Part shown: piece after piece, positions 1 to 64,000 of the stretch | Position numbering within the stretch: position 1 is the first letter of the stretch | Layout of the letters: every line of letters begins with the position of its first letter | Assembly (NCBI GenBank): GCA_902518895.1 | Contig: CABYHL010000001.1 | Span: forward strand, 81,038 to 145,037 | DNA: 64,000 nt | From: an uncultured Alphaproteobacteria bacterium | GTDB lineage: Bacteria; Pseudomonadota; Alphaproteobacteria; HIMB59; GCA-002718135 | Direction of reading: 5' to 3' | Made by a program: the position numbers and the translations under genes | Notes under the pieces: model-generated | What the model saw: the letters and a program-made list of their open reading frames with translations, nothing else | What the model was told of the DNA's origin: nothing | Database searches by the model: none

Positions 1-2
1 TA

Positions 3-1670
3 GATTTACAAATTCCTAAAATTGGTAACTTCAACCTTTCGTGTGGTCCGGAAGGTATTTTCATTATTGATACATTAAACAATAGTAAATTAAATATAAA
101 TGTTTCAGATTTGATATTTGAAAAACCAATTAAAAAGAAAACTTATGAAGATTTAAAAACAAAAAATTTTATACCTATTATTCCTGAGCCAGAAAAAATT
201 TATTTACAAAATGAATTTGTAAATATTGAAAATAAAACATTTAATCTAAATACGGAAATTGAAATTATTTCTAATTTGCAAAATGTTATTTACAAATTGG
301 ATATTAATTTTACTTCTGAAAAAGGATTTCCAATTTTTTTTGAAAAAGATGATCAGTTATTAAACGATCAATATTTTATGCATATAACAAAAGATAATAT
401 TGAGATTAAATACAATACTTATGGTGGAAAGCTATATGGTCTTATATCTTTAGTTCATTTAATTGATTGCTATCAAACAAAGCTTCCAATTTGTACAATT
501 CACGATAATCCAAAATATCAATGGAGAGGAATGCATCTCGATTGTGCAAGACAATTCTATACTATTAATGAAATCAAACGTTTATTTAATTACATGGCAT
601 TATTTAAGCTTAATAGATTTCATTGGCATTTAACAGATAACGAAGCGTGGAGAATTGAAATTAGAAAATATCCAGATCTAGCATTAAATGGGGGATACAG
701 AGGATATAATTTTAAAATACCACCATTGTACGGAAGTGGTTATGATAAATACGGCGGATATTACTCACAGGAAGATATCAAAGATTTAATTATATATGCA
801 AAAAAATTAAATATCGAAATTATGCCTGAAATTGATTTACCAGCACATTCTTGGGCATTACTAGAAATTATGCCAGAACTTAGAGAACAGTCTTCAAATA
901 TAGTTAGTGAAGATGTTGGTTCGTATAAGAATAATACAATAAATCCTTCCTTAGAAAAAACTATAACTTTTTTAAAAGATATGTTGAATGAAGTAAGTGA
1001 TATTTTCTCATATGATGTAATTCATGTTGGCGTTGATGAAAGACCAAGTAATGCCTGGGAAGGTTCTCCAGCAATTATCGAGTTTATGAAAAAAAATAAT
1101 ATTAAATCACAAGAGGAATATCAAGATTACTATATGAATTTTTTAATAGATTTTCTAAAATCAAAAAATAAAAGAACAGCTGCATGGAATGAGGCGGCAG
1201 TGTCTCCTCATATCGATCATGGTGTGGGTGGAAGTGCTGGAAAAATTGATAAATCTTGTTTGATCTTTTCATGGGAGCATTCAGATGTTGCAAAAGAAAC
1301 TACAAATAAGGGATTTGAAACAATACTTTGTCCCGGTCAAAAAACATATTTTGATATGGCTTATAATAATTCAACTGAAGAAAGAGGTATTTGTTGGGCT
1401 GCAACTATAGAGGTAAAAGATATTTATGAATGGGACCCAATAAAAGATTTAAATAAATCAGAATTGATAAAAGGGTTACAAGGTCAACTGTGGTCAGAGA
1501 CAATTACAGATAAAAAATTTTTTGATCAAATGATCAACCCAAGATTAGCAACTTTATCAGAAGTTGCATGGAAAGGAAAAATTTCAAGAAAATGGATAGA
1601 ATTTCGTTCAGCACTTCTACATTCTATGGATTTTTTAAAAAAATTAGGCTGGCGATATCACAATTTTTAA
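3..1670 (+). CDS. beta-N-acetylhexosaminidase, glycoside hydrolase family 20 (probably 5'-truncated by window edge)
   Basis: GH20 catalytic-domain motifs YQWRGMHLDCARQF, NRFHWHLTDNEAWR, IHVGVDE. ORF track starts at TTG 111, but the same frame has no stop back to nt 3 (36 codons in AT-rich DNA), so the true start may lie upstream of the window. Confidence 0.85.
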   Translation, partial: DLQIPKIGNFNLSCGPEGIFIIDTLNNSKLNINVSDLIFEKPIKKKTYEDLKTKNFIPIIPEPEKIYLQNEFVNIENKTFNLNTEIEIISNLQNVIYKLDINFTSEKGFPIFFEKDDQLLNDQYFMHITKDNIEIKYNTYGGKLYGLISLVHLIDCYQTKLPICTIHDNPKYQWRGMHLDCARQFYTINEIKRLFNYMALFKLNRFHWHLTDNEAWRIEIRKYPDLALNGGYRGYNFKIPPLYGSGYDKYGGYYSQEDIKDLIIYAKKLNIEIMPEIDLPAHSWALLEIMPELREQSSNIVSEDVGSYKNNTINPSLEKTITFLKDMLNEVSDIFSYDVIHVGVDERPSNAWEGSPAIIEFMKKNNIKSQEEYQDYYMNFLIDFLKSKNKRTAAWNEAAVSPHIDHGVGGSAGKIDKSCLIFSWEHSDVAKETTNKGFETILCPGQKTYFDMAYNNSTEERGICWAATIEVKDIYEWDPIKDLNKSELIKGLQGQLWSETITDKKFFDQMINPRLATLSEVAWKGKISRKWIEFRSALLHSMDFLKKLGWRYHNF

Positions 1671-1688
1671 TGTTAAAGTAAAATAAAT

Positions 1689-2834
1689 ATGAAAATAGGC
1701 GCAGTCGGTTTTGGGAGTAGGACAGCAGGTGTTTATAATGAATTTTCAAAAGTTAATCCAAATTTTGAAATGGTTGCTTATGTAGATCCTCAGCCAATAG
1801 GTAAAGATTTTGCTGAGAAAAATAATTTTTTTCCAAATAAATCATATTCAAGTTTAAACGAAATGTTGGATCGAGAGAAACTAGATATATTAATGATTGG
1901 GTCCCCCAATCATTTACATTTAGATCATATTAAGCTTGGATTAAGAGCAGGATTACAAATATTTGCTGAGAAACCTATAGTAATAAGCGAACAAGAAACT
2001 TTTGAGTTAGCAAAATTAATAAAAGAATATGGCAAAGAAAGAATTATTGTTGGCTTAGTTTTAAGATATTCACAGCAAGCAAGATCTGTGAGAAAATTAT
2101 TAGATCAAAATGCTATTGGAAATATAATATCGATTGAAGCTTCAGAACATATCGTACCTTCGCACGGTGCTTTTTTTATGAGAAACTGGAGAAGAAAACA
2201 AAAATATTCTGGAGGCTTTATGCTGGAAAAATGTTGTCATGACATTGATTTTTATTCAATGATTACGAAGAGCAGACCTATTAAAGTTGCTAGTTTTGGT
2301 TCAAGAAGATCTTTTATACCCGAAAATCTTCCAGAGGGTTCTCATGAACAATATACAAAAGACAGGTTAAAAGGTTGGGAGTCAAAATCAAATGTTTTTG
2401 ATAGTGATGCTGATATTGTCGATCATCAAGTAGCAATAATAGAATATGCAAATAAAGCAGTACTATCTTTTCATACTAATATGAAAGTTCCAGACGAATT
2501 TCGAAGATTTGCAGTCATAGGATCTGCGGGAATGATTGAGGGAGATTTTGTTAAAGGATTTATGAAAGCTCATGATGAAAATAATAATGTACTTATTGAT
2601 GAAGATTATGGAGCAGCTTTTGGAAAAGAAATTAAAGGTCATTATGGCGCAGATAGCATGATGGCTCAAGACATTAACAATTATTTATTAAAAAATAATA
2701 AAGAATTACCAGTTGGTGTAATAGAATGTATGGAGGCAGGAATTGTTGCTATGAAAATTGATGAAGCTAGAAATACTGGTAAAGTAATTGACTTAACAAG
2801 CACTTGGGATAAATTCGACTCCCTATTAAATTAG
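1689..2834 (+). CDS. Gfo/Idh/MocA family NAD(P)-dependent oxidoreductase
   Basis: N-terminal Rossmann segment MKIGAVGFGSR, FAEKP motif, long C-terminal alpha/beta domain. Lies 18 nt after the hexosaminidase stop. Confidence 0.8.
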   Translation: MKIGAVGFGSRTAGVYNEFSKVNPNFEMVAYVDPQPIGKDFAEKNNFFPNKSYSSLNEMLDREKLDILMIGSPNHLHLDHIKLGLRAGLQIFAEKPIVISEQETFELAKLIKEYGKERIIVGLVLRYSQQARSVRKLLDQNAIGNIISIEASEHIVPSHGAFFMRNWRRKQKYSGGFMLEKCCHDIDFYSMITKSRPIKVASFGSRRSFIPENLPEGSHEQYTKDRLKGWESKSNVFDSDADIVDHQVAIIEYANKAVLSFHTNMKVPDEFRRFAVIGSAGMIEGDFVKGFMKAHDENNNVLIDEDYGAAFGKEIKGHYGADSMMAQDINNYLLKNNKELPVGVIECMEAGIVAMKIDEARNTGKVIDLTSTWDKFDSLLN

Positions 2835-2839
2835 TAATT

Positions 2840-3739
2840 ATGAATCAAAAATTAAAATCATATACCGCCCAAACATATATAGCATATGCACTAATTGCCC
2901 CTGCTGCTATTTATATAATTCTTATTGTTGCTTGGCCATTATTAGAAACAATTAGATTATCTTTTACAAATTCTAGTTTAGCAGGAGAAGATTATGTTGG
3001 TTTAGAAAATTATCAAAAAATGTTTTCTAGTAAAAAATTTAATGGAATAGTGACCAGAACATTTGTTTGGATGTTTTTTTCAGTCTCTTTAAAACTTATC
3101 ATTGGTTTAATTGGAGCTGTTTTACTTAATGCTAATTTAAAAGGAAGATCAATTTTCAGAGTGCTTGTAATGCCTCCATGGGTAGTTCCAATTGCAATTG
3201 GTATGCTTGGCTGGTTATGGTTATATAACGGATATTTTGGAATTATCGCAGGTGTAGGTATGCGAACTGGTATTTTGGACGGTCCTTTTGGATTTCTTGC
3301 TTACAAACAAAGTGCCTTTATTTCTACAATCATTGCCGATGTTTGGGTTGGAACACCAATGGTAACCGTTTTCTTTCTAGCTGCAATGCAGGGTGTGCCA
3401 AGAGATTTATATGAAGCTGCTTATTGTGATGGTGCTTCAAGATGGGATAGATTTTTTAAAATTACATTACCTCAAATCACTCCAGTAATTATTACAATGT
3501 CATTATTATCTGCTATTTGGACATTCAACTCATTTGAAATTATTTGGATATTGACAGAAGGTGGGCCAAGAGGTTCTACAACTACATTAATTATCGACAC
3601 CTATAAGCAAGCATTAGGAAATTATAAATTTGGAAGAGGGGCTGCTAGAGCTGTAGTTGTAATGATTTTATTAATGTTATTTGCGGGCTTTTATCTAGCT
3701 TTGCTTGCTAGAATTAATAAGAAAATTTCTCATGAATAA
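2840..3739 (+). CDS. ABC sugar transporter permease, CUT1 MalF/UgpA type
   Basis: Multiple hydrophobic spans and EAA loop LYEAAYCDGASRWDRFFKITLPQ. Confidence 0.9.
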   Translation: MNQKLKSYTAQTYIAYALIAPAAIYIILIVAWPLLETIRLSFTNSSLAGEDYVGLENYQKMFSSKKFNGIVTRTFVWMFFSVSLKLIIGLIGAVLLNANLKGRSIFRVLVMPPWVVPIAIGMLGWLWLYNGYFGIIAGVGMRTGILDGPFGFLAYKQSAFISTIIADVWVGTPMVTVFFLAAMQGVPRDLYEAAYCDGASRWDRFFKITLPQITPVIITMSLLSAIWTFNSFEIIWILTEGGPRGSTTTLIIDTYKQALGNYKFGRGAARAVVVMILLMLFAGFYLALLARINKKISHE

Positions 3740-4571
3740 ATATAATCCTTTTGAAAAAATATTGATCTATTTTGGCATCTTTGTCTTCATGACTTTTATT
3801 CTTTTGCCTTTTATCGAAATGTTTTATGCATCACTTCGACCGTTAGATCATTTATTTCGCTCACCATACCAATTTTATTCAGATGATTTATCTTTTTGGG
3901 CTTATCAAGAAATGTGGAATACGGTACCAATGCTTGGAAGATATATCTTTAATAGTTTTTTTCTGGCTTCCTGCGTTGCTATACTAACTCTTATTTTTGT
4001 TATTCCTGCAGCTTACGCATACGCACGTTTTAAATTTCCAGCTAAGAATACGAGCTTATACATACTCTTAGCAATTAATATGTTTTCAGGAGCAGTAATT
4101 TTAATACCTCTATATAAATTGTTAAGGACTTTAGGTTTATTAAATAGTTATCAATCTATGATTATTCCTGGAGTGGCTTTTTTAATACCAACTGCAATTT
4201 GGCTGCTAAAATCTTACTTTGAAAAAATACCAATAGATTTAGAAGAGGCAGCTTTTGTTGACGGGGCTTCAAGAGTACAAATACTCAGACATATCATAGC
4301 TCCTTTAAGTACACCTGGCTTAGTTGTAGTTGGTATTTATGCATTCATAGGCGCATATGCTCAACAATTCTTATTTGCGATAACATTTAATCAGAAAAAA
4401 GAATATATGCCAATTCCAACAGGGTTATATGAATTTATAGGATATCAAAGCGTTAAATGGAATGAAATGATGGCAGCAGCCTTAGTAGGGATGTTACCAG
4501 TTTTATTATTATTTGTATTTTTACAAAAGTATATTGTAGAGGGGCTTACTGCTGGTGCGGTAAAAAACTAA
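3732..4571 (+). CDS. ABC sugar transporter permease, CUT1 MalG/UgpE type (tandem copy 1)
   Basis: EAA loop LEEAAFVDGASRVQILRHIIAPL. ATG 3732 is preferred over the track's TTG 3705 because it aligns codon-for-codon with the start of the downstream paralogue (MNKYN vs M/LDKYN) and gives a short overlap with the upstream stop. Confidence 0.88.
   Translation: MNKYNPFEKILIYFGIFVFMTFILLPFIEMFYASLRPLDHLFRSPYQFYSDDLSFWAYQEMWNTVPMLGRYIFNSFFLASCVAILTLIFVIPAAYAYARFKFPAKNTSLYILLAINMFSGAVILIPLYKLLRTLGLLNSYQSMIIPGVAFLIPTAIWLLKSYFEKIPIDLEEAAFVDGASRVQILRHIIAPLSTPGLVVVGIYAFIGAYAQQFLFAITFNQKKEYMPIPTGLYEFIGYQSVKWNEMMAAALVGMLPVLLLFVFLQKYIVEGLTAGAVKN
3814..3901 (+). repeat. 88-nt tract 100% identical to 4655..4742 in the tandem permease paralogue
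   Basis: Direct base-by-base comparison at constant offset 841 nt. Flanked on both sides by diverged sequence. Confidence 0.9.
4165..4291 (+). repeat. 127-nt tract 100% identical to 5006..5132 in the tandem permease paralogue
   Basis: Direct base-by-base comparison at offset 841 nt. Covers the EAA-loop coding region. Confidence 0.9.
4356..4411 (+). repeat. 56-nt tract 100% identical to 5197..5252 in the tandem permease paralogue
   Basis: Direct comparison at offset 841 nt. Confidence 0.85.
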
Positions 4572-4572
4572 A

Positions 4573-5412
4573 TTGGATAAATATAATATATACGAAAAGA
4601 TATTATTATATTCAGGAATACTAGTCTTTATGATTTTTATTCTTTTACCTTTTGTCGAAATGTTTTATGCATCACTTCGACCGTTAGATCATTTATTTCG
4701 CTCACCATACCAATTTTATTCAGATGATTTATCTTTTTGGGCCTATAGAGAAATGTGGAACACAGTACCAATGCTTCCACGATATATTTTTAATAGTTTT
4801 TTTCTTGCCTCAGTCACTTCTATTATTACTTTGCTTTTTGTAATTCCTGCAGCTTACTCTTATGCACGTTTTAAATTTCCTTTTAAAAATTCTTCACTCT
4901 ATATTTTATTAGCAATTAATATGTTTTCAGGGGCAGTTTTATTAATTCCTCTCTATAAAGTATTAAGAACATTTGGTTTGCTAAATACATATCAGGCTAT
5001 GATAGTTCCTGGAGTGGCTTTTTTAATACCAACTGCAATTTGGCTGCTAAAATCTTACTTTGAAAAAATACCAATAGATTTAGAAGAGGCAGCTTTTGTT
5101 GACGGGGCTTCAAGAGTACAAATACTCAGACACATAATTGCACCTCTTAGTACACCTGGTCTGGTAGTTGTTGGGATATACGCTTTTATAGGATCTTATG
5201 CTCAACAATTCTTATTTGCGATAACATTTAATCAGAAAAAAGAATATATGCCTATCCCTTCAGGATTGTATGAATTTATTGGCTACACAACAGTCAAATG
5301 GAATGAAATGATGGCAGCCTCTCTTGTTGGGATTGCCCCTGTCTTAATAATTTTTCTTTTTCTACAGAAATATATTGTTGCTGGACTCACTTCTGGAGCA
5401 GTAAAAAACTAG
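4573..5412 (+). CDS. ABC sugar transporter permease, CUT1 MalG/UgpE type (tandem copy 2, TTG start)
   Basis: Collinear with copy 1 over its whole length (by eye roughly 85-90% amino-acid identity), same EAA loop. TTG start lies 1 nt after the copy-1 stop. Confidence 0.88.
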   Translation: MDKYNIYEKILLYSGILVFMIFILLPFVEMFYASLRPLDHLFRSPYQFYSDDLSFWAYREMWNTVPMLPRYIFNSFFLASVTSIITLLFVIPAAYSYARFKFPFKNSSLYILLAINMFSGAVLLIPLYKVLRTFGLLNTYQAMIVPGVAFLIPTAIWLLKSYFEKIPIDLEEAAFVDGASRVQILRHIIAPLSTPGLVVVGIYAFIGSYAQQFLFAITFNQKKEYMPIPSGLYEFIGYTTVKWNEMMAASLVGIAPVLIIFLFLQKYIVAGLTSGAVKN

Positions 5413-5487
5413 AAAAATACCGAAAAACTAACTTGCTTCATAGAGCCAGTTAATGTTATCTCCATTATATATTTAAATGGAGGAATT

Positions 5488-6699
5488 ATGAATTTCAAAA
5501 AACTATCTTCATTTCTTACAATAGCTATACTTTCACTAGTTGGTTTTAAAACTTATGCTGCTGAAGTACATGGAGTATTCTGTGGCGGCGAGCTTAGACC
5601 TAATTATGTTGAAATAGCTGATAAGTACATGGAAGACAATCCTGGAGTTACTGTAACTCTAGAGGCTGTTCCTTGGGGAACATGTCAGGATAAAGTAATC
5701 AATCTTGCTATTGCAGGTGATCCCGTTGCATTTTCATATGTTGGATCAAGAACTCTAAAAGGTCTTGCAGAAAACGGACATATTTTAGAAACAAATATTC
5801 CTGCTTCACAAAAAGCAATGTATCAACCAGGTATCTTAAACACAGTTACACACATGGGTAAAACTTGGGGTTTTCCTCACGCGTTTTCAACTAAAGCACT
5901 TTTTATGAATTGTGGTCTTTTAGAAAAAGCAGGTGTTGCATGTGAAGGTCCTCAAACTTGGGATGAATTATATTCAATGGCTGAAGCTGTAACAAAAAAT
6001 GTTGATGGAGCTGCAGGAATTGGACTAGCTGGTAAAGATTTTGATAATACTATGCACCAATTCTTAAACTACCTATACAGTAATGGAGGACAAGTTATTG
6101 ATCCAATGACAAATGAAATAACTTTGAATTCATCTAATACTGTTGAAACATTAGAATTTTATGGAAAGTTAGCAAATGTTGCTCAGGAAGGTCCTTTAGC
6201 TTGGGAGAGATCTCAGTTAACAGAACTATTTAATGATGAAAAAATTGCTATGTATATTAATGGACCTTGGGGTAGAGGTCAGCATAAGGAAGGTCTAGAT
6301 GTTAAAACAGTTAGAATTCCTGCTGGACCACAAGGAAGTCAAGGTACTCTTTTAATCACTGATAGTGTTGCAGTTTTCTCAAACACAGGTGTTGAAAAAG
6401 AAGCAATGGAATTAGCTAGTATAATAACATCAGGTGACTCTCAATACAGTCTTGATACTGATTGGGGTCTAACACCAATTATGCAATATCCTCAAATTGG
6501 AAATGAAGCTCCATACAATGAAGATTATTGGATGATGTTTATTGATGCGATTGGCGATGGTGGACCAGAGCCACTATTTGTAGACTACAAAGCTTTTCAA
6601 ACTGTTATGAACTCTATGATCCAAGGTGCAATTCTTGGTGAGGGAGATGCTGCGGATTTAGTAGCAGAAGCAGCTGACGAGTTAGAAGAATACAAATAA
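5488..6699 (+). CDS. ABC sugar transporter periplasmic substrate-binding protein (family 1)
   Basis: Signal peptide MNFKKLSSFLTIAILSLVGFKTYA and family-1 SBP-like sequence. Strong TGGAGGA Shine-Dalgarno 4 nt before the ATG. Located last in the operon after a 75-nt spacer. Confidence 0.88.
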   Translation: MNFKKLSSFLTIAILSLVGFKTYAAEVHGVFCGGELRPNYVEIADKYMEDNPGVTVTLEAVPWGTCQDKVINLAIAGDPVAFSYVGSRTLKGLAENGHILETNIPASQKAMYQPGILNTVTHMGKTWGFPHAFSTKALFMNCGLLEKAGVACEGPQTWDELYSMAEAVTKNVDGAAGIGLAGKDFDNTMHQFLNYLYSNGGQVIDPMTNEITLNSSNTVETLEFYGKLANVAQEGPLAWERSQLTELFNDEKIAMYINGPWGRGQHKEGLDVKTVRIPAGPQGSQGTLLITDSVAVFSNTGVEKEAMELASIITSGDSQYSLDTDWGLTPIMQYPQIGNEAPYNEDYWMMFIDAIGDGGPEPLFVDYKAFQTVMNSMIQGAILGEGDAADLVAEAADELEEYK

Positions 6700-6711
6700 T
6701 CACATTATTTT

Positions 6712-6734
6712 GCTAGGGCAATATTTGCCCTAGC
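6712..6734 (+). terminator. Stem-loop after the SBP gene (candidate terminator/RNA stabiliser)
   Basis: GCTAGGGCA-ATATT-TGCCCTAGC, a perfect 9-bp GC-rich stem 13 nt after the stop. No clear U-tract. Confidence 0.45.
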
Positions 6735-6752
6735 ATCAAATATAAAATTCAA

Positions 6753-7481
6753 ATGAGTAAATTAACAAGATCTTATTCTTCAAAAATTAATTCAATTTTA
6801 AAGAAAATAATAAAGGAAGAAGAAAAAAAATTCTTGGAGTGTGCTAAGTTAATTAGCAAATCTTATAAAAAAGGTGGGCAGTTATATATTTTTGGAACTG
6901 GACATTCTAGATTGCTTGGAGAAGAATCATTTCACAGAGCTGGAGGTTTTGCTGCAGCTTGTCCAATAAGAGATGATGATCTCAGTTTTAAAAAAGGAGC
7001 AAGAAAAGCCACTGCTCTAGAAAGAACTCCAAATATTGCAAAAAAAGCTCTCGCTAAATATAAAATTACCAGCAAAGATGTATTAATGATTGTATCTAAT
7101 TCTGGTGTTAATCATGCGCCTGTTGAAGCAGCTTTAATTGCAAAGAAAAAAAAAATAAAAACTATTTCACTAACATCTGTTAAATTTTCTAAACAAGCTC
7201 CTCTATCTAAATTGAATAAAAGATTATTTGAAATAACGGATATATTCATTGATAACAAGATTCCACCTGGTGATGCGATTATAAATGTTAAAGATAATAT
7301 GGTTGGGCCAGCTTCAACAATTACAGGATCTTTTATTTTAAATTCAATTTTAATTGAAGTTGCAAATATCTTAAAAAATGAAAAATTGTTTCCATTCTAT
7401 ATCAGTGTAAATATGCCAAATGCTAAACAAAATAATGATATATTAGAAAAAAAATTTAGTAAGATTAATCCTCATTTATAA
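6753..7481 (+). CDS. SIS (sugar isomerase) domain-containing protein, function unknown
   Basis: Single SIS-like phosphosugar-binding domain (FGTGHSRLL, VSNSGVN motifs). Sits between the SBP gene and nagA. Confidence 0.65.
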   Translation: MSKLTRSYSSKINSILKKIIKEEEKKFLECAKLISKSYKKGGQLYIFGTGHSRLLGEESFHRAGGFAAACPIRDDDLSFKKGARKATALERTPNIAKKALAKYKITSKDVLMIVSNSGVNHAPVEAALIAKKKKIKTISLTSVKFSKQAPLSKLNKRLFEITDIFIDNKIPPGDAIINVKDNMVGPASTITGSFILNSILIEVANILKNEKLFPFYISVNMPNAKQNNDILEKKFSKINPHL

Positions 7482-7535
7482 GTTTTTAAATTTTTTTAAA
7501 TATCACGAATTTGCTATATAAGATATTAAAGTTAC

Positions 7536-8630
7536 ATGATTGATCAAAATAAAGTTAGTGGAAAAATTATTAATTATAATTCTTCCTATATTGGTGATGT
7601 ATATTTTAGTGAAAAAATTAGTGACTTAAAAATAAAGGACTCTGATGATTATAATAATATTATAATTCCTGGTTTTATTGATCTCCATTGTCATGGTGGT
7701 AATGGTTTTGATGTAATGGAGGGCTCACAATCAATTATTGAAATGTCTAAGTATCATTTACGACATGGTACCACTTCAATAATGCCAACTACTTGGACCA
7801 ATACTTTAGAAAATACTATTTCAGCGTTAAAAGGATTTAATGAAATAAAGAAAGATAATGGTAATAATATCCTTGGAGTTCATTTAGAAGGACCTTTTAT
7901 TAATCCTAATAAACTTGGTGCTCAACCAAATTTAACTGAGAAACCATCTTTAGAGTTTATAAAAAAAATTCTTGAAATTGCCGATTTAAAAATCATTACC
8001 TTAGCCCCAGAAATCGATGGAATGCAAGAATTTATAAATGATTTAGTGGAGCTAAATATTAAGATTCAATTTGGCCACACTTTGGCAGACTTTGATTGCT
8101 GTGAAAAAATTATGAAAGATCATGAAATTGGTTTTACACATCTGTATAATGCTATGTCTGGTAATGATCATAGATCCCCAGGAGTTTTATCAGCTGCTCT
8201 TTCAAAAGGAAAATATGCTGAAATAATTTGCGATAATATTCATGTTAGTAAAGAAGCAATAAAAATTGCAAAAAAATGTATTCCTGGTCTGTATGCAATA
8301 ACAGATTCTATTAACGCAAGCGGACTGAATGATGGAGAATATATTTTTGCAAATAATAATATAAAAAAAGAAAATCATTCAGTAAAAATTAAGTCTGACG
8401 ATACTTTAGCAGGAAGTATTATTACTATGGATCAAACTTTTAAAAATTTAATATCAATGAATTTTTCATTAGAAGAAGCAGTTGCTTTAACTAGTTATAA
8501 TGCTTCTAAATATTTAAATCTAGAAAATGTCGGTATAATTCAAAAAAATTTTTTAAGTAATTTTCTTATTTTAGATAAAGAATTTAATCTTAAAGAAGTT
8601 TATTTAAGAGGAAAAAAAATTAATGTCTAG
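7536..8630 (+). CDS. nagA: N-acetylglucosamine-6-phosphate deacetylase
   Basis: Amidohydrolase metal motifs GFIDLHCHGG, HLEGPFI, FTHLYNAM, ITDS. Confidence 0.88.
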   Translation: MIDQNKVSGKIINYNSSYIGDVYFSEKISDLKIKDSDDYNNIIIPGFIDLHCHGGNGFDVMEGSQSIIEMSKYHLRHGTTSIMPTTWTNTLENTISALKGFNEIKKDNGNNILGVHLEGPFINPNKLGAQPNLTEKPSLEFIKKILEIADLKIITLAPEIDGMQEFINDLVELNIKIQFGHTLADFDCCEKIMKDHEIGFTHLYNAMSGNDHRSPGVLSAALSKGKYAEIICDNIHVSKEAIKIAKKCIPGLYAITDSINASGLNDGEYIFANNNIKKENHSVKIKSDDTLAGSIITMDQTFKNLISMNFSLEEAVALTSYNASKYLNLENVGIIQKNFLSNFLILDKEFNLKEVYLRGKKINV

Positions 8631-9645
8631 TTCCCAAGTTTTATCGGAAGCACTCTCAATTCCAAATAAAATTAATCATTTTATCTTGAATGATAAAAAT
8701 AATTACCAAGAAATATCAAGTTTAATATCAGAAAAAAAAATTGATTATGTTGTTACTGTAGCAAGAGGTACTTCAGATTGTGCTGCTTTGTATTTATCTT
8801 ATATGTTTGCAAAATATCTAGGTCTACCAACATACAGCATGCCTCCATCTATAATAACTTTAGAAGAATCAAAATTTAATTTTTCGAGAGCATTAGTTTT
8901 CATTATTTCTCAATCAGGAAAAAGTGAAGATTTGGTTGAATGTCATAAAATGGTACAAAAAATGGGAGCAAAGACTATATTAATAAGTAATAACTTAAAT
9001 AGTCCCATTATAAACACATCCAATTATTTTTTTGATATAAATGCTGGAGAAGAAAAAAGTGTTGCTGCGACAAAAACCTTTGTTTTGTCTTTATTGATAA
9101 TTTTAAAGCTTGTTTTTAATACTCTTAATAAAAAAGATATTAATAAACAAATTGAAAAGTTAAGTGATCATTTAATTTTAGATAATCAAAATCAATGGAA
9201 TCCAAATATATTAGATAAAACCATAAGTAATGGATATATAATTAGTAGAGGTGTTGGATATGCAATTTCTAATGAAATATCTTTAAAGTTTAAAGAGTTA
9301 TGTCAAGAAATGATAGAACCTTTCAGTAGTGCTGAAGTAATGCATGGACCAAAAAGCTTAATTGAAAATTCATTCAAGTTATTTACTATATCGCTTAGAG
9401 ATAAAAGTGGGATGATTGTAGCAAAAGATTCTAGTCAAATTATTTCACTTACTAATCTTCACTATGATATTACTTATGATGAAAAATCGAATACAGAATT
9501 AAGATATAATACTAGTGAAATGATAGAGTTAGATCCAATTATATTACTATCAAAATTTTATCCATGGATAATTAATTATTCTTTTCAAAAGGGATTAGAC
9601 CCAGACAATCCTAGATATTTAACTAAAGTAACACAAACATTCTAA
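8623..9645 (+). CDS. SIS-type glucosamine-6-phosphate deaminase/isomerase (NagB-II/AgaS-like)
   Basis: Two SIS repeats, SQSGKSEDL motif, about 340 aa like the GlmS isomerase half. Overlaps nagA by 8 nt. Confidence 0.8.
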   Translation: MSSSQVLSEALSIPNKINHFILNDKNNYQEISSLISEKKIDYVVTVARGTSDCAALYLSYMFAKYLGLPTYSMPPSIITLEESKFNFSRALVFIISQSGKSEDLVECHKMVQKMGAKTILISNNLNSPIINTSNYFFDINAGEEKSVAATKTFVLSLLIILKLVFNTLNKKDINKQIEKLSDHLILDNQNQWNPNILDKTISNGYIISRGVGYAISNEISLKFKELCQEMIEPFSSAEVMHGPKSLIENSFKLFTISLRDKSGMIVAKDSSQIISLTNLHYDITYDEKSNTELRYNTSEMIELDPIILLSKFYPWIINYSFQKGLDPDNPRYLTKVTQTF

Positions 9646-9646
9646 T

Positions 9647-11260
9647 TTGAATAATATTGATATAGCAATTATTGGTGCAGGTTCTGCAGGAAGTATAATA
9701 GCAAATAAACTTCTGACTAAAACTAATTTTAATATAGCCCTTATTGAGGCTGGGCCTAAAGATAACAATCCTATTATTGACGTTCCTCTTGGTTATGGAA
9801 TGACATTTTATAATAAAAAAATTAATTGGAACTTCTATTCAGAAAAACAAGATAATTTATTCAATAGGCAAATATATTATCCGAGAGGTAAAGTTTTAGG
9901 TGGCTCTGGCTCAATAAATGCAATGGTCTATGCAAGAGGATTAGAAACAGATTATGAAAATTGGGGTAGCAATAAGGAATGGAGTTTTGAAAATATAAAA
10001 AAAGTATACAATTCTATGGAGCAACAAATAAATCACGATAAAGAATTTCTAACAAAAGAAAAGATTCCTGTAAATAATGTAAGTAAGCATCATCATCCAA
10101 TTTTAGAATATTTTTTTAATGCTAGTAATGAAATTGGTATTAAAAAAAATACAAATTTAACTACATCAGTCGAAAATCAAGTAGGTCATTATAATATTAA
10201 TACTTACAATGGTACTAGACATTCATCATCAAAAGTATTTTTAAAGCCTGTATTTAAAAATCCAAGACTTACAATATTAGACAATACTCAAGTTAAAAAT
10301 TTAATAATTAAAGATAAAAAAATTACTGGTGTTAAAATTAAAAATAAATCAACAGAACAAATAATACAACTATCTCATGGAGCAATTTTATGTTCTGGCT
10401 CTATAATGACGCCTTATTTGTTAATGCATTCTGGTATTGGTGACAAAGAGCACTTAAAAAAATTTGATAAAGAAATAATAATTGATAATTCTAATGTTGG
10501 AAGAAATCTTCAGGATCATCTTGGGTTAGATTATTTATTTAAAACTCATCATCATTCACTAAATAAATCGTTAGGAACTTGGCCAGGCAGAATTACTTCT
10601 GTATTAAAATATATTTATAATAGGAAAGGACCATTATCACTAAGTATTAATCAATCTGGAGGATATGTAAATTGGAATTCAAAACATCATTATCCCAACT
10701 TACAGATATATTTTAATCCGTTGACTTATTCTATCACTCATAAAAATAAAAGACCTCTTCTAAAAACTGATAAATTTAATGGTTTTATTATTGGTTATAA
10801 TTCTTGTCGACCAAAAAGTTTGGGTAGAGTTGAATTGAACTCTCCTAATTTTGATGATGTTCCATTGATTGATCCAAATTTTCTATCACATGAAGAAGAT
10901 ATATATGATGTGAAATGCGCAATTAATTTTTCTCAAGTTTTGGCGAATACAAATAGTATAAAAAAAATAAGAAATGAAAGTGTTACACATGATCTTTTAA
11001 ATGCTACTGAAGAAGAAATGATTGATCACTTTAAATCTAATGCAGTTTCTATATATCACCCTTGTGGTACTTGTAAAATGGATGAAGATCCTAAAAAAGG
11101 AGTTGTTTCTGAAAGATTAAAAGTTCATGGAATGGAGAATCTTTGGATTGCTGATGCATCTGTTTTTCCAAATATTACTTCTGGCAATATAAATGCCCCT
11201 GTAATGATGCTTGCTAATCTTGGAAGTAAATTTATTATTGAGGATTTAAATAAGATTTAA
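9647..11260 (+). CDS. GMC family FAD-dependent oxidoreductase (choline/sugar dehydrogenase-like), TTG start
   Basis: FAD fingerprint IIGAGSAGSIIANKL, GMC signature GGSGSINAMVYARG, C-terminal HPCGTCKM and ADASVFP. Confidence 0.85.
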   Translation: MNNIDIAIIGAGSAGSIIANKLLTKTNFNIALIEAGPKDNNPIIDVPLGYGMTFYNKKINWNFYSEKQDNLFNRQIYYPRGKVLGGSGSINAMVYARGLETDYENWGSNKEWSFENIKKVYNSMEQQINHDKEFLTKEKIPVNNVSKHHHPILEYFFNASNEIGIKKNTNLTTSVENQVGHYNINTYNGTRHSSSKVFLKPVFKNPRLTILDNTQVKNLIIKDKKITGVKIKNKSTEQIIQLSHGAILCSGSIMTPYLLMHSGIGDKEHLKKFDKEIIIDNSNVGRNLQDHLGLDYLFKTHHHSLNKSLGTWPGRITSVLKYIYNRKGPLSLSINQSGGYVNWNSKHHYPNLQIYFNPLTYSITHKNKRPLLKTDKFNGFIIGYNSCRPKSLGRVELNSPNFDDVPLIDPNFLSHEEDIYDVKCAINFSQVLANTNSIKKIRNESVTHDLLNATEEEMIDHFKSNAVSIYHPCGTCKMDEDPKKGVVSERLKVHGMENLWIADASVFPNITSGNINAPVMMLANLGSKFIIEDLNKI

Positions 11261-11263
11261 TTT

Positions 11264-12364
11264 ATGAAAATAGTTAAACTTGAAACATTTACAAAACCAT
11301 ACGTAAGTTTTGTAAAAATAACAGTTGAGGATGGATCAAATGGTTATGGTCAAATGTCAACTTATCATGCAGATATTACAGCTCAAATTTTTCATAAACA
11401 AGTAGCGCCATGGGTTTTAGGAAAAGAATATTTTGATTTTGATGATCTAGAAGATTTTATCTTTGAAAGAGAACATAAATTTCCTGGATCATATCTTCTA
11501 CGTGCTATTGCTGGATTAGATACAGCATTGTGGGATTTAAAGGGGAAAATCGAAAATAAACCTGTAGTTTCATTGATAGGAGGGTCTCCAGGAAATTTGA
11601 GAATTTATGGTTCATCAATGAAAAGAGATATTACACCAGATAATGAAGCAGAAAGATTTAAAAAACTCTTTAATGAAAAGGGGGTTAATGCATTTAAATT
11701 TAGAGTTGGTTCTGAATGTGGAAGAGGAGTTGATGAATGGGAAGGAAGAACACACAGTATAGTAAAAACAATAAATTCGACTTTAGATAAAAGTGTAATT
11801 AAAATGGTAGATGCTAACAGTTGCTATAGTTCTGATCAAGCAATAGAAATTGGCAAACTTTTAGAAGACAATAATGTTACTCATTTTGAGGAACCTTGCC
11901 CTTATTGGAAACCAGAAGAAACTAAAAAAGTTACTGATAGTTTGAAGATAGATGTTACTGGGGGAGAACAAGATTGTGATCTAAGAATTTGGAGAGATAT
12001 GGTTAACAGAAAAATTGTAAATATTTTTCAGCCAGATGTTATGTATATGGGAGGATTAACAAAAGCTTTGAAGGTTGCTAAAATTATTGAAAATGGAGGT
12101 TTTATATGTACTCCACATACAGCTAATTTATCTTTAGTAACAATTTGTACAATGCATTTTTTAAAAGCAATAAATAATGCAGGCCCTTATCTAGAATTTT
12201 CAATAGAAGGAGAGGATTATTATCCATGGCAACAGAATTTATTTTTAGATGATCCTTTTACAATATCTAACGGAATGGTAAAAATTGAAGATACTCCTGG
12301 TTGGGGTATCGAGATTAATCCTGAGTGGTTGGATAAATCTGAATATCAAAAGACAGAAATATAA
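11264..12364 (+). CDS. Enolase-superfamily (mandelate racemase/muconate lactonizing enzyme family) acid-sugar dehydratase-like protein
   Basis: Capping plus barrel domain pattern with candidate metal ligands in VDANSCY, HFEEP, GGEQD. Confidence 0.75.
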   Translation: MKIVKLETFTKPYVSFVKITVEDGSNGYGQMSTYHADITAQIFHKQVAPWVLGKEYFDFDDLEDFIFEREHKFPGSYLLRAIAGLDTALWDLKGKIENKPVVSLIGGSPGNLRIYGSSMKRDITPDNEAERFKKLFNEKGVNAFKFRVGSECGRGVDEWEGRTHSIVKTINSTLDKSVIKMVDANSCYSSDQAIEIGKLLEDNNVTHFEEPCPYWKPEETKKVTDSLKIDVTGGEQDCDLRIWRDMVNRKIVNIFQPDVMYMGGLTKALKVAKIIENGGFICTPHTANLSLVTICTMHFLKAINNAGPYLEFSIEGEDYYPWQQNLFLDDPFTISNGMVKIEDTPGWGIEINPEWLDKSEYQKTEI

Positions 12365-12368
12365 AATA

Positions 12369-13028
12369 ATGATTAAAAATATAATTTTTGATTTTGATGG
12401 AGTAATAGTTGATAGTGAAGTGCTAGCTTCTAAAGCATTTTCAAAATATTTAAGTAAATTTGATAAATCAATTAAAGAGGAGCAATTTTATAAATATGCT
12501 GGAAAAAAAACTGTTGAAGTAATAGATTTATTATCAGCTAAATATAAGATTGAAAATAAAGAAAAATTTACAAACGAAATATATGATATTGTTTTAGAAA
12601 TTTATTCCAAGGATTTACAACTAGTTGATGGAGCAAAAGATTATATTGGTAAATCAGATAGAAATCACTTTATTGGATCTAACAGTAATAAGGATAGAAT
12701 TCTTGATGGATTGAAGCTTGTTGGATTAGATAAATTTTTTTTAAGTAATCAAGTTTACTCATTCGATATGGTTAAAAGACCAAAACCTGATCCAGATATA
12801 TACTTAAAGGTTTTAAATGACAATTCACTTAATAGAGAAGAGTCAGTCATTATTGAAGATAGTGGAGTAGGTGTTAAAGCAGCAAATGCAGCAGGAGTAA
12901 GGGTATTTGGTCTTACTGCAGGAAAACATTGGCATTCAAATAGAGATAAAAATGAATTATTTGACAATGGTGCGTTGAATGTATTTAGTGATTATGAAAG
13001 TTTAGGTAAGGCAATAGAGGAACTTTAA
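12369..13028 (+). CDS. HAD-superfamily hydrolase (beta-phosphoglucomutase/phosphatase-like)
   Basis: Motif I FDFDGVIVDSE and motif IV region IIEDSGVGVKAANAAG. ATG 12369 chosen; the track's 12285 start would overlap the previous gene by 80 nt. Confidence 0.8.
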   Translation: MIKNIIFDFDGVIVDSEVLASKAFSKYLSKFDKSIKEEQFYKYAGKKTVEVIDLLSAKYKIENKEKFTNEIYDIVLEIYSKDLQLVDGAKDYIGKSDRNHFIGSNSNKDRILDGLKLVGLDKFFLSNQVYSFDMVKRPKPDPDIYLKVLNDNSLNREESVIIEDSGVGVKAANAAGVRVFGLTAGKHWHSNRDKNELFDNGALNVFSDYESLGKAIEEL

Positions 13029-13487
13029 ATGGGACCAGATGTAAAAGGAAATCCACTTTATATTTCAGTCTATCTTTTAATAGCTTCCTATATTTTAGGT
13101 GAATTTATTTTTCCTAAATATCCACTGCTATATATTCTTAATCTTTTTGGATTATTAATTATAATTTTAATGCCAATCGTATTTTTTTCCTCAAGAAATG
13201 CATTTAATGCACATGAAGAAAAATTACCTCCCCAAACTGATACAAATAAAATTATAAAAACTGGAATATATGCTTACTCTAGAAATCCTATTTATCTATG
13301 TTTTGTTTTATTTCATTTTGGTATGTTTCTTACTTTCGAAAACATTATGTATTTCCTTTGCTCTGTAGGATTATTTTTTTGGTTAAATAATTTTGTAATA
13401 TATGAAGAGGAAAAATATTTAAAAGATAAATTTGGGGATGAATTTGAAAGATATTGTAATTCGGTTAAAAGATGGATTTTTTTCTAG
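13029..13487 (+). CDS. Isoprenylcysteine carboxyl/phospholipid methyltransferase-family membrane protein
   Basis: Hydrophobic spans plus C-terminal YSRNPIYL ... EEEKYLKDKFGDEFERY pattern typical of ICMT/PEMT-like enzymes. Confidence 0.6.
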   Translation: MGPDVKGNPLYISVYLLIASYILGEFIFPKYPLLYILNLFGLLIIILMPIVFFSSRNAFNAHEEKLPPQTDTNKIIKTGIYAYSRNPIYLCFVLFHFGMFLTFENIMYFLCSVGLFFWLNNFVIYEEEKYLKDKFGDEFERYCNSVKRWIFF

Positions 13488-14344
13488 TTAAAATTTATTG
13501 ATGAAATTTTATGATTTTTTTCAAATTTAATAACGATCTGAGCTTTTTTATTTAGATCCTTCATCATCCATTTAGTTATCTTCTCATAATGTTGAACAAA
13601 ATATTTAATTTCATTTGGAGTCATTCTTTTTGATTTTTTATTTTTTGATTGATTACTTTTTTCCTGCTTTAACCGCCATTCAAAAACATTATCAAAAGAC
13701 GATGTTTTCAAAAAAATAAGTTCATCAAATAGTTTAAATAATTTTTTATATTCTAATTTTAATTTATTATTATAGAAATTTCTCCATTGATATTTTGGAT
13801 CTTTAATTTTTTCCAAATTATTTATATTTTTATGAAGAATTTTTTTTGGAATTTCTGAACTTCCACAACACCAACCTTCTAAGAAAAGAATATCACATTT
13901 AGTTTTAATTATTTTTGTTGATTTAGTTGTGTCGTCAATCAATTTATCAAATAGAGGGGTTGTGATAGGGTATTTACTATTATTGAATTGTTTTATATCT
14001 TTAACTAATTTTTCAATATTATGTGTTCCTGGAACACCTCGAGTTATTAACAATTGATGTATTTTTTTTGAAAATTGTAATCGTTGTTTTCTTGATAAAT
14101 AGTAATTATCTAAACTAAGCAAAAGAATTTTCTTATTATAAAATTTTTCAATAGTTTTAGAGATAATATTAATAAATGATGATTTTCCAATACCCTGAGA
14201 GCCTCCAAATAGGAATTTTTTTGATTTACTAGAGCAAATATAATTTATAATTGGAATTAATTTATCTTCTATGTACTTTTTGGAATATTTTTTATTATAT
14301 GTTTTGTGTATTTCTATTTGAATATAGTCTATTAATGCACTCAT
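13484..14344 (-). CDS. P-loop kinase, D-glycerate 3-kinase (GLYK/COG4240)-like
   Basis: Walker A GGSQGIGKSS, then SLDNYYLSRKQR, RGVPGTHN and ILFLEGWCCG, matching the plant/cyanobacterial glycerate-kinase pattern. Confidence 0.6.
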   Translation of the reverse strand: MSALIDYIQIEIHKTYNKKYSKKYIEDKLIPIINYICSSKSKKFLFGGSQGIGKSSFINIISKTIEKFYNKKILLLSLDNYYLSRKQRLQFSKKIHQLLITRGVPGTHNIEKLVKDIKQFNNSKYPITTPLFDKLIDDTTKSTKIIKTKCDILFLEGWCCGSSEIPKKILHKNINNLEKIKDPKYQWRNFYNNKLKLEYKKLFKLFDELIFLKTSSFDNVFEWRLKQEKSNQSKNKKSKRMTPNEIKYFVQHYEKITKWMMKDLNKKAQIVIKFEKNHKISSINFN

Positions 14345-14376
14345 TTAATATTTATTTATAAACAAAATATTTATAC

Positions 14377-14967
14377 ATGAAATTTCTTTTTGATTTAGGC
14401 GGTGTTTTTTTTGATTGGGACCCTCATTTTTTTTATAAAGATGTAATTAAAGATAAAGAAGAAAGAGACAATTTTCTCAATAATATTTGCAATGATGAAT
14501 GGAATATCCAACAAGATGCTGGAAGACTTATAAAAGATGCTGAAACTGATCTAATAAAAATTTATCCTAATTATGAAGATAAAATTAAATTATATTATAA
14601 AAATCATCAAAAAATGTTCAGAAAAATCTTTCAGTATTCAGTTGATGTTTTAGATGATTTAAAAAATAAAAAATATGAGTGTTATGTTTTGTCAAACTGG
14701 TCTTGGGAAACATTTCAAGATATGGATAAAAAATATCCATTCTTAAATAAATTTGATGGCCTAATAATATCTGGAAAAGAAAAATTGGTTAAACCTAATG
14801 CTCAAATATATAAGTTAGCTATAAGTCGTTTTAATCTAATTCCAGAGGAAACTGTATTTATTGATGATAAAAAAGAGAATATTGAGGCTGCAAAGAAACT
14901 TGGTTTTTTAACTATACATTTAACTGACCCTGAAATAATAATTCACGAAATTAATAAATTTATTTAA
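14377..14967 (+). CDS. HAD-superfamily phosphatase, YihX-like (DLGxV variant)
   Basis: Motif I FDLGGVFFDW, motif II VLSN, motif IV FIDDKKENIEAAKKLG. Confidence 0.7.
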   Translation: MKFLFDLGGVFFDWDPHFFYKDVIKDKEERDNFLNNICNDEWNIQQDAGRLIKDAETDLIKIYPNYEDKIKLYYKNHQKMFRKIFQYSVDVLDDLKNKKYECYVLSNWSWETFQDMDKKYPFLNKFDGLIISGKEKLVKPNAQIYKLAISRFNLIPEETVFIDDKKENIEAAKKLGFLTIHLTDPEIIIHEINKFI

Positions 14968-14974
14968 TTTAAGC

Positions 14975-16126
14975 ATGAATGAAACTTTTGATATTTTAGT
15001 TATTGGTGGAGGTATTAATGGTGCTGGAATTGTTAGAGATGCATCAGGTAGAAATTTAAAAGTTTGTTTAGTTGAAAAAAACACGGTTGGCTCAGCCACC
15101 TCGTCATGGTCTACAAAATTAATACATGGCGGATTAAGGTATCTTGAAAATTATGAATTTCGCCTTGTACGTGAATCTCTCAAGGAAAGAGAAGTAATTA
15201 AAAAAATTGCCAGTAATATAACGACAGAATTACCTTTTATTATACCTTATCAAAAATCTTTAAGACCTAAATGGTTAATTAAATTAGGATTATTTTTATA
15301 TGATAATATTGGTGGTAAAATGACAATACCAAAATCTTCAACTATAAATATTAAAAAGGAAATGCCTAATATTTTAAAAGATCAATTTAAAATTGGTTTC
15401 CAATATTATGATTTACAAGTTGATGATAAAAAACTTGTTCAATTAAATGTTGAAGATGCAAAGAAAAAAGGTGCTGTGATTATTCAAAATAGAAAAGTTA
15501 TAGACGCAAAACGAAATAAAAATATTTGGGATATAACTTTAGATGATAATACTATACTTAAATCTAAAATTCTTATAAATGCTGCCGGGCCTTGGATAAA
15601 TGAAGTTTTAAGCAATGTCATTAAATTAAATTCAAATAAATCAATTCGACTTGTAAAAGGTAGTCACATAATAACTAAAAGTCTTTACAGTCAGAAAAAA
15701 GCTTTCACTTTACAAAATGAAGATAACAGAATAATTTTTGTCATACCTTATAAAGATGAATATTCTCTTATTGGCACCACCGAAACAGAAGTTTTTTCAC
15801 CAGAAAACCCAAAAATTGATGAAAGTGAAATTGATTATTTATTAAATTCAGTAAATAAATATTTCATTAAACAAATATCGAAAGATGATATTGTAAATTC
15901 TTATTCTGGAATTAGACCACTTATTGAAGATTTCAAAGAAGCATCAAAAGTTACTAGAGACTATATATTCGACTTAAATGAAGATGGTTCACAAGCACCA
16001 TTATTAAGCATCTATGGAGGAAAACTAACGACTTATAGAAAATTAGCTGAAAATGTTCTTTTAACTCTTAATAAACATATTTCAATAAATAAGGAAAATT
16101 CTTGGACTGCTAAACAAAAACTATAA
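14975..16126 (+). CDS. glpD: FAD-dependent glycerol-3-phosphate dehydrogenase, short form lacking the usual C-terminal domain
   Basis: DILVIGGGINGAGIVRDASGRNLKVCLVEK, STKLIHGGLRYLE, GGKLTTYRKLAE. Ends at 383 aa, shortly after the GGKLTTYR motif. Confidence 0.8.
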   Translation: MNETFDILVIGGGINGAGIVRDASGRNLKVCLVEKNTVGSATSSWSTKLIHGGLRYLENYEFRLVRESLKEREVIKKIASNITTELPFIIPYQKSLRPKWLIKLGLFLYDNIGGKMTIPKSSTINIKKEMPNILKDQFKIGFQYYDLQVDDKKLVQLNVEDAKKKGAVIIQNRKVIDAKRNKNIWDITLDDNTILKSKILINAAGPWINEVLSNVIKLNSNKSIRLVKGSHIITKSLYSQKKAFTLQNEDNRIIFVIPYKDEYSLIGTTETEVFSPENPKIDESEIDYLLNSVNKYFIKQISKDDIVNSYSGIRPLIEDFKEASKVTRDYIFDLNEDGSQAPLLSIYGGKLTTYRKLAENVLLTLNKHISINKENSWTAKQKL

Positions 16127-16158
16127 TTGGTATCCCTCTTAAATAACTTTTCAAATTT

Positions 16159-16227
16159 GGTGGGCAGAAAAGTTTTATAAGAGGAATACTTCTTATAGGA
16201 GGAAATAATATGAACCCTCTGCCCATC
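16159..16227. other. Nested RNA-like structure in a convergent spacer (candidate small RNA or micro-ORF locus)
   Basis: 10-bp outer helix GGTGGGCAGA (16159-16168) / TCTGCCCATC (16218-16227, one G-U) encloses an inner hairpin TATAAGA-N8-TCTTATA (16176-16197). It also encloses AGGAGG (16197-16202) and an ATG at 16210 that opens an 11-codon ORF, stop included (MNPLPIIILV). Confidence 0.3.
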
Positions 16228-16271
16228 ATCATTTTAGTTTAAATTTATAATGTTTATTGAAAATTTTTAAA

Positions 16272-16307
16272 AAGGGGATTTATTGCCCCTTAAATTAGGG
16301 GCAATAA
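16272..16307. terminator. Bidirectional terminator region with two mutually exclusive hairpins
   Basis: TTATTGCCCC-N8-GGGGCAATAA (16280-16307) or AAGGGG-N8-CCCCTT (16272-16291). On the minus strand the structure follows the ATPase stop and is followed by a T-rich run. Confidence 0.55.
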
Positions 16308-16321
16308 TCAATACGATTCTA

Positions 16322-17401
16322 TTATTTAAATGCTTGTCCTGAACTATCAAATAATTGGCATCTTCCAGCAGGAAAACCTACTTTTACAGTATCACCAACT
16401 TTAATTTCTGAATGTCCTTCAGTTTCAGCAACTAATGGCTCTCCATCTTTTTCAAGGTATAGGTAAGTAACGTCACCAAGTTTTTCGACAACAAATACTT
16501 TACTTTCCCAAGATCCGTCTGAGTCACCATTTACCACTAAGTGTTCAGGTCTAATACCTAGAGTTACTGAATCACCCTCTGAGGAGGATGCGGAAATTTT
16601 AGAGACTGATATTTTTGACATTCCCATAATATCAACTTCTGTAGCATCAGAACTTTTGCTTAATATCTTACTAGAAATAAAGTTCATTTTTGGTGATCCA
16701 ATAAATCCACCTACGAACATATTATTCGGTCTATCATAAAGTTCTAATGGAGATCCTTTTTGTGAAACAATACCTGTATCAAGAACAACAATATCATCAG
16801 CTAAAGTCATAGCTTCTGTCTGATCATGTGTAACATAGATCATTGTTGCTTCTAGTTCATTATGAAGTTTTGCTAATTCAACTCTCATTTGAACCCTTAA
16901 TGCAGCATCAAGGTTTGAAAGCGGTTCATCAAATAAGAAAACTTTTGGCTTTCTTGTAATTGCTCTTCCAATAGCAACACGTTGTCTTTGACCACCAGAA
17001 AGTTGTTTTGGTTTTCTTTGAAGATAATCTTCTATTTGAAGAATTCTTGCTGCCTCATTAACTCTTTCATTAATTTCATCTTTTGATCTTTTTTCTAATT
17101 TCAAACCAAAAGCCATGTTATCAAATACAGTCATGTGAGGGTATAAAGCATAAGATTGAAACACCATTGCAATATTTCTTTGCTTTGGTGGTAAATCATT
17201 AACTACCTGACCATCAATTGAAATTGTACCTGAATTTATATCTTCAAGTCCTGCAATCATTCTTAACATAGTTGATTTACCACAACCACTAGGTCCAACT
17301 AGAACTGTGAATGATTGACTTTTGATATCTAGAGATACGTCTTTAATTACGTGGACATCTCCAAAATATTTATTAACAGTATTTATATTTATATCTGCCA
17401 C
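16322..17401 (-). CDS. ABC sugar transporter ATP-binding protein, MalK/UgpC type
   Basis: Walker A GPSGCGKST, signature LSGGQRQRV, Walker B FLFDEPLS, C-terminal regulatory/TOBE-like domain. GTG 17401 is preferred over the track's 17452 because AAGGAGG sits 5 nt upstream and VADININ... matches the usual MalK N-terminus. Confidence 0.88.
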   Translation of the reverse strand: MADININTVNKYFGDVHVIKDVSLDIKSQSFTVLVGPSGCGKSTMLRMIAGLEDINSGTISIDGQVVNDLPPKQRNIAMVFQSYALYPHMTVFDNMAFGLKLEKRSKDEINERVNEAARILQIEDYLQRKPKQLSGGQRQRVAIGRAITRKPKVFLFDEPLSNLDAALRVQMRVELAKLHNELEATMIYVTHDQTEAMTLADDIVVLDTGIVSQKGSPLELYDRPNNMFVGGFIGSPKMNFISSKILSKSSDATEVDIMGMSKISVSKISASSSEGDSVTLGIRPEHLVVNGDSDGSWESKVFVVEKLGDVTYLYLEKDGEPLVAETEGHSEIKVGDTVKVGFPAGRCQLFDSSGQAFK

Positions 17402-17503
17402 TTCATCCTCCTTTGAGCGATCTTTCAAGTGTATGAATACATCATCATACAAATATAAATTTATTTAACGATAATTTAAAATAAAAATCAATAGTTTTTA
17501 ATA

Positions 17504-18643
17504 CTATCCCTTAACTGATCCTGCTACTAATCCTCTTATAAAATATCTCTGAAGGGCAAAAAAGATAAATAAAGGTACTGTCATTGAAACAAACGCTCCA
17601 GTTGTCAATATTTCCCAATTTTCTCCCCTTGATCCAAGTAATTCTTTTAGTTTAGCAGTTAAAATTATTTCACTTGGAACCTGATCTAAGAATACTAGAC
17701 CTACCAATAAATCATTCCAACACCATAAAAATTGCAATATAAATATTGAAGCAAATGCAGGTATTGATAAAGGAATAATTATACGTAAAAAAATATCATA
17801 ATGAGAAGCGCCATCAACTTTAGCAGCTTCCATCATTTCATTAGGCAAGCTTTTTAAGAAATTTCTCAATAAGAAAGTAGTCGAAGCTAATCCAAAACCA
17901 GTATGCGCCATCCATACTCCAGGATATGATTTTGCTGCTACGCCAAATAATGCACCAAAATCATTATAAATTGTTAGTATTGGTATTAAAGACATTTGAA
18001 GAGGAACAACAAGAGACGCAATTATTATCGCTAAAAGAGTGTCTCTTCCATAAAACCTCATCCAAGTTAAGGAGTAGGCAAAAAAGGAACATATTATTAA
18101 TGGTATCAACGTTGAAGGTAGAGCAACAGCCATTGTGTTAACAAATGCTCTTCCAATTCCTTCTTTGAGTAAAACTTCTCTATAATTTTCAAAAGTAAAT
18201 GAAGGCGGGCTCAATGATGTAGTAAATAATCGTTTCCCTTTTTTCTTTTGAAATTCACTTTTTGATCTCCATTCATAATTTCCATTCTCATCTAGTATGA
18301 CTTCACTCTCATCTTTAAAAATAGCAATATCACCAATCTTAAATTCATTTATTTTTTTAGAATTTATACCAAAGCTTTCAATTTTTTTTCCTGAATTGTC
18401 TTCAAATAATTTTCCTTTAATTTTAAAATAACCATCTTCCTCTATTTGAGATTCCATTCCCGACATTCTGTATATTTCATTTATTTCAGTTGTAGTTAAA
18501 GCTGTCCACCAACCACTTATAGCAAGCAAATCTTTATCTCTTAAAGAGCTTATAAAGAGTCCAAAAGTTGGAATGATCCATATAATGACAAAAAACAATA
18601 ACAATAATTGTGATAAGATTGACGATAATGAAATTTTCTTCAT
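17504..18643 (-). CDS. ABC sugar transporter permease, MalG type with about 110-aa periplasmic insertion (AglG-like architecture)
   Basis: EAA loop MMEAAKVDGASHYDIFLRIIIPL. Long hydrophilic segment between the first two hydrophobic spans. Confidence 0.85.
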   Translation of the reverse strand: MKKISLSSILSQLLLLFFVIIWIIPTFGLFISSLRDKDLLAISGWWTALTTTEINEIYRMSGMESQIEEDGYFKIKGKLFEDNSGKKIESFGINSKKINEFKIGDIAIFKDESEVILDENGNYEWRSKSEFQKKKGKRLFTTSLSPPSFTFENYREVLLKEGIGRAFVNTMAVALPSTLIPLIICSFFAYSLTWMRFYGRDTLLAIIIASLVVPLQMSLIPILTIYNDFGALFGVAAKSYPGVWMAHTGFGLASTTFLLRNFLKSLPNEMMEAAKVDGASHYDIFLRIIIPLSIPAFASIFILQFLWCWNDLLVGLVFLDQVPSEIILTAKLKELLGSRGENWEILTTGAFVSMTVPLFIFFALQRYFIRGLVAGSVKG

Positions 18644-19626
18644 TATATTTTTTGCTCCTGTCTATGTTTATATAAATTCCATGCTAGGATTGGTATTACC
18701 CCAATCATAATGACAATAGCTAAAACACTACCTCTTCCAGAATCTCCACCACCTCTAAACATCCAATCGTACATTAAATTAGCTAATACTCCAGTTTGCC
18801 ATTCACCATTGGTCATAGCAAAAATAATATCAAAAATTCTGAGAACAATAATTGTGATTAGAGTCCAAATGACAAGAATTGTTTGTTCTAAATAGGGTAT
18901 AATAATTGAAAAAAATATTTTTAATTCACTTGCTCCATCAATTCTTGCTGCTTCCAGCATTTCTTTAGGTATACTTCTTAAAGCAGCACTAAAAATTACA
19001 AGAGCTAATCCAGTCTGTATCCAAATCATTATCGCCATTAAAAAAAAATTATTCCATATTGGAATTGTTAACCATGCCTGAGGTTCATAACCAAGTGAAA
19101 CTATTATTGCATTAAGTAAACCAATTTGTGTATTATCTGGTCCTCGATACTCATAAATAAATTTCCAGATAACTCCTGCTCCAACAAATGAAATTGCCAT
19201 AGGCATAAATATTATTGATTTTGCAATTGAGCCCCACCAAATTCTATCTGCTAGGTTTGCTATAACTAAACCAAAAAAAGTACTTAATGTTGGAACAACA
19301 AGCAACCAAACAAGATTATTTAAAATACTTCTTCTAAATTCGGGATCATTTACAGCCCATTTATAATTATATAGCCCAACAAATTCTCTGCCAAATTTAT
19401 CATAGAAACTTAATCTAATAGTTTCAAAAACTGGATATAAAATAAATACAAATAAAACAATAAATGCTGGAGCTATAAAAACGATAACTCTTATGGAGTT
19501 TTCAAAATTATATCTTTTTACACTTCTCCCTCCATAACTATCCAAAAGATAATTTGAGATATGAAAATAAGTGATAAAAAATAATATTCCTAAAAAAACG
19601 ATGAATAATAAATTCAGGATAGTCAT
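18643..19626 (-). CDS. ABC sugar transporter permease, MalF/UgpA type
   Basis: EAA loop MLEAARIDGASELKIFFSIIIPY. 1-nt overlap with the downstream permease. Confidence 0.88.
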   Translation of the reverse strand: MTILNLLFIVFLGILFFITYFHISNYLLDSYGGRSVKRYNFENSIRVIVFIAPAFIVLFVFILYPVFETIRLSFYDKFGREFVGLYNYKWAVNDPEFRRSILNNLVWLLVVPTLSTFFGLVIANLADRIWWGSIAKSIIFMPMAISFVGAGVIWKFIYEYRGPDNTQIGLLNAIIVSLGYEPQAWLTIPIWNNFFLMAIMIWIQTGLALVIFSAALRSIPKEMLEAARIDGASELKIFFSIIIPYLEQTILVIWTLITIIVLRIFDIIFAMTNGEWQTGVLANLMYDWMFRGGGDSGRGSVLAIVIMIGVIPILAWNLYKHRQEQKI

Positions 19627-19640
19627 TAATGATTAAATAT

Positions 19641-19680
19641 ATAAAAAAAACAGGCGAACAAGTTAATTGTCCGCCTGTTT
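19641..19680 (-). terminator. Rho-independent-type hairpin between the SBP and permease genes (intra-operon attenuator)
   Basis: Minus-strand transcript reads AACAGGCG-N14-CGCCTGTT followed by TTTTTTTT. Located 11 nt after the SBP stop. Confidence 0.65.
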
Positions 19681-19690
19681 TACGGAGTAG

Positions 19691-21001
19691 TTATTTAATT
19701 GCGTCCCAACTGTCTTGGATTGCATCAGCAACATCTTTTGCTGATTTTCCATTGGTATAATCAACCATACCAGTCCAGAAAGTTCCAGCTCCAATAGCAC
19801 CTGGCATTAAATCAGAAGCATCAAATCTAAAAGTTGTTGCTCCAGTTAATATTTCTCCAAGTTTTCTAAAAGTATCACTAGCATATTTACTGCCATCAAC
19901 ACCTTTGTGAGGAGTTAAGAAACCTCCCTTAGCCATCCAATATTCGTGTGGCTCAGGATGCATTAAGAATTTCATAAATTCTATAGTTGCAGCATTGTCA
20001 TTTGTAGCTGCTACCAATGTTCCTGCTCCTAAAACTGGAGTGCCTAAATCTTTTCCAGCAAACGCAGGAAAGTAGAAAAAGTCATAATCTACACCAGCTT
20101 CAACACCTTCAGGAAAGAATGCAGGAATAAAACTTGCCTGACGATGCATCATACACTCAGCAGGAGAAGTAAATAAACCATTTGGAGCATCTCTGAAATC
20201 AGTTGTAGCAACTGCTTTTGATCCACCATTAACATAGCTATCGTTTAGAGCTATTGAACCAAAGAAATCCATTGCTTCAAGAACTCTTGGGTCATTGAAA
20301 GGCATTTCGTTTGACACCCACATGTCATAAACATCTGGAGAATGAGTTCTAAGCATTATGTCTTCCATCCAGTCAGTAGCAGGCCAACCTGTAGCTGCTC
20401 CAGAACCTAGACCAATACACCAAGGAGTATTTCCATCTGATGCCATCTGCTCAGTTAATGCCATAAGTTCTTCCATAGATGAAGGTACTTCATAACCATT
20501 ATCTTCAAAGTTATCTGGTGAATACCAAACTAAACTTTTTACATTAGTTCTGAAGAAGATTGCATTAAATTGCTCGTTACCATTTTCATCATCGTAAGTT
20601 GATAGATCAATCCATGATTGACCAGCAGCATAATTATCTAAAACCATTTGCTTAATATCATCTCCAAGAGGAACTAATCCTCCCATAGCTGCAGCATTAG
20701 CAGCTAGACCTGGTTGTGGAAATACAACTAAGTCAGCAGCACTTCCTGCTTTTAAATCAATCATTACTTGTTGTTCAAAACTATCTGAACCACCATATTC
20801 AAAAGTAGCACCTGTGGCTTTTTCAAATATCGCACCAACTTCTCTCATTATTTCTTGTTCCGGTGATAACCAAGGGCCAAACATTACTACCTTTTGTCCA
20901 CTAAGATCTGGACCAGTATATTTGTGACCTCCAGCATGAGCTGAAAAACTAAAAACAAAAGATAAGAAACTGATTAATAAAATTTTATATAATCTTTTCA
21001 T
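19691..21001 (-). CDS. ABC sugar transporter periplasmic substrate-binding protein (family 1; alpha-glucoside/AglE-like guess)
   Basis: Signal peptide MKRLYKILLISFLSFVFSFSAHA. GGAGG Shine-Dalgarno 4 nt before the ATG. First gene of the operon. Confidence 0.85.
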   Translation of the reverse strand: MKRLYKILLISFLSFVFSFSAHAGGHKYTGPDLSGQKVVMFGPWLSPEQEIMREVGAIFEKATGATFEYGGSDSFEQQVMIDLKAGSAADLVVFPQPGLAANAAAMGGLVPLGDDIKQMVLDNYAAGQSWIDLSTYDDENGNEQFNAIFFRTNVKSLVWYSPDNFEDNGYEVPSSMEELMALTEQMASDGNTPWCIGLGSGAATGWPATDWMEDIMLRTHSPDVYDMWVSNEMPFNDPRVLEAMDFFGSIALNDSYVNGGSKAVATTDFRDAPNGLFTSPAECMMHRQASFIPAFFPEGVEAGVDYDFFYFPAFAGKDLGTPVLGAGTLVAATNDNAATIEFMKFLMHPEPHEYWMAKGGFLTPHKGVDGSKYASDTFRKLGEILTGATTFRFDASDLMPGAIGAGTFWTGMVDYTNGKSAKDVADAIQDSWDAIK

Positions 21002-21043
21002 TATTCCTCCATATTTTTAATAAGATAAAATATATAATTTCAT

Positions 21044-21070
21044 ATTTTACCAAAACGTTTTGGTTGTCAA
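21044..21070 (-). promoter_or_regulatory. Candidate sigma70-type promoter for the SBP-permease-ATPase operon
   Basis: On the minus strand: TTGACA (21070-21065), 15-nt spacer, TAAAAT (21049-21044). The spacer is almost entirely the LacI-type palindrome. Confidence 0.4.
21049..21064. promoter_or_regulatory. LacI-family operator candidate
   Basis: Perfect 16-bp palindrome ACCAAAACGTTTTGGT with central CG, lying between the divergent SBP operon and the lacI-family gene. Confidence 0.6.
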
Positions 21071-21099
21071 TTCATTATTTCTCAGTTATTCATAATTTT

Positions 21100-22119
21100 A
21101 TGAATATTAAGGGATTGGCAAAAAAATTAGATCTATCAATCACCACAGTTTCAAGAGCTCTTGGAGGATATTCAGATGTAAGCGAAAAAACTAGAGAAAG
21201 AGTAAAAAAATTTGCCGATAAATATAAATACACACCTAACCCTTATGCTAGCACTTTAGCATCAGGTAATACAAAAACAGTTGGATATGTTCTTCCAATT
21301 TACGGAGAAAATACAAGTACTTTGAATCAGGGAAATTTTTTTCTTTTTATTTCAGGTATGTCAGAAGAATTACTTTCAGAGAGTATACAACTTCAGATTT
21401 TATTTGCAAAAAGTGAGAGAGAAGAACTAACAGCTTATGAAAAACTAATAACTGAACATAAAATTAAGAATATTGTATTACAAAATATAAAGACAAATGA
21501 TAAACGTATAGAGATTCTTAATAACTACAATATAAATTTTGTAGCTTGGGGAAAAACAAAAGAAAAAAGAAACTATTCTTGGGTAGATTTAGATAATGAT
21601 AATGCAATAAAAATAATTATAAATTATTTAATCAAAAAAAATCATAGTCATATTGCTTATATAAATATTTCAGAAAAATATAATTTTGCAAATGAGCGTA
21701 AATCATCTTTTCTCAAAAATTTAAAATTAAATAATATAAAATTTAATCCAAATTACTATGCTTCAGTAAAACTGGAAGAACCAGAAAAAAGTTTTGAAGT
21801 AATAAAAAAAATGCTTAAAAAAAATAAAAAAATCTCTGCAATAATTTGTTCAACAGAATTTTCAGCATTAAGCGCAATAAAAGCATGTAATCATTTAAAT
21901 TATAAAATTGGAAAAGATATATCTATTATTACTTTTGACGGTGCTCTAGTTAAAGATTTGAGCTCACCCCCAATAACTGCTGTATCTTTTCCAGTAAAAG
22001 AATTAGGTAAAAGAGCAATAAATATTTTGCTAAATAAAGGTAAAAGTAAAAACGAATCAGATAACTATTTAGCAAAGACAGAAATCATTGAAAGAGGCTC
22101 AGTCCATATTGTAAGTTAA
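21100..22119 (+). CDS. LacI family transcriptional regulator
   Basis: N-terminal HTH MNIKGLAKKLDLSITTVSRALGG, PBP-like effector domain. ATG 21100 chosen over the track's 21064. Confidence 0.88.
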   Translation: MNIKGLAKKLDLSITTVSRALGGYSDVSEKTRERVKKFADKYKYTPNPYASTLASGNTKTVGYVLPIYGENTSTLNQGNFFLFISGMSEELLSESIQLQILFAKSEREELTAYEKLITEHKIKNIVLQNIKTNDKRIEILNNYNINFVAWGKTKEKRNYSWVDLDNDNAIKIIINYLIKKNHSHIAYINISEKYNFANERKSSFLKNLKLNNIKFNPNYYASVKLEEPEKSFEVIKKMLKKNKKISAIICSTEFSALSAIKACNHLNYKIGKDISIITFDGALVKDLSSPPITAVSFPVKELGKRAINILLNKGKSKNESDNYLAKTEIIERGSVHIVS

Positions 22120-22136
22120 AATAATTTTTTGTTATT

Positions 22137-23132
22137 TTAAGAAGCAATTTCTTTGCGAATGTAATAACTATTATCTTTATGTTGTTTTATTATGGCCGGT
22201 ATTATTTCTTTATAAGCATCAAATAAGCTAGTGTTAGCTTTAGGTAGCTGATCTTTTATTAACTTACTCAGTTTTGGTAAATTATAAGAGGGTACAGATG
22301 GAAACATATGATGCTCAACATGATATTCCATGTGCCAATATAAAAAACTAAATATCGGATTAAAGCGTACTGATCTTGTTGTGTATCTATGATCCTTTAC
22401 ATTTTCTGGAAGACCAATATGTTGTGTTTGATTGAAAAGTTCAATTATATTTCCCCAGTATCTTGGAAAGAAAATTAATAACGCAGGAAGTGGATTCATT
22501 AAATATAGAGAAATTGCAAAAGACGCTATCCATATTGCAACGTGAATCCTTGATATAAGTCTGCATTTCCAAATTTCATTTTGGGGTATGCAATCTCTCA
22601 TTACCGGGGTTGTAAGTCCCATAGCATGTTTAATTGTTTCAAATTTCCATGAGTTTTTAAATTTTATTAACTCAGCAAATGGCACAAAACTAAACAGAAA
22701 ACTTTGTAAGGTTGGATATTGATGGAATAATGCAGCTTCGTAATCATGAGGGTCTGCTACTGAAGCAGTGTTACTATGATGTCTGAAATGACTCCATGTC
22801 CATCTTGTAGGCTCAAAATCAGTCATAAAAGAACCTATTTGATAAAAAATTTCATTTAAATATTTTGATTTGAAAGCTGTTCTATGGCCACATTCGTGCC
22901 AGATTGGATTACTTGCATAGAATAAAACTCCATACAACCATAACCATAGAACCGTCCACCATGTACCCCAAGTTGCGATAGACATGTATCCAAAGAAAAA
23001 TAGTAATAAGAAATATAAAGTAACATGTTGTAATCCCTTAAGATCACTTTTTTTTGATAATTGTTTTAAATCTTTCTTACTTATTTCAGCTCTAAACCAT
23101 TTATCATTTACATTATCGAGTTTCTCTTCCAT
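22137..23132 (-). CDS. Membrane fatty-acid-desaturase-family di-iron enzyme (paralogue 1)
   Basis: Three His boxes HECGH, HFRHH, HVEHHMFP with hydrophobic spans. Confidence 0.75.
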   Translation of the reverse strand: MEEKLDNVNDKWFRAEISKKDLKQLSKKSDLKGLQHVTLYFLLLFFFGYMSIATWGTWWTVLWLWLYGVLFYASNPIWHECGHRTAFKSKYLNEIFYQIGSFMTDFEPTRWTWSHFRHHSNTASVADPHDYEAALFHQYPTLQSFLFSFVPFAELIKFKNSWKFETIKHAMGLTTPVMRDCIPQNEIWKCRLISRIHVAIWIASFAISLYLMNPLPALLIFFPRYWGNIIELFNQTQHIGLPENVKDHRYTTRSVRFNPIFSFLYWHMEYHVEHHMFPSVPSYNLPKLSKLIKDQLPKANTSLFDAYKEIIPAIIKQHKDNSYYIRKEIAS

Positions 23133-23289
23133 GATTACTTATACTATTAATCTAGCAATATTTTAATACAAAATTAGCTATTTTTTGTCACAATGAAGAA
23201 ATTAAATGAAAAATAAAATTTTTAGATCTAAAATCAATTTTCCAAATTTATTGATTTTTTTGTCTTTTTAGATACGATATTTAAATAAC

Positions 23290-24015
23290 ATGATGAAAAT
23301 AGATAAAACATATTTTGAGCTAAATGGATATCTTGTTTTACCAAACATTGTTCCTAAGTCGACTTTAATTAAACTCAATAAAAATGCTGATCAAATGATA
23401 TATGATTTTAAAAAAGGTATTAACAGAAAACAATCAAATAATAATGATAGAAAAAAGCACGGTGATATTAGTAAAAATGGAAAGATATTTTTTGGTAACC
23501 AGTGTGAGTATTATCCACACATAAATGCATACGCAAAGGGAAATTTTATAAAAAATATCGTCTCAAAACTTTTGGGCAAAAAAATTTTTTTATTTAATGA
23601 ACAACTAGTAAATAAGAATCCAAATACACCAAGCTCTTTTAGTTGGCACCAAGACTCAGGTTATATTCATTTCAAACACAAACCTTATATATCTGTTTGG
23701 CTTGCTTTAACAGATACAAATGAAAAAAATGGAGCTTTGAGTATTATTCCTACAAATTTAAAAATAACAAAAAATGCAAAATCACATAAGTGGCAAAATA
23801 AATCAAAAGATTTAGGTATTAAAGTAAATGAAAAAAAAGCAATTCAGCTTTGTGTTAGTGCAGGAACTTTAATAATCTTTTCAAGCTTAACACCTCATTC
23901 ATCTAGTGCCAATATTACCAAGAAAAATCGTAAAGCATATTTATCTCAATACTCTTCTGAAAATATTATTGACCCTTTCAATGGTATTCAAAGAGGAAGA
24001 GCGTATTTAATGTAA
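23290..24015 (+). CDS. Phytanoyl-CoA dioxygenase (PhyH) family Fe(II)/2-oxoglutarate oxygenase
   Basis: WHQDSGY (HxD facial-triad region), distal His in LTPHSS, N-terminal F..NGY pattern. Confidence 0.7.
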   Translation: MMKIDKTYFELNGYLVLPNIVPKSTLIKLNKNADQMIYDFKKGINRKQSNNNDRKKHGDISKNGKIFFGNQCEYYPHINAYAKGNFIKNIVSKLLGKKIFLFNEQLVNKNPNTPSSFSWHQDSGYIHFKHKPYISVWLALTDTNEKNGALSIIPTNLKITKNAKSHKWQNKSKDLGIKVNEKKAIQLCVSAGTLIIFSSLTPHSSSANITKKNRKAYLSQYSSENIIDPFNGIQRGRAYLM

Positions 24016-24017
24016 AT

Positions 24018-24842
24018 ATGAAAAAAATTTATAACTTTGCAGGGAATCTTGGTTATAGAAATTATACCATCAAAGATCTTTTTGACAATAAAGGTAAAAA
24101 AAAACTTTCTCAAATAAATGTAAAAAATGAAGAGGAGGCTAATATTGCTATTGATGCTAAAGTTGATTTATTAATTACAGGTCTTGCTGCTATTAAAAAA
24201 GTGAGATCAATTGCAAAAAATAATTTTATAACAGTCGCAATACCTTTCACTGAGTTTAAAACGAATGATGAGATTTTAAAGGCAGCCTTAGAAGCTCTTA
24301 ATAACGGTGCTGATGCAATCTACACTGCAAGATCACCAAGAGTAGTTGAATATTTGGCAAAAGAGTCAATTCCAGTAATGGCACATTTAGGCTTGGTACC
24401 AAGAAAATCAATTTGGATTGGAGGACTAAGAGGAGTAGGAAAAACTGCATCGGAGGCTTTAAAGTTATTTGAAGAATTTAAAACGATGGAAAGTGCTGGA
24501 GCATTTGCTGTTGAAGCAGAGGTGATTGCAGATCAAACACTAAAATTTATTTCTGCAAATGTGAATTTAATTACAGTATCTTTAGGATCGGGAAACTACG
24601 GTGATGTAAATTATTTGTTTATGGATGATATTTGTGGGGAGAATGAAGAAATACCAAGACACGCTTTTAGTTTGGCTAAAATTTATAAATTAAGAGACAA
24701 GATTTACAGAGATAAAGTTAAAGCTGTGCATAAATTTAATAAAAAAGCCAAAAAAACTAAATTTGTCACATCTCGAAATATAGTAAAGATAAATAATAGT
24801 GAGCTTCAAAAATTTAAAAAAAAGGCTAAATTACTTAATTAA
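24018..24842 (+). CDS. PanB (ketopantoate hydroxymethyltransferase)-like TIM-barrel protein, divergent
   Basis: IPVMAHLGLVPRKS ... AGAFAVEAEV ... VSLGSGNYGDVNYLFMDD is collinear with E. coli PanB VPVCGHLGLTPQS ... AGAQLLVLECV ... IGIGAGNVTDGQILVMHD. The GDS, ADLPF and KIEGG motifs are not conserved. Confidence 0.6.
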   Translation: MKKIYNFAGNLGYRNYTIKDLFDNKGKKKLSQINVKNEEEANIAIDAKVDLLITGLAAIKKVRSIAKNNFITVAIPFTEFKTNDEILKAALEALNNGADAIYTARSPRVVEYLAKESIPVMAHLGLVPRKSIWIGGLRGVGKTASEALKLFEEFKTMESAGAFAVEAEVIADQTLKFISANVNLITVSLGSGNYGDVNYLFMDDICGENEEIPRHAFSLAKIYKLRDKIYRDKVKAVHKFNKKAKKTKFVTSRNIVKINNSELQKFKKKAKLLN

Positions 24843-24923
24843 TATAATTAAATATCCTTAAAAATTAGTATTTTAATTTAGTATTTTTTGTGATTAATTT
24901 TCCTTATTTTAGGAGGGTTAAGT

Positions 24924-26264
24924 ATGAAAAAAATACTATTTACTTTTATTTCTTCTATTTTGTTATTTTCTAATTCAGTTTTCAGTATGACACTATGGAC
25001 TACTGAAACACAACCAGGAAGAATGCAAATTCAAGAAGAGTTAATTGCAAGATTTACAGCAAAAACTGGAATTGAAGTTAAATTAGTTCCTCAGGAAGAA
25101 GACGAATTAATTGAAAAAGCTTCTGCTGCTTTTGCTGCAAATAGTTTACCTGATGTAATTTTTAATGCTGCGTGCGTTAATTTTTGTGCATGGGCTTATG
25201 ATGAAGGAGTATTCGATTCAGATGCTGCAACAGAAATTGTTAATTCATTAGGAATTGATACATATAGTGCAAAAGGTGTATTAGCTATGTCAGAGGTTGA
25301 GCCAGGAGTATATGCTTCTGTACCTTCAGGTGCATGGCCAAATGCTACTTACTATCGTATGAGCTATTACAATGATAATGGTTTAGCTACACCAACCAAT
25401 TATGCAAATATTTTAGCTGGAGCTAAAGCTCTTCATAATCCGCCAAATCGTTACGGGGCAATTGTTCCTACTGATGTTGCAGCTGGTTTTATGAGTCAAT
25501 GGATGGAAACTTTTGCTATTGCTAATGGATTACACCCAGTAAAAGAAGATGGATCAATTAACTTTGATAAGAAAAAAACTATCGAAATGTTAGAAACTTA
25601 TAAAGCTTTAGTTGAAATGTCACCTGAGGGTATTCATCACTGGCAAAATGGTAGAGACTTTTACGCAAGTGATGTTGTTCCATTAACTTTTTGGGCTTCT
25701 TATCTTTTAGATGATATTGCAGGAACAAGAGACAATGTTCCAATTATGGTAGATGACAATCCACAATCTCTAGCATTAGCACAAGATACTAATGTTATAG
25801 TAGGTATGGCTGGTCCTTCTAATCCAGATGGTGGAACATGGGTTGAAGTTCACAACTTTGGTGTAACTGTTGATGCTAATACTGATGAAGCAGCAGCATT
25901 CATTGAATATGTTATGAACGAAGAGTATGTTACTTGGTTAGGAATGGCTCCTGAAGGTAGTTTCCCTATTAGACCAGGACCAAATGCTGGTTCAAAAATT
26001 TTTATTGAAGAATGGGGTAATTTGCCAATTGGAGTAGATAGAAAAATTCCAATAAACCAAATCTATTCAGAAGAAATTATTGAATCGCTTATTAATGGAT
26101 TAGCTGTTGGTACAAGATGGGGTGCTAAAGAAGGCCAACTTCCTGTTGCGGCTAAGTTAGTAAATAGTGGATTAATGAATAGGCTGATGATGGAATATAT
26201 TAACGGCGATCGTTCTGCGGAAGATACTGTTGATATGCTAAATTCAGAAGCAGCAAAACTGTAA
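24924..26264 (+). CDS. ABC transporter periplasmic substrate-binding protein (family 1)
   Basis: Signal peptide MKKILFTFISSILLFSNSVFS. AGGAGG Shine-Dalgarno 7 nt upstream. Confidence 0.85.
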   Translation: MKKILFTFISSILLFSNSVFSMTLWTTETQPGRMQIQEELIARFTAKTGIEVKLVPQEEDELIEKASAAFAANSLPDVIFNAACVNFCAWAYDEGVFDSDAATEIVNSLGIDTYSAKGVLAMSEVEPGVYASVPSGAWPNATYYRMSYYNDNGLATPTNYANILAGAKALHNPPNRYGAIVPTDVAAGFMSQWMETFAIANGLHPVKEDGSINFDKKKTIEMLETYKALVEMSPEGIHHWQNGRDFYASDVVPLTFWASYLLDDIAGTRDNVPIMVDDNPQSLALAQDTNVIVGMAGPSNPDGGTWVEVHNFGVTVDANTDEAAAFIEYVMNEEYVTWLGMAPEGSFPIRPGPNAGSKIFIEEWGNLPIGVDRKIPINQIYSEEIIESLINGLAVGTRWGAKEGQLPVAAKLVNSGLMNRLMMEYINGDRSAEDTVDMLNSEAAKL

Positions 26265-26283
26265 TTTATATTAATTAATCTTA

Positions 26284-27558
26284 ATGGGCTCCAGTTCTTA
26301 TAAAAAAAGAATGGGGCCCATTGAAAAACAAGGAGTAGTACAAGCCTATACAATGCTTGTCCCAACTGTGGCCATTGTTATGGCTATTGTATTATTTCCA
26401 CTTATTGCTAATTTTTGGATAAGTTTTAAGGATGTTACTGTATCTGATTTAAGAATAGCTGAAATAAAAGTAACCGAAAAATTTCAAAAAAAACCAAAAA
26501 CAAAAGGAGATATTTCTAAAGTAGAGTATCGATTTAATAATTTTTCAAAAAGTTCAAATATAAAAAATGTAAACTTCAAAGATATTTTACCTAAAGGTTT
26601 AGTAATTAAAGAATTACCTAATAACTGTTCTATCTCAGATAATATAATAAACTGTCAATTAGGTGATTTTAAACCAAAAGAAAAAAAGAAAATAAAATTT
26701 GAAACAATCGCAGAGAATGATTATTTTATTAGTCAGGAAAATCCAAAAGATACTTCACCAATTGTTAAAGGAAAATCAGAAAATAGATTATTAAACCTTG
26801 AATTAAAATTAAAAAATTTTGAAGAAATATTTACTTCACCAAACTTTTGGAAAACTATTAGAATAAGTTTTGCGTATTCTTTATTCTCTGCAATTGGATC
26901 GTTAACACTTGGTATTTTAGCTGCACAACTACTTATGACCACTTTTATTGGCAGAGGTATAATACGAGGTATTTTTTTATTTCCATATATTGCACCAATT
27001 ATAGCCGTTACTATTACTTGGAAAATTTTAACTGATCCTTTTTTTGGAACAATCAATGGAATTCTTACGCAATTACAAATTTTAAATGAACCTATTAGTT
27101 TCTTACAAGTAAGAGATATGACAATTAATTTCCTAGGTTTTGAATTTAGTTTCCCAGTTGCTTTATCATTTGTTATTTTATTTGAGTCTTGGAGATATTT
27201 TCCTTTAGCGATGATTTTTATCTTAGCAAGATTACAATCTGTTCCAAAAGAACTTTTTGAAGCTGCTGAAATTGATGGTGCTACACCTTTGCAAAAATTT
27301 AGAAGTATTACATGGCCCTTAATTCTAGGAGTGTTATTTGTTTTGTTTCTTCTAAGATTTATTTGGACATTTAATAAATTTGATGACATTTTTTTATTAA
27401 CTGGAGGTGCCGCTGGAACTAAAACTTTAACTGTAGATGTTTATGAAACAGGTTTTAATATTGGTAATTTAGGAACTGGAGCGGCGAATGCAGTATTAGT
27501 TTTCTTAATATTAGTTTTTGCTGCAATATTTATAATAAGATTTTCACCGAAAGAATAA
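26284..27558 (+). CDS. ABC transporter permease, MalF type, with about 135-aa DUF11-like insertion in the first periplasmic loop
   Basis: EAA loop LFEAAEIDGATPLQKFRSITWPL. The insertion contains NVNFKDILPKGLVIKELPNNCSISDNIINCQLGDFKPKEKKKIKFE, resembling the DUF11 'conserved repeat domain' pattern. Confidence 0.8.
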   Translation: MGSSSYKKRMGPIEKQGVVQAYTMLVPTVAIVMAIVLFPLIANFWISFKDVTVSDLRIAEIKVTEKFQKKPKTKGDISKVEYRFNNFSKSSNIKNVNFKDILPKGLVIKELPNNCSISDNIINCQLGDFKPKEKKKIKFETIAENDYFISQENPKDTSPIVKGKSENRLLNLELKLKNFEEIFTSPNFWKTIRISFAYSLFSAIGSLTLGILAAQLLMTTFIGRGIIRGIFLFPYIAPIIAVTITWKILTDPFFGTINGILTQLQILNEPISFLQVRDMTINFLGFEFSFPVALSFVILFESWRYFPLAMIFILARLQSVPKELFEAAEIDGATPLQKFRSITWPLILGVLFVLFLLRFIWTFNKFDDIFLLTGGAAGTKTLTVDVYETGFNIGNLGTGAANAVLVFLILVFAAIFIIRFSPKE

Positions 27559-27560
27559 GA

Positions 27561-28781
27561 ATGAACAATAGTCAAAAAATTTTAATTTCTTTAATAATTA
27601 GTTCATTTTGGGGGTTAATCAGTAATATTGTTTTAGGAGTATTTTTTATTCTTCTTATTGGTAGTACAATTCAATTTAATTATTTTTCTTACATTATTTC
27701 ATCTTCAATAATCACATTATTGATTGTTTTTTATGATAGAAAAAGCCTACAAATTTATATTAGTTTATTTATTTTAACTTTTATATTGATCTTGATTTTT
27801 ACAGGCCTTTCTCCTTATGGTTTAAATATAAATGAAAATAGTTTTTTGCAGATATTATTTTTATTAATCCAATCATTTATAATATTAATAGGCAATATTA
27901 TTTGTCTATCTGGAATCAATAAAATGTCTTTTAATAGATTATTTTTAGAAATTTTATTTCTTAGGGTTTTAAAAGGTTTTGGTTTTACTTTCTTCTTAAC
28001 AATTGTGTTATTTCCATTTTATGTAATGATTTTGATGAGCTTAAAAACTCATCAGTTATTAATTCTTAATCCTCTTGATCTATCAATTGATATTACACGA
28101 GGATTAAATATGTTTAGAAGCTATATCGAACTATTTACTGATTGGGGATTTGGTTATTACTTACTCAATTCATTAATAGTTTCTTTGTCTTCAATTTTTA
28201 TTGCTTTAATTTTTGCAATACCGGGTGCTTATGCAGTTGCAAGATTTAATTTTCCAGGAAAATTATTAATGATTAACTCAATATTATTAATTTATTTAAT
28301 TCCTATGATTACATTGTTAATCCCTTTGTATTCATTTTTTACTTTTATAAACTTAAGAGATTCTTTATTTGGACTAATAATTGTTTATCCTGCTGTTACT
28401 ATTCCCGTGGCAATTTATATGTTACAGGGATATTTTCAAACAATACCACAAGAACTGGAAGAAGCTGGTTTAGTTGATGGGTTATCAAGGACGGGGGTTA
28501 TTTTAAAAATTACTTTACCTTTATCACTTCCAGCAATAGCTTCAGTTTCTTTATTTATTTTTATGGTAGCGTGGAATGAATATTTGTTTGCATATATGTT
28601 TTTAGATACACCAGCTATATTTACACTCCCAAGAGGTTTAGAACAATTAGATGGAACTGAGGTGCCAAGACAGCATTTGATGGCTGGCTCAGTTATTGCA
28701 ACCGTTCCTGTAATAGCAGTCTTTTTGTGGGCTGAAAGATACTTAACTGGAGGATTAACTGCAGGAGGAATTAAAGGATAG
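27561..28781 (+). CDS. ABC transporter permease, MalG type, with about 130-aa N-terminal multi-span extension
   Basis: EAA loop LEEAGLVDGLSRTGVILKITLPL. Roughly four extra hydrophobic segments precede the canonical core. Confidence 0.8.
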   Translation: MNNSQKILISLIISSFWGLISNIVLGVFFILLIGSTIQFNYFSYIISSSIITLLIVFYDRKSLQIYISLFILTFILILIFTGLSPYGLNINENSFLQILFLLIQSFIILIGNIICLSGINKMSFNRLFLEILFLRVLKGFGFTFFLTIVLFPFYVMILMSLKTHQLLILNPLDLSIDITRGLNMFRSYIELFTDWGFGYYLLNSLIVSLSSIFIALIFAIPGAYAVARFNFPGKLLMINSILLIYLIPMITLLIPLYSFFTFINLRDSLFGLIIVYPAVTIPVAIYMLQGYFQTIPQELEEAGLVDGLSRTGVILKITLPLSLPAIASVSLFIFMVAWNEYLFAYMFLDTPAIFTLPRGLEQLDGTEVPRQHLMAGSVIATVPVIAVFLWAERYLTGGLTAGGIKG

Positions 28782-28784
28782 TAT

Positions 28785-29855
28785 TTAACTTAGATCTATC
28801 CATTCATTTTTTTCTGAACTTAAAAAACAACTATCTAAAATTTTTTGAATATCAGCGCCTCTTTTGAAATCAGGTTGATCATTTTTACCAGAAATAATTG
28901 ATGTTATAAATCTTTCATAGTTAGAAGGAGTTGGGTCAGTTTTTACAATTTCCCAATCCAAACTTTTATCATTATTAGGAGATGTGGCATTTATATCAGT
29001 GCAAATTGAGTAGTAATTTCCCTGAGTTATAGGATCATCAAATTTCATAGCTACTGCACCTTTGTCACAATATATCTTTAACTCTAATCTATTAACATTA
29101 CCTGTTGCAAATCTAGTTGAATTTATTGTTCCTATGGCACCATTATCAAATTCTACCATTGAGATAAAAGAGTCATTAGCATCTAAAACATATTCATCAA
29201 TTTTTTCGCCCTTATCTTTAAAGGTTTTAAGTCGACAATTTATTTTTTTAATATTACCAACTGGATACGATGCAAAATCAAATATATGAACACCAAGATC
29301 TCCAAGAACTCCTTTACTGCCATGCTTTTCTGATAATCTCCATAACCATTTTTGTTCCTCTTTCCAATCACCCCAATACTTACATGTTAACCAAGATTGA
29401 TAATAACTAGCATCAACATGTCTGACTTTACCTAATTCATTATTATGCAAAACTTTACTTAAGTTTTGCCACCCAGAGGAATTTCTGTAACTCAGATTAA
29501 CCATATTAATACAGTTTGTATTTGCTGATGCTTTGTACATTTCCTCTGCATCTGGATAGTTTTCTGCTAAAGGTTTTTCTGAAAAAATGTGCTTATTTTT
29601 ATTTAAAGATTTTAACGCAATTTCTTTGTGAAATGAATCAGGGGTTACATTGCTTATTGCATCAAGTTCACACTTATCAAGCATTTCATCAAAAGATGTG
29701 AACGTTTTATCAATATTATATTCTTTAGCAAAATTTAAGACTCTTTCTTCAATGACATCACAAACCGCAACTATTTCTACATCTTGAATATTTTTAAATG
29801 CTGCCGCATGGGCATTGGCCATCCCTCCAGTACCAACAATTGCTAACTTAATCAT
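28785..29855 (-). CDS. Gfo/Idh/MocA family oxidoreductase (ThuB-like by context)
   Basis: MIKLAIVGTGGMANAHA Rossmann start and FSEKP motif. ATGA-type 4-nt overlap with the upstream ThuA-like gene. Confidence 0.8.
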   Translation of the reverse strand: MIKLAIVGTGGMANAHAAAFKNIQDVEIVAVCDVIEERVLNFAKEYNIDKTFTSFDEMLDKCELDAISNVTPDSFHKEIALKSLNKNKHIFSEKPLAENYPDAEEMYKASANTNCINMVNLSYRNSSGWQNLSKVLHNNELGKVRHVDASYYQSWLTCKYWGDWKEEQKWLWRLSEKHGSKGVLGDLGVHIFDFASYPVGNIKKINCRLKTFKDKGEKIDEYVLDANDSFISMVEFDNGAIGTINSTRFATGNVNRLELKIYCDKGAVAMKFDDPITQGNYYSICTDINATSPNNDKSLDWEIVKTDPTPSNYERFITSIISGKNDQPDFKRGADIQKILDSCFLSSEKNEWIDLS

Positions 29856-30637
29856 TTTTTATAATTATGATCTACTTGATAGCCTTTTACTTCAATTGGT
29901 TGAACAGGATCTTTTCTTTCCATGTTATCAATACCTTTTGCTATTCTGTCTATCCACAAACCAGATGTTTTTTCAGGACAAACCCAATGAATAGAATTTT
30001 TAATTACTCTTTGAACATCTTTATTATAATAAACAGGATAAGATTCATGTCCTGGTCTGAAATAAAATATTTTTCCATTTCCTCTTTTGTAACAAAGGCC
30101 AGATCTAAATACCTCTCCTCCTTCAAACCAACTCACAAAAACTGTTTCATCTGGGGCAGGGACCTGAAAAGGCTCACCATACATTTCGGTCATCTCAATT
30201 TCAAAATATTCTCCTAAGCCCTCTGCAATAGGATGACCTGGATTACAAACCCAAACTCTTTCCATTTCACCTCTTTCAGCCCATCTAATATTTGCAGTTG
30301 TACCCATCATTCGTTTAAAAATTTTAGAATGATGTCCTGAATGTAAAACTAAAAGACCCATTCCTTCTAAAACTCTTTGCTGTACTCTATCGACAATTTT
30401 ATCTTCAACCAACTTATGCGCTTTATGACCCCACCAAATTAAAACATCCGTTTTATCTAATAATTCTTCACTTAACCCATGATCTTTTTCTTCTAATGTT
30501 GCAGTTTTAATATTTAGACTTTTATCATCAGATAAAAATTCTTTAATACAACCATGAATTCCTTTTGGATAAATTGATTTTACGTGTTCATCTTCCTGTT
30601 CATGAACAAATTCATTCCATATAACAAGGTTTACCAT
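29852..30637 (-). CDS. ThuA-like (trehalose utilisation protein A family) class-I amidotransferase-fold protein
   Basis: VIWNEFVHE..., DVLIWWGH, LLVLHSGHHSKIF, YFRPGHE pattern typical of ThuA domain proteins. Confidence 0.75.
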   Translation of the reverse strand: MVNLVIWNEFVHEQEDEHVKSIYPKGIHGCIKEFLSDDKSLNIKTATLEEKDHGLSEELLDKTDVLIWWGHKAHKLVEDKIVDRVQQRVLEGMGLLVLHSGHHSKIFKRMMGTTANIRWAERGEMERVWVCNPGHPIAEGLGEYFEIEMTEMYGEPFQVPAPDETVFVSWFEGGEVFRSGLCYKRGNGKIFYFRPGHESYPVYYNKDVQRVIKNSIHWVCPEKTSGLWIDRIAKGIDNMERKDPVQPIEVKGYQVDHNYKK

Positions 30638-30639
30638 TA

Positions 30640-31614
30640 CTACCTTACTCTTCCTCCATGAAATCTGTGACCAAGAATTGCTAGTATAATAATCAATCCA
30701 TTAAAAAATTGTCTCCATACTCCACTCATACCCATAGCTACAACACCAACTTCCATATATGCAATAACGCCAACTCCAAAAACAGCCCCAACTATAGTTC
30801 CAACACCACCCCATGTAGGTGTGCCTCCAATAAATACTGCAGCCAGAGCAAGTAATAAGTAGCCAAATCCTTGTGTTGGCCACCAGGTAAAATTAATTAA
30901 ACATGAAAAAATTCCTGCAAGTGCCGCACCTAAACCAACATACATGAACGCACTAATTCTTACCCAGTTAACATTAATTCCCATTTGTGCAGCTGAGTCT
31001 GGATTATCTCCAACATGATGAATATGGATTCCAAACACATGTTTCCTATAAAGATAATAGGAAAATATTGTAAATAATGCTGCCCAGTAAACTTGCATTG
31101 GTACCCCAAAAAGTTTCCCAACTAACACATCGTAGATCCAGTGATCAGAAATTTCCATAAAAGAAATTGATTTACTATCACTAGCAACAAACAAAAATCC
31201 TCTTATAAAAAATAATGCTCCAAGAGAAGCAACCAAGGATGAAAGGCGTCCGTAAACAACTAAACATCCCATCAGTATTCCAACCACTGCACCAGAGAGT
31301 ATTCCTATAAGAATACATAATAATGGATCAAGTCCTGCCTTTAATAAAAGAGCAAAAATGTATGCTGACAATCCAAAAGTAGAGGCAAAAGACAAGTCTA
31401 TTTCTCCAGCAGTAACTAAAAAAACAAGAGGGATAACCATAAACATAATTACTGGAAGCATTACAAAAACAGATTGATGTAAATTTGGTCTCATCATTAC
31501 TTCTGGAGCACCAATTAGGAAAACCAACATTAAAATTATAAAGTAACCTAAGCTTCCTAATGCTCTTCCATTTTTTCCAATTAAATTTTTAAATGTATTT
31601 TCTTTGGTACTCAT
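30640..31614 (-). CDS. ABC monosaccharide transporter permease, CUT2 (RbsC/FrcC-like)
   Basis: About 10 hydrophobic spans, GEIDLS motif. TAATG overlap with the ATPase gene. Confidence 0.85.
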   Translation of the reverse strand: MSTKENTFKNLIGKNGRALGSLGYFIILMLVFLIGAPEVMMRPNLHQSVFVMLPVIMFMVIPLVFLVTAGEIDLSFASTFGLSAYIFALLLKAGLDPLLCILIGILSGAVVGILMGCLVVYGRLSSLVASLGALFFIRGFLFVASDSKSISFMEISDHWIYDVLVGKLFGVPMQVYWAALFTIFSYYLYRKHVFGIHIHHVGDNPDSAAQMGINVNWVRISAFMYVGLGAALAGIFSCLINFTWWPTQGFGYLLLALAAVFIGGTPTWGGVGTIVGAVFGVGVIAYMEVGVVAMGMSGVWRQFFNGLIIILAILGHRFHGGRVR

Positions 31615-32360
31615 TAATGTTTACTCACTGCATCTTTCATAACTTTCATAAGTGCTTCAGGCCCTTCAATATCATTTTTATTCAATTGATGAACAACTTC
31701 ACCTCTGTCTAAAACAATAAATCTATCAGAGATATCATAGACATGATAAATATTATGACCAATAAATAAAACTGATCTTCCAGATTTTTTAACATTATCT
31801 ACGAAATCAAAAACTTTTTGAGTTTCAATGAGTGAAAGGGCTGTAGTTGGCTCATCCAATACAATTAACTCTGCATTATTATAAATTGCTCTTGCTATTG
31901 CTACTCCTTGTCTTTCACCGCCTGATAAATTACCAACAGGTGATTCAGCATCAATCAGTTTTGATGTAAATCCAATTTCTCTAATTAATTTGTTTGCTTC
32001 TCTTACTTGTTCCTTTTCCCTTATAAAACCAAATCTATGTTTTAATTCTTTACCCATAAAAATATTCCACACTATCGATTGCTGTGGACATAAAGCTCTG
32101 TCTTGAAAAACAGTTTCTATTCCAGCCTCTCTAGCTTTTGAGGCATTCCAATTTTTAACTTCATTTCCTCTAATCATAATTTGACCATCATCTGGAGCAT
32201 GAACACCAACTAACGTTTTAATTAAGGTAGATTTACCAGCTCCATTATCTCCAATTAGCCCAACAACTTCTCCAACATCAACTTTTATTGATGCTTTTTT
32301 TAAAGCTGTGATTCCGCCAAAACTTTTGGAAACATTTTTAAGTTCTATTATTGCGCTCAT
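31614..32360 (-). CDS. ABC monosaccharide transporter ATP-binding protein, single-NBD (FrcA-like)
   Basis: Walker A GDNGAGKST, signature LSGGERQGV, Walker B IVLDEPT. 248 aa. Confidence 0.88.
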   Translation of the reverse strand: MSAIIELKNVSKSFGGITALKKASIKVDVGEVVGLIGDNGAGKSTLIKTLVGVHAPDDGQIMIRGNEVKNWNASKAREAGIETVFQDRALCPQQSIVWNIFMGKELKHRFGFIREKEQVREANKLIREIGFTSKLIDAESPVGNLSGGERQGVAIARAIYNNAELIVLDEPTTALSLIETQKVFDFVDNVKKSGRSVLFIGHNIYHVYDISDRFIVLDRGEVVHQLNKNDIEGPEALMKVMKDAVSKH

Positions 32361-32367
32361 ATATGTA

Positions 32368-32394
32368 GCTGATCTACTTACAGTAGATCAGCTC
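32368..32394 (-). promoter_or_regulatory. Intercistronic 12-bp perfect hairpin between the SBP and ATPase genes
   Basis: AGCTGATCTACT-TAC-AGTAGATCAGCT. Lies 12 nt after the SBP stop and 7 nt before the ATPase ATG. No U-tract. Confidence 0.6.
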
Positions 32395-32406
32395 TGTTTG
32401 ATATCT

Positions 32407-33396
32407 TTATCTTAAACCTGCGTTAGCAAGTTCCATAACTGATTTGTAATTCTCAGTATGTACAAATCCTGCACCAGTATCTTGATTTAATGCCCCAGTT
32501 CCAAGAACTTTCATTTGACATAAAGCAAGTACAGGTAGGTAACCTTGTAAGAATGGTTGCTGATCAGAAGTTAAATGAACATAACCATTTTCAAAAGCCG
32601 TCATGATTTGTGGACTAGTATCAAAGCCGATTTGCAATAATTCTCCTGGACCATATCCAGCAGCTTTAGCATATGCTTCAGCATTTCCTAGTTTCTGACC
32701 ACCATCATGTACAATAATTTTTGTATCAGGATTTGCAGCTAGTGCAGCTGAAAATACAGGGATTGCAAGATTTGGATCAGTTGCTTGTTCTGGAGTACCA
32801 TCTAGAACTACAACGTTCATTCCATGTTCTTCAAAAATTATTCTAGCACCGTCTTCTCTTTGCGCTCTTGAATAATCTCCAATTGGAACCATTACAATAG
32901 CTGTATCACCAGCTTTAAGATCAAATCTTCTAATCGCTTCTCTTGCTAATTCTTTACCTTGAGTTGCAAGATTTGCACCAACGTATCCACCCCCAAAAGC
33001 AGCTCTTACTGCAGGAACATCAACGTTTTGATACATCATTAAGATACCAGCTTCACTAGCCATTTTAGCTAGAGGCATAATTGCATCATCACCAGGGTGA
33101 CCCATCATACCGATACCATCAACGCCAGCACCAATTGCTTCTCTTAGTTGTTGAATCATTCTGTCTGACTGCCATTCTGAATAAAGAATTTCTGCATCAG
33201 CACCAGTATCTCTGATAGCATTTTCCGCACCAGTTTGAACTATTCCTGCGAAACCATCGCCTTCAGCTCCACCAGCAAAGAAGTGAATTCTTACATCACT
33301 ACACCATCCATCACCTAAGTTTTTATCAATAGCATAAACTGAACCACTGAAAGAAAAAACGAAGAGTGTTGATAATAAAATTTTTAATATTTTCAT
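32407..33396 (-). CDS. ABC monosaccharide transporter periplasmic binding protein, CUT2 (RbsB/FrcB-like)
   Basis: Signal peptide MKILKILLSTLFVFSFSGSVYA, type-I PBP-like sequence. GGGAGGA Shine-Dalgarno 4 nt before the ATG. Confidence 0.85.
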   Translation of the reverse strand: MKILKILLSTLFVFSFSGSVYAIDKNLGDGWCSDVRIHFFAGGAEGDGFAGIVQTGAENAIRDTGADAEILYSEWQSDRMIQQLREAIGAGVDGIGMMGHPGDDAIMPLAKMASEAGILMMYQNVDVPAVRAAFGGGYVGANLATQGKELAREAIRRFDLKAGDTAIVMVPIGDYSRAQREDGARIIFEEHGMNVVVLDGTPEQATDPNLAIPVFSAALAANPDTKIIVHDGGQKLGNAEAYAKAAGYGPGELLQIGFDTSPQIMTAFENGYVHLTSDQQPFLQGYLPVLALCQMKVLGTGALNQDTGAGFVHTENYKSVMELANAGLR

Positions 33397-33458
33397 TATT
33401 CCTCCCTTGAATAAATATAATGTAAGTGAATTTAAAAAATTAAATTAGTAATGTCAAC

Positions 33459-34895
33459 CTAGTAGAGTCTTTTACTAATCCTTTTGGTCTGTCCGTGACT
33501 ATACACCCCATCTACGCCACCATCTCTTCCATAACCTGATCTTTTGTAACCACCACCTGGAAGATTATTTCCATCAACAAACCAATCGTTTTGCCAAATT
33601 ATTCCAGCCTGAATTCTATCAGCAGTCCATTTTGCTTTTTGATCATCAGCAGTAAATACTCCGGAAGCAAGACCGTATTTTGTTGAATTAGCTATACTTA
33701 TTGCCTCTTCTTCATCTTCAAAATCAAATATTGATGTTACAGGGCCAAATATTTCTTCCTGAGCAATTGTTGCATCAACTTTAACATTATCAAAAATAGT
33801 TGGTTGGTAAAAATTACCATCTTCTCTCTCAGCTTTATCACCACCTATTGTTAATGTAGCACCTGATTGTACACCAGATTTTACATAGTTTGAAACCCTT
33901 TGCATTTGATCAGTTGAGATTAAAGGTGTTACCTCTGTTCCATCTTCGTCGCCTGCACCTATTTTTAATTTTTGGGTTTTTGCAACAAGCTTTGTCATAT
34001 ACTCATCTTTAATTTTTGGATGAACAATAACTCTAGACATTGCTACACATATTTGACCTGCATTTGGTTTAAAAATTCCTTTAACTGTACTGTCTACAGC
34101 TTTATCAATGTCAGCATCGGGATAGATTATTGCTGCAGACTTTCCTCCTAATTCAAAATGAGTAGGAATAATTCTATCTGCTGTTTCTTTTAGAATTTCA
34201 GATGCAACTTCAGGCGATCCTGTAAAAACAATATAATCACTTCCAGGATGTTGAACCAGTTTTCTTCCAGTTGTTTCTCCATAACCGTGAAGAATATTTA
34301 TAATTCCTTTTGGAACACCAACATCCTCAAAAATTTGACCATAAAAATTAGACGATATAGGACAAAGTTCAGGAGGTTTTATAACTATGGTATTTCCCGC
34401 TATCCAATTCTGCGCAACCATTCCAGAAAATATAGAAACAGGATAATTCCAAGGTACAATTTGAAGCGCAACTCCAAAAGGTTCTAAAACAACATAGTTT
34501 AAAGTATCTTTACCAGATGGAATTAATTTATTTTCTATTTTGTCTGTTAATCCTGCATAAAAATCAAAGGTATCAGCAGCACCTTTGAATTCATCAATAC
34601 ATTGTTTAATCGTTTTACCATTTTCTTGGCTTAAAAGTTTACCACCTTCTTCTTTTCTTTCTCTTAATTTTTGAGCAATGGCTCTCATCATATTTGATTT
34701 ATCTTTTGCATCCATATCGACCAAAATTCTTTTATCGAATGCTTTTTTTGCAGCCTGAAAAGCTAAATCTATTTCTTCATCCAAAGCCTCATCAATATTA
34801 CCAACAATTTTTTGATTAGCCGGATTTAATACAGGAATATTTTTCTTTGAGAGTGAATCAATGAATTTACCATCAATAAAATTTCTTAACTCCAT
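33459..34895 (-). CDS. NAD(P)-dependent aldehyde dehydrogenase
   Basis: ALDH motifs FTGSPEV, HFELGGKSAAII (catalytic Glu region), AGQICVAMSR (catalytic Cys), EEIFGPV. Confidence 0.88.
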   Translation of the reverse strand: MELRNFIDGKFIDSLSKKNIPVLNPANQKIVGNIDEALDEEIDLAFQAAKKAFDKRILVDMDAKDKSNMMRAIAQKLRERKEEGGKLLSQENGKTIKQCIDEFKGAADTFDFYAGLTDKIENKLIPSGKDTLNYVVLEPFGVALQIVPWNYPVSIFSGMVAQNWIAGNTIVIKPPELCPISSNFYGQIFEDVGVPKGIINILHGYGETTGRKLVQHPGSDYIVFTGSPEVASEILKETADRIIPTHFELGGKSAAIIYPDADIDKAVDSTVKGIFKPNAGQICVAMSRVIVHPKIKDEYMTKLVAKTQKLKIGAGDEDGTEVTPLISTDQMQRVSNYVKSGVQSGATLTIGGDKAEREDGNFYQPTIFDNVKVDATIAQEEIFGPVTSIFDFEDEEEAISIANSTKYGLASGVFTADDQKAKWTADRIQAGIIWQNDWFVDGNNLPGGGYKRSGYGRDGGVDGVYSHGQTKRISKRLY

Positions 34896-34941
34896 ATAAA
34901 GATATAGATAAAACTAAAGCTGAAGATGTGTCAAGTATAGT

Positions 34942-35952
34942 TTAATTATTCGGAACTTGAACAGGAATAAAATAGTCTGGATTTTTAGATTTTTTTATTA
35001 CTGCAGGTAAAATTTCTTTATAAGCTTGGTATAGGGTTTGAGGTTTTGGCATTTGATCTTTTATCACTTCATATAATTTAGGAAGATTGTATGAAGGAAT
35101 CATAGGAAACATGTGGTGCTCAATATGGTATTCCATCTTCCAATAAATAAAACTAAAAATCGGATTAAGTCTAACTGATCTTGTTGATAGTCGGTGATCT
35201 TTGGCGTTTTCTTTTAGACCCATATGTTGTGTTACACCCCAGATACCATTAATGCCAAAGAACTTTGGTATTAAAAATAAAAATATTGGCAAAAAGGTAG
35301 AAAAGTAAATTGAGACACCTATTATTGTAATCCATAGAAGAACAAAAATTCTAGAGCTATTTATACAATCATTAATTTTATCTTCTGGGATGCAATCTTC
35401 CATCACATCAGTCCTAATGCCTAAAGCATGTTTAATAATTTCTACATAAAGAGATTTATGAATTGTAAAAAAACCAATTCCAGGAATAAAATTTAAAATA
35501 AAACTTAAAAATGTATGTTTAGCAAAAATACTACCATCAACTTCGTAGTCATGAGGATCAACTGAAGCAGTATAGCTATGATGAAGAGAGTGACTCCACT
35601 TCCATCTAACAGGTTCAAAATTATTCATAAAACTAGCAATGTTATAAAAGAATTTATTTAATCTTCTATTTCTGAAAGCAGTTCCATGACCACACTCGTG
35701 CCAAATAGCATCAGCACCACCCCACATCGTACAGTAGGCCAGGTACACAGGTAAAAACCATAAGCTATGCCATGTATATATCGATAATAAGCCTAGAGAT
35801 CCTAATGAAAGTGAAAAAATAATTATATGTTTCCAGCCCTCAAAATCTGATCTTTTAGAAAGTTTTTTTAGAGTTTTTCTATCTATATTAGCTCTAAACC
35901 ATTCGTCTGATATATTGTTTATACCTGTTTGAATTTTTTTAGTTTCTGACAT
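34942..35952 (-). CDS. Membrane fatty-acid-desaturase-family di-iron enzyme (paralogue 2)
   Basis: His boxes HECGH, HSLHH, HIEHHMFP. Collinear with 22137..23132, including the N-terminal WFRA.I..K.LK.LSKRSD segment. Confidence 0.75.
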   Translation of the reverse strand: MSETKKIQTGINNISDEWFRANIDRKTLKKLSKRSDFEGWKHIIIFSLSLGSLGLLSIYTWHSLWFLPVYLAYCTMWGGADAIWHECGHGTAFRNRRLNKFFYNIASFMNNFEPVRWKWSHSLHHSYTASVDPHDYEVDGSIFAKHTFLSFILNFIPGIGFFTIHKSLYVEIIKHALGIRTDVMEDCIPEDKINDCINSSRIFVLLWITIIGVSIYFSTFLPIFLFLIPKFFGINGIWGVTQHMGLKENAKDHRLSTRSVRLNPIFSFIYWKMEYHIEHHMFPMIPSYNLPKLYEVIKDQMPKPQTLYQAYKEILPAVIKKSKNPDYFIPVQVPNN

Positions 35953-36069
35953 AATAACGATATAAATAATAAAAATTTGAGTTTTTTCCAGTAAAAATCT
36001 CTTATTTATTTTATAACAAATGATAAATATTTAGGTTATTGAGACAGAAATTTTAATAAATCCTGCAAT

Positions 36070-37368
36070 ATGATGAATCTTACAATCGTTGGTACTGGTT
36101 ACGTTGGTTTGGTAACTGGAGCATGTTTTGCTGAATTTGGTTACTCTGTAACATGTATCGATAAAGATAATAATCGTCTCGAGAAGCTTAAATCTGGAAA
36201 GTGCCCATTTTTTGAACCTGGAATGGATGAACTTTTAGACAAGCACATTAATAAAACAAAGTTATTATCCTTTGCTTCTAGTGTAAAAAGTAATCTAGAT
36301 AATACAGATATTATATTTATTACTGTTGGAACACCTACAAGAAGATTGGAGGATGAAGCTGATCTAAGTTTTGTATGGCAAGTTGCAGAAGAAATATCAG
36401 AAAACATAAAAAAATATTGTTTAGTTGTAACTAAATCCACAGTACCAGTTGGAACAACAAGAGAAGTAAAAAAAATTATTTCAAATAAAGTTGATCAAAA
36501 ATTTTTTGATGTTGTTTCTAATCCTGAATTTTTGCGTGAAGGATCTGCAATTGATGATTTCATTAGACCAGATAGAGTTGTGATAGGAACAGATAATCAA
36601 AAATCTGAAAATATAATGAAAGAACTTTATAGACCATTATTTCTCAAAGAAACTCCAATTGTCTCCACATCAATAGAAACTTCAGAAATAATTAAATATG
36701 CATCCAATAGTTTTTTAGCAACTAAAATAGCCTTTATCAATGAAGTTGCTGATTTATGTGAAGTAGTGGGAGCTGACGTTCAGCAAGTAGCACATGCAAT
36801 GGGGATAGATAAACGTATTGGTTCTAAATTTTTAAATGCTGGACCGGGATTTGGAGGATCATGTTTTCCAAAAGATGTAAAAGCATTCTATTCAACAGCT
36901 AAAAAGAAAAATATTGATTTAACTATAATTAATGCGGTGAATAAATCTAATCAAGATCGTATAATTAAAATTGCCAATAAAATTTCTTCAAAAATAAAAA
37001 ATAATTCTACAATTACTTTTCTTGGTTTAAGTTTTAAACCTAATACTGATGATGTAAGAGATTCCACATCAATGAAAATTGCATCAAATCTTTTTGATCA
37101 AGGATTTAAAGTACAGTGTTATGACCCTGAAGCAATGGATAATGCAAAAAGAGAAAATACTAATCTCATTTTTTTTAATTCTGCCTACGAAGCCTGTGAA
37201 GGATCTTCTGCAATAATAATTGGAACAGAATGGAATGAATTCAGAGCTTTAAATTTTAAAAAAATATCAAATTTGTTACAAGAAAAAATAATTTTTGATT
37301 TAAGAAATATTTATATTCCAGAAGATTTAAAAGAAATGGGATTTGAATATTATGGAACAGGTAAATAA
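36070..37368 (+). CDS. ugd: UDP-glucose 6-dehydrogenase
   Basis: IVGTGYVGLV NAD fingerprint, NPEFLREG, GFGGSCFPKD catalytic Cys motif. Confidence 0.9.
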   Translation: MMNLTIVGTGYVGLVTGACFAEFGYSVTCIDKDNNRLEKLKSGKCPFFEPGMDELLDKHINKTKLLSFASSVKSNLDNTDIIFITVGTPTRRLEDEADLSFVWQVAEEISENIKKYCLVVTKSTVPVGTTREVKKIISNKVDQKFFDVVSNPEFLREGSAIDDFIRPDRVVIGTDNQKSENIMKELYRPLFLKETPIVSTSIETSEIIKYASNSFLATKIAFINEVADLCEVVGADVQQVAHAMGIDKRIGSKFLNAGPGFGGSCFPKDVKAFYSTAKKKNIDLTIINAVNKSNQDRIIKIANKISSKIKNNSTITFLGLSFKPNTDDVRDSTSMKIASNLFDQGFKVQCYDPEAMDNAKRENTNLIFFNSAYEACEGSSAIIIGTEWNEFRALNFKKISNLLQEKIIFDLRNIYIPEDLKEMGFEYYGTGK

Positions 37369-38758
37369 GTTGGAAATTGAAAATTTTGATAAAGAGGTTT
37401 TGAGAGAGTATGATATCCGAGGAGTGGTCGGTAACAATATCAATCAAAATACCGCCTATACTATTGGAAGGACATTTGCTTACACAGTAATTAATCGATT
37501 AAAATCTAATATAATTGCTACTGGTTTTGATGGAAGATTAACATCACCAGATTTACATTCAGCACTTTGTGAAGGCTTAAAAGACTCAGGTGCTAAAGTT
37601 ATTAATATTGGTATGGGTCCTACGCCAATGACTTACTTTGCTCATTACCATCTTAATGCAGACGCAGCTATAATGGTTACAGGCTCTCATAATCCTTCAG
37701 AATACAATGGCTTTAAAATGGTTTTAAATAAGCATTCTTTTTATGCTGAAGACATTCAAAGCCTTCAAAATCTAATTGATCAAAATGATTTAAAATTAAA
37801 AGATGGTGAGATCAGTAATAAAGATATTAAAAAAGATTATACCGAAAGATTATTACAGAATATTAATCTCAATAAAAAAATTAAAATTGCTTGGGATATT
37901 GGTAATGGTGCGATGGGAGCTGTCATTAAGGAAGTTACAAATAATTTAAATAATTCTGAAAACATATTAATTAATGAAGAAGTTGATGGTAATTTCCCTA
38001 ACCATCATCCAGATCCAACTGTTCCAAAAAATATGGAGCAATTGATAAAGTCAGTCAAAGATAACAGTTGTGATATAGGTCTGGCTTTTGATGGAGATGG
38101 AGATCGTTTAGGTGTTGTAGACAACTTAGGCAATTTAGTTTGGGCGGATCAGTACATGTTATTACTATGCACTGAAATTGCTAACTTATACGATAACCCA
38201 AAAATAATTATGGATGTTAAATGTAGTAAAGTTTTTTTTGATGAAGCAAAAAAACTTAATTGCGATCCTATTATGTCTAAAACTGGTCACTCTCCAATAA
38301 AAGAAAAAATGAAAGAATTAAAATCCCCTTTATCAGGAGAAATGAGTGGTCATGTATGTTATGCAGATGATTTTTATGGTTACGATGATGCAATGTATGT
38401 TGCGTTACGCTTATTACGAATATTATGTAATCAAGAAAAATCCTTGAATGAGTTAATTAATATATATCCAAAAACTTATTCAACCCCTGAAACAAGGTTT
38501 GATGTAGATGAAACAAAAAAATTTTTAATTATTGAAGAAATAAAAGAAAGAATAAAAAATACAGAAGGTAAAATAATAGATATTGACGGCATAAGAGTGG
38601 AAAATGATGATGGATGGTTTCTAATGAGAGCTAGTAATACCCAAAACCAACTAACTTGTAGAGCAGAGTCTACTTCTCAAGAAGGCCTTAAGTCTTTAAT
38701 AGCAATTATCGAAAATCAGTTATCTCTAAGCGGTGTAAATTATAAGTTTACAGTCTAA
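37352..38758 (+). CDS. Phosphomannomutase/phosphoglucomutase
   Basis: TGSHNP phosphoserine loop, FDGDGDR metal loop, GEMSGH sugar loop. ATG 37352 preferred to the track's TTG 37343. Confidence 0.88.
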   Translation: MEQVNKLEIENFDKEVLREYDIRGVVGNNINQNTAYTIGRTFAYTVINRLKSNIIATGFDGRLTSPDLHSALCEGLKDSGAKVINIGMGPTPMTYFAHYHLNADAAIMVTGSHNPSEYNGFKMVLNKHSFYAEDIQSLQNLIDQNDLKLKDGEISNKDIKKDYTERLLQNINLNKKIKIAWDIGNGAMGAVIKEVTNNLNNSENILINEEVDGNFPNHHPDPTVPKNMEQLIKSVKDNSCDIGLAFDGDGDRLGVVDNLGNLVWADQYMLLLCTEIANLYDNPKIIMDVKCSKVFFDEAKKLNCDPIMSKTGHSPIKEKMKELKSPLSGEMSGHVCYADDFYGYDDAMYVALRLLRILCNQEKSLNELINIYPKTYSTPETRFDVDETKKFLIIEEIKERIKNTEGKIIDIDGIRVENDDGWFLMRASNTQNQLTCRAESTSQEGLKSLIAIIENQLSLSGVNYKFTV

Positions 38759-39860
38759 CAAAACAATCACGATTATATTTTTTCAATCTTTTACAAGCTT
38801 TATAGGCTTCTTTTTTAGAAAAATTTTCAAATCTAGATTCATAAAGTTGTTTACCGCTAACTTTGATCAGCACAACATTTGAAATTTTATCTTTAGTAGA
38901 AACTGGATATTTACTTTTAATTAATTTGATTTGTTTTTCTGCATTATTTCTATACTTAAATGTTCCAACAACAATGGAATAAGTATTTTTTTTCTTTTCA
39001 ATTTTTTTGTTTGGAGTCTCATCTTTTTTAACTATTTTTTTATTACTACTTTTTGTCTTAATATTTAATTCAGCAAATTCTTTATCCATTATTATTTTCA
39101 AAGATTGATTGCGTTGGCTTCCTGTATCACCCCCAAAAATAATTCCTATTAATCTCTTATCATCTCTAACAGCTGAAAAGGCTAATTGAAAACCAGATGC
39201 TTTTATATATCCAGTTTTAATTCCATCAGCACCATCATAGCTTAACATTAATTTATTATGCGTTTTGTACGTCTTACCCTTATAAGTAAATTTTGTTTTG
39301 CTAAACAATTTATACTCTTCTGGAAAATTTAAAATTAGTGCACGTGAAAGTTTTGCTATATCTCTTGCAGTTGTTAATTGCGCTCTATTAGGCAGACCTG
39401 ACGCATTTTTAAAAGTTGTATTATTCATACCTAAATTTTTTGCATAGCTTGTCATAAGTTTAGCAAATTCTTTTTCACTACCTGATATATTTTCAGAAAC
39501 TACAGTTGCTACATCATTTGCTGATTTAATTATAAGCGCATTAATTGCATCTCTAACTTTTATACTTGATCCTGCTTCTAAATAAAGTTTGCTTGGTGAT
39601 CTTGAAGCAGCAATATTTGAGACACTTAATTGACTATCATAACTAAGTTTTCCTTTTTTAATATAATCAAATACTATGTAGAGAGTCATTATTTTTGTTA
39701 AGGATGCTGGATAATTCCTCGTATCGGCGTTGACTTCGAATAGTACTTCTTCTGTGTCAAAATCAATAACGATTGCTGCTTTTTTAGCAAAAAGATTTGA
39801 TGAAAAACCTAATATTAAAAAGCTATTTAAAATTATGATTAATAATAAATTTTTTTTCAT
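38748..39860 (-). CDS. D-alanyl-D-alanine carboxypeptidase (PBP5/6 class) with C-terminal SPOR-like domain
   Basis: SLTKIMT (SxxK), SAND (SxN), KTGY (KTG). The last ~75 aa, YSIVVGTFKYRNNAEKQIKLIK...YESRFENFSKKEAYKACKRLK, resemble a SPOR domain. Confidence 0.82.
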   Translation of the reverse strand: MKKNLLLIIILNSFLILGFSSNLFAKKAAIVIDFDTEEVLFEVNADTRNYPASLTKIMTLYIVFDYIKKGKLSYDSQLSVSNIAASRSPSKLYLEAGSSIKVRDAINALIIKSANDVATVVSENISGSEKEFAKLMTSYAKNLGMNNTTFKNASGLPNRAQLTTARDIAKLSRALILNFPEEYKLFSKTKFTYKGKTYKTHNKLMLSYDGADGIKTGYIKASGFQLAFSAVRDDKRLIGIIFGGDTGSQRNQSLKIIMDKEFAELNIKTKSSNKKIVKKDETPNKKIEKKKNTYSIVVGTFKYRNNAEKQIKLIKSKYPVSTKDKISNVVLIKVSGKQLYESRFENFSKKEAYKACKRLKKYNRDCFVRL

Positions 39861-39943
39861 TTTTTCTTGATTAACATAAGATTTTCGATGCTTTCAAACA
39901 GAAAAATACTTTAAAATATTCTAAAACATATTATTTAAGAAAT

Positions 39944-40279
39944 ATGGCAAATGAAGATCAAAATAATAACAATAATAAGGACGATTTTCAAAGAGGCCTT
40001 TTATTAGATACAAAACCTAAGACAAAAAAACCATCCATGTACAATGTTCTACTTTTAAATGATGACTATACTCCTATGGAGTTTGTTGTTATGGTATTAG
40101 AAAAAATATTTAATAAAAAACAAGAGGAGGCTACACAAATCATGCTTCATGTTCACAAAAATGGTATTGGTGTTTGTGGAACATTTACTTATGAAGTGGC
40201 TGAGTCAAAATGTAAATCAGTAATGGATATGGCAAAAAAAAATGAACATCCTTTACAATGCACAATGGAAAAAAGTTAA
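39944..40279 (+). CDS. clpS: ATP-dependent Clp protease adaptor ClpS
   Basis: [17 protein letters not shown] and [11 protein letters not shown] motifs. Confidence 0.92.
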
Positions 40280-42552
40280 TGCTGTCACAAAATTTAGAAA
40301 AAACATTAAGAGAAGCATATCAACTAGCGACTACATATAAGCATGAGTATGTAACCCTAGAGCATTTATTATTTTCTCTTTTGGAAGACCAAGATGCAAT
40401 TAGTGTTCTTAAAGCGTGCGCAGTAGATATTTCAAATTTAAAAGAAAGCGTTGAGAAATTTATTATTAATGATTTAGAAAATCTTAAAGAGAACTTTACT
40501 GGAGAGCCAAAATTAACAAATGGTTTTCAAAGAGTTTTGCAAAGAGCTGCTATCCACGTGCAATCGAGTGGAAGAGAGAGTGTTACAGGAGCTAACATGA
40601 TTGTAGCTTTATTTTCTGAGAAAGAAAGTCATGCTGTATATTTTCTTCATCAACAAAATATGAGCAGATTAGATGCTGTGCAATATATTTCACACGGTAT
40701 TTCTAAAAGTAATGAAAGTTTTGAAAATGAAGAATTTGTAGATAGTCAAACAAATGACAATAATGAACAACAAAAACCAAAAAGTGCTTTAGGTCAGTTT
40801 TGTATTAATTTAAATGAAAAATCAAAAGATGGTAAAATTGATAAGCTAATCGGAAGAAGCAAAGAGCTAGATAGAACAATTCAAATTTTATGCAGAAGAC
40901 AAAAAAATAATCCTTTATTTGTTGGAGACCCTGGTGTGGGGAAAACAGCAATTGCTGAAGGATTGGCAAAAAGAATTACAGAAAAAAAAGTACCTAAAAT
41001 TATGGAGGACGCAATTATATATTCACTGGATATGGGCGCTCTTCTTGCAGGTACAAGATACAGAGGTGATTTTGAAGAGAGATTGAAAGCAGTTCTTAAA
41101 GAGTTACAAAAAAAAGACAAAGCTGTTTTATTTATAGATGAAATCCATACTGTTATTGGTGCAGGAGCTACCAGTGGAGGATCAATGGATGCTAGTAACT
41201 TATTAAAACCTTCACTAGGCAACGGTACTCTTAAATGTATTGGGTCAACTACTTATAAGGAGTTTAAAAACTATTTTGAAAAAGATAGAGCTTTGGTCAG
41301 AAGATTCCAAAAAATTGACGTTAAAGAACCATCAAAAGATGAGACAATCAAAATTCTTGAAGGTTTAAAAAGTTACTATGAAGAACATCATAATATTAAA
41401 TATTCACCTGAAGCAATTATTAGCGCTGTTGAATTATCAAATAAATATATAGGTGATAGGAAACTTCCTGATAAAGCCATTGATGTCATTGACGAAGCAG
41501 GTGCATCACAATATTTATTGCCTGAAGAGAAAAGAAAGAAAATTATTCTATCAAAAGATATAGAAGCAGTTGTTGCTTTAATGGCAAGAATTCCAACTAA
41601 ATCTGTTAATCAAAGTGATAAGAATAGTCTAAAAAATCTAGAAAGAGATTTGAAAAATTTCGTATTTGGTCAAGACCAAGCTATAGAAGAGCTTTCATCT
41701 TCCATAAAGTTAGCAAGAGCAGGACTTAGAGAAGATGGTAAGCCAATAGGTTCATACTTATTTTCTGGACCTACTGGGGTTGGAAAGACTGAGGTAGCTA
41801 AACAATTAAGTAATACACTTGGTATCAAACTTCTTAGATTTGATATGTCAGAATATATGGAACGTCATACTGTGAGTAGACTGATTGGGGCTCCTCCAGG
41901 TTATGTTGGCTTTGATCAAGGGGGATTATTAACAGATGGTGTAGATCAAAATCCTCATTGTGTACTTCTTTTAGATGAAATTGAAAAAGCTCACTTTGAT
42001 TTATTCAATATACTTTTACAAGTAATGGATTACGGAAAACTAACAGATCACAATGGTAAGACTATAGACTTTAGAAATGTTATATTAATAATGACAACTA
42101 ACGCTGGTGCAATTGATGTATCTAAAAACAAAATCGGCTTTAATGCAAAAAGATCTAACGATGATAGTAGCGATGCAATAAATAGAATTTTTTCACCAGA
42201 ATTTAGAAATCGTATTGACTCAATTATTCATTTTAATCATTTATCTAAAAATATTGTACTTTCGATAGTAGATAAATTTATTATAGAAATTGAAGCACAA
42301 CTCGAAGATAAAGGTGTTTCATTATCGATTAATAAAGAGGCAAAAGAGTTCCTAGCTGAAGAAGGTTATGATGAAGTGTACGGTGCTAGAGAATTAGGTA
42401 GAGTAATACAAGAAAAAGTTAAAAAACCGATGGCTGAAGAACTTATCTTTGGTAAGCTTGCTAAAGGTGGTCATGTTGAAATTACATGTAAAGATAAAAA
42501 AATTAACTTTGAATTTTCTAATAAACAAGAAGTAAAAAAAGAATTAGCCTAA
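40279..42552 (+). CDS. clpA: ATP-dependent Clp protease ATP-binding subunit ClpA
   Basis: Clp N-domain, two AAA+ modules (GDPGVGKTA, GPTGVGKTE). TAATG overlap with clpS gives ATG 40279 rather than the track's 40258. Confidence 0.92.
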   Translation: MLSQNLEKTLREAYQLATTYKHEYVTLEHLLFSLLEDQDAISVLKACAVDISNLKESVEKFIINDLENLKENFTGEPKLTNGFQRVLQRAAIHVQSSGRESVTGANMIVALFSEKESHAVYFLHQQNMSRLDAVQYISHGISKSNESFENEEFVDSQTNDNNEQQKPKSALGQFCINLNEKSKDGKIDKLIGRSKELDRTIQILCRRQKNNPLFVGDPGVGKTAIAEGLAKRITEKKVPKIMEDAIIYSLDMGALLAGTRYRGDFEERLKAVLKELQKKDKAVLFIDEIHTVIGAGATSGGSMDASNLLKPSLGNGTLKCIGSTTYKEFKNYFEKDRALVRRFQKIDVKEPSKDETIKILEGLKSYYEEHHNIKYSPEAIISAVELSNKYIGDRKLPDKAIDVIDEAGASQYLLPEEKRKKIILSKDIEAVVALMARIPTKSVNQSDKNSLKNLERDLKNFVFGQDQAIEELSSSIKLARAGLREDGKPIGSYLFSGPTGVGKTEVAKQLSNTLGIKLLRFDMSEYMERHTVSRLIGAPPGYVGFDQGGLLTDGVDQNPHCVLLLDEIEKAHFDLFNILLQVMDYGKLTDHNGKTIDFRNVILIMTTNAGAIDVSKNKIGFNAKRSNDDSSDAINRIFSPEFRNRIDSIIHFNHLSKNIVLSIVDKFIIEIEAQLEDKGVSLSINKEAKEFLAEEGYDEVYGARELGRVIQEKVKKPMAEELIFGKLAKGGHVEITCKDKKINFEFSNKQEVKKELA

Positions 42553-43682
42553 TTTTTGAAAGGAAGATAATCTTCTAATTTTTCTTTTTGATTATCAATA
42601 AGCTGACTTTCATTATCAAGAAAATTTTGAATAGCTTTGCTAAATTCTTGATCTTTTATCCAATGAGCACTCCATATTTTTGTAGGCGCGTAACCTCTTT
42701 GCAATTTATGTTCACCTTGAGCTCCTGCTTCTACAATTTGAATCTTATTTTGAATTGCATATTCAATTGCTTGATAATAACAAAGTTCAAAATGTAAAAA
42801 TGGCACATCATATTTTGATCCCCATAATCGTCCATACAAATGAGTTTTACTTAGAAAATTGATTGCAGAGGCAACCATTTTATCTTCTTGATAAGCCATT
42901 ATAAGTAATATTTTGTTTCTAAAATTATGTAATAATTCAAAGAAAAATTCTTTAGTTAAATACGTAGAGCCCCATTTTCTTCCTGTAGTATCTAAATAAC
43001 AATCGTAAAAAAAATTTATATGCTCTTCTTTAATTTCATCTCCATTAAGTAATTTTACAGTTAAATTATTATTTTCAATACATTGTCTTTCTCGTCTAAC
43101 AATTTTTCTTTTTCTTGAGGATAAGTCATTTAAGAATTCATTAAAATTTTTATATTCATTATTGTTCCAATGAAATTGTATTCCTGATCTAACCATAATA
43201 TTATCAATTTCGTTCCAATTTGATGCATCATTGACAAAATTAAAATGAAGAGAAGAAACATTTATTTTTTTAGCCTCTTCTATTATATTATTAATTACCT
43301 GAACTTGCTTTCCCTTTTTATCTTTTACTGATTTGTTTAAAACAATTCTATCACCAGTTACTGGTGTAAATGGTATTGCAGATTGAAGTTTTGGATAATA
43401 GTTTATTCCATATCGATGATAGGCATCAGCCCAAGAATGATCAAAAATATATTCTCCAAAAGAATGATTCTTTATATAAAGAGGACATAGTGAGATAATT
43501 TTGTCATTTTTTTGTTCAATATAATGATATGGCTGCCAACCTGTTTTGGTATTTGCACTATTACTTTTTTCTAAAGCATAAAGAAATTCATATTGTAAAA
43601 ACGGATGATCATTACCAACACATTCGTTCCAATCAGAACTTTTGATGTTACTGAGCGAAGAGCAAAAAAAATGTTCACTCAT
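42549..43682 (-). CDS. FemAB-like/GNAT-fold N-acetyltransferase family protein (COG3146-type)
   Basis: Length and pattern (WQPYHY, FGEYIFDHSWADAY, LHFELCYYQAIEYAI, GAQGEHKLQRGY) match the conserved 'peptidoglycan biosynthesis/recognition'-named family. Confidence 0.6.
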   Translation of the reverse strand: MSEHFFCSSLSNIKSSDWNECVGNDHPFLQYEFLYALEKSNSANTKTGWQPYHYIEQKNDKIISLCPLYIKNHSFGEYIFDHSWADAYHRYGINYYPKLQSAIPFTPVTGDRIVLNKSVKDKKGKQVQVINNIIEEAKKINVSSLHFNFVNDASNWNEIDNIMVRSGIQFHWNNNEYKNFNEFLNDLSSRKRKIVRRERQCIENNNLTVKLLNGDEIKEEHINFFYDCYLDTTGRKWGSTYLTKEFFFELLHNFRNKILLIMAYQEDKMVASAINFLSKTHLYGRLWGSKYDVPFLHFELCYYQAIEYAIQNKIQIVEAGAQGEHKLQRGYAPTKIWSAHWIKDQEFSKAIQNFLDNESQLIDNQKEKLEDYLPFKN

Positions 43683-43691
43683 TTGGAGTAT

Positions 43692-44156
43692 TTATTTAAT
43701 TTTAATTATTGCGTCTATTTCAACAGAAATATTGAGTGGGAGAGCATTTGAACCAACTGCGAACCGCGCATGTCTTCCTTTGTCACCAAAAATATTAACT
43801 AATAAATCTGATGCTCCATTTATAATTTTAGGTTGATCAGTAAAATTATCATTACAATTAACAAAACCTCCCAGTTTTAAAAAGCTGTCTAATCTATCCC
43901 AATCACCATTTATGGATGTTTTTAGAGCTGCGATAATATTAATGCAGCAAATTTCAGCCGCTTTAATTCCATCTTCTTCAGAAATATCTACACCAACTTT
44001 TCCACTATATAGAATTTTCCCATCTATTACCGGTCCTTGACCTGATACATAAACAGTACTATTGGAAACTTTATAAGGAACGTAATTTGCTAGTGGTGTT
44101 GGCATATCAGGAATATTTAAATCTAATTTCTTGATATTTTCTTCAAAGATGTGCAT
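43692..44156 (-). CDS. RidA/YjgF/UK114 family protein
   Basis: VYVSGQGP and C-terminal ARFAVGSNALPLNISVEID pattern. ATG 44156 preferred over the track's 44198. Confidence 0.75.
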   Translation of the reverse strand: MHIFEENIKKLDLNIPDMPTPLANYVPYKVSNSTVYVSGQGPVIDGKILYSGKVGVDISEEDGIKAAEICCINIIAALKTSINGDWDRLDSFLKLGGFVNCNDNFTDQPKIINGASDLLVNIFGDKGRHARFAVGSNALPLNISVEIDAIIKIK

Positions 44157-44200
44157 TACATATATATAAAACAATTTGGGTGAAGGTAAAGAAAACAAAT

Positions 44201-44767
44201 ATGATTAAATTTAAAAAACTATTTATTTTCATCTTCATTTTCTCAATATTTTTAAAAGGAGAGATTTTAATGGCTGATGAAAAAAAAGATATTATACACA
44301 TGACACTTAAAGATGGTGTTGTTGTAATAGAGACAAAACCAGATGTAGCACCAAAACATGTCAAACAAATTAAGCAACTTATTGAAGATGGGCAGTATGA
44401 CGGAGTCGTTTTTCATAGAGTAATAGATGGTTTTATGGCTCAGACGGGAGATGTAGAATTTGGAAATTCAACTAATGACAATTTTAATCTATCAAGAGCT
44501 GGTACAGGTGGATCAAAACTTCCTGATATAGAGGCTGAATTCTCTTCAGAAATTCATGGAAGAGGGGCAGTGTCCATGGCCAGAGCTCAAAATCCAAATA
44601 GTGCTAATAGTCAATTTTTCATTTGTTTTAATGATTGTTCTTTTCTAGATGGTCAATATACTGTTTGGGCTCAAGTTACCGAAGGTATGGAATATGTAGA
44701 TAATATTACAAGAGGTGAACCACCTGCCGATCCAGATAAAATAATTAAAATGGAGATTATTAAATAA
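44201..44767 (+). CDS. Cyclophilin-type peptidyl-prolyl cis-trans isomerase, secreted
   Basis: FHRVIDGFMAQTGD, SMARAQNPNSANSQFFI. Signal-like MIKFKKLFIFIFIFSIF; ATG 44201 preferred to GTG 44180. Confidence 0.88.
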   Translation: MIKFKKLFIFIFIFSIFLKGEILMADEKKDIIHMTLKDGVVVIETKPDVAPKHVKQIKQLIEDGQYDGVVFHRVIDGFMAQTGDVEFGNSTNDNFNLSRAGTGGSKLPDIEAEFSSEIHGRGAVSMARAQNPNSANSQFFICFNDCSFLDGQYTVWAQVTEGMEYVDNITRGEPPADPDKIIKMEIIK

Positions 44768-44771
44768 TTAA

Positions 44772-45854
44772 ATGTTTGTAGCTGACTTGCATAATGATCT
44801 TGTGCAAAGAGTTATTGAAGGTGAAGATGTTACTAAACTTACATCGCACGGGCATACGGATATACCAAGGTTATTAAAATCAGAAATTGATTTAGAAATT
44901 TTAATTATTTGGGTTTCAAGCAATTCTAAAGAACCAAATTTTTTTAAAAGAGCTGATAAAATGTATGATGAAATTGAAAGAATTTCATCACATGAAGAAA
45001 TTGTCATTCCAAAAAAACTCACGGACATTAATGAAGCAATAGAAAAAAATAAGTTAATACTTCCAATTTCAATGGAAGGTGGAGAAGGTTTAGAAAATGA
45101 TATCAATAATTTATATCATTTTATTGAAAGGGGTCTTTTCTATTTTGGCCCAACTTGGAATCATTCTTTGGAATGGGTTTCATCAAATTATGATGAGACA
45201 TACAATTCTTCAAAGCTAAAAAGCCACGGCTTAAATGAATTTGGGAAAGAAGTTGTTTCGATTTGCCAAGATAATAATGTGCTAGTTGATGTTTCGCACA
45301 TTGGAGAGAAAAGTTTTTGGGATATTGCCTCAATAAGTACCAAACCTTTTATAGCTTCGCATTCTAGCGTGTATAATTTGTGCCCTCATTTTCGTAATTT
45401 AAAAGATGATCAAATTGATGCTATTAAAAAAGTAAAAGGTTTGATTGGTCTAAATCCATACCCTTTCTTTATTGATAAATCTTTTAAAGAAAGAGAAACC
45501 AAAGAAAGAAAAAAATATATTGATGAATTAAATTCTATTGAAAGAAAATATTCAAACAAAACATCTCAATGGATCGCAAAACAACATTTTCTACAAAAAA
45601 AATTAGCAAATATATGTCCGAGTATTGAAATATTTGTTGATCATATTGAGTATGTAATAAATCAAATAGGTATTGATTATGTTGGAATAGGCAGTGATTA
45701 TGATGGTCTTGATTGTTTGCCAAATAAATGGAGTGATTGTCTAGATCACATGATAATTCAAGAAAGTTTAGAAAAAAGAGGATATAAAAACACTGAAATT
45801 GAAAAAATTATGGGTAAAAATATCTTAAGAGTTTTGGAAGAAATCTATAATTAG
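44772..45854 (+). CDS. Membrane dipeptidase, peptidase family M19
   Basis: VADLHNDL, VDVSHIG, ASHSS, GIGSDYDG motifs. Confidence 0.85.
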   Translation: MFVADLHNDLVQRVIEGEDVTKLTSHGHTDIPRLLKSEIDLEILIIWVSSNSKEPNFFKRADKMYDEIERISSHEEIVIPKKLTDINEAIEKNKLILPISMEGGEGLENDINNLYHFIERGLFYFGPTWNHSLEWVSSNYDETYNSSKLKSHGLNEFGKEVVSICQDNNVLVDVSHIGEKSFWDIASISTKPFIASHSSVYNLCPHFRNLKDDQIDAIKKVKGLIGLNPYPFFIDKSFKERETKERKKYIDELNSIERKYSNKTSQWIAKQHFLQKKLANICPSIEIFVDHIEYVINQIGIDYVGIGSDYDGLDCLPNKWSDCLDHMIIQESLEKRGYKNTEIEKIMGKNILRVLEEIYN

Positions 45855-46442
45855 AAGTATACCAATTAAAACTAAAATTATTCCCGATGTTTTTTGAATA
45901 AATTTTTTTCTTCTCTGAAAAAAATTGCCCATTCCATAACTTGTTACTATAACTGTAACTATAATATACCAAATGCCATCTATTACAGATGCAGTAATGA
46001 CAAGAATTGAGTGTGAAAAAAAAGATGCATCTATTTTTACAAATTGTGAAAATACTGCAGAAAACCATATGAGAATTTTAGGATTTAAAATTGCTATAGA
46101 AAAGCCCTGTAAGAATGAATTAAAATGTTTTTGATTATTTATATGGTCAATTTCTTGATTTTTTTTAAAAAGAAATTGCAAGCCTATAAATAATAAAAAT
46201 AGAATTCCAATAATTTGTATAAATTGAAATAGTATTTCATTTGTTGTTAAAATAATTATTAGTCCAGTTACTGCAAAAATTGCGTATACCCCCATACCAA
46301 TCCCGTGACCAATAGAAGTCAGAATGCCAGCATATCTATTAATTGTAACACTGTTTCTGATAATTAATGCCAAACTAGGCCCAGGAGACATAGCTCCAGC
46401 AATACATACTAAGGCAAATTGAAGCCAAAAGATAAAAGTCAT
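45825..46442 (-). CDS. LysE/RhtB family amino-acid exporter
   Basis: N-terminal GAMSPGPSLALII motif, six hydrophobic spans. 30-nt convergent overlap with the dipeptidase gene. Confidence 0.8.
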   Translation of the reverse strand: MTFIFWLQFALVCIAGAMSPGPSLALIIRNSVTINRYAGILTSIGHGIGMGVYAIFAVTGLIIILTTNEILFQFIQIIGILFLLFIGLQFLFKKNQEIDHINNQKHFNSFLQGFSIAILNPKILIWFSAVFSQFVKIDASFFSHSILVITASVIDGIWYIIVTVIVTSYGMGNFFQRRKKFIQKTSGIILVLIGILLIIDFFQNS

Positions 46443-47176
46443 TTAATTTTTGTTAGAGATAAATATTTTTTAATTGTTTTTTCTAAACCATATTCAAAGG
46501 TATCACAGATCAGTGCATGACCTATAGAAACCTCTTCGACATTATTAATATTTTCTAAGAAAAATTTTAAATTTTCCAAATTTAAATCATGGCCTGCATT
46601 TAATTTAATTTCAGGAAATTCTTTTTTTAAATATGTTGATACATCTATATAGGATTTTATGGCAGTATCTTTATTTTCTGTAAAATTATGAGCATAATCG
46701 TATGTATAAAGTTCAACTCTATCAGTTTGTATAACTTCTAAATTTTCAAGTGTTTTAATCGATGGATTTATAAAAATTGAAACACGAATTTTATTTTTTT
46801 TAAATTCACTAACAATATCTCGAAGAAATTGTTTATTTTCATGACAATCCCAACCAAATGAAGAGGTTAATGCACCAGGTGGATCTGGCACTAACGTGAC
46901 TTGATCTGGTTTAACTTCTATTACTTTTTTAACAAAAAAATCTGATGGATATCCTTCAATATTGAACTCTTTATTTTCAAATTTTGCCAATAAATTTTTT
47001 AATGGCTCTAGGTCAGAAAATTTTGCATGTCTTTCATCAGGGCGAGGGTGTACTGTAATTCCATCAGCACCAAAGTTTAAACATTTATTACTAATATCAA
47101 TCAAGTTTGGTAAGTCAGCACCTCTTGCATTTCTCACTAAAGCAAATTTATTCACATTTACGCTTAAAGCTGTCAT
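46439..47176 (-). CDS. pdxJ: Pyridoxine 5'-phosphate synthase
   Basis: LSVNVNKFALVRNARG, VHPRPDERH, IEGYP, AGHDLN motifs. Confidence 0.9.
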   Translation of the reverse strand: MTALSVNVNKFALVRNARGADLPNLIDISNKCLNFGADGITVHPRPDERHAKFSDLEPLKNLLAKFENKEFNIEGYPSDFFVKKVIEVKPDQVTLVPDPPGALTSSFGWDCHENKQFLRDIVSEFKKNKIRVSIFINPSIKTLENLEVIQTDRVELYTYDYAHNFTENKDTAIKSYIDVSTYLKKEFPEIKLNAGHDLNLENLKFFLENINNVEEVSIGHALICDTFEYGLEKTIKKYLSLTKIK

Positions 47177-47250
47177 AATTTATTAATTTTTTTATTTTAA
47201 CTTCACTTATTATTTTTACTAATCAATAACATCAAATTGAAAGGAGTAAT

Positions 47251-47571
47251 ATGAATAAATTTTATTTAATCGGAAAATTAAGTCCAGAGTACGTTAAAGG
47301 TTATATGAGTAATCCAGATCAAGATAGAGCTGCGATTGTTGGAAGTGCTGCTGAAAAAGCTGGAGGTAAATTACATAGTTTAGAATTTGTAAGAGGTGAC
47401 TTTGACATGATTGCTACAGCAGAAGGTGATTATGAATCAATGCTTGCCATGAAGGTTACAGCTTTACAATCAGGAATGTTAAATGAATTAATCATTCTAG
47501 ATACAAAATTTGATATGGTTAGTACTGTAAAAAAAGCAGTAGAGGCCTCTGGAACTTATAAAAAAACTTAA
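47251..47571 (+). CDS. GYD domain-containing protein
   Basis: About 100 aa, pattern K.....NP.DR......A.EKAGGKL......RGDFD characteristic of the GYD family. AAGGAG Shine-Dalgarno upstream. Confidence 0.65.
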   Translation: MNKFYLIGKLSPEYVKGYMSNPDQDRAAIVGSAAEKAGGKLHSLEFVRGDFDMIATAEGDYESMLAMKVTALQSGMLNELIILDTKFDMVSTVKKAVEASGTYKKT

Positions 47572-47579
47572 GAATATCT

Positions 47580-48236
47580 TTAAATTATTTTTCCATATGT
47601 TTTAAGCATCCATTCGTTTACTTTTGGATGCTTATACACTTCTTCTCTCAATTTATTTAATTTCTCATAGGGTTCTAATATGTTAGCTGGAACACCATCT
47701 AAAAGTCCTGAACTTAACCATCCAAGTAATCTCCAAATTGCTAAATCAGCAATAGAAATTTTGTTACCAACAAAGAAATTAGAATCTTTATTTTCTGAAA
47801 GTAAATTTTCAAGAAATTGAAACCATTTTGGTAAATGTTTTGTTGCTAATATTTTTCTCGCTAATTCTAATCGTTCCTTTTCTTTATCTCTACCAGAAAG
47901 AGTTACTAGATAGTTAATGTCTTGCGCCGCTTCAATAATTTGATCAATTTGTGCTGCTTCAAATTCATTATTTTTTGGATACAAACCAGATAACTTGCCA
48001 CAAAATCTTGCAATTGCTCCAGTTTGCGCAAATATTTTACCATCTACATCTAAAACTGGTAACTGCTTAAATGGTGCTATTAGCCCGTTGGGAAGTTTCC
48101 CATCTTTTTTTAGCTCTTCCGTATCTTGACTTTCAAAGCGATAATCTTTGAAAGGAATATCACCAATAAATAAGGCTAAACGCGCAACCTCAGCTCTCCA
48201 AAAAGGTATTTTAAAATAGTATAAGGTTATTTCCAT
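47580..48236 (-). CDS. Glutathione S-transferase, Sigma/Alpha-like (Tyr-type)
   Basis: ITLYYFKIPFWRAEVARLALFIG and FKQLPVLDVDGKIFAQTGAIARF closely parallel the sigma-class pattern YKLTYFNMRGRAE / FGKIPILEVDG..L.QS.AIARY. ATG 48236 preferred to TTG 48254. Confidence 0.75.
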   Translation of the reverse strand: MEITLYYFKIPFWRAEVARLALFIGDIPFKDYRFESQDTEELKKDGKLPNGLIAPFKQLPVLDVDGKIFAQTGAIARFCGKLSGLYPKNNEFEAAQIDQIIEAAQDINYLVTLSGRDKEKERLELARKILATKHLPKWFQFLENLLSENKDSNFFVGNKISIADLAIWRLLGWLSSGLLDGVPANILEPYEKLNKLREEVYKHPKVNEWMLKTYGKII

Positions 48237-48271
48237 ATTGATAAATTCATGCAATTATATGATACACACTT

Positions 48272-48670
48272 ATGATGAAAATAATAGATATTTCCATTAT
48301 TCTAGTAAACTTATTATTTTTTAGTTATTATTCTATTCAATTATTAATTTTTACTGATGAATTTGCTTTAAATAATTTAGGTTTTTTTAACCACGCTGTG
48401 GCTGGATTATCAGAAGTATTAGGAATAATTTTTTTTACTTTTGTTATTGGTTTTATCATTATTTTTTTTAAAGGGATAGAAAAGCAGTTACCATTTATTT
48501 TTTCAATTTTTATCTTACAACTTCTTGCTTCATTAAATTTTTGGAGATATGTCTTTACAGACAGCCCTGGAGAAACAAGCATTCATGTAATTACAATAAA
48601 TGCAATAATTTTTTCTCTAGTTAGTTTTCTTAGTTTAATAATGATAATTAATAATATAAGAAAATTGTGA
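48272..48670 (+). CDS. Hypothetical small membrane protein (about 4 hydrophobic spans)
   Basis: ORF with four long hydrophobic segments. No recognisable motif. Confidence 0.5.
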   Translation: MMKIIDISIILVNLLFFSYYSIQLLIFTDEFALNNLGFFNHAVAGLSEVLGIIFFTFVIGFIIIFFKGIEKQLPFIFSIFILQLLASLNFWRYVFTDSPGETSIHVITINAIIFSLVSFLSLIMIINNIRKL

Positions 48671-48723
48671 TTAAATTATTAAAATCAAAATATAATTATT
48701 AGATTGTTTAGGTATTAAATTAG

Positions 48724-49893
48724 ATGAATTCAAAAATATTAAGTGAAAAAATTCAAAATATTTTTGAAAAATATAAAATTCCATCATTATCTGTTATTAT
48801 TACAAATAAAGATCAGAATTTATATGAAAACTATTTAGGTTTTAAAAACTCTAAAAATAAAACTCCTTTTGATGAATTATCAATTGTTAGAATTGCATCT
48901 ATGACGAAGCCTATTACATCGCTATGTATTTTCCAATTAATTGAGCAGAATTTAATTAGTTTAGAAACAAATTTACAAGACATTGATAAGCGATTTTCTG
49001 ATGTAAAAATCATCAAAAAAACAGATAACAAAATTAATTACATAAAACCTAAATCAAATATAAAAATTAAGCACTTATTAAATCATACCTCAGGTTATGG
49101 ATACCAGTTCTTAAATCCTGAAATTAAATACTTAGTTGATAATAAATTATTACAAGATTTAAAAGATGATGGTGCGGATTTTCTAGATGCTCCAATTTTA
49201 TTTGAACCGGGAGAAAGATGGAATTACGGTATTGGAATAGACATATTAGGTTATATAATTGAAAAAATTTCGAACAAAAAATTAAACGAATATATGAAAG
49301 AAAATTTATTCAATAAACTAGGTATGAATAACACCACTTTTCATTTAGATAATACAAAATTTAAAGATCTTGCATATGTATATAATTACACTCAAGATCA
49401 AATTAAAATTGATCAAGAAAGAGCTGATGAGCAAGAAAATAAAATTAATAAAACCTTTCATGCTGGTGGTGGAGGATTACTGTCAACAACTCAAGATTAT
49501 GCTAAATTTATGAGATTATTTCTAAAAGAACACAATGAAATTATTTCTCAAGAATCAATAAACTTGATGAAAAGAAATCAAATAGGATCACTAGAAGTTA
49601 AAAGAATGCCTTCAGTCGATGCTGAGTTATCCGCTTCCTTAGACTATGATGATAATATTGAAAAGAAATTTGGTTATGGTTTTATGATTAATAATCAAAA
49701 AACAAATGAAGGTCGTCCAAAAGGTAGTATATTTTGGACAGGAATTTTTAATAGTTTTTTTTGGATTGATTTTGAAAATAAAATTGGATGTGCAATATTC
49801 ATGCAAATGCTCCCTTACTTAAATGAGATTTCCCTCAAAACCTATAATGAAATAGAAACAGCTATTTATCAAAATATTGACACAAAAAAATAA
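48724..49893 (+). CDS. Serine hydrolase of the beta-lactamase/esterase (class C-like) family
   Basis: SMTKP (SxxK nucleophile motif), downstream YGYQ/YGIG region, HAGGG segment. Confidence 0.75.
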   Translation: MNSKILSEKIQNIFEKYKIPSLSVIITNKDQNLYENYLGFKNSKNKTPFDELSIVRIASMTKPITSLCIFQLIEQNLISLETNLQDIDKRFSDVKIIKKTDNKINYIKPKSNIKIKHLLNHTSGYGYQFLNPEIKYLVDNKLLQDLKDDGADFLDAPILFEPGERWNYGIGIDILGYIIEKISNKKLNEYMKENLFNKLGMNNTTFHLDNTKFKDLAYVYNYTQDQIKIDQERADEQENKINKTFHAGGGGLLSTTQDYAKFMRLFLKEHNEIISQESINLMKRNQIGSLEVKRMPSVDAELSASLDYDDNIEKKFGYGFMINNQKTNEGRPKGSIFWTGIFNSFFWIDFENKIGCAIFMQMLPYLNEISLKTYNEIETAIYQNIDTKK

Positions 49894-50280
49894 TTAACAT
49901 TTATCATTAATCATTTCTTGTTTTCTCATTGGCATAGAATCAATAACTTCAAAAAGTCTTAACAATATTTTATCATCAGAGCTAAAATCTTTAATTCCCC
50001 CATCATAACCTATTAACCAAATACCTTTTTTACTTTCAATAAATTTTGGAGTCTCAAATTTCTCGTTTAAAAATTTTTCAAAATAAATAATATCTAATTT
50101 TCTATCATTAATTTTACAATTATTACTTATTATGAATTTTTTAGTTTGTATGAGTAATTCATCCTCTTTATTTTCATAAGATACGATCAGTAGTCTTTTT
50201 TGCCAATTAAGTTCTGAGATTTTTTTTGCCATTATTTCAAAATTTGTTATGATTAATAATAATAAAATTATATATTTCAT
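49894..50280 (-). CDS. DUF4174 domain-containing secreted protein
   Basis: Signal-like N-terminus, WQKRLLIV and LIGYDGGIK ... IDSMPMRKQEM, matching the DUF4174 pattern. Confidence 0.6.
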   Translation of the reverse strand: MKYIILLLLIITNFEIMAKKISELNWQKRLLIVSYENKEDELLIQTKKFIISNNCKINDRKLDIIYFEKFLNEKFETPKFIESKKGIWLIGYDGGIKDFSSDDKILLRLFEVIDSMPMRKQEMINDKC

Positions 50281-50285
50281 TATAA

Positions 50286-50360
50286 TGGTGCCACAGGGCA
50301 GAATCGAACTGCCGGCTTACTCATTACCAATGAGTTACTCTACCCCTGAGTTACTGCGGC
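50286..50360 (-). tRNA. tRNA-Thr: tRNA-Thr (anticodon GGT), CCA encoded
   Basis: Reverse complement folds as a cloverleaf: acceptor GCCGCAG/CTGTGGC, D arm ACTC/GAGT, anticodon stem ACTCA/TGAGT with loop TTGGTAA, T arm GGCAG-TTCGATT-CTGCC, 3' ACCA. 75 nt. Confidence 0.92.
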
Positions 50361-50511
50361 TTAAATTATCAATAACATAAAAACTTAATAAAGTCTTAAT
50401 TTACTTAAATTTTTTTTAATACTTTTTTAATGAAACATATTTTTAATAATTAAATAATATTGTTTAAAATTAATATTTAGTTTTTGGCTTTACTACCTAA
50501 AGATAATACCC

Positions 50512-51684
50512 ATGGATGATATGAAAGTTTACAATCGAGCTTTTATTTCAACTTGTATCGCCATTTCTATTCCTTTTTTTGTGTGGGGTAATACTATTTC
50601 GCATTTGCCTTGGATAGCTAGTAAAATTAATATGAGTCACTCAACTATTGGCTACTTTTTTATGATTTTTGCTATTATTAATTTATTAACATCTCAAGTT
50701 GTTGGAAGATACATTGCTCCAGTTATAGGTTCAAGAAATACACTAACCATAGGCGCGATAATATTTTCACCTTCACCATATTTCTTTGGTTTTTCAAATT
50801 CAGTACCATTTTTTTTACTATCTGCAATCCCATGTGGAATAGGAATTGGATTCCTGTGGTCAACTGCTACAGCCGTTACAAATCTAATAGAAGATAAGAC
50901 TAATAGAATTTTGCAAACTTATTTAAGCGCTTTTTTCAGTTTAGGTTTTCTATTTGGGGGTTTATGTTCTGGAATCATTCAAAGGTATCAATTTGATACG
51001 TATAATTTGTTTTCTCTCTTAATAATAATTGCGATTATTTCACCAATTTTTGTTTTTTATTTAGGTTTATCGAAAAGTAAGGATAATATCCAGAAAACTG
51101 AAAAATTTTCTATCCCTGAAAAAGATATTTTAATTTATGGATTATATCTATTCATTTTTTTTGGATCAATAGGTGCAATTTCTGATTGGTCTCCATTATG
51201 GTTTAAAAATGAACTGCTAACATCCAGCACTCTTGCAAGTTTAACAATAGTTGCATGGGGATCAGGTGAGACTATTGGTAAATTTCTTGGATCTTCTTTA
51301 ATAAAAAAAACTAATGAAAGAATAATTGGTGGTTATCTAAGTTTTTTTGGATGTTCAATTTATTTAATTATTGTATTTTTTGGTGATCCTTACTTAATTT
51401 TAATTGGGCTCTTTTTAATTGGTTTTTGTTCAGCAAATTTTGTTCCAGTCTTATTTAGACTTGGCCTTAAGAATACTAAAGAAAATGTTAACACTACTTC
51501 TGCTAACATATCTACAATAGGTTTCTTTGGTTTTTTAGTAGTTCCAGCTTTAATTGGCTACTCTGCTGAAATTAACAGCATTGGATTTAATGTAAAACTG
51601 ATAAGTGTAGTTTGGTTAGTTAATTTTATATTTTTTTTATACACTACAAGAGTTAATTTATCACAAGCGATTAAAAATACTTAG
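50512..51684 (+). CDS. MFS-type transporter
   Basis: About 12 hydrophobic spans and a motif-A-like VGRYIAPVIGSRN between the second and third spans. Confidence 0.65.
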   Translation: MDDMKVYNRAFISTCIAISIPFFVWGNTISHLPWIASKINMSHSTIGYFFMIFAIINLLTSQVVGRYIAPVIGSRNTLTIGAIIFSPSPYFFGFSNSVPFFLLSAIPCGIGIGFLWSTATAVTNLIEDKTNRILQTYLSAFFSLGFLFGGLCSGIIQRYQFDTYNLFSLLIIIAIISPIFVFYLGLSKSKDNIQKTEKFSIPEKDILIYGLYLFIFFGSIGAISDWSPLWFKNELLTSSTLASLTIVAWGSGETIGKFLGSSLIKKTNERIIGGYLSFFGCSIYLIIVFFGDPYLILIGLFLIGFCSANFVPVLFRLGLKNTKENVNTTSANISTIGFFGFLVVPALIGYSAEINSIGFNVKLISVVWLVNFIFFLYTTRVNLSQAIKNT

Positions 51685-51752
51685 ATTTTTAAGCTTAAAA
51701 AAATACTTTAAAATTTAAATAAAAAAATCTTAAACTTATAACACGTAAATTA

Positions 51753-51777
51753 GTTAGCAGATATTAAATCTGCTAAC
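51753..51777. terminator. Bidirectional hairpin between convergent genes
   Basis: GTTAGCAGAT-ATTAA-ATCTGCTAAC, a perfect 10-bp stem. Confidence 0.55.
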
Positions 51778-51784
51778 AATATTG

Positions 51785-52102
51785 TTAAATAATAGTTTCT
51801 GTTTTAGCTCCTGCAATTATTGAAGGTCCATCAATTACACCATGTTCTTTAGTAGTAAAGTTATCAAAGTTTTCATGAGTGGATAAAAATTCAAATATTG
51901 GACCATTTTTATATTTTTCCAGACTATCTTCATCTTTAAAAATATAAACACCTCCATAAACATTTTCATTTTCATCACCGATAAAGTACTTAGATATTAA
52001 ACCTTCTACTCCACGGAAATCCATAGCATCAATATGCGCTTGAGCCTTGAAATCATCAACACCCAAGTTTTTAAGATTAAAATTAATAATTAAAATTTTC
52101 AT
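51785..52102 (-). CDS. YdhR-like small ferredoxin-like-fold (dimeric alpha/beta barrel) protein
   Basis: ILIINFNLKNLGVDDFKAQ...GLISKYFIGDENENVYGGVYIFKDEDSLEKY parallels E. coli YdhR LLQLHFAFNGPFGD...[31 protein letters not shown]. ATG 52102 forms an ATGA overlap with the upstream stop. Confidence 0.6.
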   Translation of the reverse strand: MKILIINFNLKNLGVDDFKAQAHIDAMDFRGVEGLISKYFIGDENENVYGGVYIFKDEDSLEKYKNGPIFEFLSTHENFDNFTTKEHGVIDGPSIIAGAKTETII

Positions 52103-52716
52103 TCTTTCCATCCATTTTCAGCTAAAACTCTTCTAAGATTAAATCCATCCCAAATTGTTGAGCTTAGCATTTCCTGGTGATTGTCCCAAACTTTATCTCC
52201 ATTTAACTTATCTGATGCTTTTCCATAATCGGCCATGTTATTAAATCTAGCACCAAAGCCGTATTGACCAAAATCAGCACCGCTTAAAGTACCAACAGTG
52301 CATCCTGTTGATCCATTATCCATCCAATATTTAAAAAAAGCTTCTGATTCTTTTAAAACCAATTCTCTATTTGGATGAGAAAATTTCCAGATAGCAAAGC
52401 AGCTTTTAACACCATTGAATGTCATTTCATGCAATAAAGGTTCATAGAAATTCATTCTAACATGTTCACTCATTCCAAAATAAGCTTCCATCTCCGAACC
52501 AAATTCACTATCTGTACTCCAACTATCATCCATTTCACCAAAGTGTTGATAATTATTATATCCAATATCAATATTATATACTGATGTATCTGCACCTTGA
52601 TGTGTAGCTATTGAAGTTCCTATAGCGCCGTATTTTTCTGCATACTTTGAAACAATTTTGTAGCCTGACATTGCTCTGTCATTACTAATTTTATATTGCC
52701 AACTTCCTATAATCAT
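52099..52716 (-). CDS. Uncharacterised protein with internal two-fold repeat (paralogue A, 205 aa)
   Basis: The two halves share the pattern W.(Y/F)...G(A/S).G...GAD...(Y/F)NN(Y/M)..(F/Y)G...D. AAGGAGGT Shine-Dalgarno 4 nt before the ATG. Paralogous to 52731..53345. Confidence 0.6.
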   Translation of the reverse strand: MIIGSWQYKISNDRAMSGYKIVSKYAEKYGAIGTSIATHQGADTSVYNIDIGYNNYQHFGEMDDSWSTDSEFGSEMEAYFGMSEHVRMNFYEPLLHEMTFNGVKSCFAIWKFSHPNRELVLKESEAFFKYWMDNGSTGCTVGTLSGADFGQYGFGARFNNMADYGKASDKLNGDKVWDNHQEMLSSTIWDGFNLRRVLAENGWKE

Positions 52717-52730
52717 TTTTACCTCCTTTT

Positions 52731-53345
52731 TTAATAAATATTTCTTCTAATTACTCTGGCATTATAATTAAGATGAATATTTAAGTTTGCATAATAATCT
52801 TTGTGACTTGCCCAATAATCTGGAGAATTTTGGTTAGCATCCATGCACTTACCTAACTCTTGCATACTTTTAAATCTTGCAGCAAATAAATATTGATTAT
52901 TTCTATCACCAAACATTCTATGAATTGCAATTCCTGATGAACCATTTGACATGTAGTGTTTTTCATCAATTTCAAAACTTTTTTTTATAGCATCCACATC
53001 TGGATGACTAAAAACAAAATGTGCCCATACAGGCATTTCCTCAGTAGCACCTTTAATATTTCCAATCAATTCAGTTAAATAAACAGCTTCAACTAATTGA
53101 TTGTTTACAAAATTTGGTTGCATTTTTTGCCACCATTCTGGAGATGAAGCCCAAGCATCATCATTTTTTCCAAATGCTTCATAACTCTCAAATCCTGCTA
53201 CCATAGTGAATGTATTATCATCACCACCAATATTATGCGTTACATTAGTCATTCGAGCTCCACTTTCTTTAAACCAAGGTGAAACTTTATCAAAAATATC
53301 TACAGCATTTGCGTAGTCAGTTCTTATTTTCCAGGTTGCATACAT
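52731..53345 (-). CDS. Uncharacterised protein with internal two-fold repeat (paralogue B, 204 aa)
   Basis: Shares FSHP(D/N), NGS(S/T)G, ARF(K/N)(S/N)M and FG..DD(A/S)W with paralogue A. ATG 53345, preceded by AAGGAGGT, is preferred to the track's 53369. Confidence 0.6.
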   Translation of the reverse strand: MYATWKIRTDYANAVDIFDKVSPWFKESGARMTNVTHNIGGDDNTFTMVAGFESYEAFGKNDDAWASSPEWWQKMQPNFVNNQLVEAVYLTELIGNIKGATEEMPVWAHFVFSHPDVDAIKKSFEIDEKHYMSNGSSGIAIHRMFGDRNNQYLFAARFKSMQELGKCMDANQNSPDYWASHKDYYANLNIHLNYNARVIRRNIY

Positions 53346-53542
53346 ATTTACCTCCTTTGTTGATTGCAATAAGATGGTTATTATGAATTTATTACATAGA
53401 GATTAAAAATATTTTTATTTAATAATATTTTTAATGTATTTTTTTCCAAGAAAGTTCTAAAAAATAGAGAATTATTATGATTTTGTTATAAATTAAATTT
53501 AGAATGATTATAAAATAATATTTAATTTAAATTATATTTTAT

Positions 53543-54394
53543 ATGGATGTGAATAAAATTACACTAGGATACTGGAGTACAAAAGGACTTGGCTCTGCAT
53601 CAAGACAAATGATTATTTATGCCGGTGTTCCTCTAATAGCAAAAATTTATAAAGTACTTCCTAAAGAAGAAAATAATCAGATTATATATGAGGGAAGTTC
53701 ATGGCATGATAATGATAAAATTGATTTAAAGAAAAAAAATAGTTTAATTAATTTACCATACTTAAAATATTTTAAGGATGATAAAGAATTCATAATATCT
53801 CATTCCAATACCTGTCTAACTTTTTTGGGTAAAGAATTTGGTATGTTTGGTGAGACGCAAGAGGAAGAGATAGAGTGTGAGCAGTTACTGCAAGAAACTG
53901 TAGATTTAAGATCAATTGTAACAAGATTTGCTTACACTCATTTTAATTCTAAAGATGAAGAATTATTAGCAGCTAAAGAAGTTTACAATATAGCATTTGA
54001 AAATTCTAACTCTGGTAAACTTCAGAAATTCGAACACTGGCTCTCCTCAAAAGATAAAAGCAAAACTAAATTATTTTTAGTAGGTAATAAAATTTCTTCT
54101 CCAGACTTTAACCTTTTTGACACTTTAGATCTTTATTGTGAGTTTTTACTTTATTATAATTTTGTGGAAAATGCAGATAATAATAATGTTTTTGCTTTGC
54201 TGGAATATCCTCTGATTTCAGATTTTTTTAATAACTTTAAGCAACTTCCCAAAATGCAAAAATATTTTGAATCTGAATTATACAAACTTCCATTTACAAA
54301 TAAAGGAGCTAAATTTGGATCAGGTAAAAGTGGTATTACGTGGAACCCAAGTATTGATACTGATACAACACCGGATGAAATAATTGTTGAATAA
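53543..54394 (+). CDS. Glutathione S-transferase, Mu-class-like, enlarged (283 aa)
   Basis: TLGYWSTKGLGSASRQMIIY vs mammalian mu ILGYWDIRGLAHAIRLLLEY. INLPYL...FGETQEEEIECE vs FPNLPYL...CGETEEEKIRVD. FLVGNKISSPDFNLFDTLDL vs WFAGNKITFVDFLVYDVLDL. Confidence 0.7.
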   Translation: MDVNKITLGYWSTKGLGSASRQMIIYAGVPLIAKIYKVLPKEENNQIIYEGSSWHDNDKIDLKKKNSLINLPYLKYFKDDKEFIISHSNTCLTFLGKEFGMFGETQEEEIECEQLLQETVDLRSIVTRFAYTHFNSKDEELLAAKEVYNIAFENSNSGKLQKFEHWLSSKDKSKTKLFLVGNKISSPDFNLFDTLDLYCEFLLYYNFVENADNNNVFALLEYPLISDFFNNFKQLPKMQKYFESELYKLPFTNKGAKFGSGKSGITWNPSIDTDTTPDEIIVE

Positions 54395-54420
54395 ATATAT
54401 AATATTTATAAAGTAATTTT

Positions 54421-55026
54421 ATGGAAGAAGTAAATTTTTGGTTTTCAATAGGAAGTACTTATACTTATTTAACAGTCAATAGGTTGCATGAGGTCGCAGA
54501 AAAAGAAAACATTAAATTTAATTGGCATCCTTTTAGTGTAAGAAAAATTATGATGGATATGGACAACATTCCATTCACGCCACCAGCCAAAAAAATAAAA
54601 TCAGATTACATGTGGAGAGATATTGAAAGACGAGCAAAATTTTACGGTTTTGAAGCTAAGGTACCAGCACCATATCCATTAAAAGAATTTGATTTAGCAA
54701 ATCAAATTGCAATTCTTGGAATGAATGAAGGGTGGGGAGTTGATTATGTTTATAAAACATATCAAAGATGGTTTCAGCAAGGAAAAGAACCAGCTACACA
54801 GCCAAACTTAAACGAAATATTTAAAGAGCTAAACTTAGATCCAGAAGAAACTATAAAGAAAGCTAATGAGAAGGAAATAAAGGATAAATATCTAAGCAAT
54901 ACTGAATATGCCTACAAAAAAGGAGTTTTTGGGAGTCCTTCCTTTATATATCAAGGTAAGGAAGTATTTTGGGGAGATGATAGACTTGAAGATTGTATTA
55001 AATGGATTAGGTTACAAGGTAAGTAA
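54421..55026 (+). CDS. DsbA-like 2-hydroxychromene-2-carboxylate isomerase family protein (GST kappa homologue)
   Basis: VNFWFSIGSTYTYL N-terminus and C-terminal GVFGSPSFIYQGKEVFWGDDRLE, typical of the HCCA isomerase/kappa-GST family. Confidence 0.72.
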   Translation: MEEVNFWFSIGSTYTYLTVNRLHEVAEKENIKFNWHPFSVRKIMMDMDNIPFTPPAKKIKSDYMWRDIERRAKFYGFEAKVPAPYPLKEFDLANQIAILGMNEGWGVDYVYKTYQRWFQQGKEPATQPNLNEIFKELNLDPEETIKKANEKEIKDKYLSNTEYAYKKGVFGSPSFIYQGKEVFWGDDRLEDCIKWIRLQGK

Positions 55027-55032
55027 ATTAAT

Positions 55033-55149
55033 ATGAAGTTTCTAAATTTTATTTTTCCAAAAGGTCAATGGTCATTAACTAGAGTGGCAATACTATTTAT
55101 AATATTTATGATCCTTGATTTTATTGTTGTTTATTACAAAATTATATAA
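55033..55149 (+). CDS. Candidate 38-aa single-span membrane micro-protein
   Basis: ATG ORF below the track's length cut-off: MKFLNFIFPKGQWSLTRVAILFIIFMILDFIVVYYKII. Fills an otherwise empty 134-nt spacer. No clear Shine-Dalgarno. Confidence 0.25.
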   Translation: MKFLNFIFPKGQWSLTRVAILFIIFMILDFIVVYYKII

Positions 55150-55160
55150 GACTTAAATTA

Positions 55161-56975
55161 GTGGCTAGTGATTTATTATTTTCTCTAAGAGATGTAGAAA
55201 TCAAATTTGGCAAAAAAGTTATTTTCCAAGATCTAAACTTAAATTTACACAAGGGCGATATGATTGCGCTTGTTGGCAAAAATGGTGTTGGCAAAACAAC
55301 ACTTATGAAAACTATAAATGGTGATCAAGATTTAGATGCAGGAGAATTATGGAATTATCCAAATCTAAAAGTTGGATATTTTAATCAGAAATTTGAAAAA
55401 CTAGATAACAAAACCATTGAAGAGAATTTTTCAGACTTACTTAATGAACAAAATAAACATTTTGTTGATATATTTTGCAACAAACTCAATTTAGACAAAT
55501 TTGCTCATGTTGAAGATCTTTCAGGAGGGCAAAAAAGAAAAGTTTATTTAATTCGATCTTTATTAAAAGACTCTGATGTTTTGTTATTAGATGAGCCAAC
55601 CAATCATTTAGATTTGCAATGCATCGAATGGCTAGAAAGTTATTTACGCAATTTAAATAAGACAATTATATGTGTTAGCCATGATCGAACTTTTCTCAGT
55701 AATTTTACCAATAAAGTATTTTGGATAGATAGGGGAAAATTACGAGTAAGTCCTAGTGGATTTAAAAATTTTGATAAATGGTCAGAGGAGTTACTCGATC
55801 AAGAATATAGAGAATTAAGAAATAGAAAACAATTTGTCAACATTGAACTTGAGTGGGCAAATAAAGGAGTAAAGGCGCGAGTTAAGCGAAATGAAAAAAG
55901 ATTAAAAAGAGCGAAAGAATTAAAAGCGCAATTAGAAAAAGATGAAGCTTCTTATAGAAGTGCAATTAAATCTTTAAGACCTCAAGTTTCTAAAAAATCT
56001 ACTGATCAATCTAAATTTATTGCTGAGCTCCAAGAAGTATTCGTAAAATATCCTAATCAAAGTGAATTTGTTTTTAAAAATCTATCCATAAAAATTTCAA
56101 AAAATGATCGTATTGGTCTTTTAGGTAATAATGGGAGTGGTAAATCAACTTTTCTTCGTACAATTCTTAATGAAATAAAAATTTCTAAAGGTAAAATTAA
56201 GTTGAAAAAAAATTTAGAATTTTCTTATTTTGATCAAATGCGTAATGATCTTAATGGTAGAAAATCTATTAAAGATATTTTAGTTCCCTCTGGAGGAGAC
56301 TATTTAAAGGTTCAAGGAAGAGACAGGCATGTCTGTAGCTATGTGAAAGATTTTCAGTTTGATCCTAAAAATGTTAACCATACGATACAAACATTATCGG
56401 GAGGAGAGCAAAACAGGCTACTTTTAGCAAAAGTATTAGCTAATCCCAAAACTGGACTTATATTAGATGAGCCAACAAATGATCTAGATTTAGAGACGCT
56501 AGATCTTTTAACTGAGATGTTATCAAATTATAATGGAACATTACTAATTGTATCGCATGACCGAGATTTTTTAGATCAAACTGTAAATAAGATTTTACAT
56601 TTTAAAGAGGATGGAAATGTATCATTGTTTTTTGGTGGATACAGTGATTTTTTGAAATCTGAAAATCAACAAGTAGCTAAAAATAAAGAAACTAAAAAAT
56701 CACTTACAGAAAACAATAAAGTAAAGAATTCAAAATCTAAATTATCATATAAGTTTCAATATGAATTAGAACAACTTCCAAGCCAAATAAAAAATATTCA
56801 ACAAGAATTAGAAGATATTAAAAATGAATTGAAGGATACAAATTTATATTTAGAAAATTTTGAACGATATCAAGAAATAACTTCCAAAATGGAAGTTCTG
56901 AATAGTGACCTTAATACAAAAGAGAATAGATGGTTTGAATTAATTAAAATGGAAGAAGATTTAGTTAGTAATTGA
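55161..56975 (+). CDS. ABC-F family ATPase (Uup-like, no membrane domain), GTG start
   Basis: Two NBDs (GKNGVGKTT / LSGGQKRKV; GNNGSGKST / LSGGEQNRL), charged linker and C-terminal coiled-coil-like tail. Confidence 0.88.
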   Translation: MASDLLFSLRDVEIKFGKKVIFQDLNLNLHKGDMIALVGKNGVGKTTLMKTINGDQDLDAGELWNYPNLKVGYFNQKFEKLDNKTIEENFSDLLNEQNKHFVDIFCNKLNLDKFAHVEDLSGGQKRKVYLIRSLLKDSDVLLLDEPTNHLDLQCIEWLESYLRNLNKTIICVSHDRTFLSNFTNKVFWIDRGKLRVSPSGFKNFDKWSEELLDQEYRELRNRKQFVNIELEWANKGVKARVKRNEKRLKRAKELKAQLEKDEASYRSAIKSLRPQVSKKSTDQSKFIAELQEVFVKYPNQSEFVFKNLSIKISKNDRIGLLGNNGSGKSTFLRTILNEIKISKGKIKLKKNLEFSYFDQMRNDLNGRKSIKDILVPSGGDYLKVQGRDRHVCSYVKDFQFDPKNVNHTIQTLSGGEQNRLLLAKVLANPKTGLILDEPTNDLDLETLDLLTEMLSNYNGTLLIVSHDRDFLDQTVNKILHFKEDGNVSLFFGGYSDFLKSENQQVAKNKETKKSLTENNKVKNSKSKLSYKFQYELEQLPSQIKNIQQELEDIKNELKDTNLYLENFERYQEITSKMEVLNSDLNTKENRWFELIKMEEDLVSN

Positions 56976-56982
56976 GTGACTA

Positions 56983-57783
56983 TTAATATGCGCTTGTATT
57001 ATCAGATTTAGTATCCACATCTTTCAATTTTTTTAATAAACTTTCAGCATGAGATGACATAATTCTGAAATCTGATAATAAACTTGTAAATTGAAATCCA
57101 ATTTCAATCATTTCTTTTAAATATTGAACCGAGCCATTATGAATACCTGCAATCTTGCCTTTATCTCTAGCTTTTTTTACAATCATTTTTATATTTGAAA
57201 AAACTGGATCCTCTTTAACATCAAACTTAGGCGGTAAACCATAAGAAGAACTCATATCTGCAGGTCCAATGTAAATACCTGTTAAATTTGGAACTGAAAG
57301 AATGGCATCTAAATTATCAACCGCTTCTTTAGTTTCAATCATTGCCAAACTTATTATATTTTTATTTGCGTGCTGATAGTAATCTGATCCATAAGCAACC
57401 TGCGCCCTCATTGGACCAAAACTTCTTTGACCAATAGGAGGATAATAACAATAAGATACAAATTTTTCGCAATCCTCTTTTGTATTTATCATTGGAGCAA
57501 TTATTCCTAATACCCCAAGGTCTAACATTTTCATTATTATACCAGGTTCACTCCATGGAACTCTTGTAAGAGGAACTGCTGTGCCATTTGCAAGTGCTTG
57601 TATCATGGAGATAGAGGTTGAGTAGTCATTTTGACCATGTTGTAAATCTATAGTCACTGAATCCCAGCCCATTTTTCCAAATGCTTCAGCTGTAAATGAA
57701 TTTGGTATAGATAACCAACCATTAATTGCAGCCTCACCGTTACTCCATATTTCAATTAATTTATTTTTCATTGCATTTAACAT
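56983..57783 (-). CDS. HpcH/HpaI family 2-keto-3-deoxy-acid aldolase
   Basis: GWDSVTIDLQHG, MIETKEAVDNLDAI, IGPADMS motifs of class II pyruvate aldolases. Confidence 0.8.
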   Translation of the reverse strand: MLNAMKNKLIEIWSNGEAAINGWLSIPNSFTAEAFGKMGWDSVTIDLQHGQNDYSTSISMIQALANGTAVPLTRVPWSEPGIIMKMLDLGVLGIIAPMINTKEDCEKFVSYCYYPPIGQRSFGPMRAQVAYGSDYYQHANKNIISLAMIETKEAVDNLDAILSVPNLTGIYIGPADMSSSYGLPPKFDVKEDPVFSNIKMIVKKARDKGKIAGIHNGSVQYLKEMIEIGFQFTSLLSDFRIMSSHAESLLKKLKDVDTKSDNTSAY

Positions 57784-57927
57784 TAATATTTTTTTTATAA
57801 AAATACTATTAAAAATAAATTCTAATATTTATTTAATTGGTCATTTTAGGATATTTATTGACACATTTGTAATATCAACTTGCAGTGATACTAAATTTCT
57901 TTAAAGTATTATATAAATGGAGGAATT

Positions 57928-59256
57928 ATGATGAAAACATTAGTAAGTTTTGTTTCTGCTATAATCATATCTGTATCTTTTTCTGCTTTTTCAAAAACTA
58001 AAGTTACTTGGTCAATGGAATCTAATGCGGATAGAGATCCTATATTTTTAGAAAAGTTACAAAATGCATATAATAGTGCTCAAGATAAGTATGAATTAGA
58101 AATTCAATTTGAGCCAAATGAAACACGTATAGAATCACTACGTACATCAATGCTAGCTGGAATGGGTCCTGATATTGTTGAAACACCTGGTCCTTCTTAT
58201 GTAAAAGAATATCAAGAAGCAGGCATGTTAGAAAATCTTGATTCATATGCAGCCGAATTTGGATGGAAAGATAAATTAATTCCATGGGCTTATAGTTCAG
58301 GAGTTTTTGATGGCAGTTTATATGCTATTCCTAAAACTCATGAGTCAATGGTAATGCTTTATAATAAAACTCTTTTTGAAGAAAATGGATGGAAAGTTCC
58401 AACTACACTAGAAGAATTAGAAGATGTAGCTGGAAAGATTAAAGCTAAAGGTATGGATGTTTATACATATGGTTCTTCTGGTTGGCAGCCAACCCATGAA
58501 CATTTAGTTGGAATTTATTTAAACAATTATGCTGGTCCTCAAGCTGTTTACGAAGCAATTACTGGTGAAAGAGAATGGACTGATCCAGTATTTGTTGAGG
58601 CTTTAGAACTTCTTAAAAAACATATGGTTGATGAAGGCTGGTGGTCTGGAAGTTTAGAAAACTACTATGCTATTGGCTGGGATGATTTCCATGCACAATT
58701 TGCTACTCGTGGAGCAGCTATGATGACTATTGGAACTTGGACATTCCAAGCAACAAGTTTAGGTATTGGTCAATCTGGTGATGAATGGGGCTGGGCTCCT
58801 TTACCATCTCTATCATCTAACTCAGGTGGACCAAACTTTATGATTGCAATTGGTACTACAATGTCAGTAAATGCTGCTGCAAAAAATAAAGATGGTGCAA
58901 TTGATGTTTTAAATTGGATTATGTCTAATAAAGATGTCGTAATTGATATTGCTAGTGACTTCCAATTTGGAGAGTTCGTAGTACCACTATTACTTGATGA
59001 TAGTGATATTCCTAGCACAATATCTCCTCAAGTAACTAGTTACTTAAATGAGTACGCTAGAATTACAGGAGAAGGTAATTATGGATATTGTACATGGACT
59101 TTTTGGCCAGCTGAGCCAGGAGTTCATATCTGGAAAGATATGGAAGTTGTATGGGCAGGTGATATATCTGTAGAAGACTTCATGTATGATCATCAAAAAA
59201 TGTGGGATAAGGCAAGAAAGAAAAATGAAACGTTGCCTGTTCCATTAAGAGACTAA
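57928..59256 (+). CDS. ABC sugar transporter periplasmic substrate-binding protein (family 1)
   Basis: Signal peptide MMKTLVSFVSAIIISVSFSAFS. The 16 nt AAATGGAGGAATTATG (Shine-Dalgarno through start codon) are identical to those of the SBP gene at 5488. Confidence 0.85.
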   Translation: MMKTLVSFVSAIIISVSFSAFSKTKVTWSMESNADRDPIFLEKLQNAYNSAQDKYELEIQFEPNETRIESLRTSMLAGMGPDIVETPGPSYVKEYQEAGMLENLDSYAAEFGWKDKLIPWAYSSGVFDGSLYAIPKTHESMVMLYNKTLFEENGWKVPTTLEELEDVAGKIKAKGMDVYTYGSSGWQPTHEHLVGIYLNNYAGPQAVYEAITGEREWTDPVFVEALELLKKHMVDEGWWSGSLENYYAIGWDDFHAQFATRGAAMMTIGTWTFQATSLGIGQSGDEWGWAPLPSLSSNSGGPNFMIAIGTTMSVNAAAKNKDGAIDVLNWIMSNKDVVIDIASDFQFGEFVVPLLLDDSDIPSTISPQVTSYLNEYARITGEGNYGYCTWTFWPAEPGVHIWKDMEVVWAGDISVEDFMYDHQKMWDKARKKNETLPVPLRD

Positions 59257-59266
59257 TATATATTTT

Positions 59267-59297
59267 AAAAACGAAGCTCTTTGAGCTTCGTTTTTTT
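59267..59297 (+). terminator. Rho-independent-type terminator/attenuator between the SBP and permease genes
   Basis: ACGAAGCTC-TTT-GAGCTTCGT followed by TTTTTTT. Starts 11 nt after the SBP stop; permease genes follow 26 nt later. Confidence 0.7.
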
Positions 59298-59322
59298 ATA
59301 ATTTTCTTTTAAATATAATTTA

Positions 59323-60198
59323 ATGAATCTTTTATCTAAAAAAAGTTACATTGCTTGGTATTTTGTAATACCAGTAGTATTTATTCATTTATTTGTAATA
59401 GGTATTCCATCTATTTTAAGCCTTGCATTATGTCTTACCGATTGGAGTGGATTAGGTAAAATAAATTACGTCGGTTTTGAAAACTTTATAGAACTCTTTG
59501 ATGATAGATATTTTAAAAAAGCTATTTTCCATAATATTTTATGGACAATTATTTTTTTAACTGTTCCTGTTTGTATAGCACTTATGTGTGCATATTTACT
59601 TACTGGAATTAAACGTGGGCAAATGTTTTATCGTTTAGCTTTCTTTTTTCCTTATATGCTTGCAAGTGTAGTTAATTGTCAAATTTGGAAATATCTTTTC
59701 CATCCTATTCATGGATTAGGTGGTTTTTTTGAGTCTATAGGAATAGAAGCTTTAGCTTCTTCACCTTTTACTACAAAAGAAACTTCACTTTATGCTGCTG
59801 CTTTTGTGGATGGTTGGCATTTTTGGGGATTTTTAGTCGTGATATATTTAACTGGAATGTATCAAGTTGACAATCATTTATATGAAGCGGCCGATATAGA
59901 AGGTGCCAGCAAGTTTCAAAAATTTAGGTACATAACTTTACCCATGATTAGACCAATTTTTATTTTTAGTCTTATGATTATAATTATTTGGTCAGTACCC
60001 GTATTTGATTATGTTTATATTCTAACTGGAGGTGGGCCCGCATACAGTTCAGAAGTTGTTGCTAATTATCTTTATACCCATGCTTTTGTTAGATTTAATG
60101 TTGGCTATGCATCTGCAGTTGGAACTTTAATGTTTATTTATGTAATATTTATCGTTGGTATATTTGGTCTTTTAAGAAAATTAGGTTGGGAAATATAA
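59323..60198 (+). CDS. ABC sugar transporter permease, MalF/UgpA type
   Basis: EAA loop LYEAADIEGASKFQKFRYITLPM. Confidence 0.88.
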   Translation: MNLLSKKSYIAWYFVIPVVFIHLFVIGIPSILSLALCLTDWSGLGKINYVGFENFIELFDDRYFKKAIFHNILWTIIFLTVPVCIALMCAYLLTGIKRGQMFYRLAFFFPYMLASVVNCQIWKYLFHPIHGLGGFFESIGIEALASSPFTTKETSLYAAAFVDGWHFWGFLVVIYLTGMYQVDNHLYEAADIEGASKFQKFRYITLPMIRPIFIFSLMIIIIWSVPVFDYVYILTGGGPAYSSEVVANYLYTHAFVRFNVGYASAVGTLMFIYVIFIVGIFGLLRKLGWEI

Positions 60199-61035
60199 AT
60201 GTTAGTTTCAAATTTTAGAAGAAAAGAAGCAATACCAAATCATTTTATATTAATTTTATTTGCACTTTTAGCTGTACTACCAATTTTAGTTTTATTTTTT
60301 AACTCTATTAAACCTTTTAGTGAGTTTGGCTTAAATCCTCTAGGCCCTCCATCTGAAATTAGGTTACAAAATTTTCCAGATGCTTGGATAGCTGGAGAAT
60401 ATACAAAAATTTTTTTTAATTCTGCAAAACTTGTTTTTGGATCAGTCTTATTATGTCTGGCTGTTTCTTTGTTAGCTGGTTTTAGTTTAGCAAAATTAAA
60501 CCCAAAAGGATCAACTGTAATAGCAATATATTTATTAGTTGGTATTAGCATACCTGCTCAGCTTTACATACTTCCCTTGTTTCTACTTTGGAAAGAGTTA
60601 AGTTTATTAAATACACATGTTGGACTAATAATTATATATTCTGCATTAAATGCTCCTTTTGCAACATTTTTAATTAGATCTTATATGATTAGACTTCCAG
60701 ATGAATTATTTGATGCTGCAAAACTTGATGGCGCTAATACATTTCAAATTTTTTTTAGAATAGCATTACCATTATCATGGCCGGTTATATTAACTGCTGG
60801 TTTAATAATTGGATTAGCAGTTTGGAATGAATTTTTATTTGCTCTTACCTTTATCACTGATCCAAATTTTAAACCAATGGCTACAATTCTATTTTCATTT
60901 CAAGCTAGATTTGAAAATAATTATGCTTTACAGAGTGCAGCTGCTATAATGATGGTAGCTCCTATTGCAGTTTTATTCATGTTGTTCCAAAGAAGATTTA
61001 TTTCAGGATTAACAAGTGGAGGATTAAAAGAATAA
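60199..61035 (+). CDS. ABC sugar transporter permease, MalG/UgpE type
   Basis: EAA loop LFDAAKLDGANTFQIFFRIALPL. Abuts the upstream gene with no gap. Confidence 0.88.
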   Translation: MLVSNFRRKEAIPNHFILILFALLAVLPILVLFFNSIKPFSEFGLNPLGPPSEIRLQNFPDAWIAGEYTKIFFNSAKLVFGSVLLCLAVSLLAGFSLAKLNPKGSTVIAIYLLVGISIPAQLYILPLFLLWKELSLLNTHVGLIIIYSALNAPFATFLIRSYMIRLPDELFDAAKLDGANTFQIFFRIALPLSWPVILTAGLIIGLAVWNEFLFALTFITDPNFKPMATILFSFQARFENNYALQSAAAIMMVAPIAVLFMLFQRRFISGLTSGGLKE

Positions 61036-63197
61036 TGACTTTTAAATTAGATAAAAATTTTGAGGAAAAGGTGTACGCAGGTGTATTAGGTAAAATAATT
61101 GGTGTATTTCTTGGACGTCCATTTGAAGGTTGGTCTTATGAAAGAATAATGAAGGAATTGGGACCTATAAATTATTATGTAAATGAAAAATTAGATTTTC
61201 CCTTACCTGTCTCCGATGATGACATTACTGGTACATTTACCTTTTTACGTGCTTTTAGAGAGTGCAATTTTGAAAAAAATATTACTGCTAAAGATATAGG
61301 TAAAACGTGGTTAAATAATATTATTGAGGATAAAACAATTCTATGGTGGGGAGGAAAAGGACATTCAGCAGAAGACACAGCTTTTCAAAATTTAAAGCAG
61401 GGTATCGATGCACCTGATAGTGGTTCAATAAAAACTAATGGTAAGATAATTGCTGAACAAATAGGAGCTCAAATTTTTATTGATGGTTGGGCTATGGTAG
61501 CACCTGGTGATCCAGAAAGAGCAGTTCATTATGCTAAACTTGCTGCAAGTGTTAGTCATGATGGAGAGGCAATTTATGGTGCTCAAGTTGTAGCTGCTCT
61601 AGAGTCAATGGCTTTTGTCGAGAGTGATTTAGCAAAGTTAGTTGAGCAAGCTAAAAAATTTATTCCAGATGATTCCGTAATATTTAGATTAATATCTGAC
61701 ATACAAGAATGGCGATCAGGAAATTTAGGTTGGGAACAAGCAAGAGAAAAAATTGCTGAGAATTATGGATATGATAAATATTTAGGTAACTGTCATATGG
61801 TGCCCAACCATGCTTTAATTATTATGGCTTTATTATTTGGAGATGATGATTTTCAAAAAACTATGATGATTGTGAACACAGCAGGTTGGGACACAGATTG
61901 TAATTCAGGAAATGTTGGTTGTATTTTAGGAATTAAAAATGGAATAGAAGGACTAAAATCAGGTCCTGATTATTTGTCTCCTATCAATGATATTTTATAT
62001 TGCCCCTCTGCATCAGGAGGTGAAACACTTACTGACGCACTGACAGAAACTTATAAAATAATTAATACAACTAGAAAAATTAATGGTTTAGAAGAAAATT
62101 TACCTAAAAATGGAGCTAGATTTCATTTTGACATTAAAGAGTCAACACAAGGTTGGCGAACAAGAGTTGGAAATAATTTTTGTGAAACAAAAATCAGTAA
62201 TGTTGAATACAAATCTTCATTAGGAGAAAGAGGTTTAAAAATTGCATATAAAAATCTTTCAGAAGATTTAACTTCAGAAGTTTATGTAGAAACATTTTTT
62301 CCTGAGGTTATTTTAGATTTAAAAGGAAAAAAAAGAGATGATTTCTTTCATTACGATTATATTTCTTGTCCAACTATTTTTCCAGGTCAGAAAGTAACTT
62401 TGGAAATAGAAAATATATTTTCTCATGAAATCTCAATCACATTATTCTCAAAATATTGGGGTGAAAATGATAAACTCCAAAAGAATTCTTCAAATATTTT
62501 TAATTTAAGTGGAAATGAAAAAAAACAAATATCTTGGAATGTGCCTGACACTAGCTCAAACCCTATTGGTCAAATCGGCTTTAATATCGCATCAAAGGAA
62601 AAAAAAGATGGAGAAGTTGTTATTAACTACGTCAATTTTGAAGGAGAACCGAAACAAATATTTAAAAGACCTGATCACGTAGAAAATTATCAAAGAGGTA
62701 AAGAAAAAAAAGAGGGTTACTATGGTGAAATTTGGAGAAATGCATGGGTTCAATCATTAGACAAATGGGAAAAGAGAGGTAAAAATTTTAGAATTTGCCA
62801 AAATAATGGTAGGGGAATTTTATTTACTGGAACAGATATATGGAGAAATTATTCAATTGCATCAAATATTATGTTGCAGTCTAGTAACTCTGGAGGAATA
62901 GTATCAAGAGTCCAAGGTGTAAATAAATACTACACCTTTGAAATTTGTAAAGGCAACAAGTTACGCATTGGAAAGATGAATAATGATTATAAAATATTAA
63001 AAGAAGAAGAATTTGGTGTAGAATTTTTTAAAGAATATAATTTAAAAATGACAGTAATAAAAAATAAAATTATTGGACACATTAATGATAAAATTATTAT
63101 TGAAGTTGAGGATGATCATTCTCCTTTTCTTAACGGTGGAGCAGGTTTAGTTGTTGATAGCGGGACTTTAGTAACAGAACAGATAATCTTAAATTAA
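61035..63197 (+). CDS. ADP-ribosylglycohydrolase (ARH/DraG)-fold domain fused to two C-terminal beta-sandwich-like modules (720 aa)
   Basis: N-terminal ~330 aa carry ARH-family motifs (GVLGKIIGVFLGRPFEGW, SDDDITGT, AGWDTDCNSGNVG). The last ~150 aa (GGIVSRVQGVNKYYTFEI...GGAGLVVDSG) resemble a ConA/LamG-like jelly roll. TAATG overlap with the permease gene. No signal peptide. Confidence 0.7.
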   Translation: MTFKLDKNFEEKVYAGVLGKIIGVFLGRPFEGWSYERIMKELGPINYYVNEKLDFPLPVSDDDITGTFTFLRAFRECNFEKNITAKDIGKTWLNNIIEDKTILWWGGKGHSAEDTAFQNLKQGIDAPDSGSIKTNGKIIAEQIGAQIFIDGWAMVAPGDPERAVHYAKLAASVSHDGEAIYGAQVVAALESMAFVESDLAKLVEQAKKFIPDDSVIFRLISDIQEWRSGNLGWEQAREKIAENYGYDKYLGNCHMVPNHALIIMALLFGDDDFQKTMMIVNTAGWDTDCNSGNVGCILGIKNGIEGLKSGPDYLSPINDILYCPSASGGETLTDALTETYKIINTTRKINGLEENLPKNGARFHFDIKESTQGWRTRVGNNFCETKISNVEYKSSLGERGLKIAYKNLSEDLTSEVYVETFFPEVILDLKGKKRDDFFHYDYISCPTIFPGQKVTLEIENIFSHEISITLFSKYWGENDKLQKNSSNIFNLSGNEKKQISWNVPDTSSNPIGQIGFNIASKEKKDGEVVINYVNFEGEPKQIFKRPDHVENYQRGKEKKEGYYGEIWRNAWVQSLDKWEKRGKNFRICQNNGRGILFTGTDIWRNYSIASNIMLQSSNSGGIVSRVQGVNKYYTFEICKGNKLRIGKMNNDYKILKEEEFGVEFFKEYNLKMTVIKNKIIGHINDKIIIEVEDDHSPFLNGGAGLVVDSGTLVTEQIILN

Positions 63198-63200
63198 AGT

Positions 63201-64000
63201 ATGAAATATAGAAAATTTGGCTCTCTTGATTGGAATGTATCTGAAATAGGTTTAGGCTGTTGGCAGATTGGCGCTGATTGGGGAAAGGTTAGTGAAGAGA
63301 AGGCAAATGAAGTATTACAATCATCATTTGAAAATGGAGTAAACTTTTTTGATACAGCTGATGTATATGGTGATGGTAGAAGTGAAAAATTTGTGGGAAA
63401 TTTTATAAATTCTATTTCCGAGAGAATTTATGTAGCAACAAAAGCTGGTAGACGTATTAACCCACACGTTGCAAATGGTTATTATGATAAAGATTTAATG
63501 GAGTCATTTGTAGACCGATCATTATCAAATCTAAATATTGAAACTATTGATCTTTTACAAATGCATTGTCCTCCAACAGAAGTTTATTCATCAGATAATA
63601 CTTTTGAAATGTTAGATTACTTGGTAGGTAAAGGAAAAATACAAAATTATGGGTTTAGTGTTGAAACAGTTAATCAAGCTTTAAAATGCATACAAAAACC
63701 TAATACAAAATCAATTCAAGTTATATTTAATATTTTTAGACAAAAACCTGCAGAAGAATTATTTAAAATTGCAAAAGAAAAAAAAGTAGCAATCATAGTT
63801 AGAGTTCCTCTCGCTAGTGGTTTATTATCAGGAAAATTTGATAAAAATTCTTCCTTTGCACCTGATGATCATCGAAATTATAATATCAACGGTGATGCAT
63901 TTGATGTTGGTGAAACATTCTCCGGTGTTAATTATTCAAAAGCATTGGAAGCAGTTGAAGATCTAAAAAATATTATTCCCAGTGAAATAACTCTCTCTCA
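63201..64000 (+). CDS. Aldo/keto reductase (3'-truncated by window end)
   Basis: MKYRKFGSLDWNVSEIGLGCWQIG, FFDTADVYGDGRSE. Frame stays open to nt 64000. Not in the ORF track because it lacks a stop. Confidence 0.82.
   Translation, partial: MKYRKFGSLDWNVSEIGLGCWQIGADWGKVSEEKANEVLQSSFENGVNFFDTADVYGDGRSEKFVGNFINSISERIYVATKAGRRINPHVANGYYDKDLMESFVDRSLSNLNIETIDLLQMHCPPTEVYSSDNTFEMLDYLVGKGKIQNYGFSVETVNQALKCIQKPNTKSIQVIFNIFRQKPAEELFKIAKEKKVAIIVRVPLASGLLSGKFDKNSSFAPDDHRNYNINGDAFDVGETFSGVNYSKALEAVEDLKNIIPSEITLS

Follow-up and report, generated by a model that had tools for sequence, protein, structure and literature searches.

A strain-variable SAR11 operon encoding two divergent tandem-barrel proteins of the DUF6854/2PGC family and a YdhR-type protein

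The window, that is, the entire stretch of 64 kb of DNA analyzed here, was inspected through its open reading frames (ORFs) and their translations. It contains three genes on the minus strand, A, B, and C, which form a single operon in a Pelagibacteraceae (SAR11) genome. Gene A (positions 52731-53345, 204 aa, subtype A1) encodes a predicted tandem (fused-dimer) alpha+beta barrel that is a divergent member of the DUF6854/2PGC family, and gene B (52099-52716, 205 aa, subtype B1) encodes its paralogue with the same tandem barrel. Gene C (51785-52102) encodes a single-domain alpha+beta barrel of the YdhR family (PF08803), and its length of 105 aa is the predominant form in its cluster. A spacer of 14 nt separates A from B. 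Translation of C is coupled to that of B by an ATGA overlap (52099-52102, minus strand), in which B terminates on bases that also belong to the start codon of C. The positions of the three genes and the overlap had been given correctly in the initial annotation. The identical ATGA coupling joins C to a gene of subtype A3 in three related loci (L016, L038, and L039), and C of the B2-type loci has the same MKIL start and an AAGAGGT site of its own. The dN/dS values obtained with close orthologues (0.05-0.19 for A, 0.04-0.08 for B, and 0.05-0.11 for C) point to purifying selection on A, B, and C and hence to real genes. A hairpin with a 10-bp stem (51753-51777), located 8 nt past the stop codon of C where the C and MFS genes converge, is a probable terminator; its minus-strand U-tract is weak, and the scan of the window for terminator-like structures returned 3 against 0.5 expected.

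The start codons of A and B are both preceded by AAAGGAGGTAAA(T/A)ATG. The Shine-Dalgarno sequence AAGGAGGT of gene A (53350-53357, minus strand) is located five nucleotides ahead of the ATG, and that of gene B (52721-52728, minus strand) inside the A-B spacer; there are no other copies of AAGGAGGT in the window. Among the 63 ORFs of at least 100 aa, a match of 8 nt to the anti-Shine-Dalgarno complement was observed for A and B only, the next best being 6 nt, in agreement with the earlier statement that these ribosome sites are among the strongest in the window. Nearly every family member has a conserved AGGAGG-type site in front of its gene. The conserved leader and promoter slot 5' of the first barrel gene (53346-53435, minus strand) lies in a 197-bp region common to the divergent GST-like gene, and the last ~85 to 90 nt of the leader can be aligned between loci whichever paralogue (A1, A2, B1, B2, or B3) comes first. 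The operon thus sits in a fixed expression slot. Scanning for promoter hexamers gave no excess over the shuffled expectation. Since Rfam matched tRNA alone in the window, the leader is one without a riboswitch.

Proteins A and B share 27% identity over 183 residues (BLASTP, E 5e-23), and the four motifs that had been proposed as common to both, FSHP(D/N), NGS(S/T)G, ARF(K/N)(S/N)M, and FG..DD(A/S)W, can each be read from the alignments of the two types, so that the proposed paralogy is confirmed. Each paralogue had furthermore been described as a tandem of two repeats, and the comparison of the N-terminal with the C-terminal half supports this description for A (E 4e-7) and for B (E 2e-7), as do the two ferredoxin-like halves seen in each structural model. 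In A, the matching halves read H36NIGGDDN...FESYEAFGKNDDAWASSPEWW and H142RMFGDRN...FKSMQELGKCMDANQNSPDYW. The long motif reported from both halves is therefore real, but it had been assigned to the second paralogue and is in fact found in the 204-aa upstream gene, A.

The AlphaFold2 models of A (pLDDT 88.9, pTM 0.84) and B (pLDDT 90.7, pTM 0.85) are of high confidence and predict a beta-alpha-beta-beta-alpha-alpha-beta succession that occurs twice per chain. According to these models, A and B are fused-dimer alpha+beta barrels in which the two ferredoxin-like halves of one chain make the barrel; single-domain relatives build the equivalent barrel as homodimers. The top structural neighbors of both predicted models in Foldseek all have the dimeric alpha+beta barrel (ferredoxin-like) fold, which bears out the pseudo-dimeric arrangement suggested initially. 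The first rank was in both cases occupied by the crystal structure 2pgc, with a TM score of 0.77, an E value of 2e-10, and an rmsd of 3.3 over 206 columns for the predicted model of A, and with a TM score of 0.79-0.82, an E value of 4e-13, and an rmsd of 2.6-2.9 for that of B. At the sequence level, the match to 2pgc_A of a profile built from sequences of both types, A and B, was marginal (E 0.0076, profile positions 8-179 on residues 19-190) and leans on the structural agreement, and single-sequence phmmer searches with A and with B against the PDB sequences returned no match. The 2pgc sequence itself matches DUF6854 (PF21614) with 123 bits (E 4.9e-36). With respect to the gathering cut-off of this family, 27 bits, A scores above with 28.9 bits (in two stretches) and B below with 12.3 bits, and other subtypes reach 20-28 bits or have no match. 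We conclude that A and B are divergent members of DUF6854, a known and structurally solved family with PDB 2PGC as its type, and that these proteins, described initially as part of an uncharacterized cassette, are not orphans. The initial assessment that a function could not be assigned holds, as profile and structure matches lead to a family without a characterized function. The suggested NIPSNAP-like character was not substantiated: NIPSNAP (PF07978, cut-off 22.3 bits) gave 14.2 bits for A (E 0.052) and no match for B. There was no match of A, B, or C to PF03992 (ABM) at E values up to 1, and NCBIfam provided nothing useful for A or B. Word-indexed homologue searches returned SAR11 relatives only, and an exhaustive profile search of 1.84 billion representatives resulted in a family of 49 proteins, many of which are fragments. 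The close relatives that could be located in genomes are all from Pelagibacteraceae single-cell genomes. The contigs of distant members outside SAR11 are mostly too short for gene context; one from soil carries its member (P0072) beside genes for sulfatase, PhyH, SDR, FMO-like, and TetR proteins and is too isolated to use.

The third gene had been likened to YdhR, and the Pfam family ydhR (PF08803) indeed matches residues 3-98 of the 105 residues of C at profile positions 1-94 of 96, with 45.9 bits (E 5.8e-12; gathering cut-off 27.1 bits). C is not the equivalog of Escherichia coli YdhR, since its score against NF008333/PRK11118 is 28.2 bits and the cut-off is 103; phmmer E values against 2hiq and 1wd6 are 1.3-1.6. 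In related loci, C is invariably located directly downstream of a tandem-barrel gene, which can be of subtype B1, B2, or A3. A tandem-barrel gene linked to a YdhR-type gene is encountered again in the canonical 2PGC branch, which is very distant; there, the single most common neighbor (11 of 48 loci) is a gene of PF08803 located within ~2 kb and in the same orientation. These canonical loci are also crowded with small cofactor-free enzyme folds, namely, the tautomerase PF01361, SnoaL/NTF2-like proteins, and DUF6974.

The operon occupies a small flexible island between the GST-like gene and a tRNA-Thr(GGT) gene. The latter (50286-50360, minus strand; ARAGORN and Rfam) marks the far boundary of the strain-variable segment, and the same tRNA bounds this segment, which is on its 5' side, in all 15 related loci scanned. 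The near flank, divergent from A, consists of genes for a GST_C-domain protein (53543-54394, plus strand) and a DsbA-like thioredoxin-fold protein (54421-55026, plus strand), both assigned by Pfam. Of the 22 genome loci covering that side, 21 have both of these genes next to the cassette; in the exception, locus L033, the GST-like gene is absent. A comparison of 33 loci showed conserved flanks (GST-like and DsbA-like genes at one end, tRNA-Thr and DUF4174 at the other) and at least 10 different gene contents between them. Depending on the strain, the slot holds one to three paralogues drawn from about seven subtypes (A1-A3 and B1-B4), with or without C. Nine of the 24 informative genome loci contain a B-type gene and C without A, seven contain A and B without C, one contains A1 and A3 only, and two contain a single B-type gene. 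A1 was found with B1, B3, or A3, and A2 with B1 or B2. The trio recurs in other genomes and is thus not confined to this one; it stands as a cassette in that sense, but the locus varies between strains, and the trio is just one of the many combinations it can hold and no obligate unit. The MFS transporter gene (50512-51684, plus strand; Pfam MFS_1, E 6e-30) is a variable module of the island, and its place is taken in other strains by a reversed MFS gene of 35% identity, by an ABC transporter, or by nothing. Transporter modules assort independently of the paralogue type. Of the neighbors named initially, an MFS transporter and two GST-type genes, the transporter and the first GST-type gene were identified correctly, but the second encodes the DsbA-like protein and no canonical GST. 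As the GST-like and DsbA-like genes constitute a conserved border and the MFS gene a swappable module, adjacency to them is weak evidence for a shared pathway, and we have downgraded a functional link of the cassette to any of these genes accordingly.

Considering the predicted fold, the operon structure, and the variability of the locus, we attribute a probability of roughly 45% to the reading that the fused barrels in this variable SAR11 slot are cofactor-free small-molecule enzymes, with the YdhR-type protein in an adjacent step. A and B would be abundant cytoplasmic proteins that act on small molecules without a cofactor, most likely in oxygenase-, isomerase-, or tautomerase-type reactions like the barrels of the ABM/ActVA-Orf6 type. 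ActVA-Orf6 is a cofactor-independent oxygenase barrel of the ABM type. The putative pocket for the substrate would lie within one half of the chain, flanked by its sheet and its helices. The YdhR-type protein may perform the adjacent step, and the swapping of paralogues between strains may tune the compounds handled. After 2pgc, the tandem-barrel structural neighbors identified by Foldseek comprise the anthrone-oxidase-like 5f9p, the putative monooxygenases 3f44 and 3mcs, and PenE, and we favor, by analogy, a candidate mechanism of the ABM type, cofactor-free and with the putative pocket between sheet and helices. Because, to our knowledge, no member of the DUF6854 or YdhR families has a demonstrated activity, this reading draws on fold analogy and gene neighborhood; the full-text literature on DUF6854, 2PGC, and related terms yielded no paper. 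The lack of a PF03992 match, the independent assortment of the transporters, and the role of the GST-like and DsbA-like genes as an island border speak against it, as does the pattern of conserved residues described below. The initial guess of an oxygenase, an isomerase, or a binding role in small-molecule processing is retained in part, since an enzyme or a binder remain the leading readings, but the argument from gene neighbors that accompanied it is weak.

The main rival to cofactor-free enzymes is that A and B are ligand-binding proteins, that is, abundant non-catalytic barrels by which a small molecule, hydrophobic or reactive, would be sequestered or chaperoned, as has been proposed for stress-responsive barrels of the Dabb and NIPSNAP types. 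We regard this as possible, though less probable than catalysis. Very strong ribosome sites would be as fitting for an enzyme as for a stoichiometric binder or stress protein, and their exceptional strength and conservation in this family suggest a high copy number. The alignments are also compatible with a binder. The residues that are invariant in the wider family are limited to glycines, one Phe, and one Asp, along with a near-invariant Trp, and the S113-H114 pair, conserved in the majority of SAR11 subtypes, is missing from subtype A3 and from the outgroups; with so few invariants and the loss of this pair, there is no clear catalytic constellation that is kept, and the wider family is without conserved residues of a catalytic type. 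The presence of one to three gene copies is compatible with variation in dosage or in specificity, and the weak similarity to NIPSNAP points in the same direction. However, neither the Dabb nor the NIPSNAP threshold of Pfam is reached, the nearest annotated structural neighbors are oxygenase-like, and the recurrent pairing with a YdhR-type gene, together with the enzyme-rich canonical loci, fits a short pathway better.

The tight coupling of the genes might alternatively serve to enforce the stoichiometry of an obligate hetero-oligomer of which A, B, and C are subunits, an explanation that we consider unlikely. The 14-nt spacer, the ATGA overlap, and the matched ribosome sites of A and B would agree with it, and the five chains in the 2PGC entry hint at a higher-order assembly in the family. 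The mix-and-match architectures of the 24 informative loci argue against it, as does the absence of a fixed partner set in the pairings of A1 and A2, and the obligate complex of A, B, and C was therefore rejected. Even less probable are haem- or metal-dependent barrel enzymes comparable to IsdG/HmoB, HemQ/chlorite-dismutase-like proteins, or sulfur oxygenase reductase (SOR). Foldseek matched SOR with TMq values of 0.66-0.75, and HmoB, HemQ, and DyP with lower values. Nevertheless, sequence identities are 7-12%, the target-normalized TM score for SOR is ~0.5, and there are no Pfam matches to these families. The site of SOR comprises conserved cysteines and a mononuclear iron bound by two His and one carboxylate, a comparison made here at the level of these features and not residue by residue. 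Since the alignments contain no invariant Cys and no His kept across the whole family, the Cys and 2-His-1-carboxylate site of SOR and the proximal His of haem enzymes are without a conserved counterpart, and a SOR-, IsdG-, or HemQ-like function was rejected on these grounds. An origin as cargo of a mobile element or anti-phage defence island, which could account for the strain variability of a locus adjoining a tRNA gene, is hardly credible and was rejected, given that PADLOC matches are at noise level (12-16 bits), no relatives were found in IMG/VR or GenBank phages and no integrase or repeat in the loci, the variable segment lies 5' of the tRNA, and published SAR11 islands are without canonical mobile elements (PMC11796062).

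Returning to the reading of A and B as cofactor-free enzymes, its farthest extension is that DUF6854 barrels and their YdhR-type partners represent an unrecognized, highly expressed two-protein cofactor-free enzyme system whose swapping partitions compounds, which we consider improbable and put forward as speculation. If true, the swapping of A1-A3 and B1-B4 in one slot would partition a class of dissolved organic compounds among coexisting SAR11 lineages; aromatic or quinone-like photoproducts are candidate examples. SAR11 bacteria are the most abundant in the ocean and have extremely streamlined genomes, and genes that are kept, duplicated, and provided with the strongest ribosome sites of 64 kb are therefore likely to matter. 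The connection of both paralogues to 2PGC, the linkage to YdhR-type genes in a distant branch, and the shuffling of about seven subtypes in one slot offer handles for experiments. A substrate, if found, would be a small addition to how coexisting SAR11 strains divide dissolved organic matter.

The known system closest to A and B is 2PGC, a JCSG structure of a marine-metagenome protein (jcvi_pep_1096685590403) that forms the core of DUF6854 and, like A and B, is functionally uncharacterized. It shares with them the length of ~205 aa and the tandem barrel of two ferredoxin-like domains, and 2PGC-type proteins originate from low-GC marine bacteria, in which a YdhR-type gene often comes after theirs. 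In contrast, its identity to A and B is only 13-16%, B and several other subtypes of the branch found in the window score below the Pfam gathering cut-off, and operons of this branch, in a flexible island, contain up to three paralogues side by side and at least one, whereas a single such gene was detected in each of the canonical 2PGC-type loci examined; there is no canonical 2PGC-type gene in the window. C resembles E. coli YdhR (PDB 2HIQ and 1WD6) in its PF08803 family and its length of ~100 aa. We know of no demonstrated activity of E. coli YdhR, for which the literature yielded no functional study, and its label as a putative monooxygenase stems from structural similarity.

The ABM-type barrels (5F9P, 3F44, 3MCS, and PenE 9KDP) have the same superfold and fused-dimer layout (TMq 0.51-0.73), but A and B have no PF03992 sequence match, and identities are 10-14%. 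The tandem ferredoxin-like barrel core of SOR (2CB2 and relatives) superposes as well (TMq 0.66-0.75); these proteins are, however, of ~308 aa with extra elements as compared to 204-205 aa here, and the SAR11 context and the sequences give their function no support. At the level of the locus, the flexible islands of SAR11 are small, paralogue-rich, found at equivalent positions, in some cases linked to a tRNA, and without canonical mobile elements (Molina-Pardines et al. 2025, PMC11796062). The worked examples of their "environmental paralogues" are the transporters Amt, TRAP/TTT, and EamA, and barrel, glutathione, and MFS terms are not mentioned in the main text of that study (PMC11796062). 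The locus described here, in which mobile-element genes were likewise not found, resembles these islands in its variable segment, its conserved flanks, its tRNA, and its combination of diverged versions of the same family with transporters.

The segment delimited in the initial annotation corresponded exactly to three minus-strand genes, namely A (52731-53345, 204 aa), B (52099-52716, 205 aa), and C (51785-52102, 105 aa). A 14-nt spacer separates A from B, the stop codon of B and the start codon of C share the bases ATGA, and a hairpin with a 10-bp stem is located 8 nt beyond C (51753-51777). The motif AAAGGAGGTAAA(T/A)ATG is present upstream of both A and B, and AAGGAGGT occurs twice in the 64-kb window (29.8% G+C), exactly at these two sites. 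Among the 63 ORFs of at least 100 aa, only A and B had 8-nt matches to the anti-Shine-Dalgarno (SD) sequence, with the runners-up reaching 6 nt. The tight coupling and strong SD sites claimed initially were thus borne out, and A-B-C form an operon with strong, conserved translation signals. Furthermore, dN/dS values against close orthologues were 0.04 to 0.19 across the three genes, indicating that they are real genes under selective constraint, that is, under purifying selection. The next-strongest SD class in the window, AAGGAG, precedes a 106-aa ORF (47251-47571, plus strand) whose counterpart in the related locus L001 bears the Pfam domain GYD.

A and B shared 27% identity over 183 residues (E 5e-23), and all four motifs on which their paralogy had been proposed were found in the alignments. 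The long two-half motif is also present, not in "paralogue B" as originally labeled but in the 204-aa upstream gene A. The proposed tandem repeat was recovered in each protein by comparing its N-terminal with its C-terminal half (E 4e-7 for A and 2e-7 for B). Halves also matched crosswise and in register (A_N/B_N, E 1e-12; A_C/B_C, E 4e-15); the internal duplication is therefore older than the split between A and B. AlphaFold2 models, obtained from shallow alignments of 10 to 13 sequences, were confident nonetheless (A, pLDDT 88.9 and pTM 0.84; B, pLDDT 90.7 and pTM 0.85), and both show the element order beta-alpha-beta-beta-alpha-alpha-beta twice. A and B are accordingly predicted to be fused dimers of ferredoxin-like units. 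The pseudo-dimeric fold envisaged in the initial annotation agrees with these models; the suggested NIPSNAP membership was rejected (14.2 bits against a cut-off of 22.3), the family being DUF6854/2PGC.

Protein A matched Pfam DUF6854 (PF21614) in two stretches with 28.9 bits, above the cut-off of 27, and B scored only 12.3 bits, below the same cut-off. In Foldseek searches of the PDB, 2PGC ranked first for both A (TM 0.77, E 2e-10) and B (TM 0.79-0.82, E 4e-13). A profile built from A- and B-type sequences found 2pgc over its full length (E 0.0076), and 2pgc in turn belongs by sequence to the core of DUF6854 (E 4.9e-36). Taken together, these profile and structure matches identify A and B as divergent members (13-16% identity) of a solved family of unknown function; the literature collection searched yielded no paper on either DUF6854 or 2PGC. 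By its sequence, C classes as a clear member of the ydhR family (PF08803; 45.9 bits, cut-off 27.1, E 5.8e-12), in line with its earlier description as YdhR-like.

When 1.84 billion cluster representatives were searched exhaustively with an HMMER profile, only 49 proteins reached E <= 1e-3, and many of these were fragments. Scanning one genome per GTDB species yielded 25 loci, all from single-cell or metagenome-assembled genomes labeled uncultured Alphaproteobacteria or Pelagibacteraceae, and one homologue is listed at NCBI as "Pelagibacteraceae bacterium". The clusters containing the exact proteins had 518, 300, and 117 members; the sequences come from marine metagenomes, Tara among them, and every annotation was "hypothetical".

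Comparison of the window with 33 related loci revealed that the tandem-barrel genes sort into about seven subtypes: A1 (the A of the window), A2 (75% identity to A1), A3 (37% identity to A1; 208-209 aa), B1 (the B of the window), B2 (52% identity to B1), B3, with forms a and b (46-51% identity to B1), and B4, an additional B-type subtype. They occupy a slot bounded by a conserved GST-like/DsbA-like flank on one side and a conserved tRNA-Thr(GGT) on the other. The order A1-B1-C recurs in L010 and L091, but it is one of many combinations at a strain-variable locus. These include A2-B1-C (L020), A2-B2-C (L001-L003 and L005-L008), B2-C or B1-C without A (7 genome loci and 2 loci, respectively), A1-B1 followed by an ABC transporter (3 loci) and A1-B3 (4 loci), both without C, A1-A3-C-B3b (3 loci), A1-A3 (1 locus), and B3 or B4 alone (2 loci). 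C was found in 14 of the 24 informative genome loci, invariably directly 3' of a tandem-barrel gene; its upstream junction is an ATGA coupling with B1 or A3 and, with B2, a 13-nt gap with its own AAGAGGT site. The 85-90 nt or so before the first paralogue are conserved whichever paralogue leads, and AGGAGG-type ribosome sites precede nearly all family members. Transporter modules vary independently of paralogue type: some loci have one of two MFS types (35% identical, oppositely oriented), others an ABC system or no transporter. This variable content makes the MFS gene an independent module and the GST-like and DsbA-like genes a constant island border, not demonstrable pathway partners.

The tRNA-Thr(GGT) (50286-50360, minus strand) was the sole RNA gene found in the window, and it is a conserved boundary that closes the far end of the variable segment in each of the 15 related loci scanned. 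The variable genes are 5' of this tRNA; integrative islands usually occupy the 3' side. Beyond it, a gene for a serine-hydrolase ("beta-lactamase" fold) protein (48724-49893, plus strand) was present, absent, or only 46-76% identical across related loci, so the variable zone reaches past the tRNA. Its product scored 255 bits to the NCBIfam methyl acetate hydrolase AcmB, far under the equivalog cut-off of 550. At the other border, the gene for the 283-aa GST-like protein (53543-54394, plus strand) and gene A are transcribed divergently across a 197-bp AT-rich spacer. GST_C was the sole domain match of this protein, an NCBIfam search gave none, and its N terminus (ITLGYWSTKGLG...) looks similar to that of mu-class GSTs.

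Several loci depart from this layout. Seven (L009, L011, L013, L015, L021, L022, and L031) carry a three-gene ABC-type module (in L013 at 7528-11362) of a 446-aa solute-binding protein and two permeases; no adjacent ATPase gene was seen, and in L009, L013, and L022 the module is directly 3' of A1-B1, without C or an MFS gene. L033 (5992-10211) is rearranged, with a lone B4-type barrel gene on the opposite side of the DsbA-like gene, no GST-like gene, and, before the tRNA, a membrane protein of 339 aa that has the histidine boxes HELIHR, EHVYGHH, and HSEHH and resembles alkane hydroxylases or desaturases. The metagenome scaffold L092 (1-2982) has the ABC-F gene and a DsbA-like protein identical to that of the window (54399-56615); synteny ends exactly at 54399, and a pseudouridine synthase gene, found nowhere in the window, replaces the GST-like gene and the cassette. 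Either a real rearrangement or a chimeric assembly could account for this break. In L016, L018, and L019 (around 5857-6000), the frame of gene A is open upstream (ORFs of 224-252 aa); since the SD-ATG pair is conserved at the canonical position, the extended ORFs are probably spurious, arising where an in-frame stop is missing.

Among 48 metagenome loci with canonical 2PGC-type proteins (L040-L087; mostly about 30% G+C, three at 54-60%), the commonest neighbor family was PF08803 (11 loci). These YdhR-type neighbors (101-106 aa, 27-33% identity to C) are encoded about 0.2-2 kb away on the same strand. Tautomerase (PF01361), NTF2/SnoaL-like, and DUF6974 genes are often between or beside the two, and DsrE-like genes also occur; the neighborhoods are thus crowded with small, enzyme-like, cofactor-free folds. 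A 132-aa protein (cluster 4) looks like a further barrel. Several long contigs lack a PF08803 gene, so the linkage is frequent, not obligate. That it recurs in two branches only about 15% identical to each other is the strongest evidence available for tandem-barrel and YdhR-type proteins working together.

The most likely reading, at a probability of roughly 45%, draws on analogy to ABM-type barrels and to the small enzyme-like folds in the canonical neighborhoods: the proteins may be cofactor-free enzymes of the oxygenase, isomerase, or tautomerase type. They would be abundant and cytoplasmic and act on small molecules, with paralogue swapping between strains possibly tuning specificity. Against this, we know of no activity for any family member, conservation across the wider family is limited to glycines, one Phe, one Asp, and a near-invariant Trp, A3 and outgroups lack the S113-H114 pair, the cassette proteins gave no match in an ABM profile search, and the strong ribosome sites suit a stoichiometric binding protein equally well. 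A non-catalytic binding or stress role is the main rival and somewhat less likely. The mixed architectures of the slot make an obligate complex of A, B, and C improbable, and we give little weight to a haem- or metal-dependent enzyme. Mobile or defence cargo is improbable as well, as IMG/VR and GenBank phages held no relatives of the cassette proteins and a defence-model search returned no matches.

The cassette family offers a clean target for function assignment in the ocean's most abundant bacteria. Published SAR11 flexible islands (PMC11796062) are described as small and free of mobile-element genes; they recur at equivalent positions, are filled with diverged versions of the same genes, and in some cases are linked to a tRNA. 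The cassette slot fits this pattern. As for the proteins, 2PGC is the JCSG structure of a function-unknown protein from a marine metagenome, and further down the Foldseek lists for A and B were the tandem barrels 5F9P (anthrone-oxidase-like), 3F44, and 3MCS (putative monooxygenases), as well as sulfur oxygenase reductases, PenE, HmoB, and HemQ. The cassette represents a divergent branch, new and confined to SAR11, of a domain family that is already known but has no assigned function; it is not a new kind of system.

Follow-up and report, generated by a model that had tools for sequence, protein, structure and literature searches.

The window, a 64,000-nt stretch of the SAR11 contig CABYHL010000001.1 (assembly GCA_902518895.1, positions 81,038 to 145,037 of the forward strand), contains at 53543..54394 (+) a gene coding for a mu-related, Tyr-type cytosolic glutathione S-transferase (GST) of 283 aa with an ATG start, recognized from its open reading frame, a Pfam GST_C_3 match, a phmmer search of the PDB and an AF2 model compared by Foldseek. 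An AT-rich spacer of 26 nt (54395..54420, +) separates it from the gene of a DsbA-fold protein of 201 aa, similar to HCCA isomerases and kappa GSTs (54421..55026, +). Upstream, an AT-rich intergenic region of 173 nt (53370..53542) leads to a divergent gene and presumably contains the GST promoter; it shows weak consensus matches only, and a promoter scan of this region found sites no commoner than in shuffled sequence.

In a variable island of about 0.08-6.5 kb, the GST gene is the cargo farthest to the right; the island lies between a tRNA-Thr(GGT) gene (50286..50360, −; identified by ARAGORN and Rfam) and the DsbA-like gene. These two are the conserved left-hand and right-hand anchors, the DsbA-like gene being an anchor and not cargo; of the 42 loci scanned, 40 have the tRNA gene as their left border. 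The other cargo genes in the window code for an MFS transporter (50512..51684, +; Pfam MFS_1, 6e-30), whose presence and identity vary among loci, a small YdhR-family protein with a putative mono-oxygenase fold (51785..52111, −; Pfam ydhR, 6e-12), present in some loci only, and two DUF6854-like proteins, which are paralogues with 27% identity (BLASTP, 5e-23). Protein B (52099..52716, −; weak DUF6854 match) is replaced in other genomes by variants 45-52% identical to it, while protein A (52731..53369, −; Pfam DUF6854, 1.6e-6, and weak NIPSNAP), divergent to the GST gene, is also variable among loci. No integrase was found among the island ORFs; a repeat search and an alignment of the island junctions returned low-complexity AT-rich matches only and no att-like repeats; moreover, the island adjoins the tRNA-Thr gene on its 5′ side and not on its 3′ side. 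A classical tRNA-associated integrative island is ruled out by these three observations. The island is a variable hotspot rather than a classical integrative element, and the GST is an optional gene in this SAR11 lineage.

A second Tyr-type GST, sigma-like, conserved and widespread in SAR11, is coded at 47580..48254, 5.3 kb from the mu-like one. The two enzymes were also considered as recent paralogues; this was rejected, their identity being 23%.

The original prediction had placed a homologue of HCCA isomerases and kappa GSTs 26 nt downstream of the GST, and the identity of this neighbor is clear: Pfam DSBA covers residues 4-191 (2.2e-29), and its only PDB sequence matches, both full length, are 2-hydroxychromene-2-carboxylate isomerases (3fz5, 5.8e-15; 2imd, 5.9e-12), so that it shows both the DsbA-like fold, with its inserted helical domain, and the NahD/GSTK1 similarity that characterize the HCCA isomerase/kappa-GST family. 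The protein reads FWFSIGSTYTYL where 3fz5 has FWFDFSSGYAFF; Ser-Thr-Tyr-Thr replaces the CxxC of DsbA, no Cys is present in the motif, and its Ser is presumably catalytic, as established for Ser16 of GSTK1.

Kappa GSTs and NahD-type HCCA isomerases use glutathione. Both enzyme families being glutathione-dependent, the two neighbors could represent a dedicated two-enzyme pathway acting on a single substrate of aromatic or quinone type and expressed from a co-transcribed operon; indeed, they lie on the same strand, a terminator scan of the 26-nt spacer returned 0 sites and no terminator-like hairpin, and they are adjacent in 41 of the 41 genomes that carry the GST. From this arrangement, co-transcription is possible, but a dedicated pathway is improbable in view of the other loci. 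The DsbA-like gene occurs without the GST in 34 of the 43 related metagenome contigs having enough upstream sequence, including L051 and L053, whose DsbA-like proteins are 93-94% identical to that of the window, and thus the pairing is not obligatory. These contigs also include empty sites (L058, L066, L072-L074), where tRNA-Thr(GGT) directly precedes the DsbA-like gene at a distance of 80-133 bp; in L056, an MFS gene keeps the GST and DsbA-like genes apart, and neither the paralogous SAR11 copy of the GST nor the SAR324-type copies have a DsbA-like neighbor. The divergence of the two proteins differs as well, with 90-99% identity for the DsbA-like protein and 66-99% for the GST across the 41 genomes. 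The adjacency is a by-product of the position in the island and does not mark a conserved functional pair.

The GST itself had been predicted to be a mu-class-like protein of 283 aa; the ORF is exact and mu is the best class in both phmmer and Foldseek searches. Mu-class entries are the top phmmer matches in the PDB, with 8uda in first place (4.5e-13); human GSTM3 (3gtu_B, 7.7e-13) aligns over residues 6-261 of the GST and 5-223 of the chain, whereas the pi-class matches are weaker and span the C-terminal two thirds only. The four peptide blocks matched to mu GSTs in the original prediction are all present in the ORF, within an alignment that covers the full length of mu. The AF2 model (pLDDT 93.4, pTM 0.92) comprises a complete thioredoxin-like N-domain (β-α-β...β-β-α) and a helical C-domain; together with the Pfam GST_C signature (GST_C_3, 1e-8; GST_C, 3e-5), these are the features of the cytosolic GST superfamily. 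When this model was compared with the PDB by Foldseek, ranks 1-41 were taken by mu-class entries without exception (E 2.6e-12 to 2e-9, with TM-scores normalized to the target mostly of 0.8-0.87), and the pi class started at rank 42. The similarity to the mu class is far above chance, and the structure reproduces the sequence result. When the GST, its DsbA-like neighbor and both DUF6854-like proteins were scanned against NCBIfam, 0 matches were obtained.

In trimmed alignment columns, the GST is 30% identical to human GSTM1 and 27% identical to S. japonicum GST26; in the Foldseek alignments with mu-class structures, identity is 17-26%. By convention, membership in a GST class requires at least 40% identity to its established members (PMC10950700); sharing only 25-30% identity with mu GSTs, the window GST is not mu class sensu stricto by this rule. 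A bacterial beta-class GST is ruled out, since phmmer detected no similarity to E. coli beta-class Gst, even with --max, and the catalytic position is occupied by Tyr instead of Cys10; no similarity to theta GSTT1 was detected by phmmer either, and identity to beta and theta sequences in the alignment is 17-18% (17% for E. coli Gst).

A catalytic Tyr in the GYW motif had been proposed, and Tyr10 indeed aligns with mu Tyr6: Tyr10 and Trp11, contained in LGYWSTKGL and equivalent to mu Tyr6-Trp7, are invariant in 43 SAR11 alleles and in 15 of 15 bacterial members of the family. The mu loop, taken as an insertion between β2 and α2 with a Y-D/E-x-S-x-W segment, is present at about residues 37-54 (KVLPKEENNQIIYEGSSW, aligned with mu MGDAPDYDRSQW); it is longer than that of mu, and a β-hairpin is predicted inside it at 39-50 in the AF2 model. 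When compared with the reference mu G-site (Trp45, Lys49, Asn58-Leu59-cisPro60, Gln71-Ser72 and Asp105), the GST conserves Trp54, Lys59, Asn70-Leu71-Pro72, the latter in the NLP(cis-Pro)Y motif at residues 70-73, Ser88 and Asp121. The sole G-site deviation in the window allele is the change of mu Gln71 to His87 (His87-Ser88 vs Gln71-Ser72); at position 87, 28 of the 43 SAR11 alleles have His and 15 have Gln, while the other G- and H-site residues are invariant in these alleles; Gln is also found there in 14 of the 15 bacterial family members. Mu Arg42 is replaced by Gly in the window allele. In the H-site, Tyr131, corresponding to mu Tyr115, is invariant in every aligned family member. Thus, the comparison of mu loop and H-site suggested with the original prediction finds the mu loop and Tyr131 retained, and the alignment shows mu G-site and H-site residues conserved in the window GST, in 15 bacterial and in about 60 protist sequences.

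A lock-and-key Phe56 at the dimer interface is common to alpha, mu and pi GSTs. In the corresponding column, 13 of 15 bacterial and 50 of 60 protist members have Asn, the equivalence being uncertain at this point owing to a two-residue insertion (NSLINLPY vs DFPNLPY); since Asn is found family-wide, dimerization may differ from that of mu. The insertions and the C-terminal tail described at the outset are real when the protein is aligned with mu GSTs of 218 aa, with respect to which it is 65 residues longer: they comprise the extended mu loop, the two residues before NLPY, the α4-α5 region, a segment before α7 and a C-terminal extension of 22 residues.

Such large additions relative to characterized mu enzymes, together with the fact that GST_C Pfam models alone, and not GST_N, match the window protein, would be in line with a non-catalytic GST fold, serving as a ligandin, a regulator or an SspA-type stress protein and having no active transferase. 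This is very unlikely, however, because the glutathione-contact residues, among them the cis-Pro and the catalytic Tyr, are kept across the 43 alleles (with His or Gln at position 87) and nearly so in the whole family, 29 of the 51 family members that were scanned have a GST_N match, and the modeled N-domain is complete. The gene is under purifying selection, with a median dN/dS of 0.12-0.15 among the 43 SAR11 alleles.

As for the mechanism of an active transferase, the conserved mu G-site suggests that Tyr10 would hydrogen-bond the glutathione thiol, leading to its activation, while glutathione would be held by Trp11, Trp54, Lys59, Asn70-Leu71-cisPro72, His/Gln87-Ser88 and Asp121; the thiolate would then attack an electrophile in the H-site, which includes Tyr131. 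In mu enzymes, Tyr115 assists epoxide and Michael-acceptor chemistry. Substrates can be named only by speculation, the most plausible candidates being small electrophiles from the plankton: unsaturated aldehydes, oxylipins, acrylate-type Michael acceptors, quinones or epoxides, for example.

The gene had been considered native to its bacterial host, and it is native to SAR11. Its GC content is 0.286 compared with 0.298 for the window, and its GC3 is 0.19 compared with 0.17-0.23 for the neighboring genes; both match those of the host. The nearest characterized relatives are eukaryotic, as would be expected of a contaminant or of an assembly chimera with eukaryotic DNA, but the probability of either is negligible: introns are absent, gene spacing is bacterial, and the same bacterial neighbors are found in several metagenome contigs and in 41 independent, species-level single-cell genomes, on contigs of up to 884 kb; these genomes came from a scan of genome contigs that used a single GST protein and found only relatives at least 66% identical to it. 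With the gene's surroundings unchanged in those 41 genomes, the contig is not chimeric.

A search for homologues in marine eukaryotes, proposed with the original prediction, uncovered a large family of marine protists. The first large protein search gave near-identical SAR11 variants only, and the distant relatives were reached by a search of representative proteins and by a profile search; in the former, more than 150 representative clusters are nearer to the window GST than metazoan mu is. Members that are named, or that can be identified from their context, are eukaryotic: they include MMETSP and EukProt transcripts, Ochromonadaceae, Hemiselmis and Fragilaria, and some lie on contigs that also carry genes for WD40, HEAT/PP2A, mitochondrial-carrier and sideroflexin proteins. 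The protist members, 256-340 aa long, are verified as eukaryotic in part, the rest being unlabeled metagenome proteins. The labeled bacterial members come from two lineages only, Pelagibacteraceae (SAR11) and metagenome-assembled genomes (MAGs) labeled SAR324; those of the second subclade are labeled SAR324 or Deltaproteobacteria and lie on contigs of 40-42% GC.

In distance-based trees, whose reference sequences were entered by hand or copied from alignments, the bacterial members form one clade, with a bootstrap of 94 in the Kimura neighbor-joining (NJ) tree and of 100 in the score-distance NJ tree, and they share indels that are absent from the protist members. The metazoan mu references make up a clade of their own (bootstrap 83-84), separate from the protist and bacterial radiation that includes the window GST, and the first reference group reached from the family includes mu in 93 of 100 replicates. 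From these trees, the window GST appears to be part of a large radiation, made up mostly of marine protists, that is sister to metazoan mu. A first NJ tree, with fewer references, had left the relation to mu unresolved; additional references and a second distance method improved it.

The original prediction had offered two origins, an ancient transfer or an unrecognized bacterial lineage of the class; the data favor transfer, with protists on the donor side and a bacterial clade that includes SAR324-labeled MAGs. Under the second of these origins, the family would be an old Tyr-type GST lineage of bacteria, either of marine bacteria or of the alphaproteobacterial ancestry of eukaryotes, and the gene would have moved from bacterium to eukaryote. 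The conserved and widespread sigma-like GST of the same genome indicates that Tyr-type enzymes are not foreign to SAR11 and not strictly eukaryotic, so that rarity becomes a weaker argument for the direction in which the gene moved. The bacterial clade is also deep, with subclades only about 40% identical to each other and two paralogous SAR11 loci, and deep nodes of the Kimura NJ tree are weakly supported (bootstrap 65 for the family with mu, and 64 for the bacteria as sister to P0142). A bacterial origin is nonetheless unlikely. In 95 of 100 replicates of the score-distance NJ tree with beta and theta outgroups, at least five protist-only lineages branch below the bacterial clade, and long-branch artefacts would draw the bacteria toward the outgroup, not into the protists; in addition, the nearest outgroup of the family consists of metazoan mu together with protist mu-proper sequences, and the members verified as eukaryotic come from stramenopiles, cryptophytes and picoeukaryote genomes, against the two labeled bacterial lineages. 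The nesting of the bacterial clade among protist sequences thus favors an old eukaryote-to-bacterium transfer, and phylogeny did not place the protein inside a known bacterial GST class. A search of viral contigs found no relative of the GST family, so that nothing points to a viral vector.

Most likely, then, the GST was acquired long ago from marine protists: the ancestor of the bacterial clade would have taken the gene from a protist, the clade would then have gained insertions of its own, and today it is found in two unrelated lineages of bacterioplankton, the Pelagibacteraceae and the SAR324-labeled MAGs. Overall, the window protein is probably a functional soluble Tyr-type GST of the alpha/mu/pi/sigma supergroup, a member of a mu-related family found mainly in marine protists, derived from them and carried as an optional island gene in SAR11. 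The literature on mu-like GSTs of bacteria or SAR11 and on mu-class GSTs of algae was searched and nothing relevant was found; the GST mentioned by Wilhelm et al. 2007 (PMC2217521) belongs to a different locus, near proteorhodopsin.

SAR11 outnumbers all other heterotrophs in the surface ocean. It may be, although this wider reading is tentative, that two unrelated lineages among the most abundant in the ocean, SAR11 and SAR324, obtained a mu-related GST from a protist and use it as a polymorphic “accessory detoxification” gene against phytoplankton electrophiles; together with the sigma-like GST, Tyr-type classes would then be a regular component of oligotrophic marine bacteria. In this wider reading, the gene would be kept because it neutralizes electrophiles that the donor protists also handle, among them oxylipins, polyunsaturated aldehydes, acrylate-type Michael acceptors and quinones; if true, the evolution of GST classes would need to be redrawn. 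More immediately, what is most likely a cross-domain gene transfer into a marine SAR11 bacterium is both real and unusual as an observation: a mu-related enzyme with an intact predicted mu active site is native to SAR11 and to SAR324-labeled genomes, providing a clean and testable case of gene flow from eukaryote to bacterium, into a streamlined genome. As the gene is polymorphic within populations, it is also a candidate marker of the chemical interaction between bacterioplankton and phytoplankton, and the small soluble enzyme offers a tractable entry to a large, uncharacterized family of protist GSTs. The conceptual step is moderate, since the GST superfamily is already very well known.

Reviews regard alpha, mu, pi and sigma as animal-type GSTs, lately extended to some protists, and assign beta, chi, theta, zeta and the like to bacteria (PMC10950700, PMC11925944). 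With these bacterial classes the window GST has in common the cytosolic superfamily, with its thioredoxin-like N-domain and helical C-domain, while its catalytic residue is Tyr, unlike the Cys or Ser of the bacterial classes. The DsbA-like neighbor resembles NahD-type HCCA isomerases and kappa GSTs in its DsbA fold, in its full-length matches to 3fz5 and 2imd and in the Ser that replaces the CxxC cysteines; unlike NahD, it lies outside any naphthalene or aromatic-catabolic operon, its gene being conserved in SAR11, with an ABC-F ATPase and tRNA-Thr on its two sides.

Metazoan mu GSTs, such as human GSTM1-M5, rat GSTM1, the 26-kDa GSTs of Schistosoma and Fasciola and TuGSTm of Tetranychus, share with the window GST the fold, the catalytic Tyr in the N-terminal GYW, the mu loop between β2 and α2, the equivalent of Tyr115, the G-site Trp, Trp, Lys, Asn-Leu-cisPro, Ser and Asp, and the C-terminal (N)K(M/G)AxFG motif. 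Unlike them, the window GST is 65 residues longer, has 25-30% identity and branches outside the metazoan mu clade. Ciliate GSTs have also been annotated as “Mu class” (PMC11925944). The true family of the window GST is that of the protist mu-like GSTs, from Ochromonadaceae sp. CCMP2298, Hemiselmis tepida, Fragilaria crotonensis and picoeukaryote contigs, to which it is 31-42% identical and with which it shares the C-terminal extension and the consensus GYWxIRGLGAPLRMM ... NPLINLPY ... CEQLLCE.MDLRN ... APDFHLxEMLDQ ... LPxNNKxAxFG. Compared with these protist enzymes, the bacterial members have a longer mu loop, insertions after NLPY and before the last helices, and STKGLG in place of IRGLG, and they are free of the N-terminal targeting-like extensions of many protist members.

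The 283-aa mu-like GST is encoded by an ORF at 53543..54394 on the + strand, and an AT-rich spacer of 26 nt separates it from the ORF of a 201-aa DsbA-like protein (54421..55026, +); the original prediction had described this pair, its coordinates proved exact, and every peptide block quoted in it is found in the GST ORF. When all PDB sequences were searched with phmmer, mu-class GSTs were the top matches, near full length, with Tetranychus TuGSTm (8uda, 4.5e-13), human GSTM3 (3gtu_B, 7.7e-13), mouse mu7 and the 26-kDa GSTs of Fasciola and Schistosoma among the best; pi-class matches were weaker and partial. Pfam recognized the protein by C-terminal domain models only (GST_C_3, 1e-8; GST_C, 3e-5), an NCBIfam scan gave no match, and public databases name it "hypothetical protein" or "glutathione S-transferase family protein". 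When the AlphaFold2 model, built with a 51-sequence alignment (pLDDT 93.4, pTM 0.92), was compared with the PDB by Foldseek, ranks 1 to 41 were all mu class, with target-normalized TM-scores mostly of 0.8-0.87, and pi class appeared from rank 42. The mu-class likeness originally claimed is thus borne out by both phmmer and Foldseek.

The gene had been considered native, and the genomic data agree. In a pattern scan that covered one genome for each GTDB species, the gene turned up at 41 loci (66-99% identity), on contigs reaching 884 kb; the genomes are all single-cell or metagenome-assembled and carry the label uncultured Alphaproteobacteria or Pelagibacteraceae. The same DsbA-like gene directly follows it in 41/41 loci, and genes for an ABC-F ATPase and an HpcH-family aldolase come next wherever the contig is long enough. 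Its GC content (0.286) and GC3 (0.19) are indistinguishable from those of its neighbours. Contamination, or chimerism of the contig with eukaryotic sequence, is excluded by this constant context and composition.

Searched exhaustively with HMMER, a set of 1.84 billion cluster representatives yielded 611 relatives, 256 of them below 1e-10, and more than 150 were nearer to the mu-like GST than any metazoan mu GST. Their consensus is strongly mu-like (GYWxIRGLGAPLRMM, Y..DxSxW, NPLINLPY, TQSNA, CEQLLCE.MDLRN, APDFHLxEMLDQ, LPxNNKxAxFG). Relatives of 230-340 aa were eukaryotic wherever the source could be established: they include MMETSP and EukProt transcripts, sequences of Ochromonadaceae sp. 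CCMP2298, Hemiselmis tepida and Fragilaria crotonensis, and genes on metagenome contigs (L045-L047) that also carry WD40, HEAT/PP2A, mitochondrial-carrier and sideroflexin genes; on two further contigs counted as eukaryotic (L108, L109), genes are sparse and the GSTs lie in tandem. Many of these relatives have targeting-like N-terminal extensions. The bacterial members form two groups. The SAR11 group comprises the window type and a 284-aa paralogue type, with 52-56% identity, the latter at a different locus, adjoining lpxD-fabZ-lpxA and polysaccharide-lyase genes (contig L044, GC 0.27); the second group (282-295 aa) lies on contigs of 40-42% GC labelled "SAR324 cluster bacterium" or "Deltaproteobacteria bacterium" by NCBI. 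In L044 (GCA_902559255.1, 1381..5486) the paralogue stands beside three polysaccharide-/alginate-lyase-family genes and a DUF1330 gene, a set of genes unexpected for a low-GC, Pelagibacteraceae-like genome; a SAR324-type copy (contig L043) is likewise flanked by a DUF1330 gene and an ABC exporter.

Over trimmed columns, the mu-like GST is 37-41% identical to the protist members, 30% to human GSTM1, 27% to GSTP1, 20% to GSTA1 and only 16-18% to the sigma, beta and theta classes. Trees were built by distance methods only (NJ), with mu, pi, alpha, sigma, theta and beta references, some of them taken from the PDB phmmer alignments. In the first (85 sequences, 100 bootstraps), all 15 bacterial sequences were monophyletic (bootstrap 94), with two subclades at 100 each, enclosed in a 55-member, otherwise protist clade (74); the family as a whole grouped (65) with metazoan mu and a few protist "mu-proper" sequences as its sister, pi lay outside both, followed by alpha and sigma, and the supergroup was split from theta (93). 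With BLOSUM62 score distances, bacterial monophyly was recovered in 100/100 replicates, at least five protist-only lineages lay between the bacterial clade and the first reference-containing node in 95, and the first reference group reached included mu in 93. Some indels are common to the bacterial members and absent from the protist ones; viral contigs were also searched, and no copy was found. The original prediction had left two options, ancient transfer or an unrecognized bacterial lineage; the nested position of the bacterial clade favours the former, and the data are explained most economically if a protist gene passed once, long ago, into bacteria and later spread between the SAR11 and SAR324 lineages; we infer this direction of transfer rather than regard it as proven.

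The DsbA-like neighbour is of the HCCA-isomerase family, as predicted (Pfam DSBA, 2e-29; 2-hydroxychromene-2-carboxylate isomerases as its only PDB sequence matches), and differs from DsbA in that Ser-Thr-Tyr-Thr replaces the CxxC motif. Used as a query on metagenome contigs, it gave 59 loci, 43 of them with at least 900 bp upstream: a GST directly adjoins it in eight, an MFS gene intervenes in one, and the GST is absent in 34, two of which carry a DsbA-like gene 93-94% identical to that of the window. The GST thus belongs to the optional cargo of a small, variable hotspot, and an obligatory two-enzyme pathway is not supported, the DsbA-like gene occurring without the GST in these 34 contigs. 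No terminator was found by a scan between the two genes, and read-through transcription across both is possible where they occur together.

The DsbA-like gene is the conserved right border of this variable hotspot (50286..54420), whose left anchor, tRNA-Thr(GGT) (50286..50360, -), is at the corresponding place in 40/42 loci scanned. Between genomes, GST identity is 66-99%, versus 90-99% for the DsbA-like protein and 95-98% for ABC-F, and gene content to the left of the GST varies. The segment is empty (80-133 bp) in L058, L066 and L072-L074, holds only the GST (about 1 kb) in L004 and L009, spans 4,060 bp in the window and reaches about 6.5 kb, with larger cargo, in L003, L033 and L035. The cargo is modular: an MFS transporter, a YdhR-like protein, one or two DUF6854-like paralogues (two in the window) and the GST. 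No integrase was found in the island, a repeat search revealed no att-like repeats, and it is the 5' end of the tRNA that faces it; a classical integrative element was rejected on these grounds. The tandem DUF6854-like paralogues (52099..52716 and 52731..53369, -; about 205-212 aa) are 27% identical to each other (E 5e-23), with weak DUF6854 and NIPSNAP-like matches; the YdhR-like gene (51785..52111) adjoins the pair with a 13-nt overlap, and elsewhere variants of only 25-52% identity occupy the same position. Directly beside the tRNA lies a DUF4174 gene (49894..50280, -) whose product has a signal-peptide-like N-terminus; it flanks the tRNA on the left in most loci, at only 54-67% identity, and is convergent, with zero spacer, with a beta-lactamase-family (serine hydrolase) gene (48724..49893, +).

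A second Tyr-type GST is encoded at 47580..48254 (-; likely start Met7, 48236). In the PDB it matches sigma GSTs and haematopoietic prostaglandin-D synthases best (2e-19 to 1e-12), with alpha class next; Pfam assigns GST_N and GST_C_3 (1e-17), and identity to the mu-like GST is only 23%. Pelagibacteraceae very commonly have this sigma-like GST, in conserved form: 2,273 clusters were counted at E<=1e-5, and 1,169 members fall in one of them. This makes it harder to call such classes foreign to bacteria.

With mu residues numbered as in rat and human GSTM1, alignment equates Tyr6, Trp7, Leu12, Trp45, Lys49, Asn58-Leu59-cisPro60, Ser72, Asp105 and the H-site Tyr115 with Tyr10, Trp11, Leu16, Trp54, Lys59, Asn70-Leu71-Pro72, Ser88, Asp121 and Tyr131, respectively. 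By identity, the 43 SAR11 alleles separate into three groups (95-100%, 75-81% and 67-70%), with a median dN/dS of 0.12-0.15 and G-site residues invariant apart from position 87 (codon 53801..53803), where 28 alleles have His and 15 have Gln. This low ratio and the invariant G-site make the product almost certainly a working, Tyr-activated glutathione transferase. The remaining bacterial and protist members of the alignment all have Gln at position 87, whose mu counterpart, Gln71, binds glutathione; the polymorphism may tune glutathione binding or specificity.

Reviews assign Alpha, Mu, Pi and Sigma to the animal-type classes and Beta and Chi to the bacterial ones, and they set identity above 40% as the mark of a class (PMC10950700); some ciliate GSTs have since been annotated as Mu class (PMC11925944). 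Full-text searches did not turn up any account of a bacterial mu-related GST or of the SAR11 gene itself. For the dominant bacteria of the ocean, an enzyme lineage of eukaryote type, polymorphic for presence and absence at the population level, is well supported and apparently unreported, still inside a thoroughly known superfamily. The earlier interpretation was essentially right, and is here refined to a protist mu-related family and to optional island cargo.

Compared with mu GSTs, the window's allelic group has His87 for Gln71, Arg42 is replaced by Gly, the lock-and-key Phe56 column is Asn family-wide (a two-residue insertion makes the equivalence uncertain), and smaller or more polar residues (Val, Ser, Thr) occupy the H-site counterparts of Met104, Met108 and Ile111. 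The insertions and tail noted originally amount to 65 extra residues: an extended mu loop, with a predicted beta-hairpin at 39-50, insertions in the alpha4-alpha5 region and ahead of the last helices, and an extension of 22 residues at the C-terminus; the protist members, too, are extended there. In structure the model is closest to mu, and from its residues the protein would be expected to work like a mu GST; it falls short of the class-defining identity and lies outside the mu clade, so the description that fits best is a bacterial subclade within a protist family related to mu.

Follow-up and report, generated by a model that had tools for sequence, protein, structure and literature searches.

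A three-domain ADP-ribosylglycohydrolase-fold protein encoded in a SAR11 sugar-import operon is a candidate ribosyl-glycoside hydrolase

Enzymes of the ADP-ribosylglycohydrolase (ARH) fold are, to our knowledge, known almost only as erasers of ADP-ribosylation. What, then, does an ARH-fold protein do when its translation is coupled to that of a sugar-type importer? We addressed this question for a locus in a 64,000-nt stretch of alphaproteobacterial DNA, hereafter the window. The features of the window that bear on it are as follows.

16322-17452, minus strand: MalK/UgpC-type ABC ATPase of a second CUT1 system (ABC_tran, OB_MalK and TOBE_2 domains)
56983-57783, minus strand: HpcH/HpaI-family aldolase, divergent, conserved flank (PF03328, E=1e-26; HpaI/GarL-like matches below cut-offs)
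57928-59256, plus strand: CUT1-type substrate-binding protein (SBP) with an N-terminal hydrophobic signal-like segment (PF01547, E=1e-25)
59267-59295, plus strand: strong predicted hairpin with 13-bp stem and T-run, just 3' of the SBP gene (consensus match only)
59323-60198, plus strand: ABC permease A, MalF/UgpA-like (PF00528; NCBIfam GlcT/UgpA-like matches below cut-offs)
60199-61035, plus strand: ABC permease B, MalG/UgpE-like, stop overlapping the ARH start (PF00528, E=2e-20)
61035-63197, plus strand: gene of the three-domain ARH-fold protein, predicted cytoplasmic (ORF; PF03747, E=9e-52; AF2 pLDDT 95.2, pTM 0.95; >7,900 homologues)
61035-62084, plus strand: predicted ARH catalytic domain, residues 1-350 (Foldseek, motif alignment to MJ1187/DraG, conserved acidic ligands)
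62112-62669, plus strand: middle beta-sandwich, CBM-like, residues ~360-545, with an invariant RFHF..GS.QGW ahead (strands by DSSP in the AF2 model)
62745-63194, plus strand: C-terminal ConA-like/CBM66-like jelly roll, residues ~571-720 (profile and Foldseek matches to levanase CBM66)
63201-64000, plus strand: aldo/keto reductase (AKR11/IolS-like), 3 nt past the ARH stop and cut by the window end (PF00248, E=2e-50)

The ARH gene is an ORF of 720 aa with an ATG start, preceded by GGAGGA at 61018-61023. As a sequence-only reading of the window had described, it overlaps the second permease gene by TAATG: the final A of the permease B stop codon TAA (61033-61035) is also the first letter of the ARH start ATG (61035-61037). 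Judged by the PF03747 match and the number of homologues, a chance ORF is excluded, and the exact 720-aa sequence is present in a public collection, where its 90% cluster has 242 members. The same reading had made the ARH gene the last of the operon, which had to be corrected. The aldo/keto reductase gene follows it directly, as in the SAR11-type loci that reach beyond the ARH gene or genes (L001-L006, L009), and in the syntenic locus L002 genes for an MFS protein, a CN-hydrolase and a methyltransferase continue past the reductase with gaps of at most 8 nt. The first conserved motif of the protein lies 7-21 residues from the N-terminus in 46/60 homologues, those in which a simple pattern located it, leaving no room for a signal peptide. 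By this measure the 720-aa protein is cytoplasmic, as had been proposed, and a signal peptide is absent across the family.

We analyzed the ARH domain by profile, model and alignment. Residues 16-308 matched PF03747 (ADP_ribosyl_GH; E=9.1e-52, 176.9 bits against a cut-off of 26.2) over profile positions 2-285 of 287. In the AF2 model the helical ARH domain extends up to ~350, and Foldseek related this all-alpha fold to ARH3 (6g1q) and MJ1187 (1t5j) with TMt 0.72-0.77 and to DraG with 0.65-0.75. The metal-site residues are E31, D61-D62-D63, D286-T287-D288-C289 and N290, of which E31, D62, D63, D286 and D288 align with the MJ1187 and DraG ligands when family profiles are compared motif by motif. 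The binuclear-site pattern of PF03747 is thus present, with Glu in motif 1, D-D in motif 2 and D-x-D in motif 3, and with D61 and C289 in place of the hydroxyl ligands. Among 60 diverse homologues with identity down to 28%, E31, D61, D62, D63, D286, T287, D288 and N290 were kept in 59-60, and alignment revealed no loss of acidic ligands. D61 (59/60) and C289 (Cys in 52/60, Ser in 6/60) stand where the canonical site has its two Thr ligands, so the metal identity and chemistry may differ from those of ARH3 and DraG. The ARH fold and di-metal motifs that had been called from the letters alone (GRPFEGW 27-33, SDDDITGT 60-67, GWDTDCN 284-290) therefore hold. A phmmer search of the 720-aa protein against the PDB gave no match at E<=1, solved ARH structures included; MJ1187, DraG and CBM66 were reached only by family profiles. 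No NCBIfam model matched the protein, and no Pfam or NCBIfam model of a GH catalytic domain matched any part of it, the sole GH-related match being to the non-catalytic GH59_C lectin domain.

The rest of the protein forms two beta domains, and the domain sizes estimated earlier (~330, ~200 and ~150 aa) agree with the AF2 model. The middle region, marked by FHFD (363-366; F365 is invariant in 60/60 sequences) and INYVNFEG (530-537), is a beta-sandwich in the model, as had been suspected. It resembles the 2c26 endoglucanase module (a weak profile match, E=0.0026; Foldseek TMt 0.52), and Foldseek also gave CBM22 tandem matches. The C-terminal domain, with YYTFEI (632-637) and GGAGLVVDSG (700-709), had been taken for a ConA/LamG-type jelly roll, which profile and fold bear out. 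The family profile matched B. subtilis levanase CBM66 (4b1m/4azz/4b1l) with E=3e-9 to 1e-8, and Foldseek gave TMt 0.82-0.84 at an rmsd of 1.9 A. Against the GH59_C lectin model the window protein was sub-threshold (E=0.015 by Pfam with the C-terminal 395 aa), while a paralogue (P0102) scored 33.3 bits, above the cut-off of 27. The likeness to CBM66 is no certain pointer to the ligand. The pTM indicates a fixed arrangement between the domains of the model.

The family is large and uncharacterised. At 50% identity it falls into 515 clusters (E<1e-30), spread over SAR11, Chloroflexota, Bacillota, rhizobia, Deinococcus and Enterobacter. Exported ARH paralogues occur in some Chloroflexota. Family-specific invariant blocks were found (WWGGxGxSxE, AEQIGAQIFID, SVSHDG and PNHA). 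The ARH domain is more conserved than the beta domains, with identities of 71% vs 46% among paralogues and 47% vs 22% against distant members. A full-text literature search returned no paper on the three-domain architecture, on ARH with CBM66 or on ARH in SAR11.

The transporter is, from its protein families, a CUT1 carbohydrate importer with a family-1 SBP and two MalF/MalG-type permeases. The SBP also matched PF13416, and the best NCBIfam matches of the transporter were carbohydrate SBPs and GlcT/GlcU/UgpA/UgpE/MalF/MalG, all below equivalog cut-offs. The nearest solved relatives of the SBP are oligosaccharide binders (3vxb, 4g68, NagB1) that bind xylo- or chito-oligosaccharides, not ribosides; being generic, they were dropped as a clue to the substrate. 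The aldo/keto reductase was likewise dropped as a generic, uninformative AKR11/IolS-type enzyme (the L002 orthologue, which is full-length, comes closest to IolS, 1pyf). The hairpin 3' of the SBP gene could be an intra-operon attenuator or stabiliser, and a promoter scan returned sites no more frequently than in shuffled sequence. No ATPase gene was found in the ARH-gene operon. The ATPase at 16322-17452 shares 48.6% identity with the Ensifer UgpC, whose gene lies directly 3' of the ARH gene, an arrangement also seen in Agrobacterium; the window ATPase is a candidate shared ATPase for the transporter.

Comparison between SAR11 genomes revealed uneven divergence. The SBP was 52%, the permeases 66-73% and the ARH protein ~55% identical, whereas the flanks were 85-94% identical; the HpcH aldolase was 85% identical between genomes in which the transporter module was only 52-73% identical. 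The transporter and ARH module diverges much faster than its flanks, and gene and transporter co-diverge. The divergent HpcH aldolase and downstream aldo/keto reductase genes, both recognized in the sequence-only reading and assigned here by Pfam, are on this comparison the conserved surroundings of a variable module. Four ARH paralogues stand in tandem in related SAR11 genomes; they differ in their lectin-like domains and in some strains take about 8.6 kb.

We then turned to the neighbourhoods of homologues. Loci arranged as LacI-SBP-permease-permease-ARH occur in Chloroflexota, Bacillota, Rhizobium, Ensifer and SAR11. Linkage was counted by tblastn, crude ORF-based calling having given antisense artefacts in high-GC loci (clusters c18 and c26). 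CUT1 permeases lay within 6 kb in 26 of 44 well-flanked loci (about 60%), an SBP gene accompanied the ARH gene in 23 of the 44, and an adjacent ABC transporter was absent in about 40%. Linkage to CUT1 importers, about which it had been asked whether it is constant, is therefore frequent but not universal. No homologue with an established unrelated function was encountered, and neither of the two outcomes that the sequence-only reading had named as refuting it was observed.

The commonest non-transporter neighbour of the ARH gene was a PfkB kinase. Four of these kinases scored above the NCBI ribokinase equivalog cut-off (333-373 bits against 299.65), two of them encoded 8-9 nt upstream of the ARH gene; the majority fell below this threshold, and the SAR11 locus has no ribokinase gene. 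Genes for IU-nucleoside hydrolase, Nudix hydrolase and FGGY pentulose kinase also recurred nearby, and the LacI regulators scored best against the RbsR, PurR and CytR models, all below cut-offs. The ribokinase, IU-nucleoside hydrolase and Nudix neighbours lend independent support to the earlier guess that the imported compound is a ribosyl- or other glycosyl-conjugate. A shared aglycone pathway was considered and dropped, the 'CoA ester lyase' encoded near the Ensifer ARH gene showing no detectable similarity to the HpcH aldolase of SAR11 (E=0.63).

We propose, with a probability of about 0.6, that the protein is a metal-dependent cytoplasmic hydrolase of a glycoside-uptake module, cleaving a ribosyl (pentofuranosyl-type) bond of the imported substrate. 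We infer both its hydrolytic activity and its ribosyl/furanosyl specificity; the enzyme would probably release ribose or a similar sugar from an imported glycoside. In this scheme the periplasmic SBP and the two permeases would take up a small glycoside or oligosaccharide, with the energy supplied by a MalK/UgpC-type ATPase whose gene lies elsewhere. The ARH domain would cleave the glycosidic bond through a binuclear metal centre (E31, D61/D62/D63, D286/D288/C289). On the model of ARH3 and DraG, the metals of this centre would bind the vicinal hydroxyl groups of a furanose, ribose being the likeliest. The two rigidly packed beta-sandwiches, one resembling the fructofuranose-binding CBM66, are assumed to complete the substrate pocket and set specificity. 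The released sugar would enter catabolism via the adjacent ribokinase in several other phyla, and in SAR11 might be routed via the coupled aldo/keto reductase and the HpcH-type aldolase.

The ribokinase and IU-nucleoside hydrolase neighbours, and the lean of the LacI regulators towards RbsR/PurR/CytR models at scores below cut-offs, would also fit a nucleoside or N-riboside hydrolase that liberates ribose from nucleoside-like compounds after their import; cleavage of N-ribosyl bonds is known for ARH1 and DraG. We consider this unlikely: the two carbohydrate-binding-like domains would be hard to account for, and the transporter is of the CUT1 type with oligosaccharide-binding relatives, whereas dedicated nucleoside ABC importers use a binding-protein family different from the CUT1 type. 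Such an enzyme would be analogous to the ARH of the E. coli yegT (nucleoside transporter)-yegU (ARH)-yegV (PfkB kinase) operon, whose architecture speaks in its favour (PMC10819704).

Genuine ADP-ribose processing appears more doubtful again. The protein would act on protein-ADP-ribose, O-acetyl-ADP-ribose, ADP-ribose or NAD-derived metabolites in signalling or detoxification, and its operon position would be incidental or regulatory, like that of DraG for nitrogenase. Clear PF03747 membership agrees with this, as do the best structural matches (ARH3 and DraG) and the Nudix hydrolase genes at most two genes from the ARH gene in 2 loci. However, no ADP-ribosyltransferase partner was seen in any locus examined, and phmmer gave no direct similarity to any solved ARH. 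Further arguments against it are the translational coupling to an importer of sugar type, the LacI-type regulators that the gene sits under in many phyla, and tandem paralogues, as many as four, whose lectin-like domains diverge. PADLOC anti-phage defence models matched 0 families at E<=0.01, and for lack of a match a defence-system reading was rejected.

Catalysis could instead reside in the C-terminal ConA-like domain, by oxidative (3-keto) cleavage like that of DUF1080/3-keto-disaccharide hydrolases, with the ARH domain as an accessory. One of nine diverse homologues matched PF06439 (3-keto-disaccharide hydrolase/DUF1080) at E=0.007 and 16.9 bits, below the cut-off of 26.8, and GFO/IDH/MocA oxidoreductase genes occur in 5 loci. 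This is nevertheless very improbable: the window protein itself has no PF06439 match at E<=10, the C-terminal domain has few invariant residues and its best matches are non-catalytic lectin/CBM modules, and the ARH domain is the conserved part, its metal site intact and near-invariant. A non-enzymatic or sensory protein, such as a sugar-binding transporter regulator or a structural ARH like the non-catalytic jellyfish crystallin J1, would suit the two lectin-like domains but is hardly credible given acidic metal ligands kept in 59-60/60 sequences across phyla and a gene order that mirrors glycosidases in sugar operons, with kinases downstream.

Building on the proposed ribosyl-bond hydrolase, we tentatively raise a wider possibility. 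The family may form a hitherto unnoticed class of glycoside hydrolases ('ribofuranosidases') that combine a metal-dependent ARH fold with lectin-type specificity domains of their own; together with the exported Chloroflexota paralogues they may make up ribose-glycan or riboside utilisation systems, and in SAR11 a fast-diversifying module of transporter and up to four tandem ARH paralogues may target a ribose-containing component of dissolved organic matter. SAR11 is the most abundant marine heterotroph and has very small genomes with few sugar systems. Some strains devote ~8.6 kb to four paralogues, and the module and its binding protein diversify jointly, which suggests that the substrate pool in the surface ocean is variable and ecologically relevant. 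We know of no CAZy GH family that holds the three-domain family. If the proposal is true, a phylum-spanning ARH-fold family in the glycosidase slot would extend the range of known glycoside-cleaving enzymes beyond CAZy and point to an overlooked class of imported ribosyl (or related) glycosides. The cultivable carriers Rhizobium tropici, Ensifer, Enterobacter hormaechei and Anaerolinea thermolimosa make the function open to direct testing.

Compared with ARH3, DraG and MJ1187, the window protein has the same all-helical fold (TMt 0.65-0.77), the three metal-site motifs with conserved Glu, Asp-Asp and Asp-x-Asp and, by analogy, an expected chemistry of metal-assisted cleavage at C1 of a ribofuranose. 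It differs in lacking a direct sequence match, in the exchange of two Thr ligands, one for Asp (D61) and one for Cys (C289), and in its family-specific invariant blocks and ~370 extra residues folded as two beta-sandwiches. The family is encoded in sugar-import operons, not beside ADP-ribosyltransferases. With CBM66 of the B. subtilis levanase SacC (4AZZ/4B1L/4B1M) it has the ConA-like jelly roll in common (rmsd 1.9 A over 156 columns, profile E=3e-9), but the C-terminal ~150 residues are only 17-18% identical, and the module sits on a cytoplasmic ARH protein whereas that of SacC belongs to a secreted GH32 enzyme. Galactocerebrosidase (GH59) has a similar two-beta-domain tail; it was the top Foldseek match over 400 columns, and one paralogue lies above the GH59_C threshold. 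In GH59 the lectin domain takes part in forming the substrate pocket, and by analogy this is the role proposed for the window beta domains. The catalytic domain, however, is an ARH fold and not a TIM barrel, and the domain orientation differs (joint alignment rmsd 15 A).

Closer in genetic setting are the Bacteroidetes ribose-utilisation (Rus) loci, with ARH genes beside ribokinases (bioRxiv 10.1101/574913), and the yegTUV operon. In both, an ARH gene is combined with transporter and PfkB/ribokinase genes, and the freeing of ribose from conjugates has been proposed (10.1101/574913; PMC10819704). Their transporters are SusC/D or MFS, in contrast to the CUT1 ABC type found here, and the three-domain architecture is a feature of the window family, not reported for their ARH proteins. 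The classical glycosidases of CUT1 operons (for instance GH1, GH2, GH13, GH36) occupy the same slot after malFG-type permeases, with LacI regulators, a cytoplasmic location and accessory beta-sandwiches; the window family differs from them in an unrelated, ARH-type fold and a mechanism predicted to be metal-dependent.

The ADP-ribosylglycohydrolase (ARH; PF03747) gene lies in an operon next to genes for a solute-binding protein (SBP) and two permeases of a carbohydrate ABC importer (CUT1 type), with an aldo/keto reductase (AKR) gene downstream. The features are as follows.

56983-57783, minus strand: HpcH/HpaI gene, divergent
57928-59256: SBP_bac_1 gene, upstream of the ARH gene
Upstream of the ARH gene: two BPD_transp_1 permease genes
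61035..63197, plus strand: ARH gene, ATG-initiated ORF of 720 codons
Beginning 3 nt past the stop of the ARH gene: AKR gene

The reading frame, its TAATG overlap with the second permease gene and all quoted peptide motifs of the sequence-only reading were recovered from the window sequence and its translation, and the neighbours that it named agreed in both family match and position. At the junction, the TAA stop of the second permease (61033-61035) and the ATG of the ARH gene have one base in common, and a GGAGGA motif is located 12 nt 5' of the start codon, in a window of ~30% G+C. The ARH gene had also been taken as the last gene of the operon, which was not borne out: the AKR gene follows directly, and L002, a syntenic locus from another genome, continues past its AKR gene with genes for an MFS protein, a CN-hydrolase and a methyltransferase, separated by no more than 8 nt. 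A hairpin with a 13-bp stem and a T-run was found at 59267-59295 (plus strand), directly 3' of the SBP gene and 5' of the first permease gene. Its probable function is attenuation within the operon or mRNA stabilisation, which would leave the SBP in excess over the permeases.

We analyzed the architecture of the protein by profile and structure comparison. Residues 16-308 match nearly the whole Pfam ADP_ribosyl_GH model (E=9e-52). Direct sequence comparison reached no solved structure, from which the protein has diverged too far. With a family profile built from 60 homologues for remote searches, the N-terminal domain matched MJ1187, residues ~555-701 matched the CBM66 module of Bacillus subtilis levanase (E=3e-9), and residues ~394-532 gave a weak match to an endoglucanase CBM-type module. 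The AlphaFold2 model from the same alignment (pLDDT 95.2, pTM 0.95) has a helical domain to ~350 and beta-sandwich domains at ~360-545 and ~572-720. In Foldseek searches of the PDB, the helical domain matched ARH3, MJ1187 and DraG (TMt 0.65-0.77), the middle domain matched 2c26 and CBM22-type modules, and the last domain matched CBM66 (TMt 0.82-0.84, rmsd 1.9 Å). The top overall match was galactocerebrosidase, through its beta-sandwich and lectin tail, and one tandem paralogue clears the Pfam threshold for the GH59 C-terminal lectin domain. The proposed succession of ARH, beta-sandwich and ConA-like domains is borne out by these comparisons. The protein has no signal peptide, as first read, because in the 46 of 60 homologues where a simple pattern located the first conserved motif, only 7-21 residues precede it.

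To map the binuclear metal site, we aligned the family profile with MJ1187 and DraG. E31 aligns with the Glu of motif 1, D62-D63 match the two Asp residues of the (S/T)DD motif, and D286 and D288 form the DxD of motif 3. The mapped positions are kept in 59-60 of the 60 sequences, at identities down to 28%. The metal ligands are therefore retained as first proposed, with the Thr/Ser ligands replaced: D61 takes the place of the hydroxyl residue and C289 that of the Thr/Ser (Cys in 52/60, Ser in 6/60).

Against 1.84 billion cluster representatives, searched exhaustively, we recovered 3,464 clusters at E<=1e-3, of which 515 had E<1e-30, and nearly all of the best 150 were full-length matches of ~700 aa. 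A scan of one genome per species gave more than 586 loci. Carriers were marine alphaproteobacterial single-cell genomes, many Chloroflexota and some Bacillota, as well as Rhizobium, Bradyrhizobium, a Klebsiella-labelled MAG, Ktedonosporobacter and Anaerolinea thermolimosa; plasmid records added Ensifer, Agrobacterium, Deinococcus, Enterobacter hormaechei and a haloarchaeon. The exact window protein is present in public data, and its 90% cluster includes MDC3100697.1 (Pelagibacteraceae bacterium), which identifies the host as SAR11-type. Public annotation of homologues stops at 'ADP-ribosylglycohydrolase family protein'. In the E. hormaechei locus (L083, CP103578.1, 7966-12425), a trio of LacI, ARH fusion and SBP genes is located between chiP/chiQ and glnS, with no permease annotated adjacent. 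The record is labelled a 517-kb plasmid, and the surroundings look chromosomal (fur, fldA, seqA, pgm, nagE/B/A). This carrier is a cultivable enterobacterium suited to genetics.

We called ORFs in 81 loci, clustered the neighbours, annotated recurrent clusters and recounted linkage by tblastn in the 44 loci whose flanks reached 5 kb or more upstream and 3 kb or more downstream. CUT1 permeases were found within 6 kb of the ARH gene in 26/44 loci, a homologous SBP within 6 kb in 23/44, and a LacI-family regulator within 8 kb in 15/44. The expected linkage to CUT1 importers thus held for those 26 loci and not for the rest. The usual gene order is LacI-SBP-permease-permease-ARH, followed in some loci by ugpC. 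In an Ensifer sp. PDNC004 plasmid (L086), the operon reads LacI-permease-permease-SBP-ARH-ARH-ugpC, then a CoA transferase and a CoA ester lyase. Its first ARH (6755-7960, 401 aa) is a canonical single-domain protein with GDAIGAPVE, TDDT and GRDTDS motifs, directly 5' of a 699-aa three-domain ARH.

Within two genes of the ARH gene, PfkB kinases were the commonest non-transporter family (9/127 scanned neighbours), followed by Zn-ADH, FGGY kinases, IU-nucleoside hydrolases, Nudix hydrolases and sulfatases. Four PfkB kinases (L015, L024, L030, L081) score above the curated ribokinase equivalog cut-off, and those of L030 and L081 are encoded 5' of the ARH gene with a gap of 8-9 nt. By rough estimate, with one or two ribokinase genes per genome of thousands of genes, four such adjacencies in ~60 independent loci are far above chance. 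Three loci have an L-ribulokinase equivalog instead, and an AraA/FucI-like isomerase occurs in two of these and in one further locus; like the ribokinases, these neighbours point to a pentose. Sulfatase genes adjoin the ARH gene or sit a few genes away in four Chloroflexota-type loci (L066, L069, L071, L020); those of L066 and L071 also neighbour a Zn-dependent dehydrogenase gene. Some ARH subfamilies may act on sulfated glycosides.

Window-type genomes (L002-L004) carry a single ARH copy. In four other SAR11-type single-cell genomes (L001, L005, L006, L009), the permeases are followed by a tandem array of four paralogues, of 719-734 aa, and then by the AKR gene.

5592-14347 of L001: paralogue array encoding proteins of 721, 734, 720 and 719 aa

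The array takes up ~8.6 kb of a very small genome. The window protein shares only 54-58% identity with each of the four paralogues, and other discrete types, at 69-70% and 61-64% identity to it, occur in metagenomes. Identity between the window and L001 is 52% for the SBP, 73% and 66% for the permeases and 85% for the HpcH flank; the AKR flank of L002 matches that of L001 at 94% identity. So the transporter and ARH unit diversifies as one module within a conserved frame, an argument that the SBP and the enzyme share one changing substrate. Among paralogues, the ARH domain is 71% identical and the beta domains 46%, as would be expected if the chemistry is conserved and specificity varies.

No ATPase gene was found within the ARH operon. 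The window contains a second, complete CUT1 sugar-uptake system (16322-22119).

16322-17452, minus strand: MalK/UgpC ATPase
17504-18643 and 18643-19626, minus strand: permeases
19691-21001, minus strand: SBP
21064-22119, plus strand: LacI regulator, divergent

This MalK/UgpC ATPase may also serve the transporter of the ARH operon. It seems notable to us that a streamlined SAR11-type genome has a LacI regulator and two sugar ABC systems in 64 kb. The gene at 55161-56975 (plus strand), which comes directly before the HpcH gene in window order, encodes a 604-aa protein of ABC-F type with two ABC domains and ABC_tran_CTD; considered as the missing ATPase, it was rejected as a soluble ABC-F factor.

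We propose, at a probability of about 0.6, that the protein is a cytoplasmic ARH hydrolase cleaving an imported glycoside. The adjacent ABC system would import a glycosidic compound, and the metal-dependent enzyme would cut its glycosidic bond, most probably a ribofuranosyl bond, with the lectin-like domains completing the substrate pocket. Ribose is the favoured candidate for the product. Its further route in SAR11 may involve the AKR, which belongs to a generic AKR11/IolS type, and the HpcH aldolase, which is HpaI/GarL-like only. The architecture, the conserved metal site, the cytoplasmic location, the place in the operon and the ribokinase and pentose-enzyme neighbours are shown by the data; the reaction, its sugar, the part played by the beta domains and the fate of the product in SAR11 are inferred. 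An N-riboside or nucleoside hydrolase is an unlikely alternative to this glycoside hydrolase, and a true ADP-ribose-processing enzyme is less likely still. It is very improbable that the ConA-like domain is the catalytic part, in the manner of DUF1080 enzymes, and equally so that the protein has a non-enzymatic role.

A full-text literature search returned nothing on the ARH plus two-beta-domain architecture or on ARH enzymes in SAR11. We regard the fusion family as a well-supported, testable lead and not as a demonstrated new enzyme class. By HMM, fold and metal motifs the protein belongs to the ARH superfamily, in which its subfamily is distinct in its altered metal ligands and two extra domains. 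The last domain resembles CBM66 in fold and profile. In some Chloroflexota loci, extra divergent ARH-domain proteins directly follow the long cytoplasmic ARH (L024, 12145-13911; L015, 12153-13475). Because the 589-aa protein of L024 starts with a lipoprotein-type signal (..LLLSTTLLMIGC..), its sequence suggests an exported ARH-fold enzyme acting ahead of the importer, and this arrangement recalls the extracellular/cytoplasmic enzyme split of glycan-utilisation loci. The Escherichia coli yegTUV operon, which has an ARH and a PfkB kinase without an assigned substrate (PMC10819704), is another case of the pairing seen here. The nearest published idea to our reading concerns ARH genes in Bacteroidetes ribose-utilisation loci, which were proposed to help free ribose from conjugates (10.1101/574913).
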